Below, one piece after another: positions 1 through 64,000 of a stretch of 64,000 nt of DNA. The translations under genes and the position numbers were made by a program. Source of the stretch: Azolla caroliniana (Eukaryota; Plantae; Polypodiophyta); contig JBHGNT010000020.1 of assembly GCA_043228905.1 (NCBI GenBank), forward strand, positions 1,364,001-1,428,000. Reading direction: 5' to 3'. Position 1 is the stretch's first letter. The number at the start of each line of letters is the position of its first letter. The notes beneath the pieces were generated by a model. It did no database searches and had not been told where the DNA came from. It was given only the letters and a program-made list of their open reading frames with translations.

Positions 1-2590
1 GAATATTAAATTCACCGCTCTAGTAAGGAGATGACCAAGAAAATCCCAATAATGCAAATAGAAGCCAACACCTATTCCTTCTTTTCTTGTCCAAACATCC
101 TCACCTAAGGATTTGGCTGTAGGAAAAACCTCTTGACATGTAAATGGTTCCAATAAATGAGATGCCATTATATATGTAACCTTCTGTTGAGCAATTGCAA
201 GGACAAATTGTTTCTTGTAATTTAAGACTATCTGTTGTAAAAGATTTAGCAGACAATAGCCGATGATAATAATCCGAGACTATACATCACATCTCATAGT
301 CATTTCATGTATAGGATCCATCAAGTAGCTTCAAAGATGTAATAGAAAGAGGTCTATTTCTTCACTTAAATTGATTGAAGAATTCCTTATTGACCCAATC
401 TTGCCTTGCAACCAACGAGTAGCATTACGATAGTAAAAGAACATTGAGCGTGCCTCCTGTTTTTCTTTTAAACTTCTTTTTACTTGCTACAAATCACAAC
501 GTAGCATAGATGTAGTTGGATACCTTTCCAACAGTTGTTGTAGTGCTACAAGAGCACAACGTAGGTTTGCAATTTCTGAATTGTAGTGATAAACAAACTC
601 TGAAACTATTTTTGTGAAGAGAATCTTTGTATCAAGTATGACATGAACCATATTACCAAGTAAACAATCATTTGAGAAGTTGTAATTCGACCATAGCTTA
701 GTGATTGACATCCGATGACTATCATAAGAATCTGATAACAATGAAGGAGGAATATGCAACTGCTTAGAATATCACCTCTTAGTAAATGTAACATTTAACT
801 TCGAAGGGTCATTGTCAGAGATAGCTAAACCCGGGATAATTCCGAGGGATCCACCCGCATCCCAAAAAACACCACTAGCATAAAATCTATCTAGTGGAGA
901 AAAATTTGCAGCAACCACACTACCATCTGATCTAGAAAACTGAAGGGATCCTTGTATATGTGAAAATGAATGCACCTTCCATAAATCAAGCAAACCAAAT
1001 GCAAAATAGAAGGAGTCCCAACACTTAGCTTCCTATCCTGAAATTGTGGTTGTTATACCTCCCACTCTATCGGTAACATCCTCAATCATATTAAAATTAC
1101 CTCCCACCAACCACCAATCCGCCAAACCCGTACCATAAACCTGCCCTCTCCGATGCAGAATTAGCGGCATAGAGATTCATGAGGCCAATCTTCTAGGATC
1201 CTATTTTTACAATAAGGAATTGTGCCCTCTTATTCGTAATAGTACCCGTTGACATGATAATAGACTGCAAATGTTGTCTAAGAGCAATGCATAATCCCGC
1301 CTGGCACCCATTGGGACCAAAGGCAAGAACCCAAAAATGAATCCACCGTCTTGGTAAAATGGGGTCATACTTCCAAATCCTATCCATGCATAGGTGATGC
1401 TCTTGCAGAAAAAGAATATCAATAATACCATATTAGAAGCGCCTAAATCTGATCGTAAAAGTCCTTTAAATCTGCGAAAAGCTTGAGCACCCAAGCTTTG
1501 CACATTCTAGGAAAGAAGATGTAAGGTGCCCATATTACACAGGTTTTAGCGATGTCCTTTTCTCAAGAAGAGCATCTTGGCAACCTTTCTGGGCACCCTC
1601 CTAAGCTCTCGCTTGCCTTCTTAAAAACAAATCCTTCCCTGCATTCTTATGCACCCTATGTTCCTTAACCTGCTTTTGAGAGGTCTGAATTGTCAAAGGA
1701 TCTTGTGAAACTGTGAATTGAAATCTAGCACAAGGGAAATTATCTACACCCTGAGCCATTTCAACACCAATAATATCTGGTTGACCAAAAAGAGGTTTTC
1801 CTTTGAGCTTATCGAAAGGAATCAAATTAACAAAGACATTGAACTATTGATTTGCATCAATTCCCATAATATTTGACGCATTTCCACAATCATAGTATCT
1901 TGTTGAGTAGAAGCAATCTTTCCTTTTAATTTATTAGAAGAAGTCAAATTAATAGACGTGATCAACTGTTGATTCTCAACAATTTTCAAGGGCGGCTGGC
2001 CTACTACCAACATCGAAAAGGACTTAGGAAATTGAGTGGAATGCAAGTCCATCTTTTATGAGGAAGAACTTGAATGAGTCTTTGTTGAGAAAGGTAGGAT
2101 GATGATTGTTCCAAAGTATTCACCTCATGTGAACCGTCCTCTTCTACATAAAGAGCAATATACTTATTCTGGAAGGTTGGAAATTCCTTCAGATTATTAA
2201 TTGACACATGTTGAGGCTTGTTAGGAGATACATGTGAAGATGTCTTCCTATGCCCCACCTCAGTCCAACCATTAGATCTATCTTGATACATGTGAATCCA
2301 CTTGTGGAAGGAAACCCATCCTCCCTTGACTGTCGTTGCTTTCTTCTCTGGTAAGATCGGTACCATGTGTTCCAGCTTGAACCCCACCTGATAGTAATTT
2401 CAACCAAGCATCTGTACATCTATAAAGTTGTCAACATCTTGTTTCAAAGTGGCTTGCAATAGTAAATGAAGATCAACACGCCTAGGACGAATGCCCAAAA
2501 CATGCACAATGACAATCCTCTTCTCTAGACGCTGAATCTCTCTTACGATATGTGTTCGATCTTGTTCCAACAACAAAAGCTCTACTACGT
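1..2590 (-). mobile_element. Degenerate L1-like LINE (ORF1 remnant plus APE endonuclease and linker of ORF2)
   Basis: Minus-strand motifs across frameshifts: ILFLQEHHL (~1390-1420), WWLVGGNFNMIED (~1080-1120), LDRFY and ISDNDP (772-993 ORF). A plant-LINE ORF1-like stretch IVIVHVLGIRP...DVQMLG*NYYQVGF...GWVSFHKW lies at ~2290-2590. It runs off the left edge. Confidence 0.75.
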
Positions 2591-3131
2591 TGTCCGAAAT
2601 AGGTGGGATGTCCGGGTTAGTTGCACGAGAGCCCCGATTAGACTGTTCACGATTGCGCAACAGTTGCTCCTGATTCACAGCTGTATCGATGAAGGCCGGT
2701 GTAGCGGTTTTCCGCGAGTATGTGTTGAAACAAGCAGGACCACGGGGGTCTTGAACCAAGGAGTTAGAGGGAGTAGGACGGTGTGCCTGGTTGGTTACTG
2801 GAAGCCGGACAAGGAGTGTATAGGTTCGCAGAAGACACCGTGTCACGCAATTCATAGGTAGAGCGGGAAAATAGATACGAAGAAATAGAAATAGATATGA
2901 AAACCCGAAACGAGAAGAGATTGACCCGAACAATGGAAACGAATAGATTAAGGTAAGCAGAATACAACCGGGCTCGGCCGGTAGTCGAGCCGTTCACTCT
3001 ACGAAACACAACCCCACCCACACATGCACACAAATAGATCAAGGAACCTCTGGTCAGGAGGTCACAGGCTTCCTGCGCGAACAGAGGCTTCCTTAGAGAA
3101 TCATACACAAGATAGAGGGCGAGTGAGTGAG

Positions 3132-3175
<44 letters not shown>

Positions 3176-3608
3176 CAACCCACAAACCGACAACACTTCG
3201 TCCTCCCCTAAAATGCAGATCCCCAAAGCAGGCTCAAGCCTGCCCTTTTATAGCACAAGGGGAGACCGTTACATTGTGATCGTTGTAAGAGATCCCCCCC
3301 TCCCCCCCTCCCCCCCCTCTTTTCATTTCTTTCTGTATGTGTGGGACTTTAAAGTACCCCCTTTAATTCCTACCACCTAGTACTTACTAGTCCTAATGCT
3401 ATTTACATTATGTTTGTACATAATACTTGATTTGTGTGCATCGGTTCACACACCTATTTGTGTGCACTAGGCTCCGTTTCTCTTAATGGACGGAATCCTT
3501 CACGACAAGGGGGTGATGGAAGACCCAGGAAGATTGGTCGCGACAACCGAGCTGGCTGTGACAGGCAGGTTGATGGAGGCAAATGTCTTGTTCACAGCTA
3601 CTGTGACA
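2591..3608 (-). mobile_element. LTR-like fragment between the LINE and a Copia RT fragment
   Basis: Starts TG and ends CA, with (GA)n at ~3134-3172 and a minus-strand TATA (CTATAAAA, ~3246). The two flanks belong to different elements and there is no TSD, so boundaries are approximate. Confidence 0.45.
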
Positions 3609-5850
3609 AAAACAACATGTACACAGTTTCCTCAAGGTCACCTAAGAGGAAAACATTCTTCACATACATTTGGTGAATATGCCACCCCTTTGCTACTACG
3701 ATAGCCAGAACCACACGGACCGTCGTCATCTTTGTAACAGGCGCAAAGGTCTCATCATAATTGATTCCGTGGGTCTGTGCATACCCTTTAGCGACCATCC
3801 TGGCTTTGTACCTGTTAACCGAACCGTCAACATTGTACTTGATTTTATAGATCCACATGCATCTAATCTGTTTGGAATGTTTGGATGGGTCAACTAGGTC
3901 CCACATGTTGTTTGCGGCTAACACCTGCATTTCTTCCTCCATGGCTTCTTGCCACTTGGCATCCTTTGACGCTTCTGCGAAGCTTTCCTGATCATGTATT
4001 GACGCCACCTTCATCATGTATGCATAATGATGTGCCATGTACTCATTAAATTCGTAGCGGATTACAAGGTTCTTATGACATGTCGATCGACGAATTTTCT
4101 CAATCACAGTCTTTATGGCCCTTCTGGCCAATTCGGTCCTCAGTTCTAAAGGTCCGTTGTCACTTCCCAACTGACTGTCTGATTCACTTTGATAAGAGAC
4201 CTCTTCATTGTGACCGTGTTGAACCATCTTCAACTTTCTTTATCATGACATGATAACCTCTTCTTAGGTGAAACCACAATCGATTCCTCTTCACTCATCA
4301 GTTGGTCATGTTGGCTCAACTCTTCTTGCAGCCCACTCAGCAAAAACGAGATCAGACTTACTCCCCGAAGTCCGAAGTCCGCCTCAAGCGAGCCAACTAC
4401 ATTGTCCTCATCATTAGAATATGGCTCTAATTGCTCTAGAGTGACACCAGCCAGGGCTGAGTACCATGAGGTTTCTTCATCAAAGACATTCCGACTTACG
4501 TGTACCTCTCGAGTTTTGGGGTTATAGCACTTATACCCTTTCTGTGCATGTGAATAGCCGACTAGTATGCACTTTTCGGCTTTTGCATCGAGATTTTTCC
4601 TTTTCTCTTTTGGCACATGCACATATGCAATGTTGTTGGAGAACCTTATGTGCGCCATATTTGGCTTGCGCCCGAAGTATAGCTCATGTGGAGTCAGACA
4701 TGCTCCCCCTGTTGGTGTCCGATTGAGCAAATAGACGACACTGCTAACAACTTCAGCCCAATATCGGTCGCATCGAGATTTTTCCTTTTCCCTTTTGGCA
4801 CATGCACATATGCAATGTTGCCTAAGAACCTTATGTGTGCCATATTTGGCTTGCGCCCGAAGTATAGCTCATGTGGAGTCACACATGCTCCCCCTGTTGG
4901 TGTCTGATTGAGCAAATAGACGACATTGCTAACAACTTCGGCCCAATATTGGTAACGGAGACAAAATATCGGTTCCCTTCAAAGCTTATGTTATGTACAA
5001 GTTCCCAGACGTTTGAATGGATCAAGTCGAGCTTGTTGTTGCTCCGATTGTGCCCATTGGGAAATGGGAGGTGATGCTACTTTCCAAGCTGGCATGCTTC
5101 ACAAGTTCTGCCCTTGTAGTCACTAAATTTCGGCAGACTGAATACAATTTGCTTTGATTGCATGTCTCGAAGTTTCAAGAAGTTGATGTGACCGAACCAC
5201 TTGTGTCATAATTCTATATCCGATTCAACTTTTTGTCCCCTGGCGTACCTAGTGGAGTTGACAACATTGGTGTCCAATATGAACACCCAACCCTCTTTGC
5301 GTCCTTGTGAAATCATATGATCATTGTCTTCAATGAAGCATATGTCCTAATTGAATCATACTTACATTCCTTAGTCGAATTTCTGTCCAACGAACACCAA
5401 ATTCTTTGTTATTGTTGGCACATGGAAGACGTTCTTCATACATCCTCTTTGGCCGACGTGGCTTAGAGGGACATCTATGATGTGCTCAATTGTGTGGACG
5501 GTGTCGTCATCGGTTTCCACCAACTCGGGCTGCCCGGGCTTCTTCGAAGTCGTGAACCATTCTTCATGGTTCATCATATGGTTAGAAACTCGTGAGTCGA
5601 CGAACCACGCCTCTCCCTATGTTGAGGTGCTTGCTTCAATTTAATTGGCATGATGCTTCATGAAGAACACGGGGTCGCCTCTCGATCGTCCCATGTTACA
5701 GACTAAGTGCAACTTTTGTCAGCCACTGGTTTTAGTTTTGCTCGAATTGGCCTATTTTTTCCAACACTCATCTTCCTTGTGGGCCTTCTTGCCACAATAC
5801 CAACAATCAATTGTCTTGTTATGATGGCTCCCGAAATCACTTTGACTCCC
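3609..5850 (-). mobile_element. Degenerate Ty1/Copia internal fragment (Gag knuckle, protease, integrase, RT N-terminus)
   Basis: CWYCGKKAHKEDECWKK (~5755-5810), WFVDSRVSNHM (~5575-5610), AYVHVPKEKRKNLDAKAEKCILVGY, YKARMVAKGYAQTHGINYDETFAPV...GDLEETVYM. Many stops and deletions. Confidence 0.9.
4585..4954. repeat. 185-bp tandem duplication inside the Copia integrase remnant
   Basis: GCATCGAGATTTTTCC begins at 4585 and again at 4770; the two copies are slightly diverged. Confidence 0.9.
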
Positions 5851-5999
5851 CGTAAAGATTATGTGAGAAAGCTAAGACAAAACACACCCGGCTTAGCTAG
5901 ATAGCAATAAAGAAAACACAGAAAAAATGGAGATACACAGAACACATGAGAGACAGAGAGAGCAAAAGACTCAAGAAGCTCTATTAAAAAATACTACGC

Positions 6000-7167
6000 T
6001 GTCGTGAAGATCCGTCACTACGCGCGGATCGTGAGGCGGAACCGCCGGGGTTCTGGACCGGAAGGTCTCGAAGTTGTCACAAGCTTTAGCGGGAAAGGAA
6101 TTAAGATAGATTGAAAGAGAGAGATTGAGATAAGATAGAACGCTTGATTTTATATTGAGAGAGAGATTAAGAACTCTTGACTTTAGATTTCAAGAACAAG
6201 GTATATCATCCAAAGGATAACGAATTTTCTTCTTAATATTAATTTTGATTTAAAGTACAAATTTTTTTACTATCAAAGAATCCCCCATTGATCTTTTTCA
6301 TTCCCTCTTTTATAGATGCTCTCATGCATTTAAGGGTTCAAGACATGCATAAAATGCATGTTTGCCATTTGGTGCTCATGTATTACATGTGGTGCATGAT
6401 AACCATGTCATCATTTTAGCTCTCATGCATGAGAATTTATATGTAAAAGTAAAATGATAGAAATATAAATTCAACTAAATGTCATGGCTTAGTGGTAAGC
6501 CTATTGACTCTTAACTAGGAGGTGCAAGGTTTGAATCCTCACTTGCCCTCCTTGTATATATATATGTGATATTTATTTATTAATTTTGTCGCCAGCTTGC
6601 CGGATGTCGGTCGCTACCGGTTGTCAGTTACCGTCGATCGTCGGCCCGTCGGATGCCGGTTCCACCGGCTCGCCTTCTCCGTCTCTGTTGGATCACTGGT
6701 TGCCTCTGTCGGATCACTGGTTGCCGGTGTGCCACCGTCGCTTTGCTGGCTGCCGCCGGATCACCGGCTCTATCGCTGGTCTGGTTTTGGTTGGCCAAAA
6801 CCTTTACAAGTAGCTAGGCCACCTCCACTCTTAGTTCAAGTTACCTTGAACTCTCTATGCTCCACACATAGACACAAAGATAATAACTTTTACTCCACCT
6901 TATATATGGTGAGAGCCTTATTCGTCCTGTCTATGTGGGATATCTCATAATTTTCTCTTTTTCTTTCGCAACTTTTTACCCACATAAAGTTGACACTTAG
7001 ATGTCTGTTTCTTATGTAGTAAAGTGCACCTCTTCAAGATCTTCATCTTTTATACTAAGATATTAAACTTAGAATTAGTATATTCACTATTATTGTTTTA
7101 TATGATTGACACTTGATTTTGTACGTTTTATGTGATTTTCACACCATTGCCGAAAATCTTCATGACA
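6000..7167 (-). mobile_element. Solo LTR (or TIR element) with 12-bp terminal inverted repeat and 4-bp TSD ACGC
   Basis: TGTCGTGAAGAT...ATCTTCATGACA termini; ACGC at 5996-5999 and 7168-7171. The minus-strand start TGTCATGAAGATTTTCG matches the LTR start at 58794 (TGTCGTGAAGATTTTCG). Confidence 0.8.
6478..6548 (+). pseudogene. tRNA-derived (Lys-CTT-like) relic with pol III A and B boxes
   Basis: A-box TGGCTTAGTGG (6485-6495), D-stem GCTT/AAGC, CT-CTT-AA loop, B-box-like GGTTTGAATCC (6528-6538). Anticodon and acceptor stems pair poorly, so it is not a functional tRNA. Confidence 0.5.
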
Positions 7168-8099
7168 ACGCTTTGTAAACATAAATGTGATCAGAGAGCA
7201 CTTTTATACAAGCCTTGACAGCGGGTTGACACAAGTATTGTCAATACTTTAATGCTCACTTAAGAGTGTTTGACACTAACTCCTAAAGTTATTCTTGCCT
7301 ACTGCCATGAGAGTGTAGGCCTCTAACGGCCTGCTAGCTCCCCGCTGATCTAGCTTACCGATCCGGCCCATGTTGAGCTTGCTTCTCAACATTCCCCCTT
7401 AAGCATAACTTGAGGTTCCTCCTGCTTTGCCAGTTCTATCTTTCGGCTCCTCTTGGTGTCTTCAAGCCTTGTTCGCACTCCTCGTCCGGTTCGGTCCCGC
7501 GTTCCATGACCCCTTCAGTTTAACGCTTCTTGACCCATCCGACTCCGCGCTCCTCAAACCTTACGGTTGGCTTGTCCGCCCTTTAGGCCCTCCTCAGCTC
7601 CCTCACTATTGCGACATTGGCGCCCCTTGACCCGTCGGCCCTTTTGTTTCGGTGTCGGCTTCGACCGTCCTCTCGTTCGCCTGACCTTCATATGATTCCG
7701 CTCTCCCGAATCAAACTGCTCGACCGAATCAACTATCTCTAATTCATATTTTGTCTTTCCTTTGACCACATCCGCCCTTGTCCTGGTCCTAGCCTTCTTC
7801 TTTTGGTCGGCTCTGTCCTTCTTGACTCTATCGCTTCCACTGGCTCTTTTGGATGTTTTGACTTCATCAGTCGATTCAACATCTTCTTCAACTCTCTCCT
7901 TAACATCGGCTTTAACCAATTGGTTGCTTTTGTTCTCCTCTCCATCTGTTCCACCTGTTGTTCTCCCCCTCAAGTTAGCACATCGAGCTGCTATAGCCCA
8001 AACATTTCCGAAAATGCTGCAACTTGTCCAATCCGAGCGCCTTGGTGAAAATGTCGGCAACCTGCTGATTGGTGTGAACATACCGGAGTTCGACTTTGT

Positions 8100-8870
8100 T
8101 GACAATAAACCTCAACCTAGTCTAGTGTGTGAACACACCCTTTGAGAATCTATGAGCACTCAAAGGTCAAAAGTCACCACTACTCTTTACACATTAACTA
8201 TTTGTCATAGAATCATATTCTATGACGCATAACTAATGAGTTCTATATTCCCCATGACTAATGAGTCTTCACATTCCCCAAGGTTCTAGAGAGAAAGTGG
8301 GCATTGTAGTGAGTTAATGAAGAGAGAGGGAAACCTTATATAAAGCACCCTCCTCCCTACTTCATATAGTGTCGGTTGTTGCTCCTTGTAATGCTACATT
8401 TTTGTACATCATATTCTCCTTGTTAATATACATCTTATTGAGTACTTCATTTCTTTATCTATCTTCTATTTCTCTCGTCTCCTCTCCTCTTTCTACAAAC
8501 TCACACACACATAATGTTATCGGCCTAGGATAAGACGGTGTCGAACATCTGCTCCTTTGGTGATTCGACTCAAGGTCGTGTGGTCAAGGATAAAGGGAAG
8601 TACGCTTCGCTATGAACTTGTTCGAGGATTTCCACTACAAAACTTTATGCACGAATCGAACTGAGACTGTGTGATTGTGGAGATGACAAGCCGGTTACAA
8701 CTGACTGTATACACATGATTACGTAGAACACGAACTCAACACCATTGAAGGACAACACAATACTCAGAGTATCGCAGACAACAGAATTCTATTAAGCGCA
8801 ATGATACATAGAAATTCAATTAGCTTTACAAGCTTTCCATGGCCCTTTATATAGGGTCATGGATGATTCT
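8100..8870. mobile_element. LTR-like fragments
   Basis: TG...CA segment ~8100-8699 with plus-strand TATATAAA (~8337) and pyrimidine-rich R/U5-like sequence, then a short fragment with a minus-strand TATA (~8846). No TSD. Confidence 0.4.
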
Positions 8871-11800
8871 ATTCGTGAACCATTACGACTATTCAATTTT
8901 TTTTCTATTTTTATGACTGTCTATTTCTTGCCTAATAATTACTCGGCCCTACCCGTTCCTTTTACTCTTTGTAAACATCTTTTGTCCTTCCTACACTTGG
9001 ACGTCCGACCCAGCCAACACGTAACACACATCTCTTCCGCTGCACAGAATCATATCCGTTTCTTTACATGGTATTAGAGCGATTTGGCAGCTCGATATAG
9101 CCCATCAAAGTGTGTTGTGTTCTACGCTGACGTTTAAGAAGAACCGACTCATTGCTATCATAGAAACAAATTTGCATCTTGGGAGTACAAGATGCACCAA
9201 TACCTTGTCGGCCAAGGATATTAAAGCTACATCAAAGGAGCACAAGAAAATCGACCCGACCCAACGACTCCTGAATACTCAACATGGGAGCAAGCCGCAA
9301 GCCGCAAGCCAAGTGATGTATTGGTCGGAGAGATGTGTCCATGACCACATGCTTGGCTACATTCGAGAAGCCAAGCCACCGAAGGAAGTGTGGGAGAATC
9401 TAAGGAAGATTTTTGTAGCTAACACAACCGCAAGAAAGCTTAAACTCCGCCAAGTGTTGAACAACATCCAACAAAGGGACATGTCCATCACAAGCTACAC
9501 CTTGAAGATCAAGGAGCTTTGTGATTAGCTTGGCTCAATAAGCGTCAACATGGAGGATGATGAGATGGTGCAAATATGTCTCGGCGGCCTCACACCATGG
9601 TTCGGCGCAATGAGAACCATCGTTCTAGCAAGGGAGAATCCTCCCTCTTTGTTCGATCTTCAATCAATGTTGTTGGTTGAAGAAAACCATGTTAAAACAA
9701 GGAGCAACGCCTTGAAATGCCACATGCTCTACACACACTCGGACGGAGGAAGAGGACGCGATTGAGCAAGAAGAGACCGATTCAGCCAAGGACGAGGCGG
9801 ACGAGGTTCGACCTATGAAAATAACTCCCAATTTTGGCAAAAAAACAGAAACAATAGAGGAACGTTCGGAAGAAGGGGGAGCTTCCATGCCGGTCCAAGC
9901 TGACAATACTCAATTGAATGCAGATATTGCGGCAAGATCGGTCACCACGAAGAACAATGCTGAAAGAAGAAGCGTGAGTCAGATTCACACAAGCCGACAA
10001 CTCACCAATTACGCCACCAACTCCAACTATGAATATACCATGGCGGAATGTTCATGATGAGACACGGAGAAAACTTTATGTTTTCTTCTACTTCGACTAG
10101 TGCCTCAAGTTCGGAAAACGTACGGTTCGTCGACTTTAGTGCTTCGAATCATATGACATCTCATGAAGAATTGTTTCGAGACTTACAAGAGCCGCATAGA
10201 CCCGACTATGTCGAGATCAGAGACGACACTACCCATCCAATTCGGAACATCGACAATGTACCATTCAGGAAAGAGGGCAACCAAACATACACTAATAATG
10301 TCTTGCATGTACCGACCATCATGAAGAATTTGGTCTTAGTCGGTCAAATTGTAGAGCAAGGCATGCAAGTCTGCTTCAACCAAGTTGGTTGCTTCATTGA
10401 GAAGGAAGGCTGACTCATCGCTTGCAGTCGAAGGGAAGGCTGAATGTTCATTCTCGATTTGTACGAGATGAAATCAGCCATGTATGCAAAAGGCACCAAA
10501 GCCGACACTGATATAGAGCTATGGCACAACAGAAATGGCCACATCAATCACAATAAACTCAAGGCAATGTAATCAAAAGTAGTTGTCATCAGGCTCCCGA
10601 CCTTCAAAGAGAAAAAGATTGAGGGCATATGTGCAGCCTACCAATTTGGCAAGCAATGCAGACACGCATTCCCGAAAGAGAGGAACATGAGCAAAGGCAT
10701 ATTGGATGCAATTCGTTCTGATGCATGGGGACCAACTCAGATGGCTACATTTGGCGGATGCCGATATTACGTGACCTTTATTTACGATTTCTACAAGCAC
10801 ACTTGGATCTTCCCCATGAGGCAAAAGAGCGAAGTGTTTGGACACTTCCAAGAATTTAAGAATGAAGTCAAGAAAGCCGTGAGAGCCGGGCATGTACGAT
10901 GACTTCGGTCAGATGGAGGCAATAAATACTTCTCTGATGCATTCATGATATACCTTCAACAAGAAGGAATCCAACGAGAATTTTCATGTCGACCAATAGA
11001 ACGGAGTGGACGAACGTAAAAATTGGCACATCCTCGAAGTAGCACGGGGCATGCTAAATGAGAAGCACATGCTGAAGTCATATTGAAGTAGCAAATATTG
11101 CCATCTACCTCATGAACTGGTGCACAACATCTAGTGTGCACAAACTTATCCTTCACAAGAAGTACTATGGGAAGAAGCTGGATCTTATCCCACATAAGGA
11201 TATTTGGCTCACTTGCATATGTACACATTCCCGATGAAAAGCGGCAAAAGCTAGATCCCAAGTCAGAGAAGTGTATCCTCGTAGGGTACTCACGAGAGCA
11301 AAAGGGGTACAAGTGCTTCAACCCCTCTAATCGGAAGGTTCGTGTAAGTCGGGATGTCTTCTTTGATGAATTAGCATCATGGTACGAACCTGAGCTGACT
11401 CCTCCCAAACTATTTCCAGTCGGCTTGAACTTGGCCAACCAAGAGATAGAAAATGAAGATCAACTAAGGCATATTTTTGAAGAAATTCCAATCACAACTA
11501 GGCTTAGTGGGCCACAAGAGACACCGAGCGACCAGAGCACATCTCTGGCAAGTCTAAAGATGGACAAAGGCAATGCCAAAATGCCGGAATATGAAGATGA
11601 TCAATTCAACGACAATCAATTGACTCACTCACTCGACAGTGAGTTTGGTGGCTTCGATGTACCCTTCATGAGGACACCTAGTGTAAAGAAAGCCATTGCC
11701 ACAACAAATGAGAAACTCTGTCGCTCCACCCGAGAAAAGAATCTGGTTAGCCAATTTGGCTACAATGACTATATGGCCTATCACTATGCCTTTATGATGA

Positions 11801-13114
11801 AGGTGGTAGCAATTCGAGCCAGAATTTTTTTCAGAAGCAGTCAAGAATCCACGATGGCCCGAAGCAATGAACGAGGAGATGCGGGCACTATGCAAGAATG
11901 AGACATGGGATCTCGTTCCCCACTCACCACACAAAAAGACAATCGGCTGCAGGTGGATTTACAAAGTGAAGTATAATGCCGACGGCTCTGTCAATCGCTA
12001 CAAAGCCCGACTCATTGAGAAAGGATACACACAAACACATTGAGTCGACTATGAAGAGACCTTTGCCCTGATGGCAAAGACCTTTACCTACGCAGGAACC
12101 GGAGGGAAAGAGAACCAAGAAGACAAAGGGAGCCGAGTTGACTGAAGAAGTCGGCACATCCGATAAAGTCGGAACAAACGGTGATGGTGGCAGAGTCAAG
12201 AAGGACAGAGCCAATCGGAAGGAGAAGGCCAAGACCCGGATGTGGTCTGACGTAGTGAAGGGCCTGAAGGTTGAAGAAGAATTGGAGACAACCAATTCTG
12301 ACAAGAGCTGGAACGAATCGGAGGCAGCCGATTCGCGAGAGGAGCTTGATTCGGAGGAGTTGAATCAACTGGAGGCCAAATGGGCAAGAAAGCAGCGGAA
12401 GTCGACACCGACACGGAGGAACCGACGGGTTGAGAAGCACCGAAGTCGCAATAACGAAGGAGTTGAGATGGGCCTCTTGAGAAGACATGCCGACCGAGGA
12501 GGTCGAGGAGTGCAAAAGCGGATGGATCGCAGAAGGAGGAACCAGATCGGACGAGGAGCACGAGTGAGGCAGGAGGACGCTAGAAGGAGACAGATGAAAG
12601 AACCAACTGCCCTAGACACTAACACCATGATCCGACCTCAAGTTGAGCTTGATGGGGAGTGTTGAGCGAGCAAGCTCAACCGGATCCGGATCGGCTAGAT
12701 AAGCCAAAGCCGGATCGTATTCGGATCGGTGTCTGGATAGTATCCGAAACCAAGAGCTGGATCAGAGAGCCGGACCCACGTGTGTACCGGTAGGACGTTT
12801 AGAGGTCTATGCTTCTAGACTACTAGGTAGTCATGGTCCTCGTAGTTAGTGTCAGCCGCTCGTATGAGCATTGAAGTACTTGTCAGTACTTCTGTCAGTT
12901 CGTATAAGGACTTATATAAAGAGTGCTCACTTAGCACATCCTATGTACAGAGTGTTACAGAGTATTACTTTTGAATATAGTTTTTGCTATTTTGTTCTCT
13001 TTGTCTCTCACACTCTCTATCTCTGTCTTCTAAGGTTTCCATTAAACCTGTACTCTCTCTATTGCTATCCGGCTGAATCAGTTTGTCATAAGCTTCTACA
13101 TATTAACTTCTACA
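8870..13114 (+). mobile_element. Degenerate, internally deleted Ty1/Copia element (probably chimeric)
   Basis: LTR end CTTTACA then PBS TGGTATTAGAGC (9069-9080, tRNA-iMet). Gag, CRYCGKIGHHEEQC, FVDFSASNHM, SDAWGP integrase and RT start follow. RT core and RNase H are deleted at ~12080. PPT and 3' LTR at 12660-13114. Confidence 0.85.
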
Positions 13115-13304
13115 TAAAGTGATGCTCATCCTCTATCTCTATGTGACATAAGTTACATAGCCTTTCCTCTCTAGGGCCCCATTAGCACTGTCATGACACA
13201 ACGATGTCAAATACGTAGTTAGTGAGGATTGAACCTACAACCTCAAAGCTACAAGATATCATGCTGAACCATTTTCCTGGTCTCTTACGTTTGTCTGTAT
13301 TACT

Positions 13305-13500
13305 GTCTTCGGTGAGGGCCACACATGATCACTCACACCCGTTGGCGTTCTAATCTCTGGTGAGGACCGTACATGGTCGCTCACACCCGTTAGTGTTCCA
13401 ATCTCCGGGGAGGACCGCACATGGTCACTCACGTCCATTGGTGTTCTAGTCTCCGGTGAGGACAACATATGGTTCCTCACGACCTTCAGTGCTCCAATTC
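13305..13500. repeat. 48-bp minisatellite, 4 copies
   Basis: GG(T/G)GAGG-core units start at 13311, 13359, 13407 and 13455. Confidence 0.85.
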
Positions 13501-13509
13501 CCATCCATC

Positions 13510-14570
13510 CCTACACCACGCTTTCGTAAAGGCGACCGCCGCAAGGTGGAGGCTGGTGACGACCATGTCGTCCACATATAGCAAGATGCACACTAGACCG
13601 TTTGGACCTTTCTGGACGAACAAGAAAGAGTCGGATTTTGAGACCTCAAACCCCATCTTATGCAACTGTTGCGTTATTTTGGAGTTCCAAGCTCGTGGGG
13701 CTTGTTTGAGGCCATAAAGCGACTTCTTTAGTCAGCATACTGCCGACTTGTTCAATTCTGATTGAAAACTGGGGGGTTGGGCCATAAATACCTATTCTTC
13801 CTAGTCGCCTTGAAGAAACACATTCTTGACATCCATCTGGTGGAGAGGCCACCCCCTTGCCGTTGCAACCACCAACACCACACAAACTGTCATCATCTTC
13901 ACCACTGGCGTGAAGGTCTAGTCGTAATCGGCACCATGGGTCTGCACATATCCCTTTACCACCAATTGGGCCTTATATTGGTTGACCGAGCCGTCAACGT
14001 TGTACTTTACCTTGTAGACCCATTTGCACCCGATTGGCTTATAGTATCAGGGAGGGTCAACCAAGTCCCATATTTGGTTGACATTTAGTTCTTGCATTTC
14101 TTCCTCCATGTCCAATCTCCATTTGGCATCTTGTGATGCTTCCCCATCGCTTTTTGGCTCTCGAACTTCGACTACTTTCGACATGTATGCATAATGATGC
14201 GCTATGTACTCATTGTATCCATACACGATCACTAGGTTCTTGTGGAGAGTCAATCAACGTAACTTCTCATTTTCCAATTTTAGGGCCCTCTTGGCCGCAT
14301 CTGACCTGAACTATTAAGGTTCCTTTTCACTCCGGTTGGTGTCAGATTCTCCTTGATCCAATGCACCTCTTCCTGTGCCATACTCCGACATCTTCATTTT
14401 TCCGTTCTCTTTGTGTGTATATTGTCTTCTCGATTTCTTGCACGGGAACTGCACAACTGAGTCTTGACTGTTCGCCGGCTCTTCATACGATTGGCTATTA
14501 CGGCTCAGCTCTTCATTAGGGCCACTCAGGTGGAATGAAGTTAGACTCTCTTCTAGAGTGTCAATTTGTT
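13510..14570 (-). mobile_element. Degenerate Copia RT fragment
   Basis: ILLYVDDMVVT (~13555-13590), KKSLYGLKQAPRAW, and YIAHHYAYMSKV linker shared with the 3609-5850 and 8870-13114 fragments. Confidence 0.85.
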
Positions 14571-16557
14571 CTTCAAACTTGTCAACAACGTGAGTGGACC
14601 TCAAACCACCTAGACGAAAAAAAAATCTTGAAGCAAAACAACCAACTTGCATGCGTTCCACACTTGCCTGATAGAACACTCCTAGTGTGGTAGTCTAGGT
14701 TGATTTCCTTGTCGTTGTTACCAACCCCCCGTCCGAACGAGCGATGCAAGGTCCACAACGTAGAATGTGATCTCCACCCCCACGTTCCTCTCGAGATGAG
14801 ATAGAGAGAGCTTGGAGCTTCCCAAGGATACTCCTTTGAAAGGAGGTAGTACGAACACCGGTCTATCTACGTTCATCAATGTAGCACACTTGGAACCATA
14901 CGTGTCCCACCGTAGTCCCCACATGTTTAGTGTTTGAGCGTTAGCGGGTTCTAGTTTAATGTCCACGTGCTCACACACCCCTACATGCACATGCGAGTGC
15001 ACACATTTACGTATACATGCTATCGTTGCTCGATAAGTTCTCACGCAAGGAGGAGAATGTGCTACAGGTTGCGCCCAAATTGTCTAGGAACAATATGACA
15101 CCTAGGATTAGCCTAGACATGTGGGAGGGTGGACTAGTTGGTATGGGTTTTGTGCAAGAGTTGTACGTAAGACGCAAACATTATGGTAATCGGAGACTTG
15201 GTGAGTGACATGCATGTGCTCTGATTGCATGGTCATGTGTATATAAAGGTGGAGGGAGGAATGTCAATACAGTCCATTAGGAGACAAGCACTCAAATCGC
15301 AATGGCAAAGCTTACTTCCGTATTCCTCATGGCCATGATCATGCTCATTACGTGTACTGCAACCAATGCTAGGTCCGTAGGGCAGGACCATGAAGAGGAG
15401 CGACGCGATTGACGTCGTGAGGGAGACATTGACAAGGAGAGGCGTGATTGACACCGAAAGGGGGAGTAGGACGAGGAGAGGCATGAGTGATGTCGTGAGG
15501 GGTTCCCTGAGGAGGGGCATTGCTACAGAGACAACAGAGAAAGACTCCAAAGAGGAGAGGAAACGTCGTAGATATGGTCGCGATGAGCCATGTGACGAGG
15601 AACTGAGGCGAGAGTTCGATGACTTCATTGACAAGCAAATCCGAGAGCTACAAGACCGCTCCGAAAGAGAGGAAGGTGAACAAGGACGTCGCTCCCCATG
15701 GATCGAAAACACTCGATATAGTTCAAGACCCTCAGAATGGTGCTGTAAGAACGTCGAATGAATCCCCGTCGAAGATCGATGCGATCGCCTACATGATGCC
15801 TTGTATGTGACGAGGAGGAATGATGCAATGAAGGTCGCCGCCATGGCCAACAATCAAGGGAACACCATAGGTGGGAGGAAGAGGACGAGGAGCGCGAGAT
15901 ACATAGCCATGAGGGACAAGAGGGTGGCAAGAGAGATATACGTGGGCGACAACAAGGTGACAAATGCCACCACCGCATGTCCCGACGACAAGAGCACGAA
16001 CAACAACAACGTCGTCAGTTCAAGGCCGATGACAAGGAAAGAGCTCTAGGCATCGCCGCCTCCTACCTAATCCAACAATGTGATCTTTGCCCTTGTGCTT
16101 GTATTCATTGCTCCTAAATAATACATCAACCTTGTTCAAATTATTCTCATGGTCTCCCTTTAATTTGTCCTAGTGTTTACGAACAAGTGTGTTTCCCCAA
16201 TCACGCATTACACCGACACGAACGTAAACACGAGCCCCAACAACTTTCGAACAACCGTGTCCCTCCGACGTATAGAATTTGTCTATATTGGACGCTCTAT
16301 TCTAGTCCACGATCCATACGAAACAAATTCTCCAAACTTGTCAATGATGCGAGTGGATCTCAAACCACCCAGATAGAAAAAAACCTCGAAGCAAAACACC
16401 CAACTTGCACATATCAACTGCTAACGTCAACTTGACAACACGGAGAATGTGACATTGCGTTCCACACTTGCCCAATAGGACACTCCTAGTGTGGTAGTCC
16501 GGGTTGCTTTCCTTGTCGTTGTTACCAACCCCCTGTCTGAACAAGTGATGCAAGGTC
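14571..16557 (+). repeat. Unclassified ~1.76-kb tandem repeat unit (copy 1 and start of copy 2)
   Basis: 14571-15295 aligns with 16330-16557 plus 37358-37853 as diverged copies; GTATATAAAGG TATA-like box at ~15239 and ~37795. Confidence 0.7.
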
Positions 16558-16976
16558 TGTTGTTCTCTGACCGGACAAGGCCTAACACAAGGTGTCACGG
16601 AGACACTTCACCAAAGGGTGATTACGGCATAGGATTATGACTCAACGATTACACCGACTTAAGTAGGTTACACGATTAGAGCGCTTTTGTTAATTACACG
16701 CGTAAGATATAACAGTAATTACAGAACGGAAATCAACACAGAAGTATAAACACCATACGCTCTATTAATTATCCGCTGCGATTACAATGGGGTCCGGGCC
16801 TTTAAATAGGTTTCCGGCCCGTAGTACAAAACGGTGCCTATCGCACCTATTCGGGATCCGTCCGGATCTGGAACGGCATACCGTTTCCAGTCCGTCCGTC
16901 CACACTATGCTTATTTACAACCATACTTAATTAATTCCTTCACTCCGTATTTTGGACTCCTTGCCGGCCGGTAACA
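16558..16976 (-). repeat. Gypsy 3' LTR (419 bp)
   Basis: TGTTG...GTAACA; direct repeat of 36685-37102. Confidence 0.95.
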
Positions 16977-16978
16977 CA

Positions 16979-16994
16979 TGGCACGCCCGTGGGA
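16979..16994 (+). promoter_or_regulatory. Inverted PBS-like site (tRNA-Arg UCU 3' end) at the position of the PPT
   Basis: TGGCACGCCCGTGGGA, 2 nt from the LTR. It matches the remembered plant tRNA-Arg(UCU) complement TGGCACGCCCGGTGGGA with one G missing. Confidence 0.7.
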
Positions 16995-17028
16995 TAGTAC
17001 CTTGTACGTCGAACCCTTCTCGGCCCCT

Positions 17029-18357
17029 TCATTGTTCACCCAAATTGTCCAAAATACTTTGTTCCAGAGTTTCCAATTGTTCTTCCGGTTGTGGTTGTTG
17101 CGGCTGTGCTTGCTGCTGCTGCTGTGGTTGCGGTTGGGACTGAGACTGCTCCGGCTGCTCTATTGGCGGCTGCTCCGTTTGTTTCTCTGACTCCGGCATC
17201 TCCGTTTGACTGTTTCCGGTCCGGTCTCCTTCCAGTAACGGTTCCTCATCACTGAGGTTGACCGTAACCGGTTCTCGTGCTTTCTCTTCCCGGATCCGGG
17301 ACCTCTCGTAGCTTTCAAACTGGATCTGCGCCTCCAGCCTGTCGTCGTCCAGCTGAGCTACAAGTTGCCGGACTTTCCCTAGTTGGTCCTCTGCCAAGGC
17401 TTGAAAGTCTTCGGCTAGCTCATCTCTTATGCCGGTGAAGTCTTTGGAAGTCAGCATATAGCAATCATCCCCCTCCTTCCGCCGGTTCTCTACGTCGGCC
17501 CGGAGCAATTGGAGTTCCGCCGCGTTCTGGGCCCACTTGGTCCACCATTTGACGGAACCGCCGTCAATCAAGCTCTTGGTCTGGTTCAACCAGGCCCGCA
17601 TGATATCCTGGATGCGACTTGCTCCCATTTGCGCTCTACTTTCCACAACTTGTCGTTCCTCCTTCAACTGCTTGATGAGATTAGCAGTATCCTCCGCTTG
17701 CTCTTTGTAGTGCGTCAGCTGCCCTTGATATGTTGTTTGCAGCTTCTGCAGTACCGCCGCCGCTCTTTCTCTTTCCGCCTGCTGTTGCCTGAGGAGCTCC
17801 GTCCGAACCTTCTCTGCCTCTTCCAACCGTCTTCTGGTTTCCGCTTGTTCATTAGCGTATGCCGTTGCGGTCCGATCAACTGCTTGTCGGAGCTCATCCA
17901 TCCGTTCCTTGTGCTCCGTTTGCATCCGTTTATACTCCCGGTGCAAGTGCTCAAACTCCTCCGTTTGTTGTTTGAGCTTGCCGTTGATCTGGCGATGGTT
18001 CCGGTCCTCCCGGTCCTTTTGCTGCCGGAGTTCCTCTTTCAGGCGCTCTACTTCTGTTTCGGCGTTCCTCCGGAGCCTGTCCTTCTCTTGCAGCATTTTC
18101 TCCTTCTCCTCCTTGAGCCGGTCGTACGCTTGGTGGCCTTTTCGTAAGCTCTCCTCGGCCCGGCGTAGATTCTCAGCAGTCTTTTTGAGTTCTGCCTCCG
18201 CTGCCGTCTTCAACTCTCTTTCGTGGCTCCTCAGCGCTTCTTGGGCAGCTAGCTCATCCTTTAAGTCCGCAAGCTCTTGGGCTTGTGCCGCATTTCTCTC
18301 CGGAACGGTTTCCGTTGTCGGGGTCTTATTGCTATGTACAGGTTGATCTGACGCTTT
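17029..18357 (-). CDS. C-terminal half (long coiled coil, Q/P-rich tail) of the Gypsy extra ORF
   Basis: In frame with 29016-30356 once Copia A and one ATTCT copy are removed (...GNVQN|KASDQP...). Confidence 0.8.
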   Translation of the reverse strand, partial: KASDQPVHSNKTPTTETVPERNAAQAQELADLKDELAAQEALRSHERELKTAAEAELKKTAENLRRAEESLRKGHQAYDRLKEEKEKMLQEKDRLRRNAETEVERLKEELRQQKDREDRNHRQINGKLKQQTEEFEHLHREYKRMQTEHKERMDELRQAVDRTATAYANEQAETRRRLEEAEKVRTELLRQQQAERERAAAVLQKLQTTYQGQLTHYKEQAEDTANLIKQLKEERQVVESRAQMGASRIQDIMRAWLNQTKSLIDGGSVKWWTKWAQNAAELQLLRADVENRRKEGDDCYMLTSKDFTGIRDELAEDFQALAEDQLGKVRQLVAQLDDDRLEAQIQFESYERSRIREEKAREPVTVNLSDEEPLLEGDRTGNSQTEMPESEKQTEQPPIEQPEQSQSQPQPQQQQQAQPQQPQPEEQLETLEQSILDNLGEQ

Positions 18358-18999
18358 ATTCTTGTTGGGAATCGACGCTCCGATTCACTTTCACCACTCG
18401 GCCACAACCGAGGAAACACACGAATCAATGCAGCAGAAAATAGGAAACACAGAGAAAGACACGATGACACAGGGATTAACGTGGAAAACCCTGTACGGGA
18501 AAAACCACGGGAGTACAAGACTCCGAACCAAAACTATGCACAGAGAAATATACAATGGCGAGCTGCAAGGCGACGACCTTGAGCTCGCTGTCCTCGCCAC
18601 AGGCGGCGGAATTACACAGAGGCGTCGACCTCTTCCTTTCTCACACTCTATCTCTCTCACGGCTGCTCTCTCTCTCTCTCTCACGGCTGCTCTCTCCCTT
18701 CACTCCTCTTGAGTGGAAAAACAGAAAAATGAGTAGCAACAATAAACTGTTTGCCCTAAGTCATATTTATACACATATGACTTTGGGGCTATTTACAACT
18801 ATAGCCTCAAGGGCCCTTGGCAAACATATTCACAGATATGTCCCCGCATCCGGATCTCTCTCCGGGTACATTCGTCATCCGGCTCCGAAGCCGGGGTCTT
18901 CATCATCCGGTTCCGAAACCGCAACCGGGCTTGTCGGCATTCATCTCCGACATCCGACCATCCCATCCGAAGGGACCGTAATCCCAACAAACTCCCCCT

Positions 19000-21900
19000 T
19001 CACTCCGGCATGGGATGTCTCTCCAATCCGATCCTCTTCCGGCATGCTTCCAGCTTGTCGGATGTGAGCACCTTGGTCAGCATATCCGACCCGTTCTCGT
19101 CCGTGTGGATCTTCGTCAGCACGAACTCCTTGTCTTCTATCCTTTCCCGGATCCAGTGATATCTTCGCTGGATGTGCTTCGTCCAGGAGTGATAGGCCGC
19201 GTTCTTCGCAAGGTGGATTGCACTCTGACTGTCGCAGTAGAGTCGGTCCTCCTCCTGCCGGATACCGAGCTCTCTAATGAAGTCCTTCATCCATATTATT
19301 TCCTTGCCGGCTTCAACAGCCGCCATGTACTCCGCCTCCGTGGTTGACAACGCAACCGTCTTCTGCAGCCTCGACTGCCATGAAACAGCTCCCCCTGCAT
19401 ACGTCATCACATACCCTGATGTGGACCGGCTGGTATCTGCATCAGCCGACATATCCGAATCGGTGAAGCCGTCGAGTTCGGGCTTACCGGAGCCGAATCG
19501 GAGGCACACGTTTGCCGTGCCCTTCAGGTATCGGAGTATCCACTTGGCCGCGTTCCAATGCTCTTTGCCGGGATTGCTCATGTACCGGCTCACCACTCCG
19601 ACTGCATATCCTATGTCCGGTCGGGTACACACCATTGCGTACATCAAGCTCCCGACGGCAGAGGCATATGGCACTTTCATCATGTCCTCCTTCTCAGCCT
19701 TTGTCTTGGGGCTTTGCTTGCTGGACAGCTTGCAGTTTGCCGGGAGGGTCGATCCGACCGGTCTTGCTTCCGACATGTTGAACCGGTGAAGCACCTTTGT
19801 CACGTACTTCTCCTGTGACAGCCACAACTGCTTCTTCTTCCGGTCCCGGATGATGTGCATCCCTAGTATTTGCCTCGCCGGACCCAAGTCCTTCATTGAG
19901 AAGGTTCGGTGAAGAGCCTTCTTCAGCATCCGTATCTTGCCCTGGTCTCGTCCGACGATCAACATGTCATCCACGTACAGGAGGAGTATTAGAAAGTCTC
20001 CTCCTTCGAACTTCTTCACAAACACGCAGTGATCGGACTGCGTTTTGTGGTACCCTTCGTCTGTCATGAAGGAGTCGAACTTCCGGTACCATTGCCGGGG
20101 AGCCTGCTTCAGACCGTAAAGGCTCTTCTTCAACCGGCATACCAGGTGCTCCTTCCCTTTCTTCTCGAATCCTTCCGGTTGCTGCATGTAGATCTCTTCT
20201 TCGAGGTCACCGTGAAGGAATGCCGTCTTCACGTCCATCTGTTCTACCTCGAGGTCCATGCTTGCCGCTATGCTCAACACCGTCCGGATGGAGGTCATCT
20301 TCACTACCGGGGCAAATATCTCGTCGAAGTCGACGCCCTTCTTCTGCTGAAACCCCTTCACCACGATCCTGGCTTTGTATCTCGGGGGGTTTCCGGCATC
20401 TCTCGGTTTCAGCTTGAACACCCACTTGTTACGGAGTGCCCGTTTTCCTTTCGGCAGCTCCACAAGTTCATATGTGTGGTTCTCATGCAGGGAATCCATC
20501 TCCTCCTGCATGGCACTTAACCACCTGCAGCTATGGGTGTCATGCTTCGCTTCTTCAAAGCTTTCCGGCTCCCCTTCGTCGGTTAGCAGCACGTGCTCTG
20601 GTTCCGGAAATCTCCGGGGGGCCCTTCTCTCTCTTAGAGGATATCTCCGTTCCGGAGCTTCGGTAACCGGTTCTTCCGATTCTTCTTCATCCGAATCCAT
20701 TTCGGGATCGGGGCCGGTTCCGGTATCATTTTCATCTTCTTCGGCCGGTACTATTTCTTCACCGTCTTCGGCCGGATCCTCGAGTGCTAACCGGTCCCTT
20801 GCCGGTCGGGACTGCTCCTCGTAGAGTTGATCCTCACCGGTCGACTTGGAGCTCTTCATCTTCTTCTCCGACTCCCAGTCGGCGAGTGTCTTGTTCTCCA
20901 TGAAGATGATATCACGACTCCGGAATATCTTCTTGTCGACCGGGTCCCATACTCGGTAGCCGAACTCGTCATCGCCGTAACCGAGGAATATGCATGGCCG
21001 GGTCTTTGGATCTAGCTTTCCTCTCCGGTCCTTAGCCACATGCACATATGCGAGACACCCGAACACCTTCAGATGCCGGTAGGATACTTCCCTACCGGTC
21101 CACACTCTCTGCGGCGTGTCTCCGTCCAAAGGTACTGAGGGTGATCTGTTTATCACGTATGTCGCCGTCGACATCGCCTCAGCCCAAAACCCCTTGGGTA
21201 ATTCCGCATGCGCCAGCATACTCCGGACCCTCTCCATTATGGTCCGGTTCATCCTCTCGGCCAGCCCGTTCAGTTCCGGCGTCTTCGGCACAGTAAACTC
21301 GAGCCGGATTCCCTTCAAGCGACAGTACTCCGCGAACTGCCCCCGGTATTCCCCTCCGTTATCCGCTCGTATCGCTTTCAGCTTCTTGCCGGATTCCCTT
21401 TCCACTCTCGCGTGGAGTTCTTTGAAGACGCACAACACTTGGTCCTTTGTCTTCAACGGTGCCGTCCACAGCTTCCGGCTGTGATCATCAATGAATATTA
21501 CGAAGTACTGGGCTCCGCCATGTGACTTCGTTTCTACCTGACACACATCAGTGTGCACCAACTCCAATGGTGCGCTACGTCTCGTCGGTGGCCTTGAGTG
21601 GAAGGAGGTTCGGTTCTGCTTACCGGCCAGGCAATCGGTGCACTTCTCCAGGTGCACATGCTTCACTGGAATAAGGTTGTCTTCTGCAAGCCTCTTCATC
21701 CCCTTCTCACTCATGTGGCACAGTCTCTTGTGCCACAGCTCACCGGCAGTGTCGGCTGCCACGTTCAACTCTTCCGGACACAACCAGGCATTCATAAGGT
21801 ACAGTGTGTTGACTTTCCGGGCCCGAGCCACTATTAGGCTCCCTTTGCTGAACTTCATTACGCCGTTCCGGATGCTACCTGTGTAGCCTTCATCGTCTAG

Positions 21901-23073
21901 CCTCCCGGCCGAAATCAGGTTCAATCGAACCTCCGGAACGTGTCGGACATCCTTCAACAGCATTTTGCATCCGGTCGAGGTTGTCAACCACACGTCTCCT
22001 ATGCCGGCAATCCGGCACGTACCTTCATTTCCCATCCGAACACAGCCATGCTCACCGGCTGTGTAGGATGAGAAGTATCTTCTCTCCGGGGTCAGGTGGA
22101 ACGATGCTCCGGAATCGACCACCCAGGTCGTCTCATCGCCGGCAATGTTTAGTTCACCTTCTTCGGTGATGAGCATGATTTCTTCCTCACTTGCCGCGAG
22201 TGCCGTCGTTCCTTTCCGGTCTTGCCCTCGCCGATCCGAACCTCTCCGGTCCGTGGCTCCCCGGTATGCACCGTTTCTCTCCGGTGACTTCTTCGAATCG
22301 GTGTCGTCGGCTCCGTTGTCCTTTCGGTAATGCCGACAATTCTTCCGGAAGTGCCCCGGCTTCCCACAGTGGAAGCATGTGGGTCTTCCTCTTGACTGCG
22401 ACCGGGTCCCCGACTTCTCCCGTCTTTGCGGACTCCGGTTCCATTGTCTTCCCCGTTCTGATTCGGTAAGCAGCGCCTTCGAGTCGGAGGCCGGTTCTTT
22501 ATCTCTCCGACGCGCTTCTTCGTTCAAAATACTTGTCTTTACCGTTTGTAGGGACAAGTTATCTTCCGTGCAGGAGGTGCTGAGAGTCACCACCAAGTTC
22601 TCCCAGCTTTCCGGCAATGTACACATCAGAATGATGGCTTGCATTGCATCCTCCAGCGGGAACTTGATCGCCGCAAGCTGGTTCACGAATCCCATGAACG
22701 TGCTTACGTGTTCCACCATACTCTCGCCGTCCCGGTACTTGAGGTTCACTATCTTCCTCATCAGGGAGGTCCGGTTCAACGCATTCTTCCTCTCGTAGAG
22801 GCCCGACAGCTTCCGCCACATCTCATATGCGTTGATGTCGTTCGCCACATGTTGTAGAACGCTCACGTCGACGTATTGCCGAATGGTTGCAACGGCTTTC
22901 CGGTTCAGAAGCCTCCATTCCGACTCAAGTACCCCCTTCGGTATTTCCGACCTGTCAATCGGTTCGTACAGGTCCCGAACAATCAGAAGATCCTCCATCT
23001 TGATCTTCCAGTCGGCGTAATTCTGCGCATTCAGCACCATCATCCCCGACTGCCCGCTGCCGCCGCCTTCCAT
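19000..23073 (-). CDS. Copia Gag-Pol polyprotein (1357 aa from MEGGG)
   Basis: CFHCGKPGHFRKNC, VDSGAS, WHKRLCH, HTDVC...RADNGGEY...AERMNRT, YVDD, FTDSD...ADMLTK-type end (SDMLTK). No stops. Confidence 0.95.
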   Translation of the reverse strand: MEGGGSGQSGMMVLNAQNYADWKIKMEDLLIVRDLYEPIDRSEIPKGVLESEWRLLNRKAVATIRQYVDVSVLQHVANDINAYEMWRKLSGLYERKNALNRTSLMRKIVNLKYRDGESMVEHVSTFMGFVNQLAAIKFPLEDAMQAIILMCTLPESWENLVVTLSTSCTEDNLSLQTVKTSILNEEARRRDKEPASDSKALLTESERGRQWNRSPQRREKSGTRSQSRGRPTCFHCGKPGHFRKNCRHYRKDNGADDTDSKKSPERNGAYRGATDRRGSDRRGQDRKGTTALAASEEEIMLITEEGELNIAGDETTWVVDSGASFHLTPERRYFSSYTAGEHGCVRMGNEGTCRIAGIGDVWLTTSTGCKMLLKDVRHVPEVRLNLISAGRLDDEGYTGSIRNGVMKFSKGSLIVARARKVNTLYLMNAWLCPEELNVAADTAGELWHKRLCHMSEKGMKRLAEDNLIPVKHVHLEKCTDCLAGKQNRTSFHSRPPTRRSAPLELVHTDVCQVETKSHGGAQYFVIFIDDHSRKLWTAPLKTKDQVLCVFKELHARVERESGKKLKAIRADNGGEYRGQFAEYCRLKGIRLEFTVPKTPELNGLAERMNRTIMERVRSMLAHAELPKGFWAEAMSTATYVINRSPSVPLDGDTPQRVWTGREVSYRHLKVFGCLAYVHVAKDRRGKLDPKTRPCIFLGYGDDEFGYRVWDPVDKKIFRSRDIIFMENKTLADWESEKKMKSSKSTGEDQLYEEQSRPARDRLALEDPAEDGEEIVPAEEDENDTGTGPDPEMDSDEEESEEPVTEAPERRYPLRERRAPRRFPEPEHVLLTDEGEPESFEEAKHDTHSCRWLSAMQEEMDSLHENHTYELVELPKGKRALRNKWVFKLKPRDAGNPPRYKARIVVKGFQQKKGVDFDEIFAPVVKMTSIRTVLSIAASMDLEVEQMDVKTAFLHGDLEEEIYMQQPEGFEKKGKEHLVCRLKKSLYGLKQAPRQWYRKFDSFMTDEGYHKTQSDHCVFVKKFEGGDFLILLLYVDDMLIVGRDQGKIRMLKKALHRTFSMKDLGPARQILGMHIIRDRKKKQLWLSQEKYVTKVLHRFNMSEARPVGSTLPANCKLSSKQSPKTKAEKEDMMKVPYASAVGSLMYAMVCTRPDIGYAVGVVSRYMSNPGKEHWNAAKWILRYLKGTANVCLRFGSGKPELDGFTDSDMSADADTSRSTSGYVMTYAGGAVSWQSRLQKTVALSTTEAEYMAAVEAGKEIIWMKDFIRELGIRQEEDRLYCDSQSAIHLAKNAAYHSWTKHIQRRYHWIRERIEDKEFVLTKIHTDENGSDMLTKVLTSDKLEACRKRIGLERHPMPE

Positions 23074-23477
23074 TTTTTGCAGCAGCTCGCTCTGATACCA
23101 GTTTGTTGGGAATCGACGCTCCGATTCACTTTCACCACTCGGCCACAACCGAGGAAACACACGAATCAATGCAGCAGAAAATAGGAAACACAGAGAAAGA
23201 CACGATGACACAGGGATTAACGTGGAAAACCCTGTACGGGAAAAACCACGGGAGTACAAGACTCCGAACCAAAACTATGCACAGAGAAATATACAATGGC
23301 GAGCTGCAAGGCGACGACCTTGAGCTCGCTGTCCTCGCCACAGGCGGCGGAATTACACAGAGGCGTCGACCTCTTCCTTTCTCACGCTCTATCTCTCTCA
23401 CGGCTGCTCTCTCTCTCTCTCTTGTTGGGATTTCGGTCCCTCCGGATGGGATGTCCCCGGAGATAAATGACAGCAAG

Positions 23478-23585
23478 CCCGGTTACGGAGCCGGATGATG
23501 AAGACCCCGGTTACGGAGCCGGATGATGAAGACCCCGGTTACGGAGCCGGATGCTGAAGACCCCGGTTACGGAGCCGGATGACGA
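23478..23585. repeat. 28-bp tandem repeat in the U3 of Copia B (also ~28130-28237)
   Basis: CCCCGGTTACGGAGCCGGATGATGAAGA, about 4 copies. Confidence 0.9.
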
Positions 23586-24079
23586 ATGTACCCGGAGAGA
23601 GATCCGGATGCGGGGACATATTTGTGAATATGTTTGCTAAGAGCCCTTGAGGCTATATTTGTAAATAGCCCGAAAGTCATATGTGTATAAATATGACTTA
23701 GGGCAAACAGTTTAAGTTGTTGCTCATTTTGAGAGAGAGAGAAAAGTGAGTAGCCGAGAGAGAGAGAGAGAGAGAGAGAGACGAAGAGGTCGTTGCCTCT
23801 GTGTACTGCCGCCGCCTGTGGCGAAGACAGTGAGCTCAAGGTTGTTGCCTTGTAGCTTCACCATTGTACATCTCTGTCTATAGTGATAGTTGGAGTCGGA
23901 GGACTCCCGTGGTTTTTCCCCAGTTAGGGTTTTCCACGTAAAACATCCCGTGTACTCTTCTCTCTATTGTACTTCGTGCATTTTGTATTTCCTGTTTTCG
24001 GAAAGTTGATCCTATTCCTCGGTTGTGGCCGAGCACTGTTGTCCTACAAATTGGTATCAGAGCACGGTTAACACAGAAA

Positions 24080-27000
24080 ATGGAAGGCGGCGGTAGTGGG
24101 CCTCCGGGCATGATGGTGTTGAACTCACATAACTACGCCGACTGGAAGATAAAGATGGAAGACCTTCTCATCGTCCGAGACCTGTATGAACCGATCGACA
24201 ATGCGAGATACCCAAGGGGGTAATAGAGTCGGAGTGGAAGCTCCTGAACCGGAAAGCCGTAGCGACGATCCGGCAATATGTCGATGTAAGCGTTCTACAA
24301 CAATGTGGCGAATGACACCAACGCATATGAGATGTGGAAGAAGCTGTCGGGCCTCTACGAGAGGAAGAATGCGTTGAACCGGACCTCCCTGATGAGGAAG
24401 ATAGTGAACCTCAAGTACCGGGACGGCGAGAATATGGTTGAACACGTGAGCACGTTCATGGGATTCGTGAACCAGCTTGCGGCGATCAAGTTCCCGTTGG
24501 AGGATGCAATGCAAGCCATCATTCTGATGTGTACATTGCCGGAAAGCTGGGAGAACTTGGTGGTGACTCTCAGCACCTCCTGCACCGAAGATAACTTGTC
24601 TCTACAAACGGTAAAGACAAGCATTTTGAACGAAGAAGCGCGTCGGAGAGATAAAGAACCGGTTTCCGATCCGAAGATGCTGCTTACCGAATCGGATCGG
24701 GGAAGACAATGGAACCGGAGTCCGCAAAGACGGGGAGAAGTCGGGGACCCGGTCGCAGTCAAGAGGAAGGCCCACATGCTTCCACTGTGGGAAGCCGGGG
24801 CACTTCCGGAAGAATTGTCGGCATTACCGAAAAGACAACGGAGCCGACGACACCGATTCGAAGAAGTCACCGGAGCGAAACGGTGCATACCGGGGAGCCA
24901 CGGACCGGAGATGTCCGGATCGGCGAGGGCAGGACCGGAAAGGAACGACGGCACTCGCGGCAAGTGAAGAAGAGATAATGCTCATTACCGAAGAGAGGGA
25001 GCTGACCCTTGCCGGTGAAGAGATGACCTGGGTGGTCGATTCCAGAGCGTCGTTCCACCTGACCCCGGAGAAGAAATACTTCTCATCCTACACAGCCGGG
25101 GAGCACGACTGTGTCCGGATGGGAAATGAAAGTACATGCCGGATTGCCGGCATAGGAGATGTGTGGCTGATGACATCAACCGGATGCAAAATGCTGCTGA
25201 AGGATGTTCGACACGTTCCGGAGGTTCGATTGAACCTGATTTCGGCCGGGAGGCTAGACGATGAAGGCTACACGGTAGCATCTGGAACGGTGTCATGAAG
25301 TTCAGCAAAGGAGCCTGATAGTGGCTCGGGCCCGGAAGGTCAACACACTGTACCTGATGAATTCCCGGCTATGTCCGGAGGAGCTGAACGTGGCAGCTGA
25401 CACTGCCGGTGAGCTGTGGCACAAGAGACTGTGCCACATGAGCGAGAAGGGGTTGAAGAGGCTTGCCGAAGACAACCTGATACCAGTGAAGCATGTGCAC
25501 CTAGAGAAGTGTACCGACTGTCTGGCCGGTAAGCAAAACCGGACCTCCTTCCACTCAAGGCCACCGACGAGACGTAGCGCACCATTGAGTTGGTGCACAC
25601 TGACGTGTGTCAGGTAGAAACGAAGTCACATGGCGGAGCCCAGTACTTCGTAACATTCATAGATGACCATAGCCGGAAGCTGTGGACGGCACCGTTGAAG
25701 ACAAAGGACCAAGTAATATGTCCGTCTTCAAAGACTCCACGCGAGAGTGAAAAGGGGAATCCGACAGGGAGCTGAAAGCGATACGAGCGGATAACGGAGG
25801 AGAATACCGGGGCAGTTCGAGGAGTACTGTCGCTCGAAGGGAATCCGGCTCGAGTTTACTGTGCCGAAGACGCCGGAACTGAACGGGCTGCCGAGAGGAT
25901 GAACCGGACCATAAACAAATCACCCTCAGTACCTTTGGACGGAGACACGCCGCAGAGAGTGTGGACCGGTAGGGAAGTATCCTACCGGCATCTGAAGGTG
26001 TTCGGGTGTCTCGCATATGTGCATGTGGCAAAGGACCGGAGAGGAAAGCTAGATCCAAAGACCCGGCCATGCATATTCCTCGGTTACGGCGACGACGAGT
26101 TCGGCTACCGAGTATGGGACCCGGTCAACAAGAAGATATTCAGGAGTCGTGATATCATCTTCATGGAGGACAAGACACTCGCCGACTGGGAGTCGGAGAA
26201 GAAGATGAAGAGCTCCAAGTCGACCGGTGAGAATCAACTCTACGAGGAGCAGTCCCGACCGGCAAGGGACCGGTTAGCACTCGAGGATCCGGCCGAAGAC
26301 GGTGAAGAAATAGAACCGGCCGAAGAAGATGAAAATGATACCGGAACCGGCCCCGATCCCGAAATGGATTCGGATGACGAAGAATCGGAAGAACTGGTTA
26401 CCGAAGCTCCGGAACGGAGATATCCTCTAAGAGAGAGAAGGGCCCCCCGGAGATTTCCTGAACCAGAGCACGTGCTGCTAACCGACGAAGGGGAGCCGGA
26501 AAGCTTTGAAGAAGCGAAGCATGACACCCATAGCCGCAGGTGGTTAAGTGCCATGCAGGAGGAGATGGATTCCCTGCATGAGAACCACACATATGAACTT
26601 GTGGAGCTGCCGAAAGGAAAACCGGCACTCCGTAACAAGTGGGTGTTCAAGCTGAAACCGGGAGATGCCGGAAACCCCCCGAGATACAAAGCCAGGATCG
26701 TAGTGAAGGGGTTCCAGCAGAAGAAGGGCGTCGACTTCGACGAGATATTTGCCCCGGTAGTGAAGATGACCTCCATCCGGACGGTGCTGAGCATAGCGGC
26801 AAGCATGGACCTCGACGTAGAACAGATGGACGTGAAGACGACATTCCTTCACGGTGACCTCGAAGAAGAGATCTACATGCAGCAACCGGAAGGATTCGAG
26901 AAGAAAGGGAAGGAGCACCTGGTATGCCGGTTGAAGAAGAGCCTTTACGGACTGAAGCAGGCTCCCCGGCAATGGTACCGGAAGTTCGACTCCTTCATGA

Positions 27001-28064
27001 CCGACGAGGGGTACCACAAAACGCAGTCCGATCACTGCGTGTTTGTGAAGAAGTTCGAAGGAGGAGACTCTCTAATACTCCTCCTGTACGTGGACGACAT
27101 GTTGATCGTCGGACGGGACCAGGGCAAGATACGGATGCTGAAGAAAGCACTTCACCGAACCTTCTCAATGAAGGACCTGGGTCCGGCGAGGCAAATACTA
27201 GGGATGCACATCATCCGAGACTGGAAGAAGAAGCAGTTGTGGCTGTCACAGGAGAAGTACGTAACAAAGGTGCTTCACCGGTTCAACATGTCGGAAGCAA
27301 GACCGATCGGATCAACCCTCCCGGCAGACTGCAAGCTGTCCAGCAAACAAAGCCCCAAGACAAAGGCTGAGAAAGAGGACATGATGAAAGTACCATATGC
27401 CTCTGCCGTCGGAAGCTTGATGTACGCAATGGTGTGTACAAGACCGGACATAGGATATGCAGTCGGAGTGGTGAGTCGGTACATGAGCAATCCCGGCAAA
27501 GAACACTGGAACGCGGTCAAGTGGATACTGCGATACCTGAAGGGCACGGCAAACGTATGCCTCCGATTCGGCTCCGGTAAGCCCGAACTCCACGGCTTTA
27601 CCGATTCGGATATGTCGGCTGATGCAGATACCAGCCGGTCCACATCAGGGTATGTGATGAGGTATGCAGGGGGAGCTGTTTCGTGGCAGTCGAGGCTGCA
27701 GAAGACGGTTGCGTTGTCAACCACGGAGGCGGAGTACATGGCGGCTGTTGAAGCCGGCAAGGAAATGATATGGATGAGGGACTTCATTAGAGAGCTCGGT
27801 ATCCGGCAGGAGGAGTACCAACTCTACTGTGACAGTCAGAGTGCCATCCACCTTGCGAAGAACGCGGCCTATCACTCCCGGACGAAGCACATCCAGCGAA
27901 GATATCACTGGATCCGGGAAAGGATAGAAGACCAGGAGTTCGTGCTGACGAAGATCCACACGGATGAGAACGGCTCAGATATGCTGACCAAAGTGCTCAC
28001 ACCCGACAAGTTGGAAGCATGCCGGAAGAGGATCGGATTGGAGAGACATCCCATGCCGAAGTGA
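24080..28064 (+). pseudogene. Disrupted Gag-Pol of Copia B
   Basis: Several small indels at ~24200-25900 and an 87-bp integrase deletion; the RT/RH part (25899-28064) is open. Confidence 0.9.
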
Positions 28065-28405
28065 AGGGGGAGTTTGTTGGGATTTCGGTCCCTCCGGATG
28101 GGATGTCCCCGGAGATAAATGACGGCAAGCCCGGTTACGGAGCCGGATGATGAAGACCCCGGTTACGGAGCCGGATGATGAAGACCCCGGTTACGGAGCC
28201 GGATGCTGAAGACCCCGGTTACGGAGCCGGATGACGAATGTACCCGGAGAGAGATCCGGATGCGGGGACATATTTGTGAATATGTTTGCTAAGAGCCCTT
28301 GAGGCTATATTTGTAAATAGCCCGAAAGTCATATGTGTATAAATATGACTTAGGGCAAACAGTTTAAGTTGTTGCTCATTTTGAGAGAGAGAGAAAAGTG
28401 AGTAG

Positions 28406-28436
<31 letters not shown>

Positions 28437-29015
28437 GAAGAGGTCGTTGCCTCTGTGTACTGCCGCCGCCTGTGGCGAAGACAGTGAGCTCAAGGTTGTT
28501 GCCTTGTAGCTTCACCATTGTACATCTCTGTCTATAGTGATAGTTGGAGTCGGAGGACTCCCGTGGTTTTTCCCCAGTTAGGGTTTTCCACGTAAAACAT
28601 CCCGTGTACTCTTCTCTCTATTGTACTTCGTGCATTTTGTATTTCCTGTTTTCGGAAAGTTGATCCTATTCCTCGGTTGTGGCCGAGCACTGTTGTCCTA
28701 CATCTCTCACGGCTGCTCTCTCCCTTCACTCCTCTTGAGTGGAAAAACAGAAAAATGAGTAGCAACAATAAACTGTTTGCCCTAAGTCATATTTATACAC
28801 ATATGACTTTGGGGCTATTTACAACTATAGCCTCAAGGGCCCTTGGCAAACATATTCACAGATATGTCCCCGCATCCGGATCTCTCTCCAGGTACATTCG
28901 TCATCCGGCTCCGAAGCCGGGGTCTTCATCATCCGGTTCCGAAACCGCAACCGGGCTTGTCGGCATTCATCTCCGACATCCGACCATCCCATCCGAAGGG
29001 ACCGTAATCCCAACA

Positions 29016-30356
29016 ATTCTGTACATTGCCCGGAGTCACCGGTGCTTGGACTTGTGATGTCAAAGCCAATTGAGCCATTTCCCTTGTGACCCTGTCCAAG
29101 TCTTGTTCAAGGCTCCGGATTCTGGACCGGGCCGTCTCTAGATCTACGGTTGTGACGAGCAACCGTTCGTGGTGCGCTCTCTCCTCCGCCTCTATGTACT
29201 CGACCGCTCCGGCGATCTGCTCGCCTACCCACCGTAGCCACATGCTACTGGTGCCTTGCTGCTGTGCTGGTCGGGTCGGCTCGTTCACTGTGGAATTGTC
29301 TGGCCTGAGTGCCTGTATCTGCCGTTCTGGTTCTACTCCTTGGCCGCTGTGTGTGCTGGCTGGGCTCGCCGGCTGTTGAGTTCCGGTTCTCGCCATCTCC
29401 GGAGCCGTTGGAATGACTTCTTGTATAGAAGCCGACAAGGCCGGTTCTATACGGACCGGTTCCGGTTCCTCCCTTGTGGTTTCCTCAGGTTGAGTTGGGG
29501 GCGTTTCTTCCTTTTGCGGGTCCGAACGCTCCCCCGCTGTCCCGGCGGTCCTACTGCTTAACTGTCGTTGGATGTGCTCTACTGGCTCCTCCGTTTCCTC
29601 TTCCTGGGTAACGGCATGTATCTGTGCCGTCAAGGGTTCTGGTTCCTTCTGTCCCGGTCGCCGTATGGTTATCTTAACGGGTCGGACCGGTGACACCTCC
29701 TCCGGTTCCGGGAGCCGTTTCTTCCCTTTCGTCGCCTTCGACGCCAGCAGCTGCTGTCGTTTGGACACGGGCTTCGGGGTGCTTCCTTCCGATAATCTTG
29801 GCCGCTTCTTTGGCTGAACGGTCTCGACCGGCGGCGCGAGCAATGTTATCCACTGAGCTACGGCATGCCACAGCTTCCGGCCCTCCTTGCCGTCCTTTCC
29901 TCGTACCGTGTCGATTGCCGTGCACAAACCGTCTGCAATCAACACCGGCCAATCCACCTTGATCCCTTCATAGGTGGCTATGATCATCCCTGCCCGATTT
30001 TTTGGCATGACAGGGGGTCGGGGGTACACGTGGCCGTACTCATGGAGCACTCGAGCTATCTCCCTGAATAGCGGATCTTCGCCGCCCTGCGTTCGATAGC
30101 CTTTGCCGGCTAGAGAGTACTCACTGAAATATCGGATGAGTTGCTCCGAGGTTGGGTTATCGATCTGAAAAATACCTCCCTCCGGAAGGCCTGTTAGCGC
30201 ACGGATCGCTTCCTCGGTGATGACTTCTGTGTCGAGCCCCTTGATGACCCGGTCGGCTTCTTTGTGCGGTGGTGCCTCCATGATGGTCAAGAACCCATCC
30301 AGTCCGTGTTGCCTGAGCCATTTCCTGGCCGCTTCCGACAGCGTTTGTGGGTCCAT
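29016..30356 (-). CDS. N-terminal half of the Gypsy extra ORF (globular domain plus P/E-rich linker)
   Basis: ATG at 30356, 447 codons to the Copia A junction. Motifs ITEEAIRALTGLPEGG and GIKVDWPVLI resemble plant retrotransposon accessory-ORF domains. Confidence 0.8.
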
Positions 30357-30724
30357 GTCTGCTTCGAGGTCGAGGAAAGATGGCGAGGTAGAGTGGTGAT
30401 GAGAGTGAGAGAGAGAGAGAGAGAGAGTTCAGAACGTGGGGGTTCTCTGAGTGCAGGTTCGCGTCTGATAAGCTTCAACCGCCTTGGTGCTTCTGTGCTT
30501 CTTGGCTCGCGAAATGAAAAGGTCTCCATGCGTTCTGCTTTTTCTCTGTGCGTCTTGGCGCCTTTTTCGAGCGTGCGCACGTCGTGTACCAATTAGTATT
30601 AAGTCATGTGGCGGCTCTTAAATGCCCACTACGTACCTTTTCGCTCCTTGCTTTCACGTCCGTTCATACCTCGATTTTTAATGATTTCTTTTCTTCTTTT
30701 TTTTTTTAATGACGGTATGTGATC

Positions 30725-33700
30725 TTACACATCCGTAGGTCCCTTCGGACCCTTACCGTTTTCCTTACGGGTTGCCGTGTCTTCCTTCGCCTCTGCTACG
30801 GGTTCCCCGTCGTCTTTTTCTTCTATCCGTACCGTTCCCGGACAGGTTCCCGGTATAGTGCCGGTGGGCTGCATAAACGGGTTACTTGGCATCGGTCCTT
30901 TATAGGGCTTTAGTCTAAATCCGTTGACCCACTTGCCTAGCACTTCACCGGCAAGTGTCCCTAACTGATAGGACCCGTTGTATTCCCGTGTCAGCCAATA
31001 CGGGCCTGTCCATCTAAACCGGAGTTTACCCGGCATCTTGCCCATCCTCGTTTGGAATACTAGCACCGGCTTTCCGATTTCGAACATCTTTTCATTACCT
31101 TTCCGGTGACGGTCAACGAACGCTTTCCGTCGTCGTTGCTCCAGTTCCATGTGTAGGATGCTGGCAAGCCGTTGCTCCTCCAGTTCGCATAGTGCTGCTA
31201 GCCGCATTTCCTCCGACTCCTTTTCATTCAGCCGTTCCTGTAGTTGGATCCGTAAGCTTGGTACCTGAAATTCCACCGGCATGACCGCCTCTAAGCCGAA
31301 CACTAACCGGAACGGCGTTGTCCGGATACTTGTTTTGTATGCCGTTCGGTACGCCCATAGCGCGCTATGGAGCTTTGTATCCCAGTCCGTCCGGTTTTCA
31401 TTGACGATTTTGCGGAGAATGTTCTGGAGCGTTTTGTTGGTTGACTCTGCTAACCCGTTTGCTTGTGGGTAGTACGGTGTGCTCCGTTTATGGACCACGG
31501 CATAGAACGTTGTTAAGCTTTCAACTACCTGGCCGAGAAAGTGCCCCCCTTGGTCGCTGATTAATTCAATCGGACATCCATATCGGCACCAAATGTTCTC
31601 GTACAGGAATTTTGTTGTGGATGACGCGGTGTTGTCTCTCAAGGCCTTAGCCTCCACCCATTTAGTGCAATAATCTGTTGCCACGATGACATAACGATTA
31701 CCCGTTCTCATTGCCGGTGGCTTGAACGGTCCGACAAAATCCAACCCCCACTTCTGGAATGGCTCTAGTGGAAGTACCGGTTGGTGTGGCATCCGTGCTT
31801 GCTCCGTAGGCTGGCCCATTCGTTGGCATAGGTCACATTCCTTAGCATACTTGACGGCGTCTTTTAACGTCGTGGGCCACCATAAGCCGCTCTGCCATAC
31901 TTTCCTTGTCGTCGCTTCCCCGGCATAGTGTCCTCCGGCAACCCCATAGTGTGCTTCCCGTAAGATTACTTGTTTCTCGTCACTACGGACTGCCCGTCTC
32001 CATATTCCATCTGCTCCCTTGTGGTAGAGAGTGTCCCGTAACAGACAGAAATTGCGGCTCTGCACCGCCAGTCGTTTCCTCTCGTCTCGGTTCATTTCCT
32101 CCGGTGGCAGGCCCGTGCTTAGGAACTGGTGCATGTTTGTCAGCCACCTATCTTCTGATGCCACCGTGTCGTCCGCTGCCGTTTCCGGGGTGATACGGAA
32201 TAACTCTGCGTCCGGGAATTCATCCGATACTCCGTCGCCTGATTCTCCGGACTCTCACCGGCTCAGGTAGTCTGCTACGGCATGCTGGATACCGGGTCGG
32301 TGGGAGATCTCGAATTCGAACTCCTGCAACAGCAAGGTCCAATGGGCCAACTTACCGGTCAGGGACGCCTTGGACACTAAGTACATGAGCGCCGAGTGAT
32401 CCACATGAAAGGAGAACTTCCTTCCCAATAGGTAATGACGAAACTTTGTGACACTGTAGATCATGCCCAGGGCCTCCCGTTCCGTAGTTGAATAGTTCTT
32501 CTCCGCTTGGGACAGCTTCCGGCTAGCGTAATATACCGGTCGGTACCATTTGGGCTCCGTAAGTTGCATTAAGGCGCTGCCGATAGCGATGTCGGAAGCG
32601 TCAACGAACACATGAAATTCCTTGCTCCAATCCGGAGGCTGCACGACGGGTGCTTGCGACAAAAGTACCTTCAGGGCGTTGTATGCCTTATCCTCCGTAT
32701 CCGTCCATTGGAACGGTGTCCGATGTACCGCGGTGTGTAATGGTGTAGCCAAGTCAGCCAAGTGACGGAGCATCCGGCTGTGCCACCGGATCTGTCCTAA
32801 GAATCGGCTTAGTGCTTTGGCCGTTTTCGGCGCCGGTGCCCCTAGTATCGCGTTTACTTTGTTCGGGTCGACCGCAATGCCCTCCTTGCTTACAATGTGT
32901 CCCAGTAAGATTCCACTTGACACCCCAAAGATGCATTTCGCTGGGTTTAAGCTTAGCCGGTATAACCTACACTTTTCAAGGCATAACCGTAGGTGCTGCA
33001 AATGGTCTTTTTCCCGGCTATAGACTGCAAAGTCATCCAGGAAAACCTGCATGAAGGCTGGAATGTATTCACCGAAGATCTCCATGAAGATTCGTTGGAA
33101 AGTTGCTGGTGCCGTTTTTAGTCCGAACATCATTACTACGGCAACAAACACCCCCCATTCGGTGACGAACGCTGTCTTCTCCTGGTCGTCAGGGTGCATC
33201 CGGATTTGATTGTATCCGCTGAACCCGTCTAAAAAGCTATAAACTTCATGGCCGGCGACGGCATCCAGTACTCCATCCGTGAACGGAAGAGGGAATGCAT
33301 CCGTAATTGTGCCTGCATTTAGTTTCCTGTAATCTACACATACGCGGATTTTACCGTTCTTTTTTGGGACGACGACGATGGGGCTCAGCCACGTCGCTTT
33401 CTTTACCGGCTGGATGAAGCCCACTCTTAGGAGTTTGTCGATTTCCTCCTTCACTTTGGCGGCGTAGTTGGGGTTCATTCGGTAACGTCTTTGCGCCACT
33501 GGTTTCGCGTCCTTGCCTAAGTGGATCTGATGCTGATATAATTGAGGGTCCAGCCCTCGCATGTCTTCGTATGACCAGGCGAATACGTCGCGAAACTCCG
33601 TGAGAAGTTTGATCATCGCCGCTTTATCTTCCGGCTTCATCTCTTTGGCGATGTGTACCGGCTTTGATTCGTCCTTGCTTCCTAGGTTCACTTCGTCGAG

Positions 33701-34468
33701 CTGGGATGTTTTTACCCGTTGGGAAACGGCCATTTCCCGTTCCAACGCTTCCTGTGCTTGCCGTAATTCCCGAATCGAATCTTTGTCTGGTTCGGCTTCG
33801 GTTTCGTCCCGCTGCGGCAAGTATGGCGCTACGGCTTCAGCCACGTCAATCTCGAAGAGTGGTACGATCTTCGGGTGTTCCTCCAAGTACTGGGCTTCTT
33901 CGTCGTCTGCTAACCCTTCAAGCATGTTCACACATTCCGCATACAGCGGTGTGCATTCCTTACCGTTGCTCGTCCGTGGTTGTGTCGGTACCCGGACCTT
34001 GGCTTTTCCGCGCCGGAAGGTAATCATATTTTTCCGCCAATTTTGCTTGATGTGTGTTGTTTTCAACCATGGTCTGCCCAGCAACAGTGGGTACGCGCCT
34101 TGCGCCTGTAGCTGCAGCACGACAGCCGAGATGTGAAATGTGTGACCTCCTATGGTGACTTCCAATTTCCGTATTAAGCCCGTCGGCCGTACAGAGCTCG
34201 TATCCGCCATCCGTAGCCAGAACGGACATGGCTCCCATTCATGTATACCCAAGGCATCACACGTGTGGAGGCTTATTACGTTCACCCCGGAACCTCCATA
34301 GATTACTGTGCCGGGAAGTTCGTGCCCTTTGACAATAGCTGTAATCACCGGACTACTAGTGTCCACCACCGTCGGTCCCTCCTCCGGATTCGAGAAGAGG
34401 ACTGGTGCCAGTGGGGCTACACCGTTTGTCATGACCGTTTTTAGTCCTTCCGTAAATCGCGGCACGAG
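30725..34468 (-). pseudogene. Gypsy pol (PR, RT, RNase H, integrase) with frameshift at ~32255
   Basis: VIYGGSGVN (catalytic D replaced by Y), CVDYRKLN, LDGFSGYNQI, FLDD, VDASD, H-H-C-C, WGLDFVGP, ISDQG, AESTNK, WTGPY. Confidence 0.95.
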
Positions 34469-36631
34469 CTACAAGAGTCTTCCTAATGGCAACGTGATCT
34501 GACATTCTTGCAGTGCTTGCCATGTCTCATTTTCTGCGTGGCTACCGCCGGCACTCCCTATGGTATTTGCCTTTTGCCGTTCCGCGTCCGCGACGTTCCT
34601 TTCATTGGCTTCCTTCACCCATTCCGTCGCCTGTTTTTGTATGGCCTCTTGTGTTTCCCACTCTTTGGTCATGCCTTTCGACCGTGTGGTTACTTGCTGT
34701 AAATCCGCCACTTCCGGAACCACCATATTAACTGCTGGTCGTTTATCGTAGCTCTTTGTCGGGCACTGGTTACTGTAGTGGCCTTCCTGCCTGCAGTAGT
34801 AGTAGTACGCTTTACGGGTATTGCTGGATTCAGCATTGCTGGTAGCCGGAGTCGGTCCCGTAGTGAGTGGTGCATTCTGTGCCGGTTGGCTCCTTGGGGT
34901 TCCATGTTCCGGGTCCCTAGGGTGACCACCTTTCTTGAAATTACGTTTCTTATTATTCTTATTTTTATTTCGGTAGTCCTGTCGTGGTGGATCGTAAAAT
35001 CGGTCGTAGTCCTCCTGGTGCCTTCGGTAACCAGGGGAATGGTCTCTGTCGTATTGCTCGTGTCGTCTGTTGGACTCCCGATAACGGTCCGATCGCTCAT
35101 ACCGGTCGTAGTTATCATGCCGATCCCCGTACCGGCCATCATTCTCTTGTCTGTCTCCATACCGGACATCCTGTGCCGGTCGGTACCGGTTCATTCTTTG
35201 CCAACGATCTTCATCTTCGTCTCGGCTGCTTCTTGGCTCGATCCGTCGGACGGGTGGTGCTTGTCGGTTTAGCAGGTTACACTCGCACCGATCCGTTGTA
35301 TGACTCTTGGATTGACAAATCACACACTGGGTTCGCATGGTGCACTCCACTACCGAGTGTCCGGCATTCAAGCAGATTGTGCATTGAATTGCCTGCCGGA
35401 ACCGAAGATCTTCATCGGTGGGTAACGCTCGTTGCAGTGCTCCCAGTGTAAGCCATGAGCTTGACTTTTCCATTTCTCTGACCCGGTCAATGACCTGGTC
35501 AATGGTGCTTCCTCGAAAGTCGATCACCGTACACACCGTGCGTAACGGTTCCCGGAGTGCGTTTAAAAATATCGTCCGTAATTCCTCCTCCGGGGGTGCA
35601 CGGGCAAGCTGGCTATGCATTCGTTGGAAACGGATGACGAATTGGGGAATGCTTTCCCCTGCCTCCTGTCGGATCGTATAAAACAGGCCCACCATTATCG
35701 TCTGGTCGACCTCCTTGTGGAAAAAATGCAAGAATTTTGCTTTTAATTCTGCAAAGGTTGTGATGGTCGCCGGGTCCTGCGTCCGCCGCCATCGTGCCGC
35801 TGGTCCTTCCAACGTGACCCCGAATTCCGCTATCTTCGAGTGTTCTTCTTCCTCCGGTGTCAATCGCTGGGACGCGTGATTTGCTTCCCATGTCTGCTCG
35901 AAGGCATGAACATGCGCTTCCGCGTCCGGATCATCGCGATACTTTGAGTATTGGAACGGCATGTCGTCGTCCAGTATTAGGCCGCGGTTTAGTGGCGTTT
36001 GTTGATATCTTTCCGGTTTTCTCTCCGGTTCCACTTCCGGTTCTTTTTCCGGTTCTTCTTCCGGTTCCTTCACCGGCTCTTCTTCCGGTTCCTTCACCGG
36101 CTCTTCTTCTGGTTCCTTCACCGGCTCTTCTTCCGGTACCTTCGCCGGCTCTTTCGTTGGTGTCGGTGGCTTTGCTTCTTCCACTTCCGGTGTTGGTGGG
36201 TTGACGGCTTCCGTTTGCGGTTCCGGATAGCCCTGGTCGAACGGTTCCGGTTCTGGAGTCGGCACGGTATCCGACCCGTCGTCCTCCGGGCCGCCGGGGG
36301 TATCGTTGCTGCTCCGGTAGTTCGTGTGCACGCTGTATCCCCCTTCAAAATCCGATTCGTAGGCTGAAAAGGCTTCTGCCTCGTTTTCTCCGCTTGCCAG
36401 CGCCTCGAGGAGGCATTCGGTTTCCCGGAGACTACTTAGACTGCTTCCGTCGTCCTGGTCGCGAGTTTGCTGTAACCGAAGAGATTCCTCCGCGACTCTC
36501 CGGATCACGTTGGAGAACGAACGATCCGAGCGAATTTCGTGCGCTGCTTGCTGGAAAGTCTCACGCCGTCTTTGCCATTCGGCGAGGCGTCGAGCTCGGT
36601 CTGTAACCAGGTCGTGCGTTGGTCTAGTCAT
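34469..36631 (-). CDS. Gypsy Gag (720 aa), in frame with pol across one TAG
   Basis: Capsid-like LEGPAARW...IRQEAGESIPQFVIRF, two CCHC knuckles plus a decayed third, and a 24-bp KEPEEEPV repeat at ~36030-36150. Confidence 0.9.
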   Translation of the reverse strand: MTRPTHDLVTDRARRLAEWQRRRETFQQAAHEIRSDRSFSNVIRRVAEESLRLQQTRDQDDGSSLSSLRETECLLEALASGENEAEAFSAYESDFEGGYSVHTNYRSSNDTPGGPEDDGSDTVPTPEPEPFDQGYPEPQTEAVNPPTPEVEEAKPPTPTKEPAKVPEEEPVKEPEEEPVKEPEEEPVKEPEEEPEKEPEVEPERKPERYQQTPLNRGLILDDDMPFQYSKYRDDPDAEAHVHAFEQTWEANHASQRLTPEEEEHSKIAEFGVTLEGPAARWRRTQDPATITTFAELKAKFLHFFHKEVDQTIMVGLFYTIRQEAGESIPQFVIRFQRMHSQLARAPPEEELRTIFLNALREPLRTVCTVIDFRGSTIDQVIDRVREMEKSSSWLTLGALQRALPTDEDLRFRQAIQCTICLNAGHSVVECTMRTQCVICQSKSHTTDRCECNLLNRQAPPVRRIEPRSSRDEDEDRWQRMNRYRPAQDVRYGDRQENDGRYGDRHDNYDRYERSDRYRESNRRHEQYDRDHSPGYRRHQEDYDRFYDPPRQDYRNKNKNNKKRNFKKGGHPRDPEHGTPRSQPAQNAPLTTGPTPATSNAESSNTRKAYYYYCRQEGHYSNQCPTKSYDKRPAVNMVVPEVADLQQVTTRSKGMTKEWETQEAIQKQATEWVKEANERNVADAERQKANTIGSAGGSHAENETWQALQECQITLPLGRLL

Positions 36632-36668
36632 CCATTAAGCCGTCGTTCGCTGCGAGAAAGCAGGAATC

Positions 36669-36678
36669 GTGGTCGCCA
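36669..36678 (-). promoter_or_regulatory. Primer-binding site, tRNA-Arg(UCG)-like
   Basis: TGGCGACCAC, 6 nt downstream of the 5' LTR. Confidence 0.75.
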
Positions 36679-36684
36679 AAACTG

Positions 36685-37102
36685 TGTTGTTCTCTGACCG
36701 GACAAGGCCTAACACAAGGTGTCACGGAGACACTTCACCAAAGGGTGATTACGGCATAGGATTATGACTCAACGATTACACCGACTTAAGTAGGTTACAC
36801 GATTAGAGCGCTTTTGTTAATTACACGCGTAAGATATAACAGTAATTACAGAACGGAAATCAACACAGAAGTATAAACACAATACGCTCTATTAATTATC
36901 CGCTACGATTACAATGGGGTCCGGGCCTTTAAATAGGTTTTCGGCCCGTAGTACAAAACGGTGCCTATCGCACCTATTCGGGATCCGTCCGGATCTGGAA
37001 CGGCATACCGTTTCCAGTCCGTCCGTCCACACTATGCTTATTTACAACCATACTTAATTAATTCCTTCACTCCGTATTTTGGACTCCTTGCCGGCCGGTA
37101 AC
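36685..37102 (-). repeat. Gypsy 5' LTR, lacking its outermost base
   Basis: Ends GGTAAC|TAG, against GGTAACA in the other LTR. Confidence 0.95.
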
Positions 37103-37357
37103 TAGTCCACGATCCATACGAAACAAATTCTCCAAACTTGTCAATGATGCGAGTGGATCTCAAACCACCCAGATAGAAAAAAACCTCGAAGCAAAACACC
37201 CAACTTGCACATATCAACTGCTAACGTCAACTTGACAACACGGAGAATGTGACATTGCGTTCCACACTTGCCCAATAGGACACTCCTAGTGTGGTAGTCC
37301 GGGTTGCTTTCCTTGTCGTTGTTACCAACCCCCTGTCTGAACAAGTGATGCAAGGTC
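37103..37357. repeat. 255-bp exact duplicate of 16303-16557 flanking the Gypsy element
   Basis: TAGTCCACGATCC...GATGCAAGGTC is identical on both sides, offset 20800. Confidence 0.95.
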
Positions 37358-37858
37358 CGCAACGTGGAACGTGCTCCCCACCCCCACGTTCCTCTCGGGA
37401 TTAGATGGAGAGAGCTCGAAGGCTCCCAAGGACACTTCTTTGGAAGGAGGTAGTACGGACACCGGGCTATCTACGTTCATCGATGTAGCACACTTGGAAC
37501 CATATGTGTCCCATTGTAGCCCCCACGTGCTTAGTGTTTGAGTGCTAGTGGGTTCTAGTTTAATGTGCACGTGCCCACACACCCCTACATGCACGTGCGA
37601 GTGCACACATTTATGTATACATGTTATCGTTGCTCGACAAGTTCTCACGCGAGAAGGAGAATGTGCTATAGGTTGCGCCCAAATTGTCTAGGAACAATAT
37701 GACACCTAGGACTAGTCTAGACGTGTGGGAGGGTGGACTAGTTGGAATAGGTCTTGGTGAGTGACATGCATGTGCTCTGATTGCATGGCCATGTGTATAT
37801 AAAGGTCGAGGGAGCATTGTCAATGCAATCCATTAGGAGACAAGCACTCAGACATACC

Positions 37859-38669
37859 TGTACCGGTGTCGTGCCTTTCGACACTAGATCATTCCGTGAG
37901 TCGGGTGGAAATCGCCAAGGTTTTGGACTAGGAGGAGAATTTAAGATAGATAAACATATGAATAGATTGAAAGAGAGAGAGATGGAAAACTCGTGAATCC
38001 CACGAGCATAATGTATGCATTTTATTACTATTTAGAAACTCTAATAGTTTTTACAAGAAACAACCCAAAATTTCCATACCCCAATTACATTTTGCGTCCC
38101 TCCTTATATAGTGATGGGAGAGGTTAAGTATGGTAAGCCTCATGCCTTTTTATTCTAACTAAAGTGTTCATGCACACTAGAGGTGCATGAGTAGCTTTTT
38201 CTATCATGCATTTTCTAAAAGTGTTCATTTACACTAGATGTACATGAGTAGCTTTTTCTATTAAGTTTTTTTTTTCCTAACTATAGTGTTCATGCATGCT
38301 AGATGTGCCTGAGTAGCTTTTGTTTTCTAACTACAGTGTTCATGTACGCTAGATGTGCATGAGTAGCTTTTTCCTAGAAAATATGCTTGAGGATAACCTT
38401 TTTGTATATGGGTTAAAGCACGCTAAAGGGTACCAACTTTTGGCCAAAATTTTAGTACTCATTCGATGAGGAAGAAAACTTAAAAATGTAAAAAATTTCC
38501 AATATTGTTGTTTTAAAAGTTGATCATCACTTCAAAAACTTAAAATTAAAAGTCATATTCAATGAAAATGGATTTCAAATCTGAAAAAACATTGGACATC
38601 CTTCCATTGTTATGTCTGTGTCCAAGTGTCCCTCTTGTAGTCAATTTCATTTGAGGTTGTCGGTCCACA
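37859..38669 (-). mobile_element. LTR-like fragment with a ~45-bp motif repeated 4 times
   Basis: TGTACCGG...CGGTCCACA ends, minus-strand TATA (~38105), AGTGTTCAT...CTAGATGTGCATGAGTAGCTTTT-type repeats at 38155-38375. No clear TSD. Confidence 0.5.
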
Positions 38670-38720
38670 ATCCTAGGTAATGTTGTACGGGGATCTTAAT
38701 CGTGAAGATAATCAATCAAT

Positions 38721-38757
<37 letters not shown>

Positions 38758-39018
38758 AGCTCTCTGTAAGTTCACTCTGGCCATCGTTTTCTACATTATA
38801 TAGCTCATTGGAAAGCTCTTTCAGCGAGCTTTCTAAAGAATGTTCATTTATTGAATTTCGTTACCGTGGCGAGAAGTTATGAGCATTTTCATCTGTAACC
38901 ATCTTTGCCTCACGGTTCCTCAAACGCAAGGTAGATTTTGAAGCTCTAAATCGAGTGAAAGGTACATTTTCTCCCCTTCCCTCTCTGTCTCTCTCTTCCC
39001 GTAGGGTTTGTCCCTACA

Positions 39019-39888
39019 ATGGCAAATACTCGTAAAGCCGCCGCAAAGTTCAAGGGTATGATTGATAATGAGCCGAGATCACCAACAAATCTCGATTCCA
39101 ATGCAATGGACAAAATGCTTATGAGTCACTTGATTTCTTTTGAAGAAACCATAAACAAGCAAGGTGAAGAGATTAGGACGTTAATGAAAGAGAATGCTAA
39201 GTTCCAAAGTGTTGTCATTGAGAATGAAAGTCTTAAACAAGTGGTTGCAAAACTTCAAGAAGAGATTCAAGAATGTAAAAGAGCTTCTTTCGAAACAAAT
39301 GAGTGCCTTAACAAGATTGAGTTAAAGGAAGCATTAAATGAAGAAAAATTGGACACGATGAGGCGAGATGTAAGTGAGAGGAAAAATGTATGTACAACGA
39401 AGTCATGGGCCGATGTATGTGGTGGGGATGTGCTATCAAATTCATCTAATATGCATGTGATGCATCAAGAGAAGAATATAGAAAGCATAGATGTCCGAGA
39501 ATTGAAAGAACGTGAACGACGATCAAAGAACATTGTCGTCCGTGGGATTAAAGAAGAGAGTATGGAAACACCCGCATCCCTTGGAAAGGTCATTGGTGAA
39601 TTTTTTAGCATGCATTATGGGATGTCAGATGTGAATGTATATGGGGCACACCGAGTTGGGAAACATGGTGTTACTCACTCCGGAGAAAGGCCTATTGTAT
39701 GCACAATGACAGATGATACAAAGCGGCGGATCATACTCGAAAATAGTTCGGTATACCTCAAAGGTACTCAATGCTTTGTGAGTGAAGATCGTATTATCTC
39801 ACAATAAAATGCTCTCCGTAAAGCATATGAAGAAACATTGAAAAACAAGGTTAAGGATGTGCCTAAAGATGGAAATGTAGGCAAATAG
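39019..39888 (+). pseudogene. LINE ORF1 (one internal stop at 39805-39807)
   Basis: Coiled coil, RRSKNIVVRG, HRVGK...RPIV, FVSED motifs. Confidence 0.85.
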
Positions 39889-42800
39889 GGACACGTGATC
39901 TATGAGACTAACCCACGCCTTTTATGACTATGCTTTTGGAATTGCAATGGATACCCATGGAATGCGGGATTTGGCATAGATGAGTTCACCGATGACTCGG
40001 ATATCACACTTCTTGTTGAAACATGGGAGCATGATACTAAAAGGATTCAAGGTTTAGGAAACTATAATGTACACTTTTTGATATGGAAGAAAAATCTAAG
40101 ACAAAGAAGAGGACAAGGAGGGGTGGCATGTTTGATTAAGAAGGAAATGGAGAAATATGTGTCAATCATAAAAAATGATGAACATAAATGTTACATATGG
40201 CTCAAAATAGAAACACCTAATGATTTTCCCACTTTTGTAGTTGGATGTTACATTCCTCATCAAGATTCTAACTTTTATGCTTGTTTGGATAAAGGTCAAC
40301 CTTTTGCCAATCTAGAAGACGATGTTGCTTATTTCAAATCCAAAGAGGAAGTTATTGTCTTTGGTGACATGAATGCTCATACAAGACGTTTCCAACTTGA
40401 TTCACAAGAATCTTTCATGCCACATATCTCAAGGATGCAAGAGGATATGCAAATGTATAGTCGCTCTTCTAGCGATGAAAAAGATCCGGACCAATTTGGG
40501 AAGTTACTCCTACAAATGTGCAATAGTACCGGATTGCTTATTACAAATGGTATTTCCTTATGGCCCAACACTAATGGTTTTACATGTAGAAAACACAACG
40601 GAAATAGTGTGATTGACTATGTGCTACTTTCTGAAGGTATTTTGGATCGTACACATAAATTCTCACTTGGTGAATGGACACCGGAATCCGATCATAGGCC
40701 TTTATGTATTGATCTCAAATGTATGCATAAGTTTGATTGTGAGAAGGCTATTGAAGTTAATAAACAACCGCACTTGAGCATGAACCTTAAACGAGCACCC
40801 ATGTATTCCAAGATGGTTGAGGATATGTTACAAATGACAAAGATACAACATGGTGCCACACTAGAACGCAAATGGGAAGCTTTCAAGAAAGTCATTCTCT
40901 CATGTACAAACAAATGTTTTTTGACCCCTTATTCAAAGAAAGAGAAGAATATGGGAAGTTACTCAACAATTTATCCAAACGCAAGAGAAATCACATGCAT
41001 GTGCTAAAATTTGGGGAAATCTAAAGGGGAAACGTGTTGAGAGTTATGGTGACTTAACTCTTCACGACTTGTCTATGCATTGTAAGAATTTATATGAGTT
41101 ATCTCTTGCCGGAGTGATGATGTGCTATGGTTCTCTTTCACATATGCCTCCCTTCTTTACAATTGAAGATATATGCATAGGACTTAAGAAATTGGCCTCT
41201 CGAAATGCAAGCGATCTTCAATGTATAAAGGCTAAAATGCTAAAATGGACGGGAAAGGAAGCACATATATGGATAAGTGATATGTTTAATGATGCATTGC
41301 AACATGGTATGCCGTACGATTGGAGTACAAATTGGATCAAACCTTTACATAAAGCTAGAGATATAAATAATGTAAACAACTATCCAACCATCATGGTTGT
41401 CTCATTAAAGGCAAAACTATTTGGATGTATAATGGAATCAAAGATAAGTCTATGGGCTGAAAACAATGGTAAGAGAGCTTATGGAAAAGCTGGCTTTCGG
41501 AAACACCATAGCACCATGGATCACCTTATCACCTTTCGAGTATTAATGGAGGAAAGTCGCCTTAGAGGTAAAGGTTTATATTTTTGCTTTGTAGACTTCA
41601 AGAAAGCTTTTGATATGGTACCTCATGAGCATCTTTGGAGGCGAATGGAAGAACTTGAGGTGCCAAGTGAATATATGCTTGCAATTTCCCTAATTTATGA
41701 GAAGGTTATATGTTGTGTGCACATGAGAGATAAACTTTTAGATTTTTTCAAAAGCACTATTGGTGTTAAGCAAGGATGCCCACTCTCACCAACACTATTT
41801 GGTCTATGCATTGATGAATTGGAAGAAATGGTTACCAAGTTTGCAAAGGAAGAATGTGTTGAAGAAGTTGCCCTTGGTAATGTTGTGATTATGCTTTTGC
41901 TATATGAAGATGATGTAGTGTTTTTTGCAAATACTTTACGAGATGCACAAAAGCTTATGAAGGCATTGGAAAAATTTTGCATGCATACTAAATTAAGTGT
42001 CAAAAGCTCTAAAACTAAGATTATGCTTGTGAAGAGACAAAAAAGAGATAAACCATGCATTATGTACAACAATGAGCCACTTGAATGTGTGGAAAGCTTC
42101 ACATATCTTGGCCTTGAGGTTCCTTCAAATCATAGATGGAATGAATGTGCTACATGCCCCTCAAAGGTGGGTAAGCGAGCATACTATGCATTTGAGAACA
42201 CATGCAATCTTGGAGATATGAAGTGTTGGGTCCTCAAGAAATATCTTTTCGACACTTTGGTGACACTAGTTCTTCTCTATGGGGTGGAAGTATGGGGCGG
42301 TAGCATCCCTAAATCTATGTGGAAAGAGTTTGAAAATGCCCAAAAACATTTTCTTACAAAGTTTCTACAAGTTAAGAAACAAACGCCCTACACCCTCCTC
42401 CTTGAGATGAGATCGCTTCCCATTGAGATCATGGGCATGGAAAGGGTTGTTGAATACATGCTTAAGGTTCAAAAAATTCCCTCACATTGACTTCCTAGAA
42501 TTGCGTGGGAAGCAAGCAAAAAGATCCAAAAGAAGCATAAAAGCAAAATTTTGTGTTCCGGTTGGATGCAAGATATAGAAAAATGGTTTGGTAGATGGGA
42601 TGCAAGACACTTGCTTCATGATACATCATTAGATTCCTTTGTAAATGAGGCCTTTTTGCAATGCCAATGTATCATGACATGGGACAAATGTGGAGGTTCA
42701 CGCTTCACACATTATACTACACATGTTGCACCTAACTATAAAACCATATTCTTTGCGGAACGGGGAAATCGTACACATCGATACATGTTAGAGCCCATAC

Positions 42801-43123
42801 CGTTATCTACCATTCGAACCATTGCTTCCATGCGACTTAGCTCACATGCATTGCGATGTGAAATAGGGCATTGGGGCACAAGTTATGAGAGTGGTCGGCT
42901 ATGCACACTTTGCCCTAAACAAGTTCGCGAGTCTGAGTATCACACTTTGATACAATGCTCTGCCTTTGATCATATTCGACGATGCTTTCCACATCTCTTC
43001 GACCGAGCCCAATCCTTGCATGAATTCCTCTTACAACCACAATGTGCACTCTCGATTGCAACATTCATTGGTAAAGTTCTTGAACATCGAGAGTCACTAC
43101 TCACTTTCACACGTATCACGTGA
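39889..43123 (+). pseudogene. LINE ORF2 (endonuclease, RT, zinc finger), disrupted
   Basis: WNCNG, ETW, GGVA, GDMNA, VIDY, SDH; GFRK, FVDFKKAFD, GVKQGCPLSP, YEDD (from YADD), YLG. Confidence 0.9.
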
Positions 43124-44699
43124 AATGTAATATTTTTGGTCTCATAGGTCATATTTGACCTCCAAAGACGATAATATAATCTCAGTCTCTGTCTCTGTCT
43201 CTGTCTCTGTCTTTCTGTCTGTCTCTCTCCTTCCCCCTTCTACTCGGTGATTCCCTAGGTTCATACCTCCTCTTTCTCTCTCTCACTCTTTCCTCCCCCC
43301 TTCTACTCGTTGTTTCCCTAGGTTCGTACCTCCTCTCCCTCCCTCCCTCTCCGTCTCTCTGTTCCACCTTCTGCACAGGTTTCTCCGCGTTCTTTGCTCA
43401 CTCTGCAAACTCCAAGCATTCCCTACTCGTCGTGTCCTCTCTTCAACAATAGTACGCTTGTTATTTAACCACGTTCTCTACAAACTCTCCTTGTCGTGAC
43501 CCATCTGCATCCTCCAAGTGTTCTCTACTCACTGTGTCCTCTTTGCATCGACCTCTGCTCTGCTGGCCACATTCTCTCTCTCTCAAGTGTTCTCTGCTCA
43601 TTGTGTCCTATTTGCATTGATCTCTGCTCTACTGGCCGCATTCCCTCTACCTCCAGGTGTTCTCTATTCACTGTGTTATCTTTGCATCGACGTCTTTGAA
43701 CAACCTGTGCTCGTTTTGTTCCCTCTACTTGGTGTGTTCATTTGCTTGCAACCCGTGCTTCAAACGTGTCCCCTCTGCAACGACTTGAGCAACGACATTT
43801 GCAACCATAATGACATTTGGGAAGGTAATCCTGCTTTAGGTTTACTTTCATGTTTTGCTACATGTTCGATTCTGTCTGTTGTTGTTTAGGGTTTTGTTGT
43901 TGTTGTTGTTCGTGTTGTTCTCCTTTGATCATTTGAGAGTCTTGTACATGCATATGCTTAAATTTGAGAGTCTTGTACATGCATATGTGATTTTCTGCAA
44001 GTGCTTGAATTTTGTACATGTTGATGTCATATGGAAAGAGGGTTCTATGATGGTACAATGCAATATTCTTGTAGGTTTTGTTAAATGATCTTGTTCTTGT
44101 ACTTGTTCTTTTCTATCTGTGGTTGTCCTTTTTGTTGTTCTTGTTTTTTGTGTTATTCTCCCTTAATCATTTGAGAGCCTTGTACATATATATGTTTGAA
44201 TATGAGAGTCTTGTACATGCCTATGTCATGTTCTGCATATGCATGAATTTTGTACATGTTGACATATTGAAAGAGGGTTCTTGATCTTGTTCTTGTCTAT
44301 CTGTGGTTGTCTTTTTTGTTGTTCGTATTGTTCTTGTTTTCCTACCTGATTTAGTATTGTTATGATGCATGTATATGCTGTGTATCGGGAGTTAACATTA
44401 TATTTCATGTTCGGCATTTCCTTGAATTTTATACATGTTGACATATGGAAAGAGGGTGCGTTGTTGGAGTTCTTGGTGTTAAATATTATTGTGTTGAGGT
44501 TAAATTGTTGTTGATGTTTGTGTTTTCCTCCTATGTGCACTTTTAAGATAGTCTTATACATGCTTGAATCTTGTTGTTGAGCCAACTTGCAGTATGTTTT
44601 GGGTTGTTATGTCCAATTGTTGTTCTTATTATGCCTTATTTACTGCAATGATGAAAAATGACAGTTGTGCATGATTTAATGTTAATTACTATTGTTGTG

Positions 44700-45215
44700 C
44701 GTGTGAGGCGAAGAAGAGAGACAAGACTCACATGACAAGGAAGACACCCACGAAGAAGAAAATGGTCAAAGAAAAAGCCAACACACTGTGCAAGGAAAGA
44801 AAAAGGACCCCCCTCAAAGAAAGTTAGATGACCCCCACTAGAGGGAGGTCGAAGTTTTCAACAACTCAGGGCAAGAAGATGTACACAAACATCCTTCGAG
44901 GTACAAAATTAGGATGGGGTAATTTCCTTCATGCACGACCTGACACTTATGAAGACCTAGACATGTGGATGATGAAAACTTGGGGCTCATCACAATCCGA
45001 GACAATGAGAGGTTTCCACATCACTCAATTGAACAAGGATTATATCACTAAACTAAAGTCACATTATGAACAAGTTTATGATACGAAACATGTCCGAAAC
45101 AATGAGGTAAGAACTATTTTTGCAGGTACATTTGCATGTGAACTCCATGCTGGCATTGAAGTTGATTGGGAAGATTTTGCTCATCATCAATCATCACATT
45201 ATAGACAACCACAAT
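44700..45215 (+). pseudogene. Truncated exon of an unknown, probably transposon-associated, gene
   Basis: Coding-like composition after AT-rich, intron-like sequence (possible donor GAAG|GTAATC ~43765); YEQVYD...FACELHAGIEVDWEDFA; cut by the Copia D remnant. Confidence 0.35.
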
Positions 45216-46505
45216 TACTTCTTCGACCGGTCCCGGATGATGTGCATCCCCAGTATATGTCTTGTCAGACCCAAGTGTTTCATTGAGAAGGTCCGGTTAT
45301 GGGCCTTCTTCAACATCTGTATCTTGACTTGGTCTCGTCCGACAATCAACATGTCATCCACGTACAGGAGCAATATCAGGAAATCTCCTCCATCAAATTT
45401 CTTCACAAACACGCAGTGATCGGCCTGTGTCTTGTGGTACCCTTGATCGGTCATGAAGGAGTCAAACTTCCGGTACCATTGCCGGGGAGCTTGCTTCAGT
45501 CCGTATAAGCTCTTCTTCAGCTGGCACACCAAGTGCTCCTTCCCTTTCTTCTCAAATCCTTCTGGTTGATGCATGTAGATCTCTTCTTCGAGGTCTCCGT
45601 GTAGGAATGCCGTCTTGACGTCCAATTGCTCTACCTCGAGGTCCATGCTTGCGGCTATGCCCAATACCGTCCGGATGGATGTCATCTTTACTACCGGGGC
45701 AAAGATCTAATCGAAGTCCACTCCTTTCTTCTGCTGGAAACCCTTCACCATGATTCGGTCCTTATACCTTGGTGGATTTCCAGCGTCTCCCGGTTTCAGC
45801 TTGTACACCCACTTATTCCGGAGTGCCCTCTTTCATTTCGGCAACTCCACCAATTCGTATGTGTGGTTCTCATGCAGGGAATCCATCTCATCCTGCATGG
45901 CACTCAACCACTTGTGGTTGTGGGTGTCTCCCCTTGCTTCTTCAAAGCTTTCCGACTCCCCCTCATCGGTTAGCAACACATGCTCTGCATCCGGAAATCT
46001 TCGGCGGCTCTTCTCTCCCGGACAGGATATCTCCGTCCTTGGTTTCTGACTGTTGGTTCCTCCGTTTGTTCCGAATCCGATTCCGACTTGGGATCTTGTC
46101 CGGTTCCGGTGTCTTCTTCTTCTTCTTCTTCTTCTTCTTTAGTCAGTTCGGTTTCCTATCCGTATCCGGCAGTTTGTCGAGTGTCATCCAGTTACCGGCT
46201 AACATCCGGTTTTCAACCGAGTATATCCTTATGTCCTCAAGCCGGTTTTCAATGGATGATCCGGAGTTCATTAACTTCTTCTCCGACTCCCAATCGGCAT
46301 TGGTCCTGTCTTCCATGAAGACTATGTACCGACTCCATAACACCTTTCTGTCGACTAGATCCCACACCCGGTAACTAAACTCATCATCGTCGTATCCAAG
46401 GAATATGCGAGACACCTGAACACCTTCAGATGCCGGTAAGACACATCATTCTTGGTCCTTACTTTCTGCGGTGAGTCTCCGTCCAAGGGTACTAAGGGTG
46501 ATCTG

Positions 46506-46790
46506 TGTTGGGAACTTGACGTTCCTTATGTCCGACGCTCGGCCACAACCGAGATTCTTTACATACACAGCAAAACAGGTAATTAAAACGCGACACAAAA
46601 GAGGAGAAATGGTGCACAGGAGGTATACGTGGAAAACCCCAAAAAATTAGGGGGAAAAACCACGGCAGCCCACAAGCTGCAAACTGTCACTATGCAGAAG
46701 TATACAACAGTGAGATCACTGAGGCAACGACCTCGTGCTCTCAGATCTTCGCCACAGCCGGCGGTTACAACAGAGGCAGGCAACGACCTC

Positions 46791-46831
<41 letters not shown>

Positions 46832-49800
46832 CAGTTACGCGCTCTGATTTCTTCTTGCACCAACAAGGAAGAAAAATAACAACTAGAATGACTGTACAAA
46901 ACAACAACACACACGTATAACTAAAAGTTTGCCCTAAGTCATATTTTACTAATATGACTTTTCGGCTATTTACAAATGTAGCCTTGATGGGCTCCATCCG
47001 GCTCTCCGCAGTCGGGTACTTCCCATCCGGTTCATACCGGGCCTACACCATCCGACTCTCCGCAGTCGGGTACTCCTCATCCGGCTTTCCGCAGTCGTGT
47101 ACTCCTCATCCGGCTTCATACCGTTTCGGCCGAGGTCGATAGACCTCGGCCGAGTTTGTTCGTCGGCACTGTTCTTCTCCCTTCCCATCCGGAGGGACCT
47201 GTCTACCAACAAACTCCCCCTTCACTCCGGCATGGGGTGTCTTTCCAGCCCGATCCTCTTCCGGCATGCGTCCAGTTTGTCGGGTGTCAGCACTTTGGTC
47301 AGCATATCTGACCTGTTCTCGGCCGTGTGGATCTTTGCCAATGCGAACTCCTGGTCATCTACCCTTTCCCGGATCCAGTGATACCTCCGCTGGATATGCT
47401 TCGTCCGGGAATGGTAGGCTGCATTCTTAGCAAGGTGGATGGCACTTTGACTGTCGCAGTAGAGTCGGTATTCCTCTTGCCGGATACCGAGCTCCCCGAT
47501 GAAGTCCTTCATCCATAATATTTCCTTGCCGGCTTCCACAGCTGCCATGTACTCCGCCTCTGTGGTTGACAATGCAACCGTCTTTTGCAGCCTCGACTGC
47601 CACGAGACAGCTCCCCCTGCATATGTCATCACATACCCGGATGTAGACGGGCTGGTATCCACATCAGCCGACATGTCCGAATCAGTGAAACCGTCCAGTT
47701 GAGGTTTTCCGGTGCCGAATCGGAGACACATATTTGAAGTGCCCTTCAAATACCGGAGTATCCACTTGACCGCGTTCCAATGCTCCTTGCCGGGGTTGCT
47801 CATAAACCGGCTCACCACTCCGACTGCGTATCCAATGTCCGGTCGGGTACAAACCATTGCGTACATCAAGCTCCCGACGGCAGAGGCATATGGAATCTTC
47901 ATCATATCTGCCTTCTCTCCTTTTGTCTTCGGGCTTTGCTTGCCGGACAACTTGCAGTTTGCCGGAAGTGTCGATCTGACCGGTTTTGCATCTGACATGT
48001 TGAACCGGTGAAGCACCTTTGTCACATACTTCTCCTGTGACAGCCATAGTTGCTTCACTGACCGGTCCCGAATGATGTGCATCCCCAACATCTGTCTTGC
48101 CGAACCCAAGTCCTTCATTGAGAAGGTCCGGTTGAGAGCCTTCTTCAGCATCCGTATTTTTCCTTGGTCTCGTCCGACGATCAACATGTCATCCACGTAC
48201 AGGAGGAGTATCAGGAAGTCCCCTCCTTCGAACTTCTTCACAAACACGCAGTGATCGGCCTGCGTCTTGTGGTACCCTTGATCGGTCATGAAGGAGTCGA
48301 ACTTCCGATACCATTGCCGGGGAGCCTGCTTCAGTCCGTACAGGCTCTTCTTCAACCGGCATACCAGGTGCTCCTTCCCTTTCTCCACAAATCCTTCCGG
48401 TTGCTGCATGTAGATCTCCTCTTCGAGGTCGCCGTGAAGGAATGCCGTCTTCACGTCCAGCTGCTCTACCTCGAGATCCATGCTTGCTGCTATACTCAGC
48501 ACCGTCCGGATGGAGGTCATCTTTACTACCGGGGCGAATATTTCGTCGAAGTCCACGCCCTTCTTCTGCTGGAACCCCTTCACCACGATCCTGGCTTTGT
48601 ATCTCGGGGGGTTGCCGGCATCTCCCGGTTTCAACTTGAACACCCACTTGTTTCGAAGTGCCCGCTTTTCTTTCGGCAGCTCCACCAATTCGTACGTATG
48701 GTTCTCATGCAGGGAATCCATCTCATCCTGCATGGCACTTAACCATTTTCGGCTGTGGGTGTCTTCCTTCGCTTCTTCGAAGCTTTCCGGCTCCCCCTCA
48801 TCGGTTAGCAGGACATGTTCTGCATCCGGAAATCTCCGGGGCGCCCTTCTCTCTCTGAGAGGATATCTACGTCTTCGGACTTCGGTAATCGGTTCCTCCA
48901 TTTGCTCTTCATCCGAATCCGATTCGGGGTCTTGACCGGTTCCGGTCTCAGCTTCCTCTACTTCTTCTTCTGCCGGTTCGGTATCCTTTCCGTAACCGGC
49001 TGGTTCCTCGAGTGCTAACCGGTCTCTTGCCGGTTGGGTCTGCTCATTGTAGAGTCTATCCTTACCGGTCGACTCGGAGTTCACTATCTTCTTCTCCGAC
49101 TCCCAGTCGGCGAGCGTCTTGTCCTCCATGAAGATAATATCTCGACTCCGGAATACCTTCTCGTCGACCGGGTCCCACACTCGATAGCCGAACTCATCGT
49201 CATCGTAACCGAGGAATATGCATGGCCGGGTCTTTGGATCTAGCTTTCCTCTCCGGTCCTTTGCTACATGCACGTACGCGAGACACCCGAACACCCTTAG
49301 ATGCCGGTAGGACATTTCCTTACCGGTCCATACTCTCTGTGGCGTGTCTCCGTCCAGGGGTACTGAGGGTGATCTGTTTATCACATATGTCGCCGTCGAC
49401 AGTGCCTCAGCCCAAAACTTCTTGGGTAGTTTTGCATGCGTTAGCATACTCCGGACCCTCTCCATTATGGTCCGGTTCATCCTCTCGGCCAGTCCGTTTA
49501 GTTCCGGCGTCTTCGGCACGGTAAATTCGAGCCGGATTCCCTTCGAGCGGCAGTACTCCTCGAACTGCCCCCGGTACTCACCTCCGTTATCTGCTCGAAC
49601 CGCCTTCAGCTTCCGGCCGGTTTCTCTTTCCACTCTCGCGTGGAGCTCTTTGAAGACGGATAACACCTGATCCTTAGTCTTCAGCGGTGTGGCCCACAGC
49701 TTCCGGCTGTGGTCATCTATGAACGTCACGAAGTACTGCGCTCCGGCATGTGACTTCGTGTCTACTTGACAAACATCCGTATGCACCAACTCCAGTGGTG

Positions 49801-51598
49801 CATTACGTCTCATCGGTGGCCTTGGTCGGAAGGAGGTCCGGTTCTGCTTACCGGCCAGACAATCAGTGCACTTCTCTAAGTGCACGTTCTTCACTGGAAT
49901 GAGGTTGTCGTCTCCAAGCCTCTTCATCCCATTCTCACTCATGTGACATAGCCTCTTGTGCCACAGCTCACCGGCAGTGTCGGAAGCCACGTTCACTTCT
50001 TCCGGACGTAACCGGGCATTCATCAGGTACAGTGTGTTTACCTTCCGGGCCCGAGCCACAATCAGGCTCCCTTTGCTGAACTTCATGACACCGTTCCGGA
50101 TGCTACCCGTGTAGCCTTCATCATCTAGCCGACCGGCTGATATCAGGTTCAGACGAACTTCCGGAACGTGTCGGACATCTTTCAACAGCAACTTGCATCC
50201 GGTTGGTGTTGTCAGCCACACGTCTCCTATGCCGACAATTCGGCATGTTCCTTCATTCCCCATCCGGACACAGCCGTGATCACCGGCTGAGTAGGATGAG
50301 AAGCATTTCCGGTCCGGGGTAAGGTGGAACGACGCTCCGGAGTCTACCACCCAGGTCATCTCGTCGCCGGCATGGTTTATCTCACTCTCCTCGGTGATGA
50401 GCATCAACTCCTCTTCACTTGCCGCAATTGCCGTCGTTCCCTTCCGGTCTGGCCCCCTCCGGTCTTTACCGTTTCGGTCTGTACCGTTCCGGTTCGGGGT
50501 TTGCTTCGAATCGGTACCGTCGGTTTCCTTGTCTTTACGGAAATGCCGACAGTTCTTTTGGAAGTGTCCCGGCTTGCCGCAATAGAAGCAAGTCGGCCTT
50601 CCCCTTGACTTTGATCGTGTCCCCGACTTCTCCCGGTTCAGGGGACTACGGTTTCTATGTCTTCCGCGTTCCGATTCGGCAAGGAGCGCTTTGGAATCGG
50701 AGTTCGTATCTTTGTCTTTCCGACGAGCCTCCTCATCTAGCAAGCTCGATTTTACTCTTGCTAGGGATAGCCGTTTTCCTTCCGGCCCAGCGTTGCCCAA
50801 AGTAACAACCAACGTTTCCCAGCTATCCGGGAGGGAACCGAGCAGGAGTAGCGCTAGGACCTCATCGGCAAGAGGTACTTCCAATGACGTTGCCTGGTGA
50901 ATCAGCCCCTGGAAGGCATTCATATGCTCCGCCATGCTGGAGCCATCTTGGTACCGGAGTCTTACAAGCTTCCGGAATACCGACGCCTGATTGACAGCAT
51001 TTTTGTTCTGGAACATTGTGCCGATCTTCTCCCAGAGCTCATGAGCCTTACTCTCTTCATTGAAGTTGTTGTACAGGCTCATGTCGATGAAGCACCGTAT
51101 GTACGCCGTTGTCTTCATGTGCATCACCTCCCATATCGCGGCGTCGATTTTGTCCGGTCTCTTGTCCCCGAACTGAACCGGCAGCCAGAGGTCTTTAACC
51201 ACGAGCATGTCCCTCATCTTCGACTTCCACACTGAATAGTTGGAGCCGGTGAGCTTGAACATGCCGCCAAACGATTCGTCCATTTTCTGTGTCGATTTCG
51301 CTCTGATACCACTTGTTGGGAACTTGACGTTCCTTATGTTCGACGCTCGGCCACAACCGAGATTCTTTACATACACAGCAAAATAGGTAATTAAAACGCG
51401 ACACAAAAGAGGAGAAATGGTGCACAGGAGGTATACGTGGAAAACCCCAAAAAATTAGGGGGAAAAACCACGGCAGCCCACAAGCTGCAAACTGTCACTA
51501 TGCAGAAGTATACAACAGTGAGATCACTGAGGCAACGACCTCGTGCTCTCAGATCTTCGCCACAGGCGGCGGTTACAACAGAGGCAGGCAACGACCTC

Positions 51599-51633
<35 letters not shown>

Positions 51634-52071
51634 CAGTTACGCGCTCTGATTTCTTCTTGCACCAACAAGGAAGAAAAATAACAACTAGAATGACTGTACA
51701 AAACAACAACACACACGTATAACTAAAAGTTTGCCCTAAGTCATATTTTACTAATATGACTTTTCGGCTATTTACAAATGTAGCCTTGATGGGCTCCATC
51801 CGGCTCTCCGCAGTCGGGTACTCCTCATCCGGCTCTCCGCAGTCGGGTACTTCCCATCCGGTTCATACTGGGCCTACACCATCCGACTCTCCGCAGTCGG
51901 GTACTCCTCATCCGGCTTTCCGCAGTCGGGCCTACACCATCCGACTCTCCGCAGTCGGGTACTCCTCATCCGGCTTCATACCGTTTCGGCCGAGGCCGAT
52001 AGGCCTCGGCCGAGTTTGTTCGTCGGCACTGTTCTTCTCCCTTCCCATCCGGAGGGACTTGTCTACCAACA
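46506..52071 (-). mobile_element. Copia element C, intact ORF, TSD ATCTG
   Basis: LTRs 46506-47211 and 51314-52071; PBS 51300-51311; PPT 47212-47222; ATCTG at 46501-46505 and 52072-52076. Confidence 0.97.
47222..51283 (-). CDS. Copia Gag-Pol polyprotein (1353 aa from MDESF)
   Basis: All Copia domains lie in one open frame. Confidence 0.95.
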   Translation of the reverse strand: MDESFGGMFKLTGSNYSVWKSKMRDMLVVKDLWLPVQFGDKRPDKIDAAIWEVMHMKTTAYIRCFIDMSLYNNFNEESKAHELWEKIGTMFQNKNAVNQASVFRKLVRLRYQDGSSMAEHMNAFQGLIHQATSLEVPLADEVLALLLLGSLPDSWETLVVTLGNAGPEGKRLSLARVKSSLLDEEARRKDKDTNSDSKALLAESERGRHRNRSPLNREKSGTRSKSRGRPTCFYCGKPGHFQKNCRHFRKDKETDGTDSKQTPNRNGTDRNGKDRRGPDRKGTTAIAASEEELMLITEESEINHAGDEMTWVVDSGASFHLTPDRKCFSSYSAGDHGCVRMGNEGTCRIVGIGDVWLTTPTGCKLLLKDVRHVPEVRLNLISAGRLDDEGYTGSIRNGVMKFSKGSLIVARARKVNTLYLMNARLRPEEVNVASDTAGELWHKRLCHMSENGMKRLGDDNLIPVKNVHLEKCTDCLAGKQNRTSFRPRPPMRRNAPLELVHTDVCQVDTKSHAGAQYFVTFIDDHSRKLWATPLKTKDQVLSVFKELHARVERETGRKLKAVRADNGGEYRGQFEEYCRSKGIRLEFTVPKTPELNGLAERMNRTIMERVRSMLTHAKLPKKFWAEALSTATYVINRSPSVPLDGDTPQRVWTGKEMSYRHLRVFGCLAYVHVAKDRRGKLDPKTRPCIFLGYDDDEFGYRVWDPVDEKVFRSRDIIFMEDKTLADWESEKKIVNSESTGKDRLYNEQTQPARDRLALEEPAGYGKDTEPAEEEVEEAETGTGQDPESDSDEEQMEEPITEVRRRRYPLRERRAPRRFPDAEHVLLTDEGEPESFEEAKEDTHSRKWLSAMQDEMDSLHENHTYELVELPKEKRALRNKWVFKLKPGDAGNPPRYKARIVVKGFQQKKGVDFDEIFAPVVKMTSIRTVLSIAASMDLEVEQLDVKTAFLHGDLEEEIYMQQPEGFVEKGKEHLVCRLKKSLYGLKQAPRQWYRKFDSFMTDQGYHKTQADHCVFVKKFEGGDFLILLLYVDDMLIVGRDQGKIRMLKKALNRTFSMKDLGSARQMLGMHIIRDRSVKQLWLSQEKYVTKVLHRFNMSDAKPVRSTLPANCKLSGKQSPKTKGEKADMMKIPYASAVGSLMYAMVCTRPDIGYAVGVVSRFMSNPGKEHWNAVKWILRYLKGTSNMCLRFGTGKPQLDGFTDSDMSADVDTSPSTSGYVMTYAGGAVSWQSRLQKTVALSTTEAEYMAAVEAGKEILWMKDFIGELGIRQEEYRLYCDSQSAIHLAKNAAYHSRTKHIQRRYHWIRERVDDQEFALAKIHTAENRSDMLTKVLTPDKLDACRKRIGLERHPMPE

Positions 52072-54483
52072 ATCTGTTTATCACATAGGTCGTTGTTGTT
52101 AGCACCTCAGCCCAAAACATATTGGGTAACTTGGCATGTGCGAGCATGCTCCGGACTCTCTCCATTATGCTCTGGTTCATCCTTTCAGCCAACCCGTTTA
52201 GTTCCGGCGTCTTCGGCATGGTGAATTCGAGCCGGATTCCCTTCGACCGACAATACTCCTCGAACTGCCCCCAGTATTCTCCTCCGTTATCTGCTCGAAC
52301 CGCTTTCAGCTTCCGGCCGGTTTCTCTTTCCACCCTCGTGTGGAGCTCCTTGAAGACGGATACACTTGATCCTTCGTCTTCAACGGTGAGACCCACAGCT
52401 TCCGGTTGTGGTCATCTATGAACGTCATGAGGTACTGCGATCCAGCATGTGACTTCGTGTCTACTTGACACACATCGGTGTGCACCAGCTCCAGTGGTGC
52501 ATTCCGTCTCATCGGTGGTCTTGACCGGAAGGAGATGCGGTTTTGCTTGCCGGCCAGGCAGTCGGTGCACTTCTCAAGTTGCACGTCCTTCACCAAAATG
52601 AGGTTGTCTTCGGCAAGCCTCTTCATCCCCTTCTCACTCATGTGACACAGTCTTTTGTGCCATAGCTCACCGGCAGTGTCGGATGCTACGTTCACTTCTT
52701 CTTCCTAGCATATCCGGGCATTCATCAAGTACAGTGTGTTGACCTTCCGGGCTCGAGCCACTATTAAGCTCCCTTTGTAGAACTTCATGACACCGTTCTG
52801 GATTCTACCTGTGTAGCCTTCATCATCTAGCCGATTGGCTGATATCAGGTTCAGTCAAACCTCCGGAACGTGTCGGACATCCTTTAGCAGCAACTTGCAT
52901 CCGGTTGATATCGTCAACAGCACATCTCCTATGCCGATAATTCGGCATGTCCCTTCATTCCCCATCCGGACACGGCCGTGCTCACCGGTTGTGTAGGATG
53001 AGAAGCATTTCCGGTCCGAGGTAAGGTGGAACGACGCTCCGGAATCGACAACCCACGTTGTCTTGTTGACGGCAAGGTTCAACTCACTCTCCTCTATGAT
53101 GAGCATTAGTTCTTCTTCACTTGCCGCGATCGCCTTTGTTCCCTTCCGGTCCGGGCCTCGCCGATCCGAACCGTTTCGGTCCGGTGACTTCTTCGAATTG
53201 GTACTTTCGGTTCCCTTGTCTTTCTGAAAATGCCAACAGTTCTTCTGGAAGTGCTCCGGCTTGCCGCAATAGAAGCAAGTGGGCCTCCCCTTTGACTTTG
53301 ACCGTGTCCCCGACTTTTCCCGATTCTGGGGACTCCGATTCCTTTGTCTTCCGCGTTCCGATTCGGTAAGGAGGGCTTTGGTGTCGGAGATCACCTCCTT
53401 GTCTTTCCGACGCGCCTCCTCATCTACCAAGCTCGACTTGACTCTTGCTAGGGATAGTTGTTTTCCTTCCGGCCCGGCGTTGCCCAACGTGACAACTAAC
53501 GTCTCCCAGCTATCCAGGAGGGAACCGAGCAGGAGTAGAGCAAGTACCTCATCGGCGAGAGGTACTTCCAATAAGGTTGCTTGGTGTATCAGCCCCTGGA
53601 AGGCATTCATGTGCTCCGCCATACTGGAGCCGTCTTGGTACCGGAGTCTCACTAGCTTCCGAAATACCGAAACCCAATTAATGGCATTCTTGTTCTGGAA
53701 CATGATGTCGATCTTCTCCCAGAGTTCATGATCCTTGCTCTCTTCATTGAAGTTTTTGTACAAGCTCATGTCGATGAAGCACCGGATGTATACCGTCGTC
53801 TTCATGTGCATCACCTCCCACACCGTGGCGTCGATCTTATCCGGTCTCTTGTCCTTGAACTGAACCAGCAACCAAAGATCTTTAACCACCAACATGTCCC
53901 TCATCTTCAACTTCCACACTGAGTAGTTGGAGCCGGTGAGCTTGACAATGCCGCCATAAGATTCTTCCATTTTCTGTGTTGTTTGCTCTGATACCAGTTT
54001 GAAGAGAAATGGACAGAATATCGCTCGGCCACAACCGAGTAGTAAATCACTTCTATAAGAATCAAACACAGAAATGGAAGTAGAGAGTACACAAGAAAAT
54101 AACACGGGATGTTTACGTGGAAAACCCTAATAGGGAAAAACCACGGGAGCCCACAAACTCCATACTATCACTATGAAGAGAAGGGGTACAATCACAGACT
54201 TGGAGGCAATGACCTCGAGCTCTATTTCTTCGCACAATGCCGGTTACAACAAAGTATCCGTCTGTATCTCTCTCTCTCTCCCTCTTTCTCTGTACAACAG
54301 TTACAACAATATGACAACAACACAATCACACTAAAATGATTGCCCTAAGTCATATTTATAGTTATATGAACTTAGGGCTATTTACAAATATAGACTCAAT
54401 GGGCTTATTCAAGACATATTTACAAATATGTCTTCTCTTCCGGTTCTCACCGGGTCCACCGATCCGGCTTCCGGATCTCTTCC

Positions 54484-57400
54484 TGTTGGACACAGTGCTC
54501 GGCCACAATCGAGGAGTAGGATCAACTCACAGAAAACAAAATGCACGAAGACAATAGAGAGAAGAGTACACAGGATGTTTTACGTGGAAACCCCTAAATG
54601 GGAAAAACCACGGGAGTCCTCAAACTCCAACTATCACTATAAGCAGAGATGTACAATGGTGAAGCTACAAGTCAAAAACCTTGAGCTCACTATCTTCGCC
54701 ACAGGCGGCGGTAATACACAGAGGCAGCGACCTCTTCGTCTCTCTCTCTCTCTCTCTCTCGGCTGCTCTCTTCACTCCCTCTAAGTGAAAACAGAAAAAA
54801 TGAGCAACAACAAAACCTGTTTGCCCTAAGTCATATTTATACACATATGACTTTCGGGCTATTTACAAATATAGCCTCAAGGGCCCTTGGCAAACATATT
54901 CACAAATATGTCCCTGCATCCGGATCTCTCTCCGGGTACATTCGTCATCCGGCTCCGTAGCCGGGGTCTTCATCATCCGGCTCCGTAGCCGGGGTCTTCA
55001 TCATCCGGATCCGGAACCGGGTCTTCATTCTCGATTCCCGGACATTCGACCATCCCATCCGGAGGGACCGTAATCCCAACAGACTCCCCCTTCACTTCGG
55101 CATGGGATGTCTTTCCAGTCCGACCCTCTTCCGGCACGCTTCCAGCTTGTCGGGTGTGAGCACTTTGGTCAACATATCTGACCCGTTCTCGTCCGTGTGG
55201 ATCTTCGTCAGCACGAACTCCTGGTCTTCTATCCTTTCCCGGATCCAGTGATATCTTCGCTGGATGTGCTTCGTCCGGGAATGATAGGCCGCGTTCTTCG
55301 CAAGGTGGATGGCACTCTGACTGTCGCGGTAGAGTCGATACTCCTCCTGCCGGATACCGAGCTCTCTAATGAAGTCCTTCATCCATATCATTTCCTTGTC
55401 GGCTTCAACAGCCGCCATGTACTCCGCCTCCGTGGTTGACAATGCAACCGTCTTCTGCAGCCTCGACTGCCACGAAACAGCTCCCCCTGCATACGTCATC
55501 ACATACCCTGATGTGGACCGGCTGGTATCTGCATCAGCCGACATATCCGAATCGGTAAAGCCGTCGAGTTCGGGCTTACCGGAGCCGAATCGGAGGCACA
55601 CGTTTGCCGGGCCCTTCAGGTATCGGAGTATCCACTTGACCGCGTTCCAGTGCTCTTTGCCGGGATTGCTCATGTACCGGCTCACCACTCCAACTGCATA
55701 TCCTATGTCCGGTCTTGTACACACCATTGCGTACATCAAGCTTCCGACGGCAGAGGCATATGGTACTTTCATCATGTCCTCCTTCTCAGCCTTTGTCTTG
55801 GGGCTTTGCTTGCTAGACAACTTGCAGTTTGCCGGGAGGGTTGACCCGACCGGTCTTGCTTCCGACATGTTGAACCGGTGAAGTACCTTTGTCACGTACT
55901 TCTCCTGTGACAGCCACAACTGCTTCTTCTTCCGGTCCCGGATGATGTGCATCCCTAGTATTTGCCTCGCCGGACCCAGGTCCTTCATTGAGAAGGTTCG
56001 GTGAAGCGCTTTCTTCAGCGTCCGTATCTTGACCTGGTCCCGTCCGACGATCAACATGTCGTCCACGTATAGGAGGAGTATTAGAAAGTCTCCTCCTTCG
56101 AACTTCTTCACAAACACGCAGTGATCGGACTGCGTTTTGTGGTACCCTTCGTCAGTCATGAAGGAGTCGAACTTCCGGTACCATTGCCGGGGAGCCTACT
56201 TCAGTCCGTAAAGGCTCTTCTTCAACCGGCATACTAGGTGCTCCTTCCCTTTCTTCTCGAATCCTTCCGGTTGCTGCATGTAGATCTCTTCTTCGAGGTC
56301 ACCGTGAAGGAATGCCGTCTTCACGTCCATCTGTTCTACCTCGAGGTCCATGCTTGCCGCTATGCTCAGCACCGACCGGATGGAGGTCATCTTCACTACC
56401 GGGGCAAATATCTCGTCGAAGTCGACGCCCTTCTTCTGCTGGAGCCCCTTCACCACGATCCTGGCTTTGTATCTTGGGGGGTTGCCGGCATCTCCCGGTT
56501 TCAGCTTGAACACCCACTTGTTTCGAAGTGCCCGTTTTCCTTTTGGCAACTTCACAAGTTCATATGTGTGGTTCTCATGCAGGGAATCCATCTCGTCCTG
56601 CATGGCACTCAGCCACTTGCGGATCTGGGTGTCATGCTTTGCATCTTCAAAGCTCTCCGGCTCCCCCTCGTCGGTCAGCAACACGTGCTCTGGATCCGGA
56701 AATCTTCGGGGGGCCCTTCTCTCTCTTAGAGGATATCTCCGTTCCGGAGCTTCGGTAACCGGCTCCTCCGTTTCCTCTTCATCCGAATCTATTTCGGGAT
56801 CGGGGCCGGTTCCGGTATCAGTTTCATCTTCCTCGGCCGGTTCTGTTTCTTCACCGTCTTCGGCCGGATCCTCAAGTGCTGACCGGTCCCTTGCCGGTCG
56901 GGACTGCTCCTCGTAGAGTTGATTCTCACCGGTCGACTTGGAGCTCTTCATCTTCTTCTCCGACTCCCAGTCGGCGAGTGTCTTGTCCTCCATGAAGATG
57001 ATATCTCGATTCCTGAATATCTTCTTGTCGACCGGGTCCCATACTCGGTAGCCGAACTCGTCGTCGCCGTAACCGAGGAATATGCATGGCCGGGTCTTTG
57101 GATCTAGCTTTCCTCTCCGGTCCTTTGCCACATGCACATATGCGAGACACCCGAACACCTTCAGATGCCGGTAGTATACTTCCCTACCGGTCCACACTCT
57201 CTGCGGCGTGTCTCCGTCCAAAGGCACTGAGGGTGATCTGTTTATCACGTATGTCGCCGTCGACATTGCCTCAGCCCAAAACCCCTTGGGTAATTTCGCA
57301 TGTGCCAGCATACTCCGGACCCTCTCCATTATGGTCCGGTTCATCCTCTCGGCCAGCCCGTTCAGTTCCGGCATCTTCGGCACAGTAAACTCGTGCCGGA

Positions 57401-58793
57401 TTCCCTTCGAGCGACAGTACTCCTCGAACTGCCCCCGGTATTCCCCTGCGTTATCCGCTCGTATCGCTTTCAGCTTCTTGCCGGATTCCCTTTCCACTCT
57501 CGCGTGGAGTTCTTTGAAGACGCACAACACTTGGTCCTTTGTCTTCAACGGTGCCGTCCACAGCTTCCGGCTGTGGTCATCAATGAATGTCATGAAGTAC
57601 TGGGCTCCGCCATGTGACTTCGTTTCTACTTGACACACGTCGGTGTGCACCAACTCCAATGGTGCGCTACGTCTCGTCGGTGGCCTTGAGTGGAAGGAGG
57701 TTCGGTTCTGCTTACCGGCCAGGCAATCGGTGCACTTCTCCAGGTGCACATGCTTCACTGGAATAAGGTTGTCTTCTGCAAGCCTCTTCATCCCCTTCTC
57801 ACTCATGTGGCACAGTCTCTTGTGCCACAGCTCACCGGCAGTGTCGGCTGCCACGTTCAACTCATCCGGACACAACTAGGCATTCATAAGGTACAGTGTG
57901 TTGACTTTCCGGGCCCGAGCCACTATCAGGCTCCCCTTGCTGAACTTCATTGCGCCGTTCCGGATGCTACCTGTGTAGCCTTCATCGTCTAGCCTCCTGG
58001 CCGAAATCAGGTTCAATCGAACCTCCGGAACGTGTCGGACATCCTTCAGCAGCATCTTGCATCCGGTTGATGTCATCAGCCACACGTCTCCTATGCCGGC
58101 AATCCGGCATGTACCTTCATTTCCCATCCGGACACAGCCGTGCTCACCGGCTGTGTAGGATGAGAAGCATTTCTTCTCCGGGGTCAGGTGGAACGACGCT
58201 CCGGAATCGACCACCCAGGTCATCTCTTCACCGGCAAGGTTCAGCTCCCTTTCTTCGGTAATGAGCATTATCTCTTCTTCACTTGCCGCGAGTGCCGTCG
58301 TTCCTTTCCGGTCCTGCCCTCGCCGATCCGGACCTCTCCGGTTCGTGGCTCCCCGGTATGCACCGTTTCGCTCCGGTGACTTCTTCGAATCGGTACCGTC
58401 GATTCCGTTGTCTTTCCGGTAATGCCGACAATTCTTTCGGAAGTGCCCGGGCTTCCCACAGTGGATGCAAGTGGGCCTTCCTCTTGATTGCGACCGGGTC
58501 CCCGACTTCTCCCGTCTTTGTGGACTCCGGTTCCGTTGTCTTCCCCGATCCGATTCGGCAAGCAGCATCTTCGGATCGGAGGCCGGTTCTTTATCTCTCC
58601 GACGCGCTTCTTCGTTCAAAATGCTTGTCTTTACCGTTTGTAGGGACAAGTTATCTTTGGTGCAGGAGGTGTTGAGAGTCACCACCAAGTTCTCCCAGCT
58701 TTCCGGCAATGTACACATCAGGATGATGGCTTGCATTGCATCCTCCAACGGGAACTTGATCGTCGCAAGCTGGTTCACGAATCCCATGAACGT
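54484..58793 (-). mobile_element. Copia element E (A-type gag), inserted in D's 5' LTR, interrupted in gag
   Basis: 3' LTR 54484-55081 and PPT; pol with in-frame stops at 56196 and 57876; gag cut at STFMGF by the insertion at 58794. Confidence 0.93.
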
Positions 58794-59463
58794 TGTCGTG
58801 AAGATTTTCGTCCGTAGGCGGAAACCCGAGCGAAGCAAGCAAACCTGCGATGTGCAACATTGCACATCAACATGTTGTATTTCTATTTATCGATAGTGAT
58901 AAGTATGGTGCTAGAAATGCACCTTAGGATTTGTAAAGTGTAAAGATGATGTGCTTTTGCGCGCACATCCACGTGAGAGAGAGAGATAGGTACATAGTAG
59001 TTCGTGTAGAGGTGGGAGTTAAGACCCATCCTTCCCACCTCCCCTAAAATCAAGGGAAATATCCCCATTGATTGAAAGGGGATATTTTGTAGCACCCTTT
59101 TTGTAAACGGTCTTCTCTCCTTGTGCTATAAAAGGAGAGGAAGAGCACCATTGTGGGGGTTGCCTTATTTTTTAGTGTGAGTGAGGTATACCATTTCGTT
59201 TTAGGGTTAGGGTTTCGTTTAGGGTTCCTTAGTTAGGGTTTTCTTGTGTCGTTTGGTGCGGCCTACGCGGCCGCCATTTTGTAATCGGTTTTCGGTTCTA
59301 ATATATCTTGTTGAGCATTTGGCCTCCATCTTCCTCTTGTTCATTCTTTCTCTTCTTGTGCTAAGCTCCATTCCGAAGTCCTATTCCTTCTCCCCTTCTC
59401 CTTAGTCCAAGACCCCCGTGGTTCCGCCCTTCTCCACGCACTTGCGAAATATCTCGACATCTT

Positions 59464-59481
59464 TGGTGAACCCGACGTGAA
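59464..59481 (+). promoter_or_regulatory. Primer-binding site, tRNA-Trp
   Basis: TGGTGAACCCGACGTGAA, the complement of the remembered plant tRNA-Trp 3' end ...TTCACGTCGGGTTCACCA. Confidence 0.85.
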
Positions 59482-59501
59482 GGGCGGCAAGGGAGAAAGA
59501 G

Positions 59502-62500
59502 ATGGAAGAAGGCTTCGACTTCGAGGAGATGATGACAAAGATCTTGATGGACGCCGGACGGAAGAGGGCGAGGCGAGAGGCGGCTCAACAAGCGGTCGAA
59601 AGGGTGGTCCGTCTAGTCGGCCGGTTCGATGGGAAGGAGGTCCCAAAAATTTTGAGAGCCTACGATGCGGAAATGACGGGGATGGGCGTGGACGAAGCGA
59701 CGAGGCTAGAGTTCTTTCGTCGAGCGGCGGCCGCATCAAAGTACGAGGAGGTCAAGGAGCTCCAAGAAGCTCACGAATCGTGGGAGTCCTTTGAAGGGGC
59801 TCTAATGGAGGCATACGGGTGCGCGGAATCGGAGGTAAGAGGTCGGCGAGAGTTCGATCGGTGGGTGGCATCGGCGAGGCGCCATCGGAGCGCAATGGAG
59901 GCATTCCGAGAGTTCGAGCGTCGTTTCTCTCAACTCTCGGAGTGGGAACGAAGATCGGTGGGGGCGGACAAAGTCCTCCTATTTTTGAAGACGGTCCATC
60001 ATGAGGAGAGGATGGACATCATGTTCGAGCTTCAAGACGATTATGGGGCGCATGGTCTCACCGAGGAGTGGCCCGAAGTGGAATGGGTGTGTTGGCAATA
60101 TGAGGCGAGGCGGTCGGCCACAACACGGCCCGCGAGCGGGGGAGAAGAGAGAGCGACGACCGACTACGCCATGCCGCCGGACGAGAGCTCATCGCGAACC
60201 GGTTTGGAGGGGCCCGACCTACAAGCGCTAATACGGGAGGCGTGCGGGCTCGTAATGGCGAAAATCGAAGCCGAAGAATGGCTTATTGCGGGGTCGGGCC
60301 CGAGCGGATCGGAGGACGCGGAGGAAGGAGCTTCCTCACACGTGGAGGACGGGGCCTATGCGGAGGCCGAAAGAGAATGGTACATCGGTACCACGGGAGA
60401 GGGTGCGGAGCGAGCCGCCCTCTCGACATGGGGGAAAAGAACGACCGAGGACGAGGTCGGGGACGGTGAGGCGGCGATCGCCGATTCGAGCGGACATGGC
60501 GGATTCGGGACATGGTGGCCCGAATCATCGAGTACGGAGGAGACAAGCGGCGGTACCGCAACCTTCCACGCACCGGTTCAAGAGACCCCGGCGGCCGGCC
60601 CGAGCGCCCGCGTGAGACCGAGGGAAAAGAACGGTGGCGGCGGCAAGGCGGGCAACCGAGACAACGATAAGGAGACCGCGGAAGAGGCGGCGGCAAGCAT
60701 AACCGATGCTTGCATATACGGAGGCGGGGCAGCCACGGACAACGACGTCCGAGCGGAGGTGGCTACGGACATTACATCGACGAGCGGCGGTCCCGCGACC
60801 TTACACGCGTCATTCCTAGAGATCACGGCGGCCGGCCCGAGTGCCCGCGTAAGACCTATGGTGAAAGGCGGTGGCGGTGGCAAGGCGGGCGACCACGGCG
60901 TCGACACGAGAGAAGGTGCGGAGCAAGCGACCCTCTCATCTCGGGGAAAAAGAGCGGCCATGGACGAGGCCGATATCTACGGAGCGATGGACGCCACTTC
61001 GAGAGTGGGCGGAAGTTTCGGGACGCGGTTGCCCGAAACGTTCTACGAGGATTTCGCGAGCATACTCGAGGCTTGCGAAATGGAGGAGGAAGACGAAACG
61101 AGCGATGGTGTCGCGACCTTCCACACACCGGCCCTAGAGGCTTCGGCGGTCGGCCCGAGTGCCGACACAAGACCTAGAGCTACGGACGGTGGCGGCGGCA
61201 AGGCGGACAACAGAAATGAGGACGAGACCGGCGAAGAAGAGGCGGCGGCAAGCATACTCGATGCTTGCGAAACCGAAGACGGGGTAGCCACGGACGACGA
61301 TGTCCGAATGGAGGTGGCTACGGACGAGAGGAGTGGTGGTGTCGCGACCTTCCACACACCGGTCCTAGAGACTCCGGCACCCGGCCCGAGAGCCGGCGAG
61401 AGGCCTAGAGTGACGGACGGTGGCGGCGGCAAGGCGGGCAACCGAAACGACGACGACATGGGAGAGGGTGCGGAGCGAGCAACCCTCTCGTCTTGCGGCG
61501 AATGGACGGCCAAGGATGAGGCCGGTGACTACAAAGCGGAGAGCGCCACTTCGAAAGTGGGCGGAAGATTCGGGGCACGGCGGCCCAAAACATCGAGCGG
61601 AGAGGAGGCGAGCGGTGGTGCCGCGACCTTCCACACACCGGCCCTAGAGGCTTCGGCGGTCGGCCCGAGTGCCGACACGAGACCTAGAACGACGGGCGGT
61701 GGCGGCGGCAAGGCGGGCAAACAAAATGACGCAGAGAACGGCGAAGAAGAGGTGGTGGCAAGCATACTAGAGGCTTACGGAATCGGAGATGGGGGAGCCG
61801 CGGACAACGACGTCCGAACGAAAGCGGCTACGGAGACAACAAGCGGCGGTGCCGGGTCCTTACCCACACCAATCCTAGAGGCTCCAATGGCCGGCCCGAG
61901 TGACGGCATGAGGCTTAGTGCGACGGGAGGTGACGGCGGCAAGGCGGGCAACGGAAACGAGAAGGAAGATTGGAGCGGACGGAGGCAAGACCCCTTGACA
62001 CCGGGGCCAGAGACTTCGGCGGTTGTGCTCGAATGCCAACGTGAGACCGGAGAGATGGGCGGTGACCGTGAGGAGGTGAGGCCCGGAGAGAGCGCATACG
62101 AAGACGAGTATGCGGGGCCCGGAATGGGCGTATACGGTGGGTCCGACGGAGAGGACCGGAGCGGAAACGAGGAGAGAGTCGGGAACCGACCCGACCGGAA
62201 TACGGCACGGAAGAAGAAGAGAGTAAGGGCCGGCGAACCGGGCCCAAACCGAAGGGAGCCGGCAAGACCGATTGGCCGGTTACGGTTACGGTTACGGTTA
62301 CGATGGGAGCCGGTAAGCGCGAGATGGAGGCTAACCGGGCACGACGACCATGGTTCGGGGGAAAAACGGAAACAAACGAGACCCTCCATACCCACTCTAG
62401 AGACTACGGCGGTTGCGGATCAACATAAGACCGGAGAGACGGCGGGTGGCGGCGAGGAGTCGGAGGCCGGAGCGTACGAGGTTACCGGAACGGATATCTG

Positions 62501-63779
62501 GTACGAGATGGTGGACGGGTGGGTCCAAGACGGCGAGCCCGTGTCGGAACGGGCTACGGCGACAAAGGAGGAGAAGACCGACACGGAGGTCGGGTCTACG
62601 GCGGAAGAGCGAGACGAGATGCATGCAATACGGCCGATGGAGGGCCAAGACACAAGCATGCCTACGAAGGAGCCACATCGAGCGACCGAAGATGACGGTC
62701 GGATCACGCCTTCGAGAGGCGAATACGAGGAAGAAGGCGGCGACGACGAGACCTGGCACGATGCTAGGGAAGATTGGTGGGAAGAGGTGGCCTACGGAGA
62801 GGCTAAGACCGGCGGCCACGAAGATAAGGCCCGAGAGGGATCCTCCACACCGGCTATAGAGACTCCGGCGGTCGGCGCGAGTGCCAACGTGAGACCAAGA
62901 GTGGCGGACGGTGGCGGCGAGGGGACGAAGGCCACAACGGATGAAGGCACCGAGAGAGGCATACGGGAGGTCGCGGAGAACGAAGATGTATGCGCCCAAA
63001 AGAACGAACACGACATCACGAAGGATGTGTGCGGTCGAGCGGGCCAAGAGGGCCAAGAGGGTGTTCCTCCGAGCGAAACGGAGGTCGGGGAAGAAAGGTA
63101 CCTTTCCGAAAGGGTACGCGAGGAGGAGCGGAATGCGAAACGTGCAATGCGGCCGCATGAGGGCCAAGCAACGAGCACGGGAACGATGGTATGCTCTACG
63201 GCGAGAGAGCACAGCAAGCAAAGGGAAGGCGAAAAATGCGTGATGGGGTCATCGAAGGACCGAAGCACGAGCACGCATTCGGAGGACAACACCGACGTAC
63301 GGGGAAAGCCTACGGAAGGCAAGCGCGGAGCGAGAAGAGTCGGCACGACGAGGTGCGCGGCACGAAAAAGGCGGATCAGGAGGATATGCGAGGCGAACAA
63401 AGGGTCGGCAACGGCGTTCGGGAGGACCGAACGGGGAGGAAAGCGCGGGCATCGGATATGGCGGTCCGAGTGTAGTCGGTGGTTCGAGGAAACACGGTGG
63501 ACGTGGCGGATCGGGTGGAGGCAACGACTCGGCGAACGTCGTCAAGTGTGGCAGATCGGATGGAGCCGACGGTTCGAGACCATTCGGCGGAGATGGTGGG
63601 CCGGAAGGCGACGGTGGTTCGTGTGGACGGGGTGGACTTGCTCGAAGTGGAAGACGAAGCCGGGCAAGCCCACGAGGTTGTCAAGGGCTCGGTTGGCCGC
63701 CTTGGCCGAAAATCTCGCGTTTTGTCCCCTTTTGGCACATACCGGTGGATGTGCGGTTAGGTGGGGGCGGATGTCGTGA
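59502..63779 (+). CDS. 1425-aa protein: Gag-like N-terminus, long acidic repeat region, basic R/W-rich tail
   Basis: GRFDGKEVPKILRAY...WESFEGALMEAYG...FREFERRFSQL...KVLLFLK, then about 7 TFHTPxLE...GPSA..RPR..GGGGKAG repeats. No PR, RT, RH or INT motifs. Confidence 0.8.
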   Translation: MEEGFDFEEMMTKILMDAGRKRARREAAQQAVERVVRLVGRFDGKEVPKILRAYDAEMTGMGVDEATRLEFFRRAAAASKYEEVKELQEAHESWESFEGALMEAYGCAESEVRGRREFDRWVASARRHRSAMEAFREFERRFSQLSEWERRSVGADKVLLFLKTVHHEERMDIMFELQDDYGAHGLTEEWPEVEWVCWQYEARRSATTRPASGGEERATTDYAMPPDESSSRTGLEGPDLQALIREACGLVMAKIEAEEWLIAGSGPSGSEDAEEGASSHVEDGAYAEAEREWYIGTTGEGAERAALSTWGKRTTEDEVGDGEAAIADSSGHGGFGTWWPESSSTEETSGGTATFHAPVQETPAAGPSARVRPREKNGGGGKAGNRDNDKETAEEAAASITDACIYGGGAATDNDVRAEVATDITSTSGGPATLHASFLEITAAGPSARVRPMVKGGGGGKAGDHGVDTREGAEQATLSSRGKRAAMDEADIYGAMDATSRVGGSFGTRLPETFYEDFASILEACEMEEEDETSDGVATFHTPALEASAVGPSADTRPRATDGGGGKADNRNEDETGEEEAAASILDACETEDGVATDDDVRMEVATDERSGGVATFHTPVLETPAPGPRAGERPRVTDGGGGKAGNRNDDDMGEGAERATLSSCGEWTAKDEAGDYKAESATSKVGGRFGARRPKTSSGEEASGGAATFHTPALEASAVGPSADTRPRTTGGGGGKAGKQNDAENGEEEVVASILEAYGIGDGGAADNDVRTKAATETTSGGAGSLPTPILEAPMAGPSDGMRLSATGGDGGKAGNGNEKEDWSGRRQDPLTPGPETSAVVLECQRETGEMGGDREEVRPGESAYEDEYAGPGMGVYGGSDGEDRSGNEERVGNRPDRNTARKKKRVRAGEPGPNRREPARPIGRLRLRLRLRWEPVSARWRLTGHDDHGSGEKRKQTRPSIPTLETTAVADQHKTGETAGGGEESEAGAYEVTGTDIWYEMVDGWVQDGEPVSERATATKEEKTDTEVGSTAEERDEMHAIRPMEGQDTSMPTKEPHRATEDDGRITPSRGEYEEEGGDDETWHDAREDWWEEVAYGEAKTGGHEDKAREGSSTPAIETPAVGASANVRPRVADGGGEGTKATTDEGTERGIREVAENEDVCAQKNEHDITKDVCGRAGQEGQEGVPPSETEVGEERYLSERVREEERNAKRAMRPHEGQATSTGTMVCSTAREHSKQREGEKCVMGSSKDRSTSTHSEDNTDVRGKPTEGKRGARRVGTTRCAARKRRIRRICEANKGSATAFGRTERGGKRGHRIWRSECSRWFEETRWTWRIGWRQRLGERRQVWQIGWSRRFETIRRRWWAGRRRWFVWTGWTCSKWKTKPGKPTRLSRARLAALAENLAFCPLLAHTGGCAVRWGRMS

Positions 63780-64000
63780 AGATTTTCGTCCGTAGGCGGA
63801 AACCCGAGCGAAGCAAGCAAACCTGCGATGTGCAACATTGCACATCAACATGTTGTATTTCTATTTATCGATAGTGATAAGTATGGTGCTAGAAATGCAC
63901 CTTAGGATTTGTAAAGTGTAAAGATGATGTGCTTTTGCGCGCACATCCACGTGAGAGAGAGAGATAGGTACATAGTAGTTCGTGTAGAGGTGGGAGTTAA

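What the first reader, a model, noticed from the sequence alone, without database searches (positions are those of the whole stretch)
16960..17000. Gypsy element with a second, inverted tRNA primer site replacing the polypurine tract
Seen: on the sense (minus) strand the 3' LTR is preceded by ...TATCCCACGGGCGTGCCA-TG|TGTTACC, with no purine tract. This reads as a tRNA 3' end including CCA, 2 nt from the LTR. A separate normal PBS (TGGCGACCAC) lies after the 5' LTR. Known: TGGCACGCCC... is a tRNA-Arg PBS of Tat-group elements, and a 2-nt offset matches integrase end-processing. Inference: plus-strand DNA synthesis may be primed by a second host tRNA annealing to minus-strand cDNA (dual tRNA priming). 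Alternatives are a tRNA mimic, a tRF-related site, or a captured primer. I do not know this as a described plant mechanism.
Basis: partly seen in the sequence, partly recalled or inferred. Interest (0 to 1): 0.85.

Follow-up and report, generated by a model that had tools for sequence, protein, structure and literature searches.

The report
tRNA site replaces retrotransposon polypurine tract
A group of plant jumping genes lacks the purine-rich signal that normally starts their second DNA strand and carries at that exact spot a conserved copy of an arginine tRNA's tail split by a small hairpin, so a host tRNA likely starts the second strand as well as the first, which would be a new way of copying a retroelement.

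Summary
Confirmed, and larger than reported. In a young Ty3/gypsy element (LTRs differ at 3 of 418 bases) the 3' LTR is preceded not by a purine tract but by a 38-nt block (17016-16979): the T-arm/T-loop of a tRNA, a 13-nt hairpin insert, then 17 nt of the tRNA 3' end with CCA, 2 nt before the LTR. It is not private: contigs of three organisms carry it with varied upstream DNA, and in a metagenome scan that left spacer and LTR free, 46 of 50 plant-type sites had TGT exactly 2 nt after CCA (0 of 71 other hits), across 33 LTR clusters. The hairpin covaries. The match is to tRNA-Arg(UCU) copies found in a related contig, always one base short (50 of 50). Only minus-strand DNA can pair with that tRNA, so tRNA-primed plus-strand synthesis is the best reading (about 0.6); a self-primer cut from the element's own RNA is the main rival. 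Priming is inferred, not shown; the host's own tRNA set was unavailable. The element lacks aRH, so it is not Tat. Ten paper searches found no description. This scan noted the same feature before elsewhere in this genome (unreviewed AI notes).

The parts
17009..17016 (-). Segment identical to tRNA T-stem 5' strand and T-loop (positions about 51-58); in most relatives extended by two more tRNA-like bases
   Evidence: shared block ends at 17016 in read laying
16996..17008 (-). 13-nt insert holding a 4-bp hairpin (17007-17004 with 17000-16997), placed between the bases matching tRNA positions 58 and 59
   Evidence: covariation: 16 cells with changes on both sides, 0 of 500 shuffles; perfect 4-bp stem in 37 of 50 sites vs 1 of 71 other hits
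16979..16995 (-). 17-nt copy of the tRNA-Arg(UCU) 3' end with CCA, one base shorter than the tRNA; read on minus-strand DNA it is a primer-binding site
   Evidence: 6-nt acceptor strand in 50 of 50 sites although the pattern allowed 6 or 7
16977..16978 (-). 2-nt spacer between CCA and the LTR; second base G in 46 of 50 relatives, first base free
16558..16976 (-). 3' LTR, 419 bp, TGTT...AACA
   Evidence: other copies end at 16976 and 16558
36685..37102 (-). 5' LTR, first T missing, 3 differences from the 3' LTR in 418 bases
36667..36678 (-). 5' primer-binding site, 6 nt after the LTR; a different tRNA end from the 3' site (tRNA-Arg(UCG) from recall, not verified)
   Evidence: the similar human PBS is labelled Arg or Trp in PMC4724089 (passage)
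30725..36634 (-). gag-pol in one frame (gag, zinc knuckle, protease, RT, RNase H, integrase) with two in-frame stops; no aRH, no chromodomain
17029..30356 (-). Extra forward ORF (about 890 codons, no Pfam family) ending 52 nt before the 3' LTR; split by nested copia elements at 18363-29015
16302..16557 (.). One copy of a 256-bp perfect direct repeat flanking the element (other copy 37102-37357)
37102..37357 (.). Second copy of the 256-bp flanking direct repeat; shares one base with the 5' LTR start

Best explanation
This Ty3/gypsy lineage has no purine tract before its 3' LTR and carries there a conserved, hairpin-split copy of the tRNA-Arg(UCU) 3' end, which likely serves as a second primer-binding site on the newly made minus-strand DNA, so that a host tRNA would start the plus strand. 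Steps: (1) shown: position, conservation, strand, hairpin, match to tRNA-Arg(UCU) copies; (2) from established knowledge: a tRNA at the 5' PBS starts the minus strand, strand transfer follows and RNase H clears the template; (3) inferred: a second tRNA pairs with the exposed DNA in three segments (10 + 7 + 8-10 bp), with one tRNA base bulged at the acceptor/T-stem junction and the DNA hairpin looped out at position 58, where tRNAs carry a methyl-A that cannot pair (recalled); (4) inferred: RT extends the CCA end through the 2-nt spacer into U3, RNase H removes the tRNA, and integrase trims the 2 nt; (5) inferred origin: an inverted copy of an LTR-end/PBS junction replaced the PPT junction, since one short family has 5' and 3' junctions that mirror each other.
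For: Family-wide: the bin 16952-16990 has the greatest summed contig depth of 30 bins in all 4 runs (three organisms), 82-102 contigs per run share one variant inside the site, and 50, 57 and 84 contigs in three runs leave the reference exactly behind 17016; a fourth organism sharing next to none of the element's words has 2 contigs over 16972-17008. Fixed register: TGT 2 nt after CCA in 46 of 50 sites vs 0 of 71 other hits, over 33 LTR clusters among 47 LTR starts, the window included. In 13 of 50 sites a homologue of the extra ORF lies upstream in the same sense, so these are 3' junctions. Hairpin: 89.8% of cells paired, 3 of 4 pairs with changes on both sides. tRNA identity: two tRNA-Arg(UCU)-like copies in L024 (ARAGORN one search found one; Rfam both); predicted duplex of one copy's last 32 nt with the minus strand -40.7 kcal/mol against -22.3 +/- 3.5 (lowest -37.4) for 500 shuffles, RNA parameters as a proxy. 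The 3' site does not follow the element's own 5' PBS, which is a different tRNA end here. The outer T-stem pairs are broken without compensation in 10 and 7 of 32 rows, and the window's own RNA is not predicted to fold the T-stem (pair probability 0.014), which argues against a folded RNA mimic. RT and RNase H catalytic motifs are present.
Against: No cDNA intermediate or priming assay exists. For HIV-1 RT an ordinary RNA primer on a DNA template favours the RNase H orientation (PMC3185511, passage), so a tRNA on DNA risks being cut instead of extended. The host's tRNA genes were not read; the two L024 copies are decayed, come from a relative and each differs from the site. The metagenome pattern fixed the T-loop, part of the T-stem and GCCA, so lack of a PPT at those 50 sites is partly by construction, and the split into 50 and 71 was made by contig-name prefix after seeing the hits. 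No relative's contig links the site to pol. No switch to another tRNA was seen, so there is no tRNA covariation; most changes look like methyl-C decay. The sense RNA is predicted to form the 3-bp T-stem in 25 of 49 sites, and wobble pairs in the hairpin favour the sense strand 4 to 0 in alignment A1, small numbers that fit the rival. 11 of 50 sites have a purine run of 7 or more within 60 nt. One contig (run X20) has other DNA before the LTR start, with an 8-nt purine run 10 nt away, read here as flank of a 5' or solo LTR.
Confidence: 0.6

Rival explanations
1. Self-primer that mimics tRNA: the element's own RNA over this block folds into a T-arm-like structure, escapes RNase H, is cut after CCA and primes the plus strand as a non-purine PPT.
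For: Same position and 2-nt register as a PPT. The block is self-complementary in part; T-stem predicted in 25 of 49 sense RNAs; hairpin wobbles favour the sense strand 4 to 0. It needs no second trans-acting primer.
Against: An RNA always pairs with its own cDNA, so identity to one specific tRNA across 33 LTR clusters is less needed; outer T-stem pairs break without compensation; the window's young copy does not fold the T-stem; no exact complement of the acceptor strand lies within 120 nt upstream in 0 of 50 sites tested positive, so a full tRNA-like fold is absent.
Confidence: 0.22
2. The block has another job (packaging or tRNA capture, integrase end, RNA processing, target for tRNA fragments on antisense RNA) and the plus strand starts elsewhere, for example at the short purine runs 40-55 nt upstream or at an internal tract.
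For: This copy has purine runs of 7 and 8 nt at 17030-17014; 11 of 50 relatives have a run of 7 or more within 60 nt. Second tRNA sites that do not prime exist (Drosophila gypsy 3' PBS, PMC1635307, passages).
Against: The primer end defines the LTR start, and that start is at 16976 in the 5' LTR and in other copies; 39 of 50 relatives have no such run; the sense RNA equals the tRNA and cannot pair with it; the insert breaks the Pol III B-box spacing (seen; B-box consensus recalled).
Confidence: 0.1
3. The site is a PBS for an antisense transcript of the element, so each DNA strand is started by a tRNA on its own RNA template.
For: Read on the plus strand, the 3' LTR and site look like a 5' LTR with PBS, and one short family has mirror-image junctions.
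Against: Needs co-packaging of an antisense genome, for which nothing was seen; all ORFs are in one sense.
Confidence: 0.05
4. Private rearrangement, captured primer or assembly artefact in this copy.
For: This copy has an odd left end (missing T, 256-bp duplication).
Against: The block is shared by hundreds of contigs in several organisms and studies and by 50 sites in independent assemblies with covarying hairpin.
Confidence: 0.02

Closest known systems
Canonical LTR retroelement priming, e.g. yeast Ty3 and HIV-1 (PMC5371799 and PMC13332604, passages; PMC3185511, passages)
   Same: tRNA at a 5' PBS, RT-RNase H-integrase order, LTRs with TG...CA ends, short extension beyond U3; best solved relative is Ty3 RT (E 1.9e-73).
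   Different: There the plus strand is primed by an element-encoded purine tract; here the position holds a tRNA 3'-end copy with a longest purine run of 3.
Bipartite PBS of Ty1 and Ty3; Drosophila gypsy 3' PBS (PMC5371799, PMC1635307, passages)
   Same: A tRNA is bound in separate segments including the T-arm; Ty1's segments are split by a small internal loop; Ty3 and gypsy have a second tRNA site near the 3' end.
   Different: Those sites are complementary to the tRNA on the genomic RNA and serve minus-strand priming or bridging; here the RNA is identical to the tRNA, only minus DNA can pair, the site includes CCA and replaces the PPT.
Athila (non-chromovirus OTA; PMC6317226 passages; ATHILAfinder preprint 10.64898/2026.03.20.713144 passages)
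   Same: No aRH, forward extra ORF after pol, 3-6 nt gap between 5' LTR and PBS.
   Different: Brassicaceae Athila have a conserved PPT junction and a tRNA-Asn/Asp PBS; no Athila ORF-1 Pfam match here; the RT groups with seed-free-plant and unnamed RTs apart from the seed-plant hits.
Helenus TRIMs (PMC10886601; abstract, introduction and passages)
   Same: LTR elements that carry tRNA-derived sequence.
   Different: Helenus has the tRNA-like part inside the LTR as a Pol III promoter and keeps PBS and PPT; here it is outside the LTR, 3' part only, with CCA.

Membership tests
Ty3/gypsy LTR retrotransposon | gag, protease, RT, RNase H, integrase in this order between two LTRs | tested here: met
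   (protease match weak, E 0.21)
Ty3/gypsy LTR retrotransposon | tRNA-type PBS after the 5' LTR | tested here: met
   TGG-starting site 6 nt after the LTR; tRNA species not verified
Ty3/gypsy LTR retrotransposon | Polypurine tract directly before the 3' LTR | tested here: not met
   longest purine run 3 in the 20 nt before the LTR vs 10 in nested copia elements
Ty3/gypsy LTR retrotransposon | 4-6 bp target-site duplication | tested here: not met
   this copy has a 256-bp duplication and a clipped left end; siblings not testable
Tat (TatI-III, Ogre, Retand) | Additional archaeal-type RNase H (aRH) between PR and RT, RH and INT, or after INT | tested here: not met
   no RNase H family in any of the three intervals at E up to 5; definition from PMC6317226
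Athila | RT/RH/INT clade with reference Athila elements | not testable with these tools
   no lineage-labelled references at hand; the quick tree of 67 RT-RH rows has only species names
Athila | No aRH, forward extra ORF after pol | tested here: met
   no PF03078 match
Athila | tRNA-Asn/Asp PBS and conserved PPT junction (Brassicaceae data) | tested here: not met
Phygy / Selgy | Short elements whose polyprotein fills nearly the whole internal part | tested here: not met
   extra ORF of about 890 codons after pol; definition in PMC6317226
Chromovirus | Chromodomain after integrase | tested here: not met
   no Pfam family in the integrase C-terminal 247 aa at E up to 5
Helenus (TRIMp3) | tRNA-derived promoter inside the LTR, non-coding, with PPT | tested here: not met
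   no tRNA in the window by ARAGORN; element is coding; no PPT

The most novel reading that the evidence does not exclude
A whole lineage of plant Ty3/gypsy retrotransposons has abandoned the polypurine tract and primes both DNA strands with host tRNAs, docking tRNA-Arg(UCU) on minus-strand DNA through a three-part site whose hairpin sits at the tRNA's methylated position 58.
Probability: 0.6. Interest if true: 0.9.

Novelty: new variant of a known kind. Interest (0 to 1): 0.8.

Why it matters
PPT priming of the plus strand is treated as common to retroviruses and LTR retrotransposons (PMC5371799, PMC13332604, passages). A high-copy, recently active lineage without it would show a second solution and an RT able to extend a tRNA on a DNA template, a substrate that HIV-1 RT tends to cleave. 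Both leading readings (host tRNA, or a tRNA-mimic self-primer) are undescribed in the papers searched, and both are directly testable. Practically, annotation tools that require a PPT would miss or misorient these elements.

Tried and rejected
No whole genome is held, so no copy census, TSD survey or host tRNA scan. ARAGORN finds no tRNA in the window. Viral contigs: no integrase relative (10 pattern matches, none confirmed), 0 hits to the exact junction, 3 hits to the loose pattern, none with TGT at +2. Prokaryote genomes: 1 hit, without the upstream block, taken as chance. Run X22 gave no contig, which proves nothing. No RNA holder listed. Atlas search on the extra ORF gave no result. Cis pairing of the 5' PBS with the 3' site: only a scattered -16.8 kcal/mol duplex in this element, rejected as the general function, though the two are complementary over 10 nt in one short family. 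Full tRNA mimic: exact complement of the acceptor strand within 120 nt upstream in 0 of 50 sites; with G-U allowed, best upstream duplex -7.0 vs -5.8 kcal/mol downstream in 35 sites, no clear partner. My recall that Ginger transposon ends hold tRNA sequence was not borne out: no occurrence of 'tRNA' in PMC2836005. The careful tree did not finish; the quick tree was used. Paper searches found no PPT-less, tRNA-primed plus strand; the library lacks most subscription journals and Repbase reports. The 5 supplementary files of PMC6317226 held as text (17,418 characters) had no hit to the two PBS motifs; its large per-element table does not seem to be among them and may bear on PBS identity. bioRxiv supplements were not seen.

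Full report
What is there. The finding lies at the 3' end of a Ty3/gypsy element on the minus strand. Self-comparison of the window gives two LTRs, 37102-36685 and 16976-16558, that differ at 3 of 418 bases. Between them lie gag-pol in one frame with two in-frame stops (gag, zinc knuckle, RT, RNase H, integrase) and a forward extra ORF of about 890 codons without a Pfam family, split by a copia element that itself holds a second copia. The copy is young but no longer intact. RT and RNase H catalytic motifs are present. The closest named proteins are from liverworts and a fern at 47-50% identity, and in a quick tree of 67 RT-RH rows (hits covering at least 330 of 414 residues; shorter hits left out) the element sits among these and unnamed proteins, apart from the seed-plant hits. 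The host was not identified; earlier scan notes call it a fern, which I did not check.

Observation. The LTR start is independently supported by the 5' LTR and by contigs of other copies that stop at 16976 (X8 record 27; X20). The longest purine run in the 20 nt before the LTR is 3; the two copia elements in the window have runs of 10 at the same place. In the window alone the match is not beyond chance. The feature is longer than reported: 17016-17009 matches a tRNA T-stem strand and T-loop, 17008-16996 is a 13-nt insert with a 4-bp hairpin, 16995-16979 is the 3' end.

Is it private? No. Contigs from four public runs (three organisms, three studies) were laid on 16250-17400 at 80% likeness. 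The bin 16952-16990 has the largest summed depth of 30 bins in each run (the tool warns that depth is no copy number); 88, 83, 102 and 82 contigs share one variant at 16995; and 50, 57 and 84 contigs in three runs leave the reference exactly behind 17016 with mixed sequence (the fourth run's row was not shown). On 16945-17035, run X8 laid 491 contigs and depth falls from 44,942 to 7,742 across 17016/17017; a further organism that shares next to none of the element's words has 2 contigs over 16972-17008; one run gave one contig ending at the LTR start and one gave none.

Relatives. One metagenome scan used a pattern that fixed the T-loop, the T-stem 3' strand and GCCA, and left the insert (12-14 nt), the acceptor strand (6-7 nt), the spacer and the LTR free. 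Fifty matches (49 loci) come from one series of assemblies and 71 from other records; I made this split by contig-name prefix after seeing the hits. TGT follows CCA after exactly 2 nt in 46 of 50 against 0 of 71; the acceptor strand is 6 nt in 50 of 50 against 40 of 71; a perfect 4-bp hairpin is present in 37 of 50 against 1 of 71. The 47 LTR starts long enough to compare, the window included, form 33 clusters, the largest with 9 members. In 13 of 50 sites a homologue of the extra ORF lies upstream in the same sense; no contig links the site to pol. An alignment of the window with 37 of the 50 sites (13-nt inserts with enough flank; 13 left out) has 32 distinct rows: the hairpin is paired in 89.8% of cells, 3 of 4 pairs show changes on both sides, 16 cells in all, reached by 0 of 500 shuffles and by none of the slid controls (related sequences can exceed such shuffles). 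The two outer T-stem pairs are broken without compensation in 10 and 7 of 32 rows. Because the pattern fixes much of the last 20 nt, absence of a PPT at these 50 sites is partly by construction; the less selected evidence is.

Which tRNA? The host's genes could not be read. Locus L024, one of the relatives, holds two tRNA-Arg(UCU)-like copies (ARAGORN found 1 in 49 loci; Rfam scores both, 54.5 and 35.9 bits), one ending in CCA. Against them the block equals the tRNA from the T-stem to CCA, with the hairpin inserted between positions 58 and 59 and one base missing at the acceptor/T-stem junction (numbering mine). Each copy is decayed and differs from the site at one or more further positions. 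The predicted duplex of the CCA-bearing copy with the minus strand is -40.7 kcal/mol against -22.3 +/- 3.5 for 500 shuffles, and -15.0 with the element's 5' PBS (RNA parameters). So the 5' and 3' sites of this element point to different tRNAs; tRNA-Arg(UCG) for the 5' site is from recall. Variation in the acceptor strand is mostly G-to-A and C-to-T, as expected from methyl-C decay; no switch to another tRNA was seen.

Mechanism. The genomic RNA is identical to the tRNA here and cannot bind it; the minus-strand DNA can. Since the 3' end of the plus-strand primer sets the LTR start, and that start lies 2 nt after CCA across many unrelated LTRs, a primer must end at or next to this CCA (inference from the canonical scheme, PMC5371799 and PMC13332604, passages). 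The simplest primer is the host tRNA, bound in three segments with the hairpin looped out at position 58, where a methylated A blocks pairing (recalled). Split primer sites with an internal loop are known from Ty1 (PMC5371799). The broken hybrid may also limit RNase H attack (speculation). Against this, HIV-1 RT binds an ordinary RNA primer on DNA in the cleaving orientation (PMC3185511, passage). The main rival is a self-primer cut from the element's RNA after CCA and protected by folding: the T-stem is predicted in 25 of 49 sense RNAs but not in the window's copy, and hairpin wobbles favour the sense strand 4 to 0. I put 0.6 on the tRNA, 0.22 on the self-primer, 0.1 on priming elsewhere, 0.05 on an antisense template and 0.02 on artefact. 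A short tandem family (5 loci) has a 10-nt PBS for the same tRNA 2 nt after an LTR end AACA, the mirror image of the 3' junction, which suggests origin by inversion of an LTR-PBS junction (inference).

Comparison. It is a Ty3/gypsy element by domain order, a non-chromovirus by lack of a chromodomain, and not Tat because no aRH was found in any of the three known positions. It resembles Athila in layout but fails its PBS and PPT features as described for Brassicaceae; formal clade membership could not be tested. Known second tRNA sites (Ty3, Drosophila gypsy) are complementary to the tRNA on the RNA and leave the PPT in place. Helenus carries tRNA sequence inside the LTR and keeps a PPT. The plant survey PMC6317226 typed PBSs but mentions the purine tract only twice, and PMC4408406 and PMC11963269 (passages) say nothing on its loss. 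Ten searches found no description; all papers were seen as listings or passages only, none in full.

Earlier notes. The scan has recorded the same feature many times elsewhere in this genome and a mirror-image site in two fungal elements. These are unreviewed AI notes and were not counted as evidence.

Verdict. Real, conserved and positioned where the plus-strand primer must end; mechanism inferred. New variant of a known kind, interest 0.8.

Noticed in passing
window 16302-16557 and 37102-37357: The element is flanked by a 256-bp perfect direct repeat and its 5' LTR lacks the first base, as in a one-ended, aberrant integration (or an assembly artefact). A contig of organism B covers 16250-16557 with 4 differences and runs on with non-LTR sequence, which fits an empty site with one copy (record 9).
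   Followed up: partly
L024 2079-2154 and 2800-2872: An LTR end is followed after a few bases by the complement of a whole tRNA-Arg(UCU) with CCA, then an integrase fragment; the tRNA-plus-integrase unit is repeated at 76% identity. Possibly RT read-through of an entire primer tRNA, or a tRNA-derived repeat.
   Followed up: partly
L020, L029, L036, L061, L068: Short family in tandem arrays (period about 2.0-2.5 kb, LTR about 330 nt) with a 10-nt tRNA-Arg PBS and the inverted site; no hit to the window's pol; likely non-autonomous partners of this lineage.
   Followed up: partly
window 58794-64000: Another LTR element with identical LTR starts (58794 and 63772), a 1432-aa repeat-rich ORF without Pfam match and a G-rich tract before its 3' LTR; it truncates a copia copy.
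   Followed up: no
window 18363-29015, 23422-28702, 45204-58793: A dense nest of related copia elements; copia A has a normal 5-bp TSD, tRNA-Met-type PBS (label recalled) and PPT.
   Followed up: partly
window 38959-43123: A LINE with endonuclease and RT domains on the plus strand.
   Followed up: no
window about 6480-6550: A decayed tRNA-like or SINE-like stretch seen by eye; ARAGORN does not call it.
   Followed up: no
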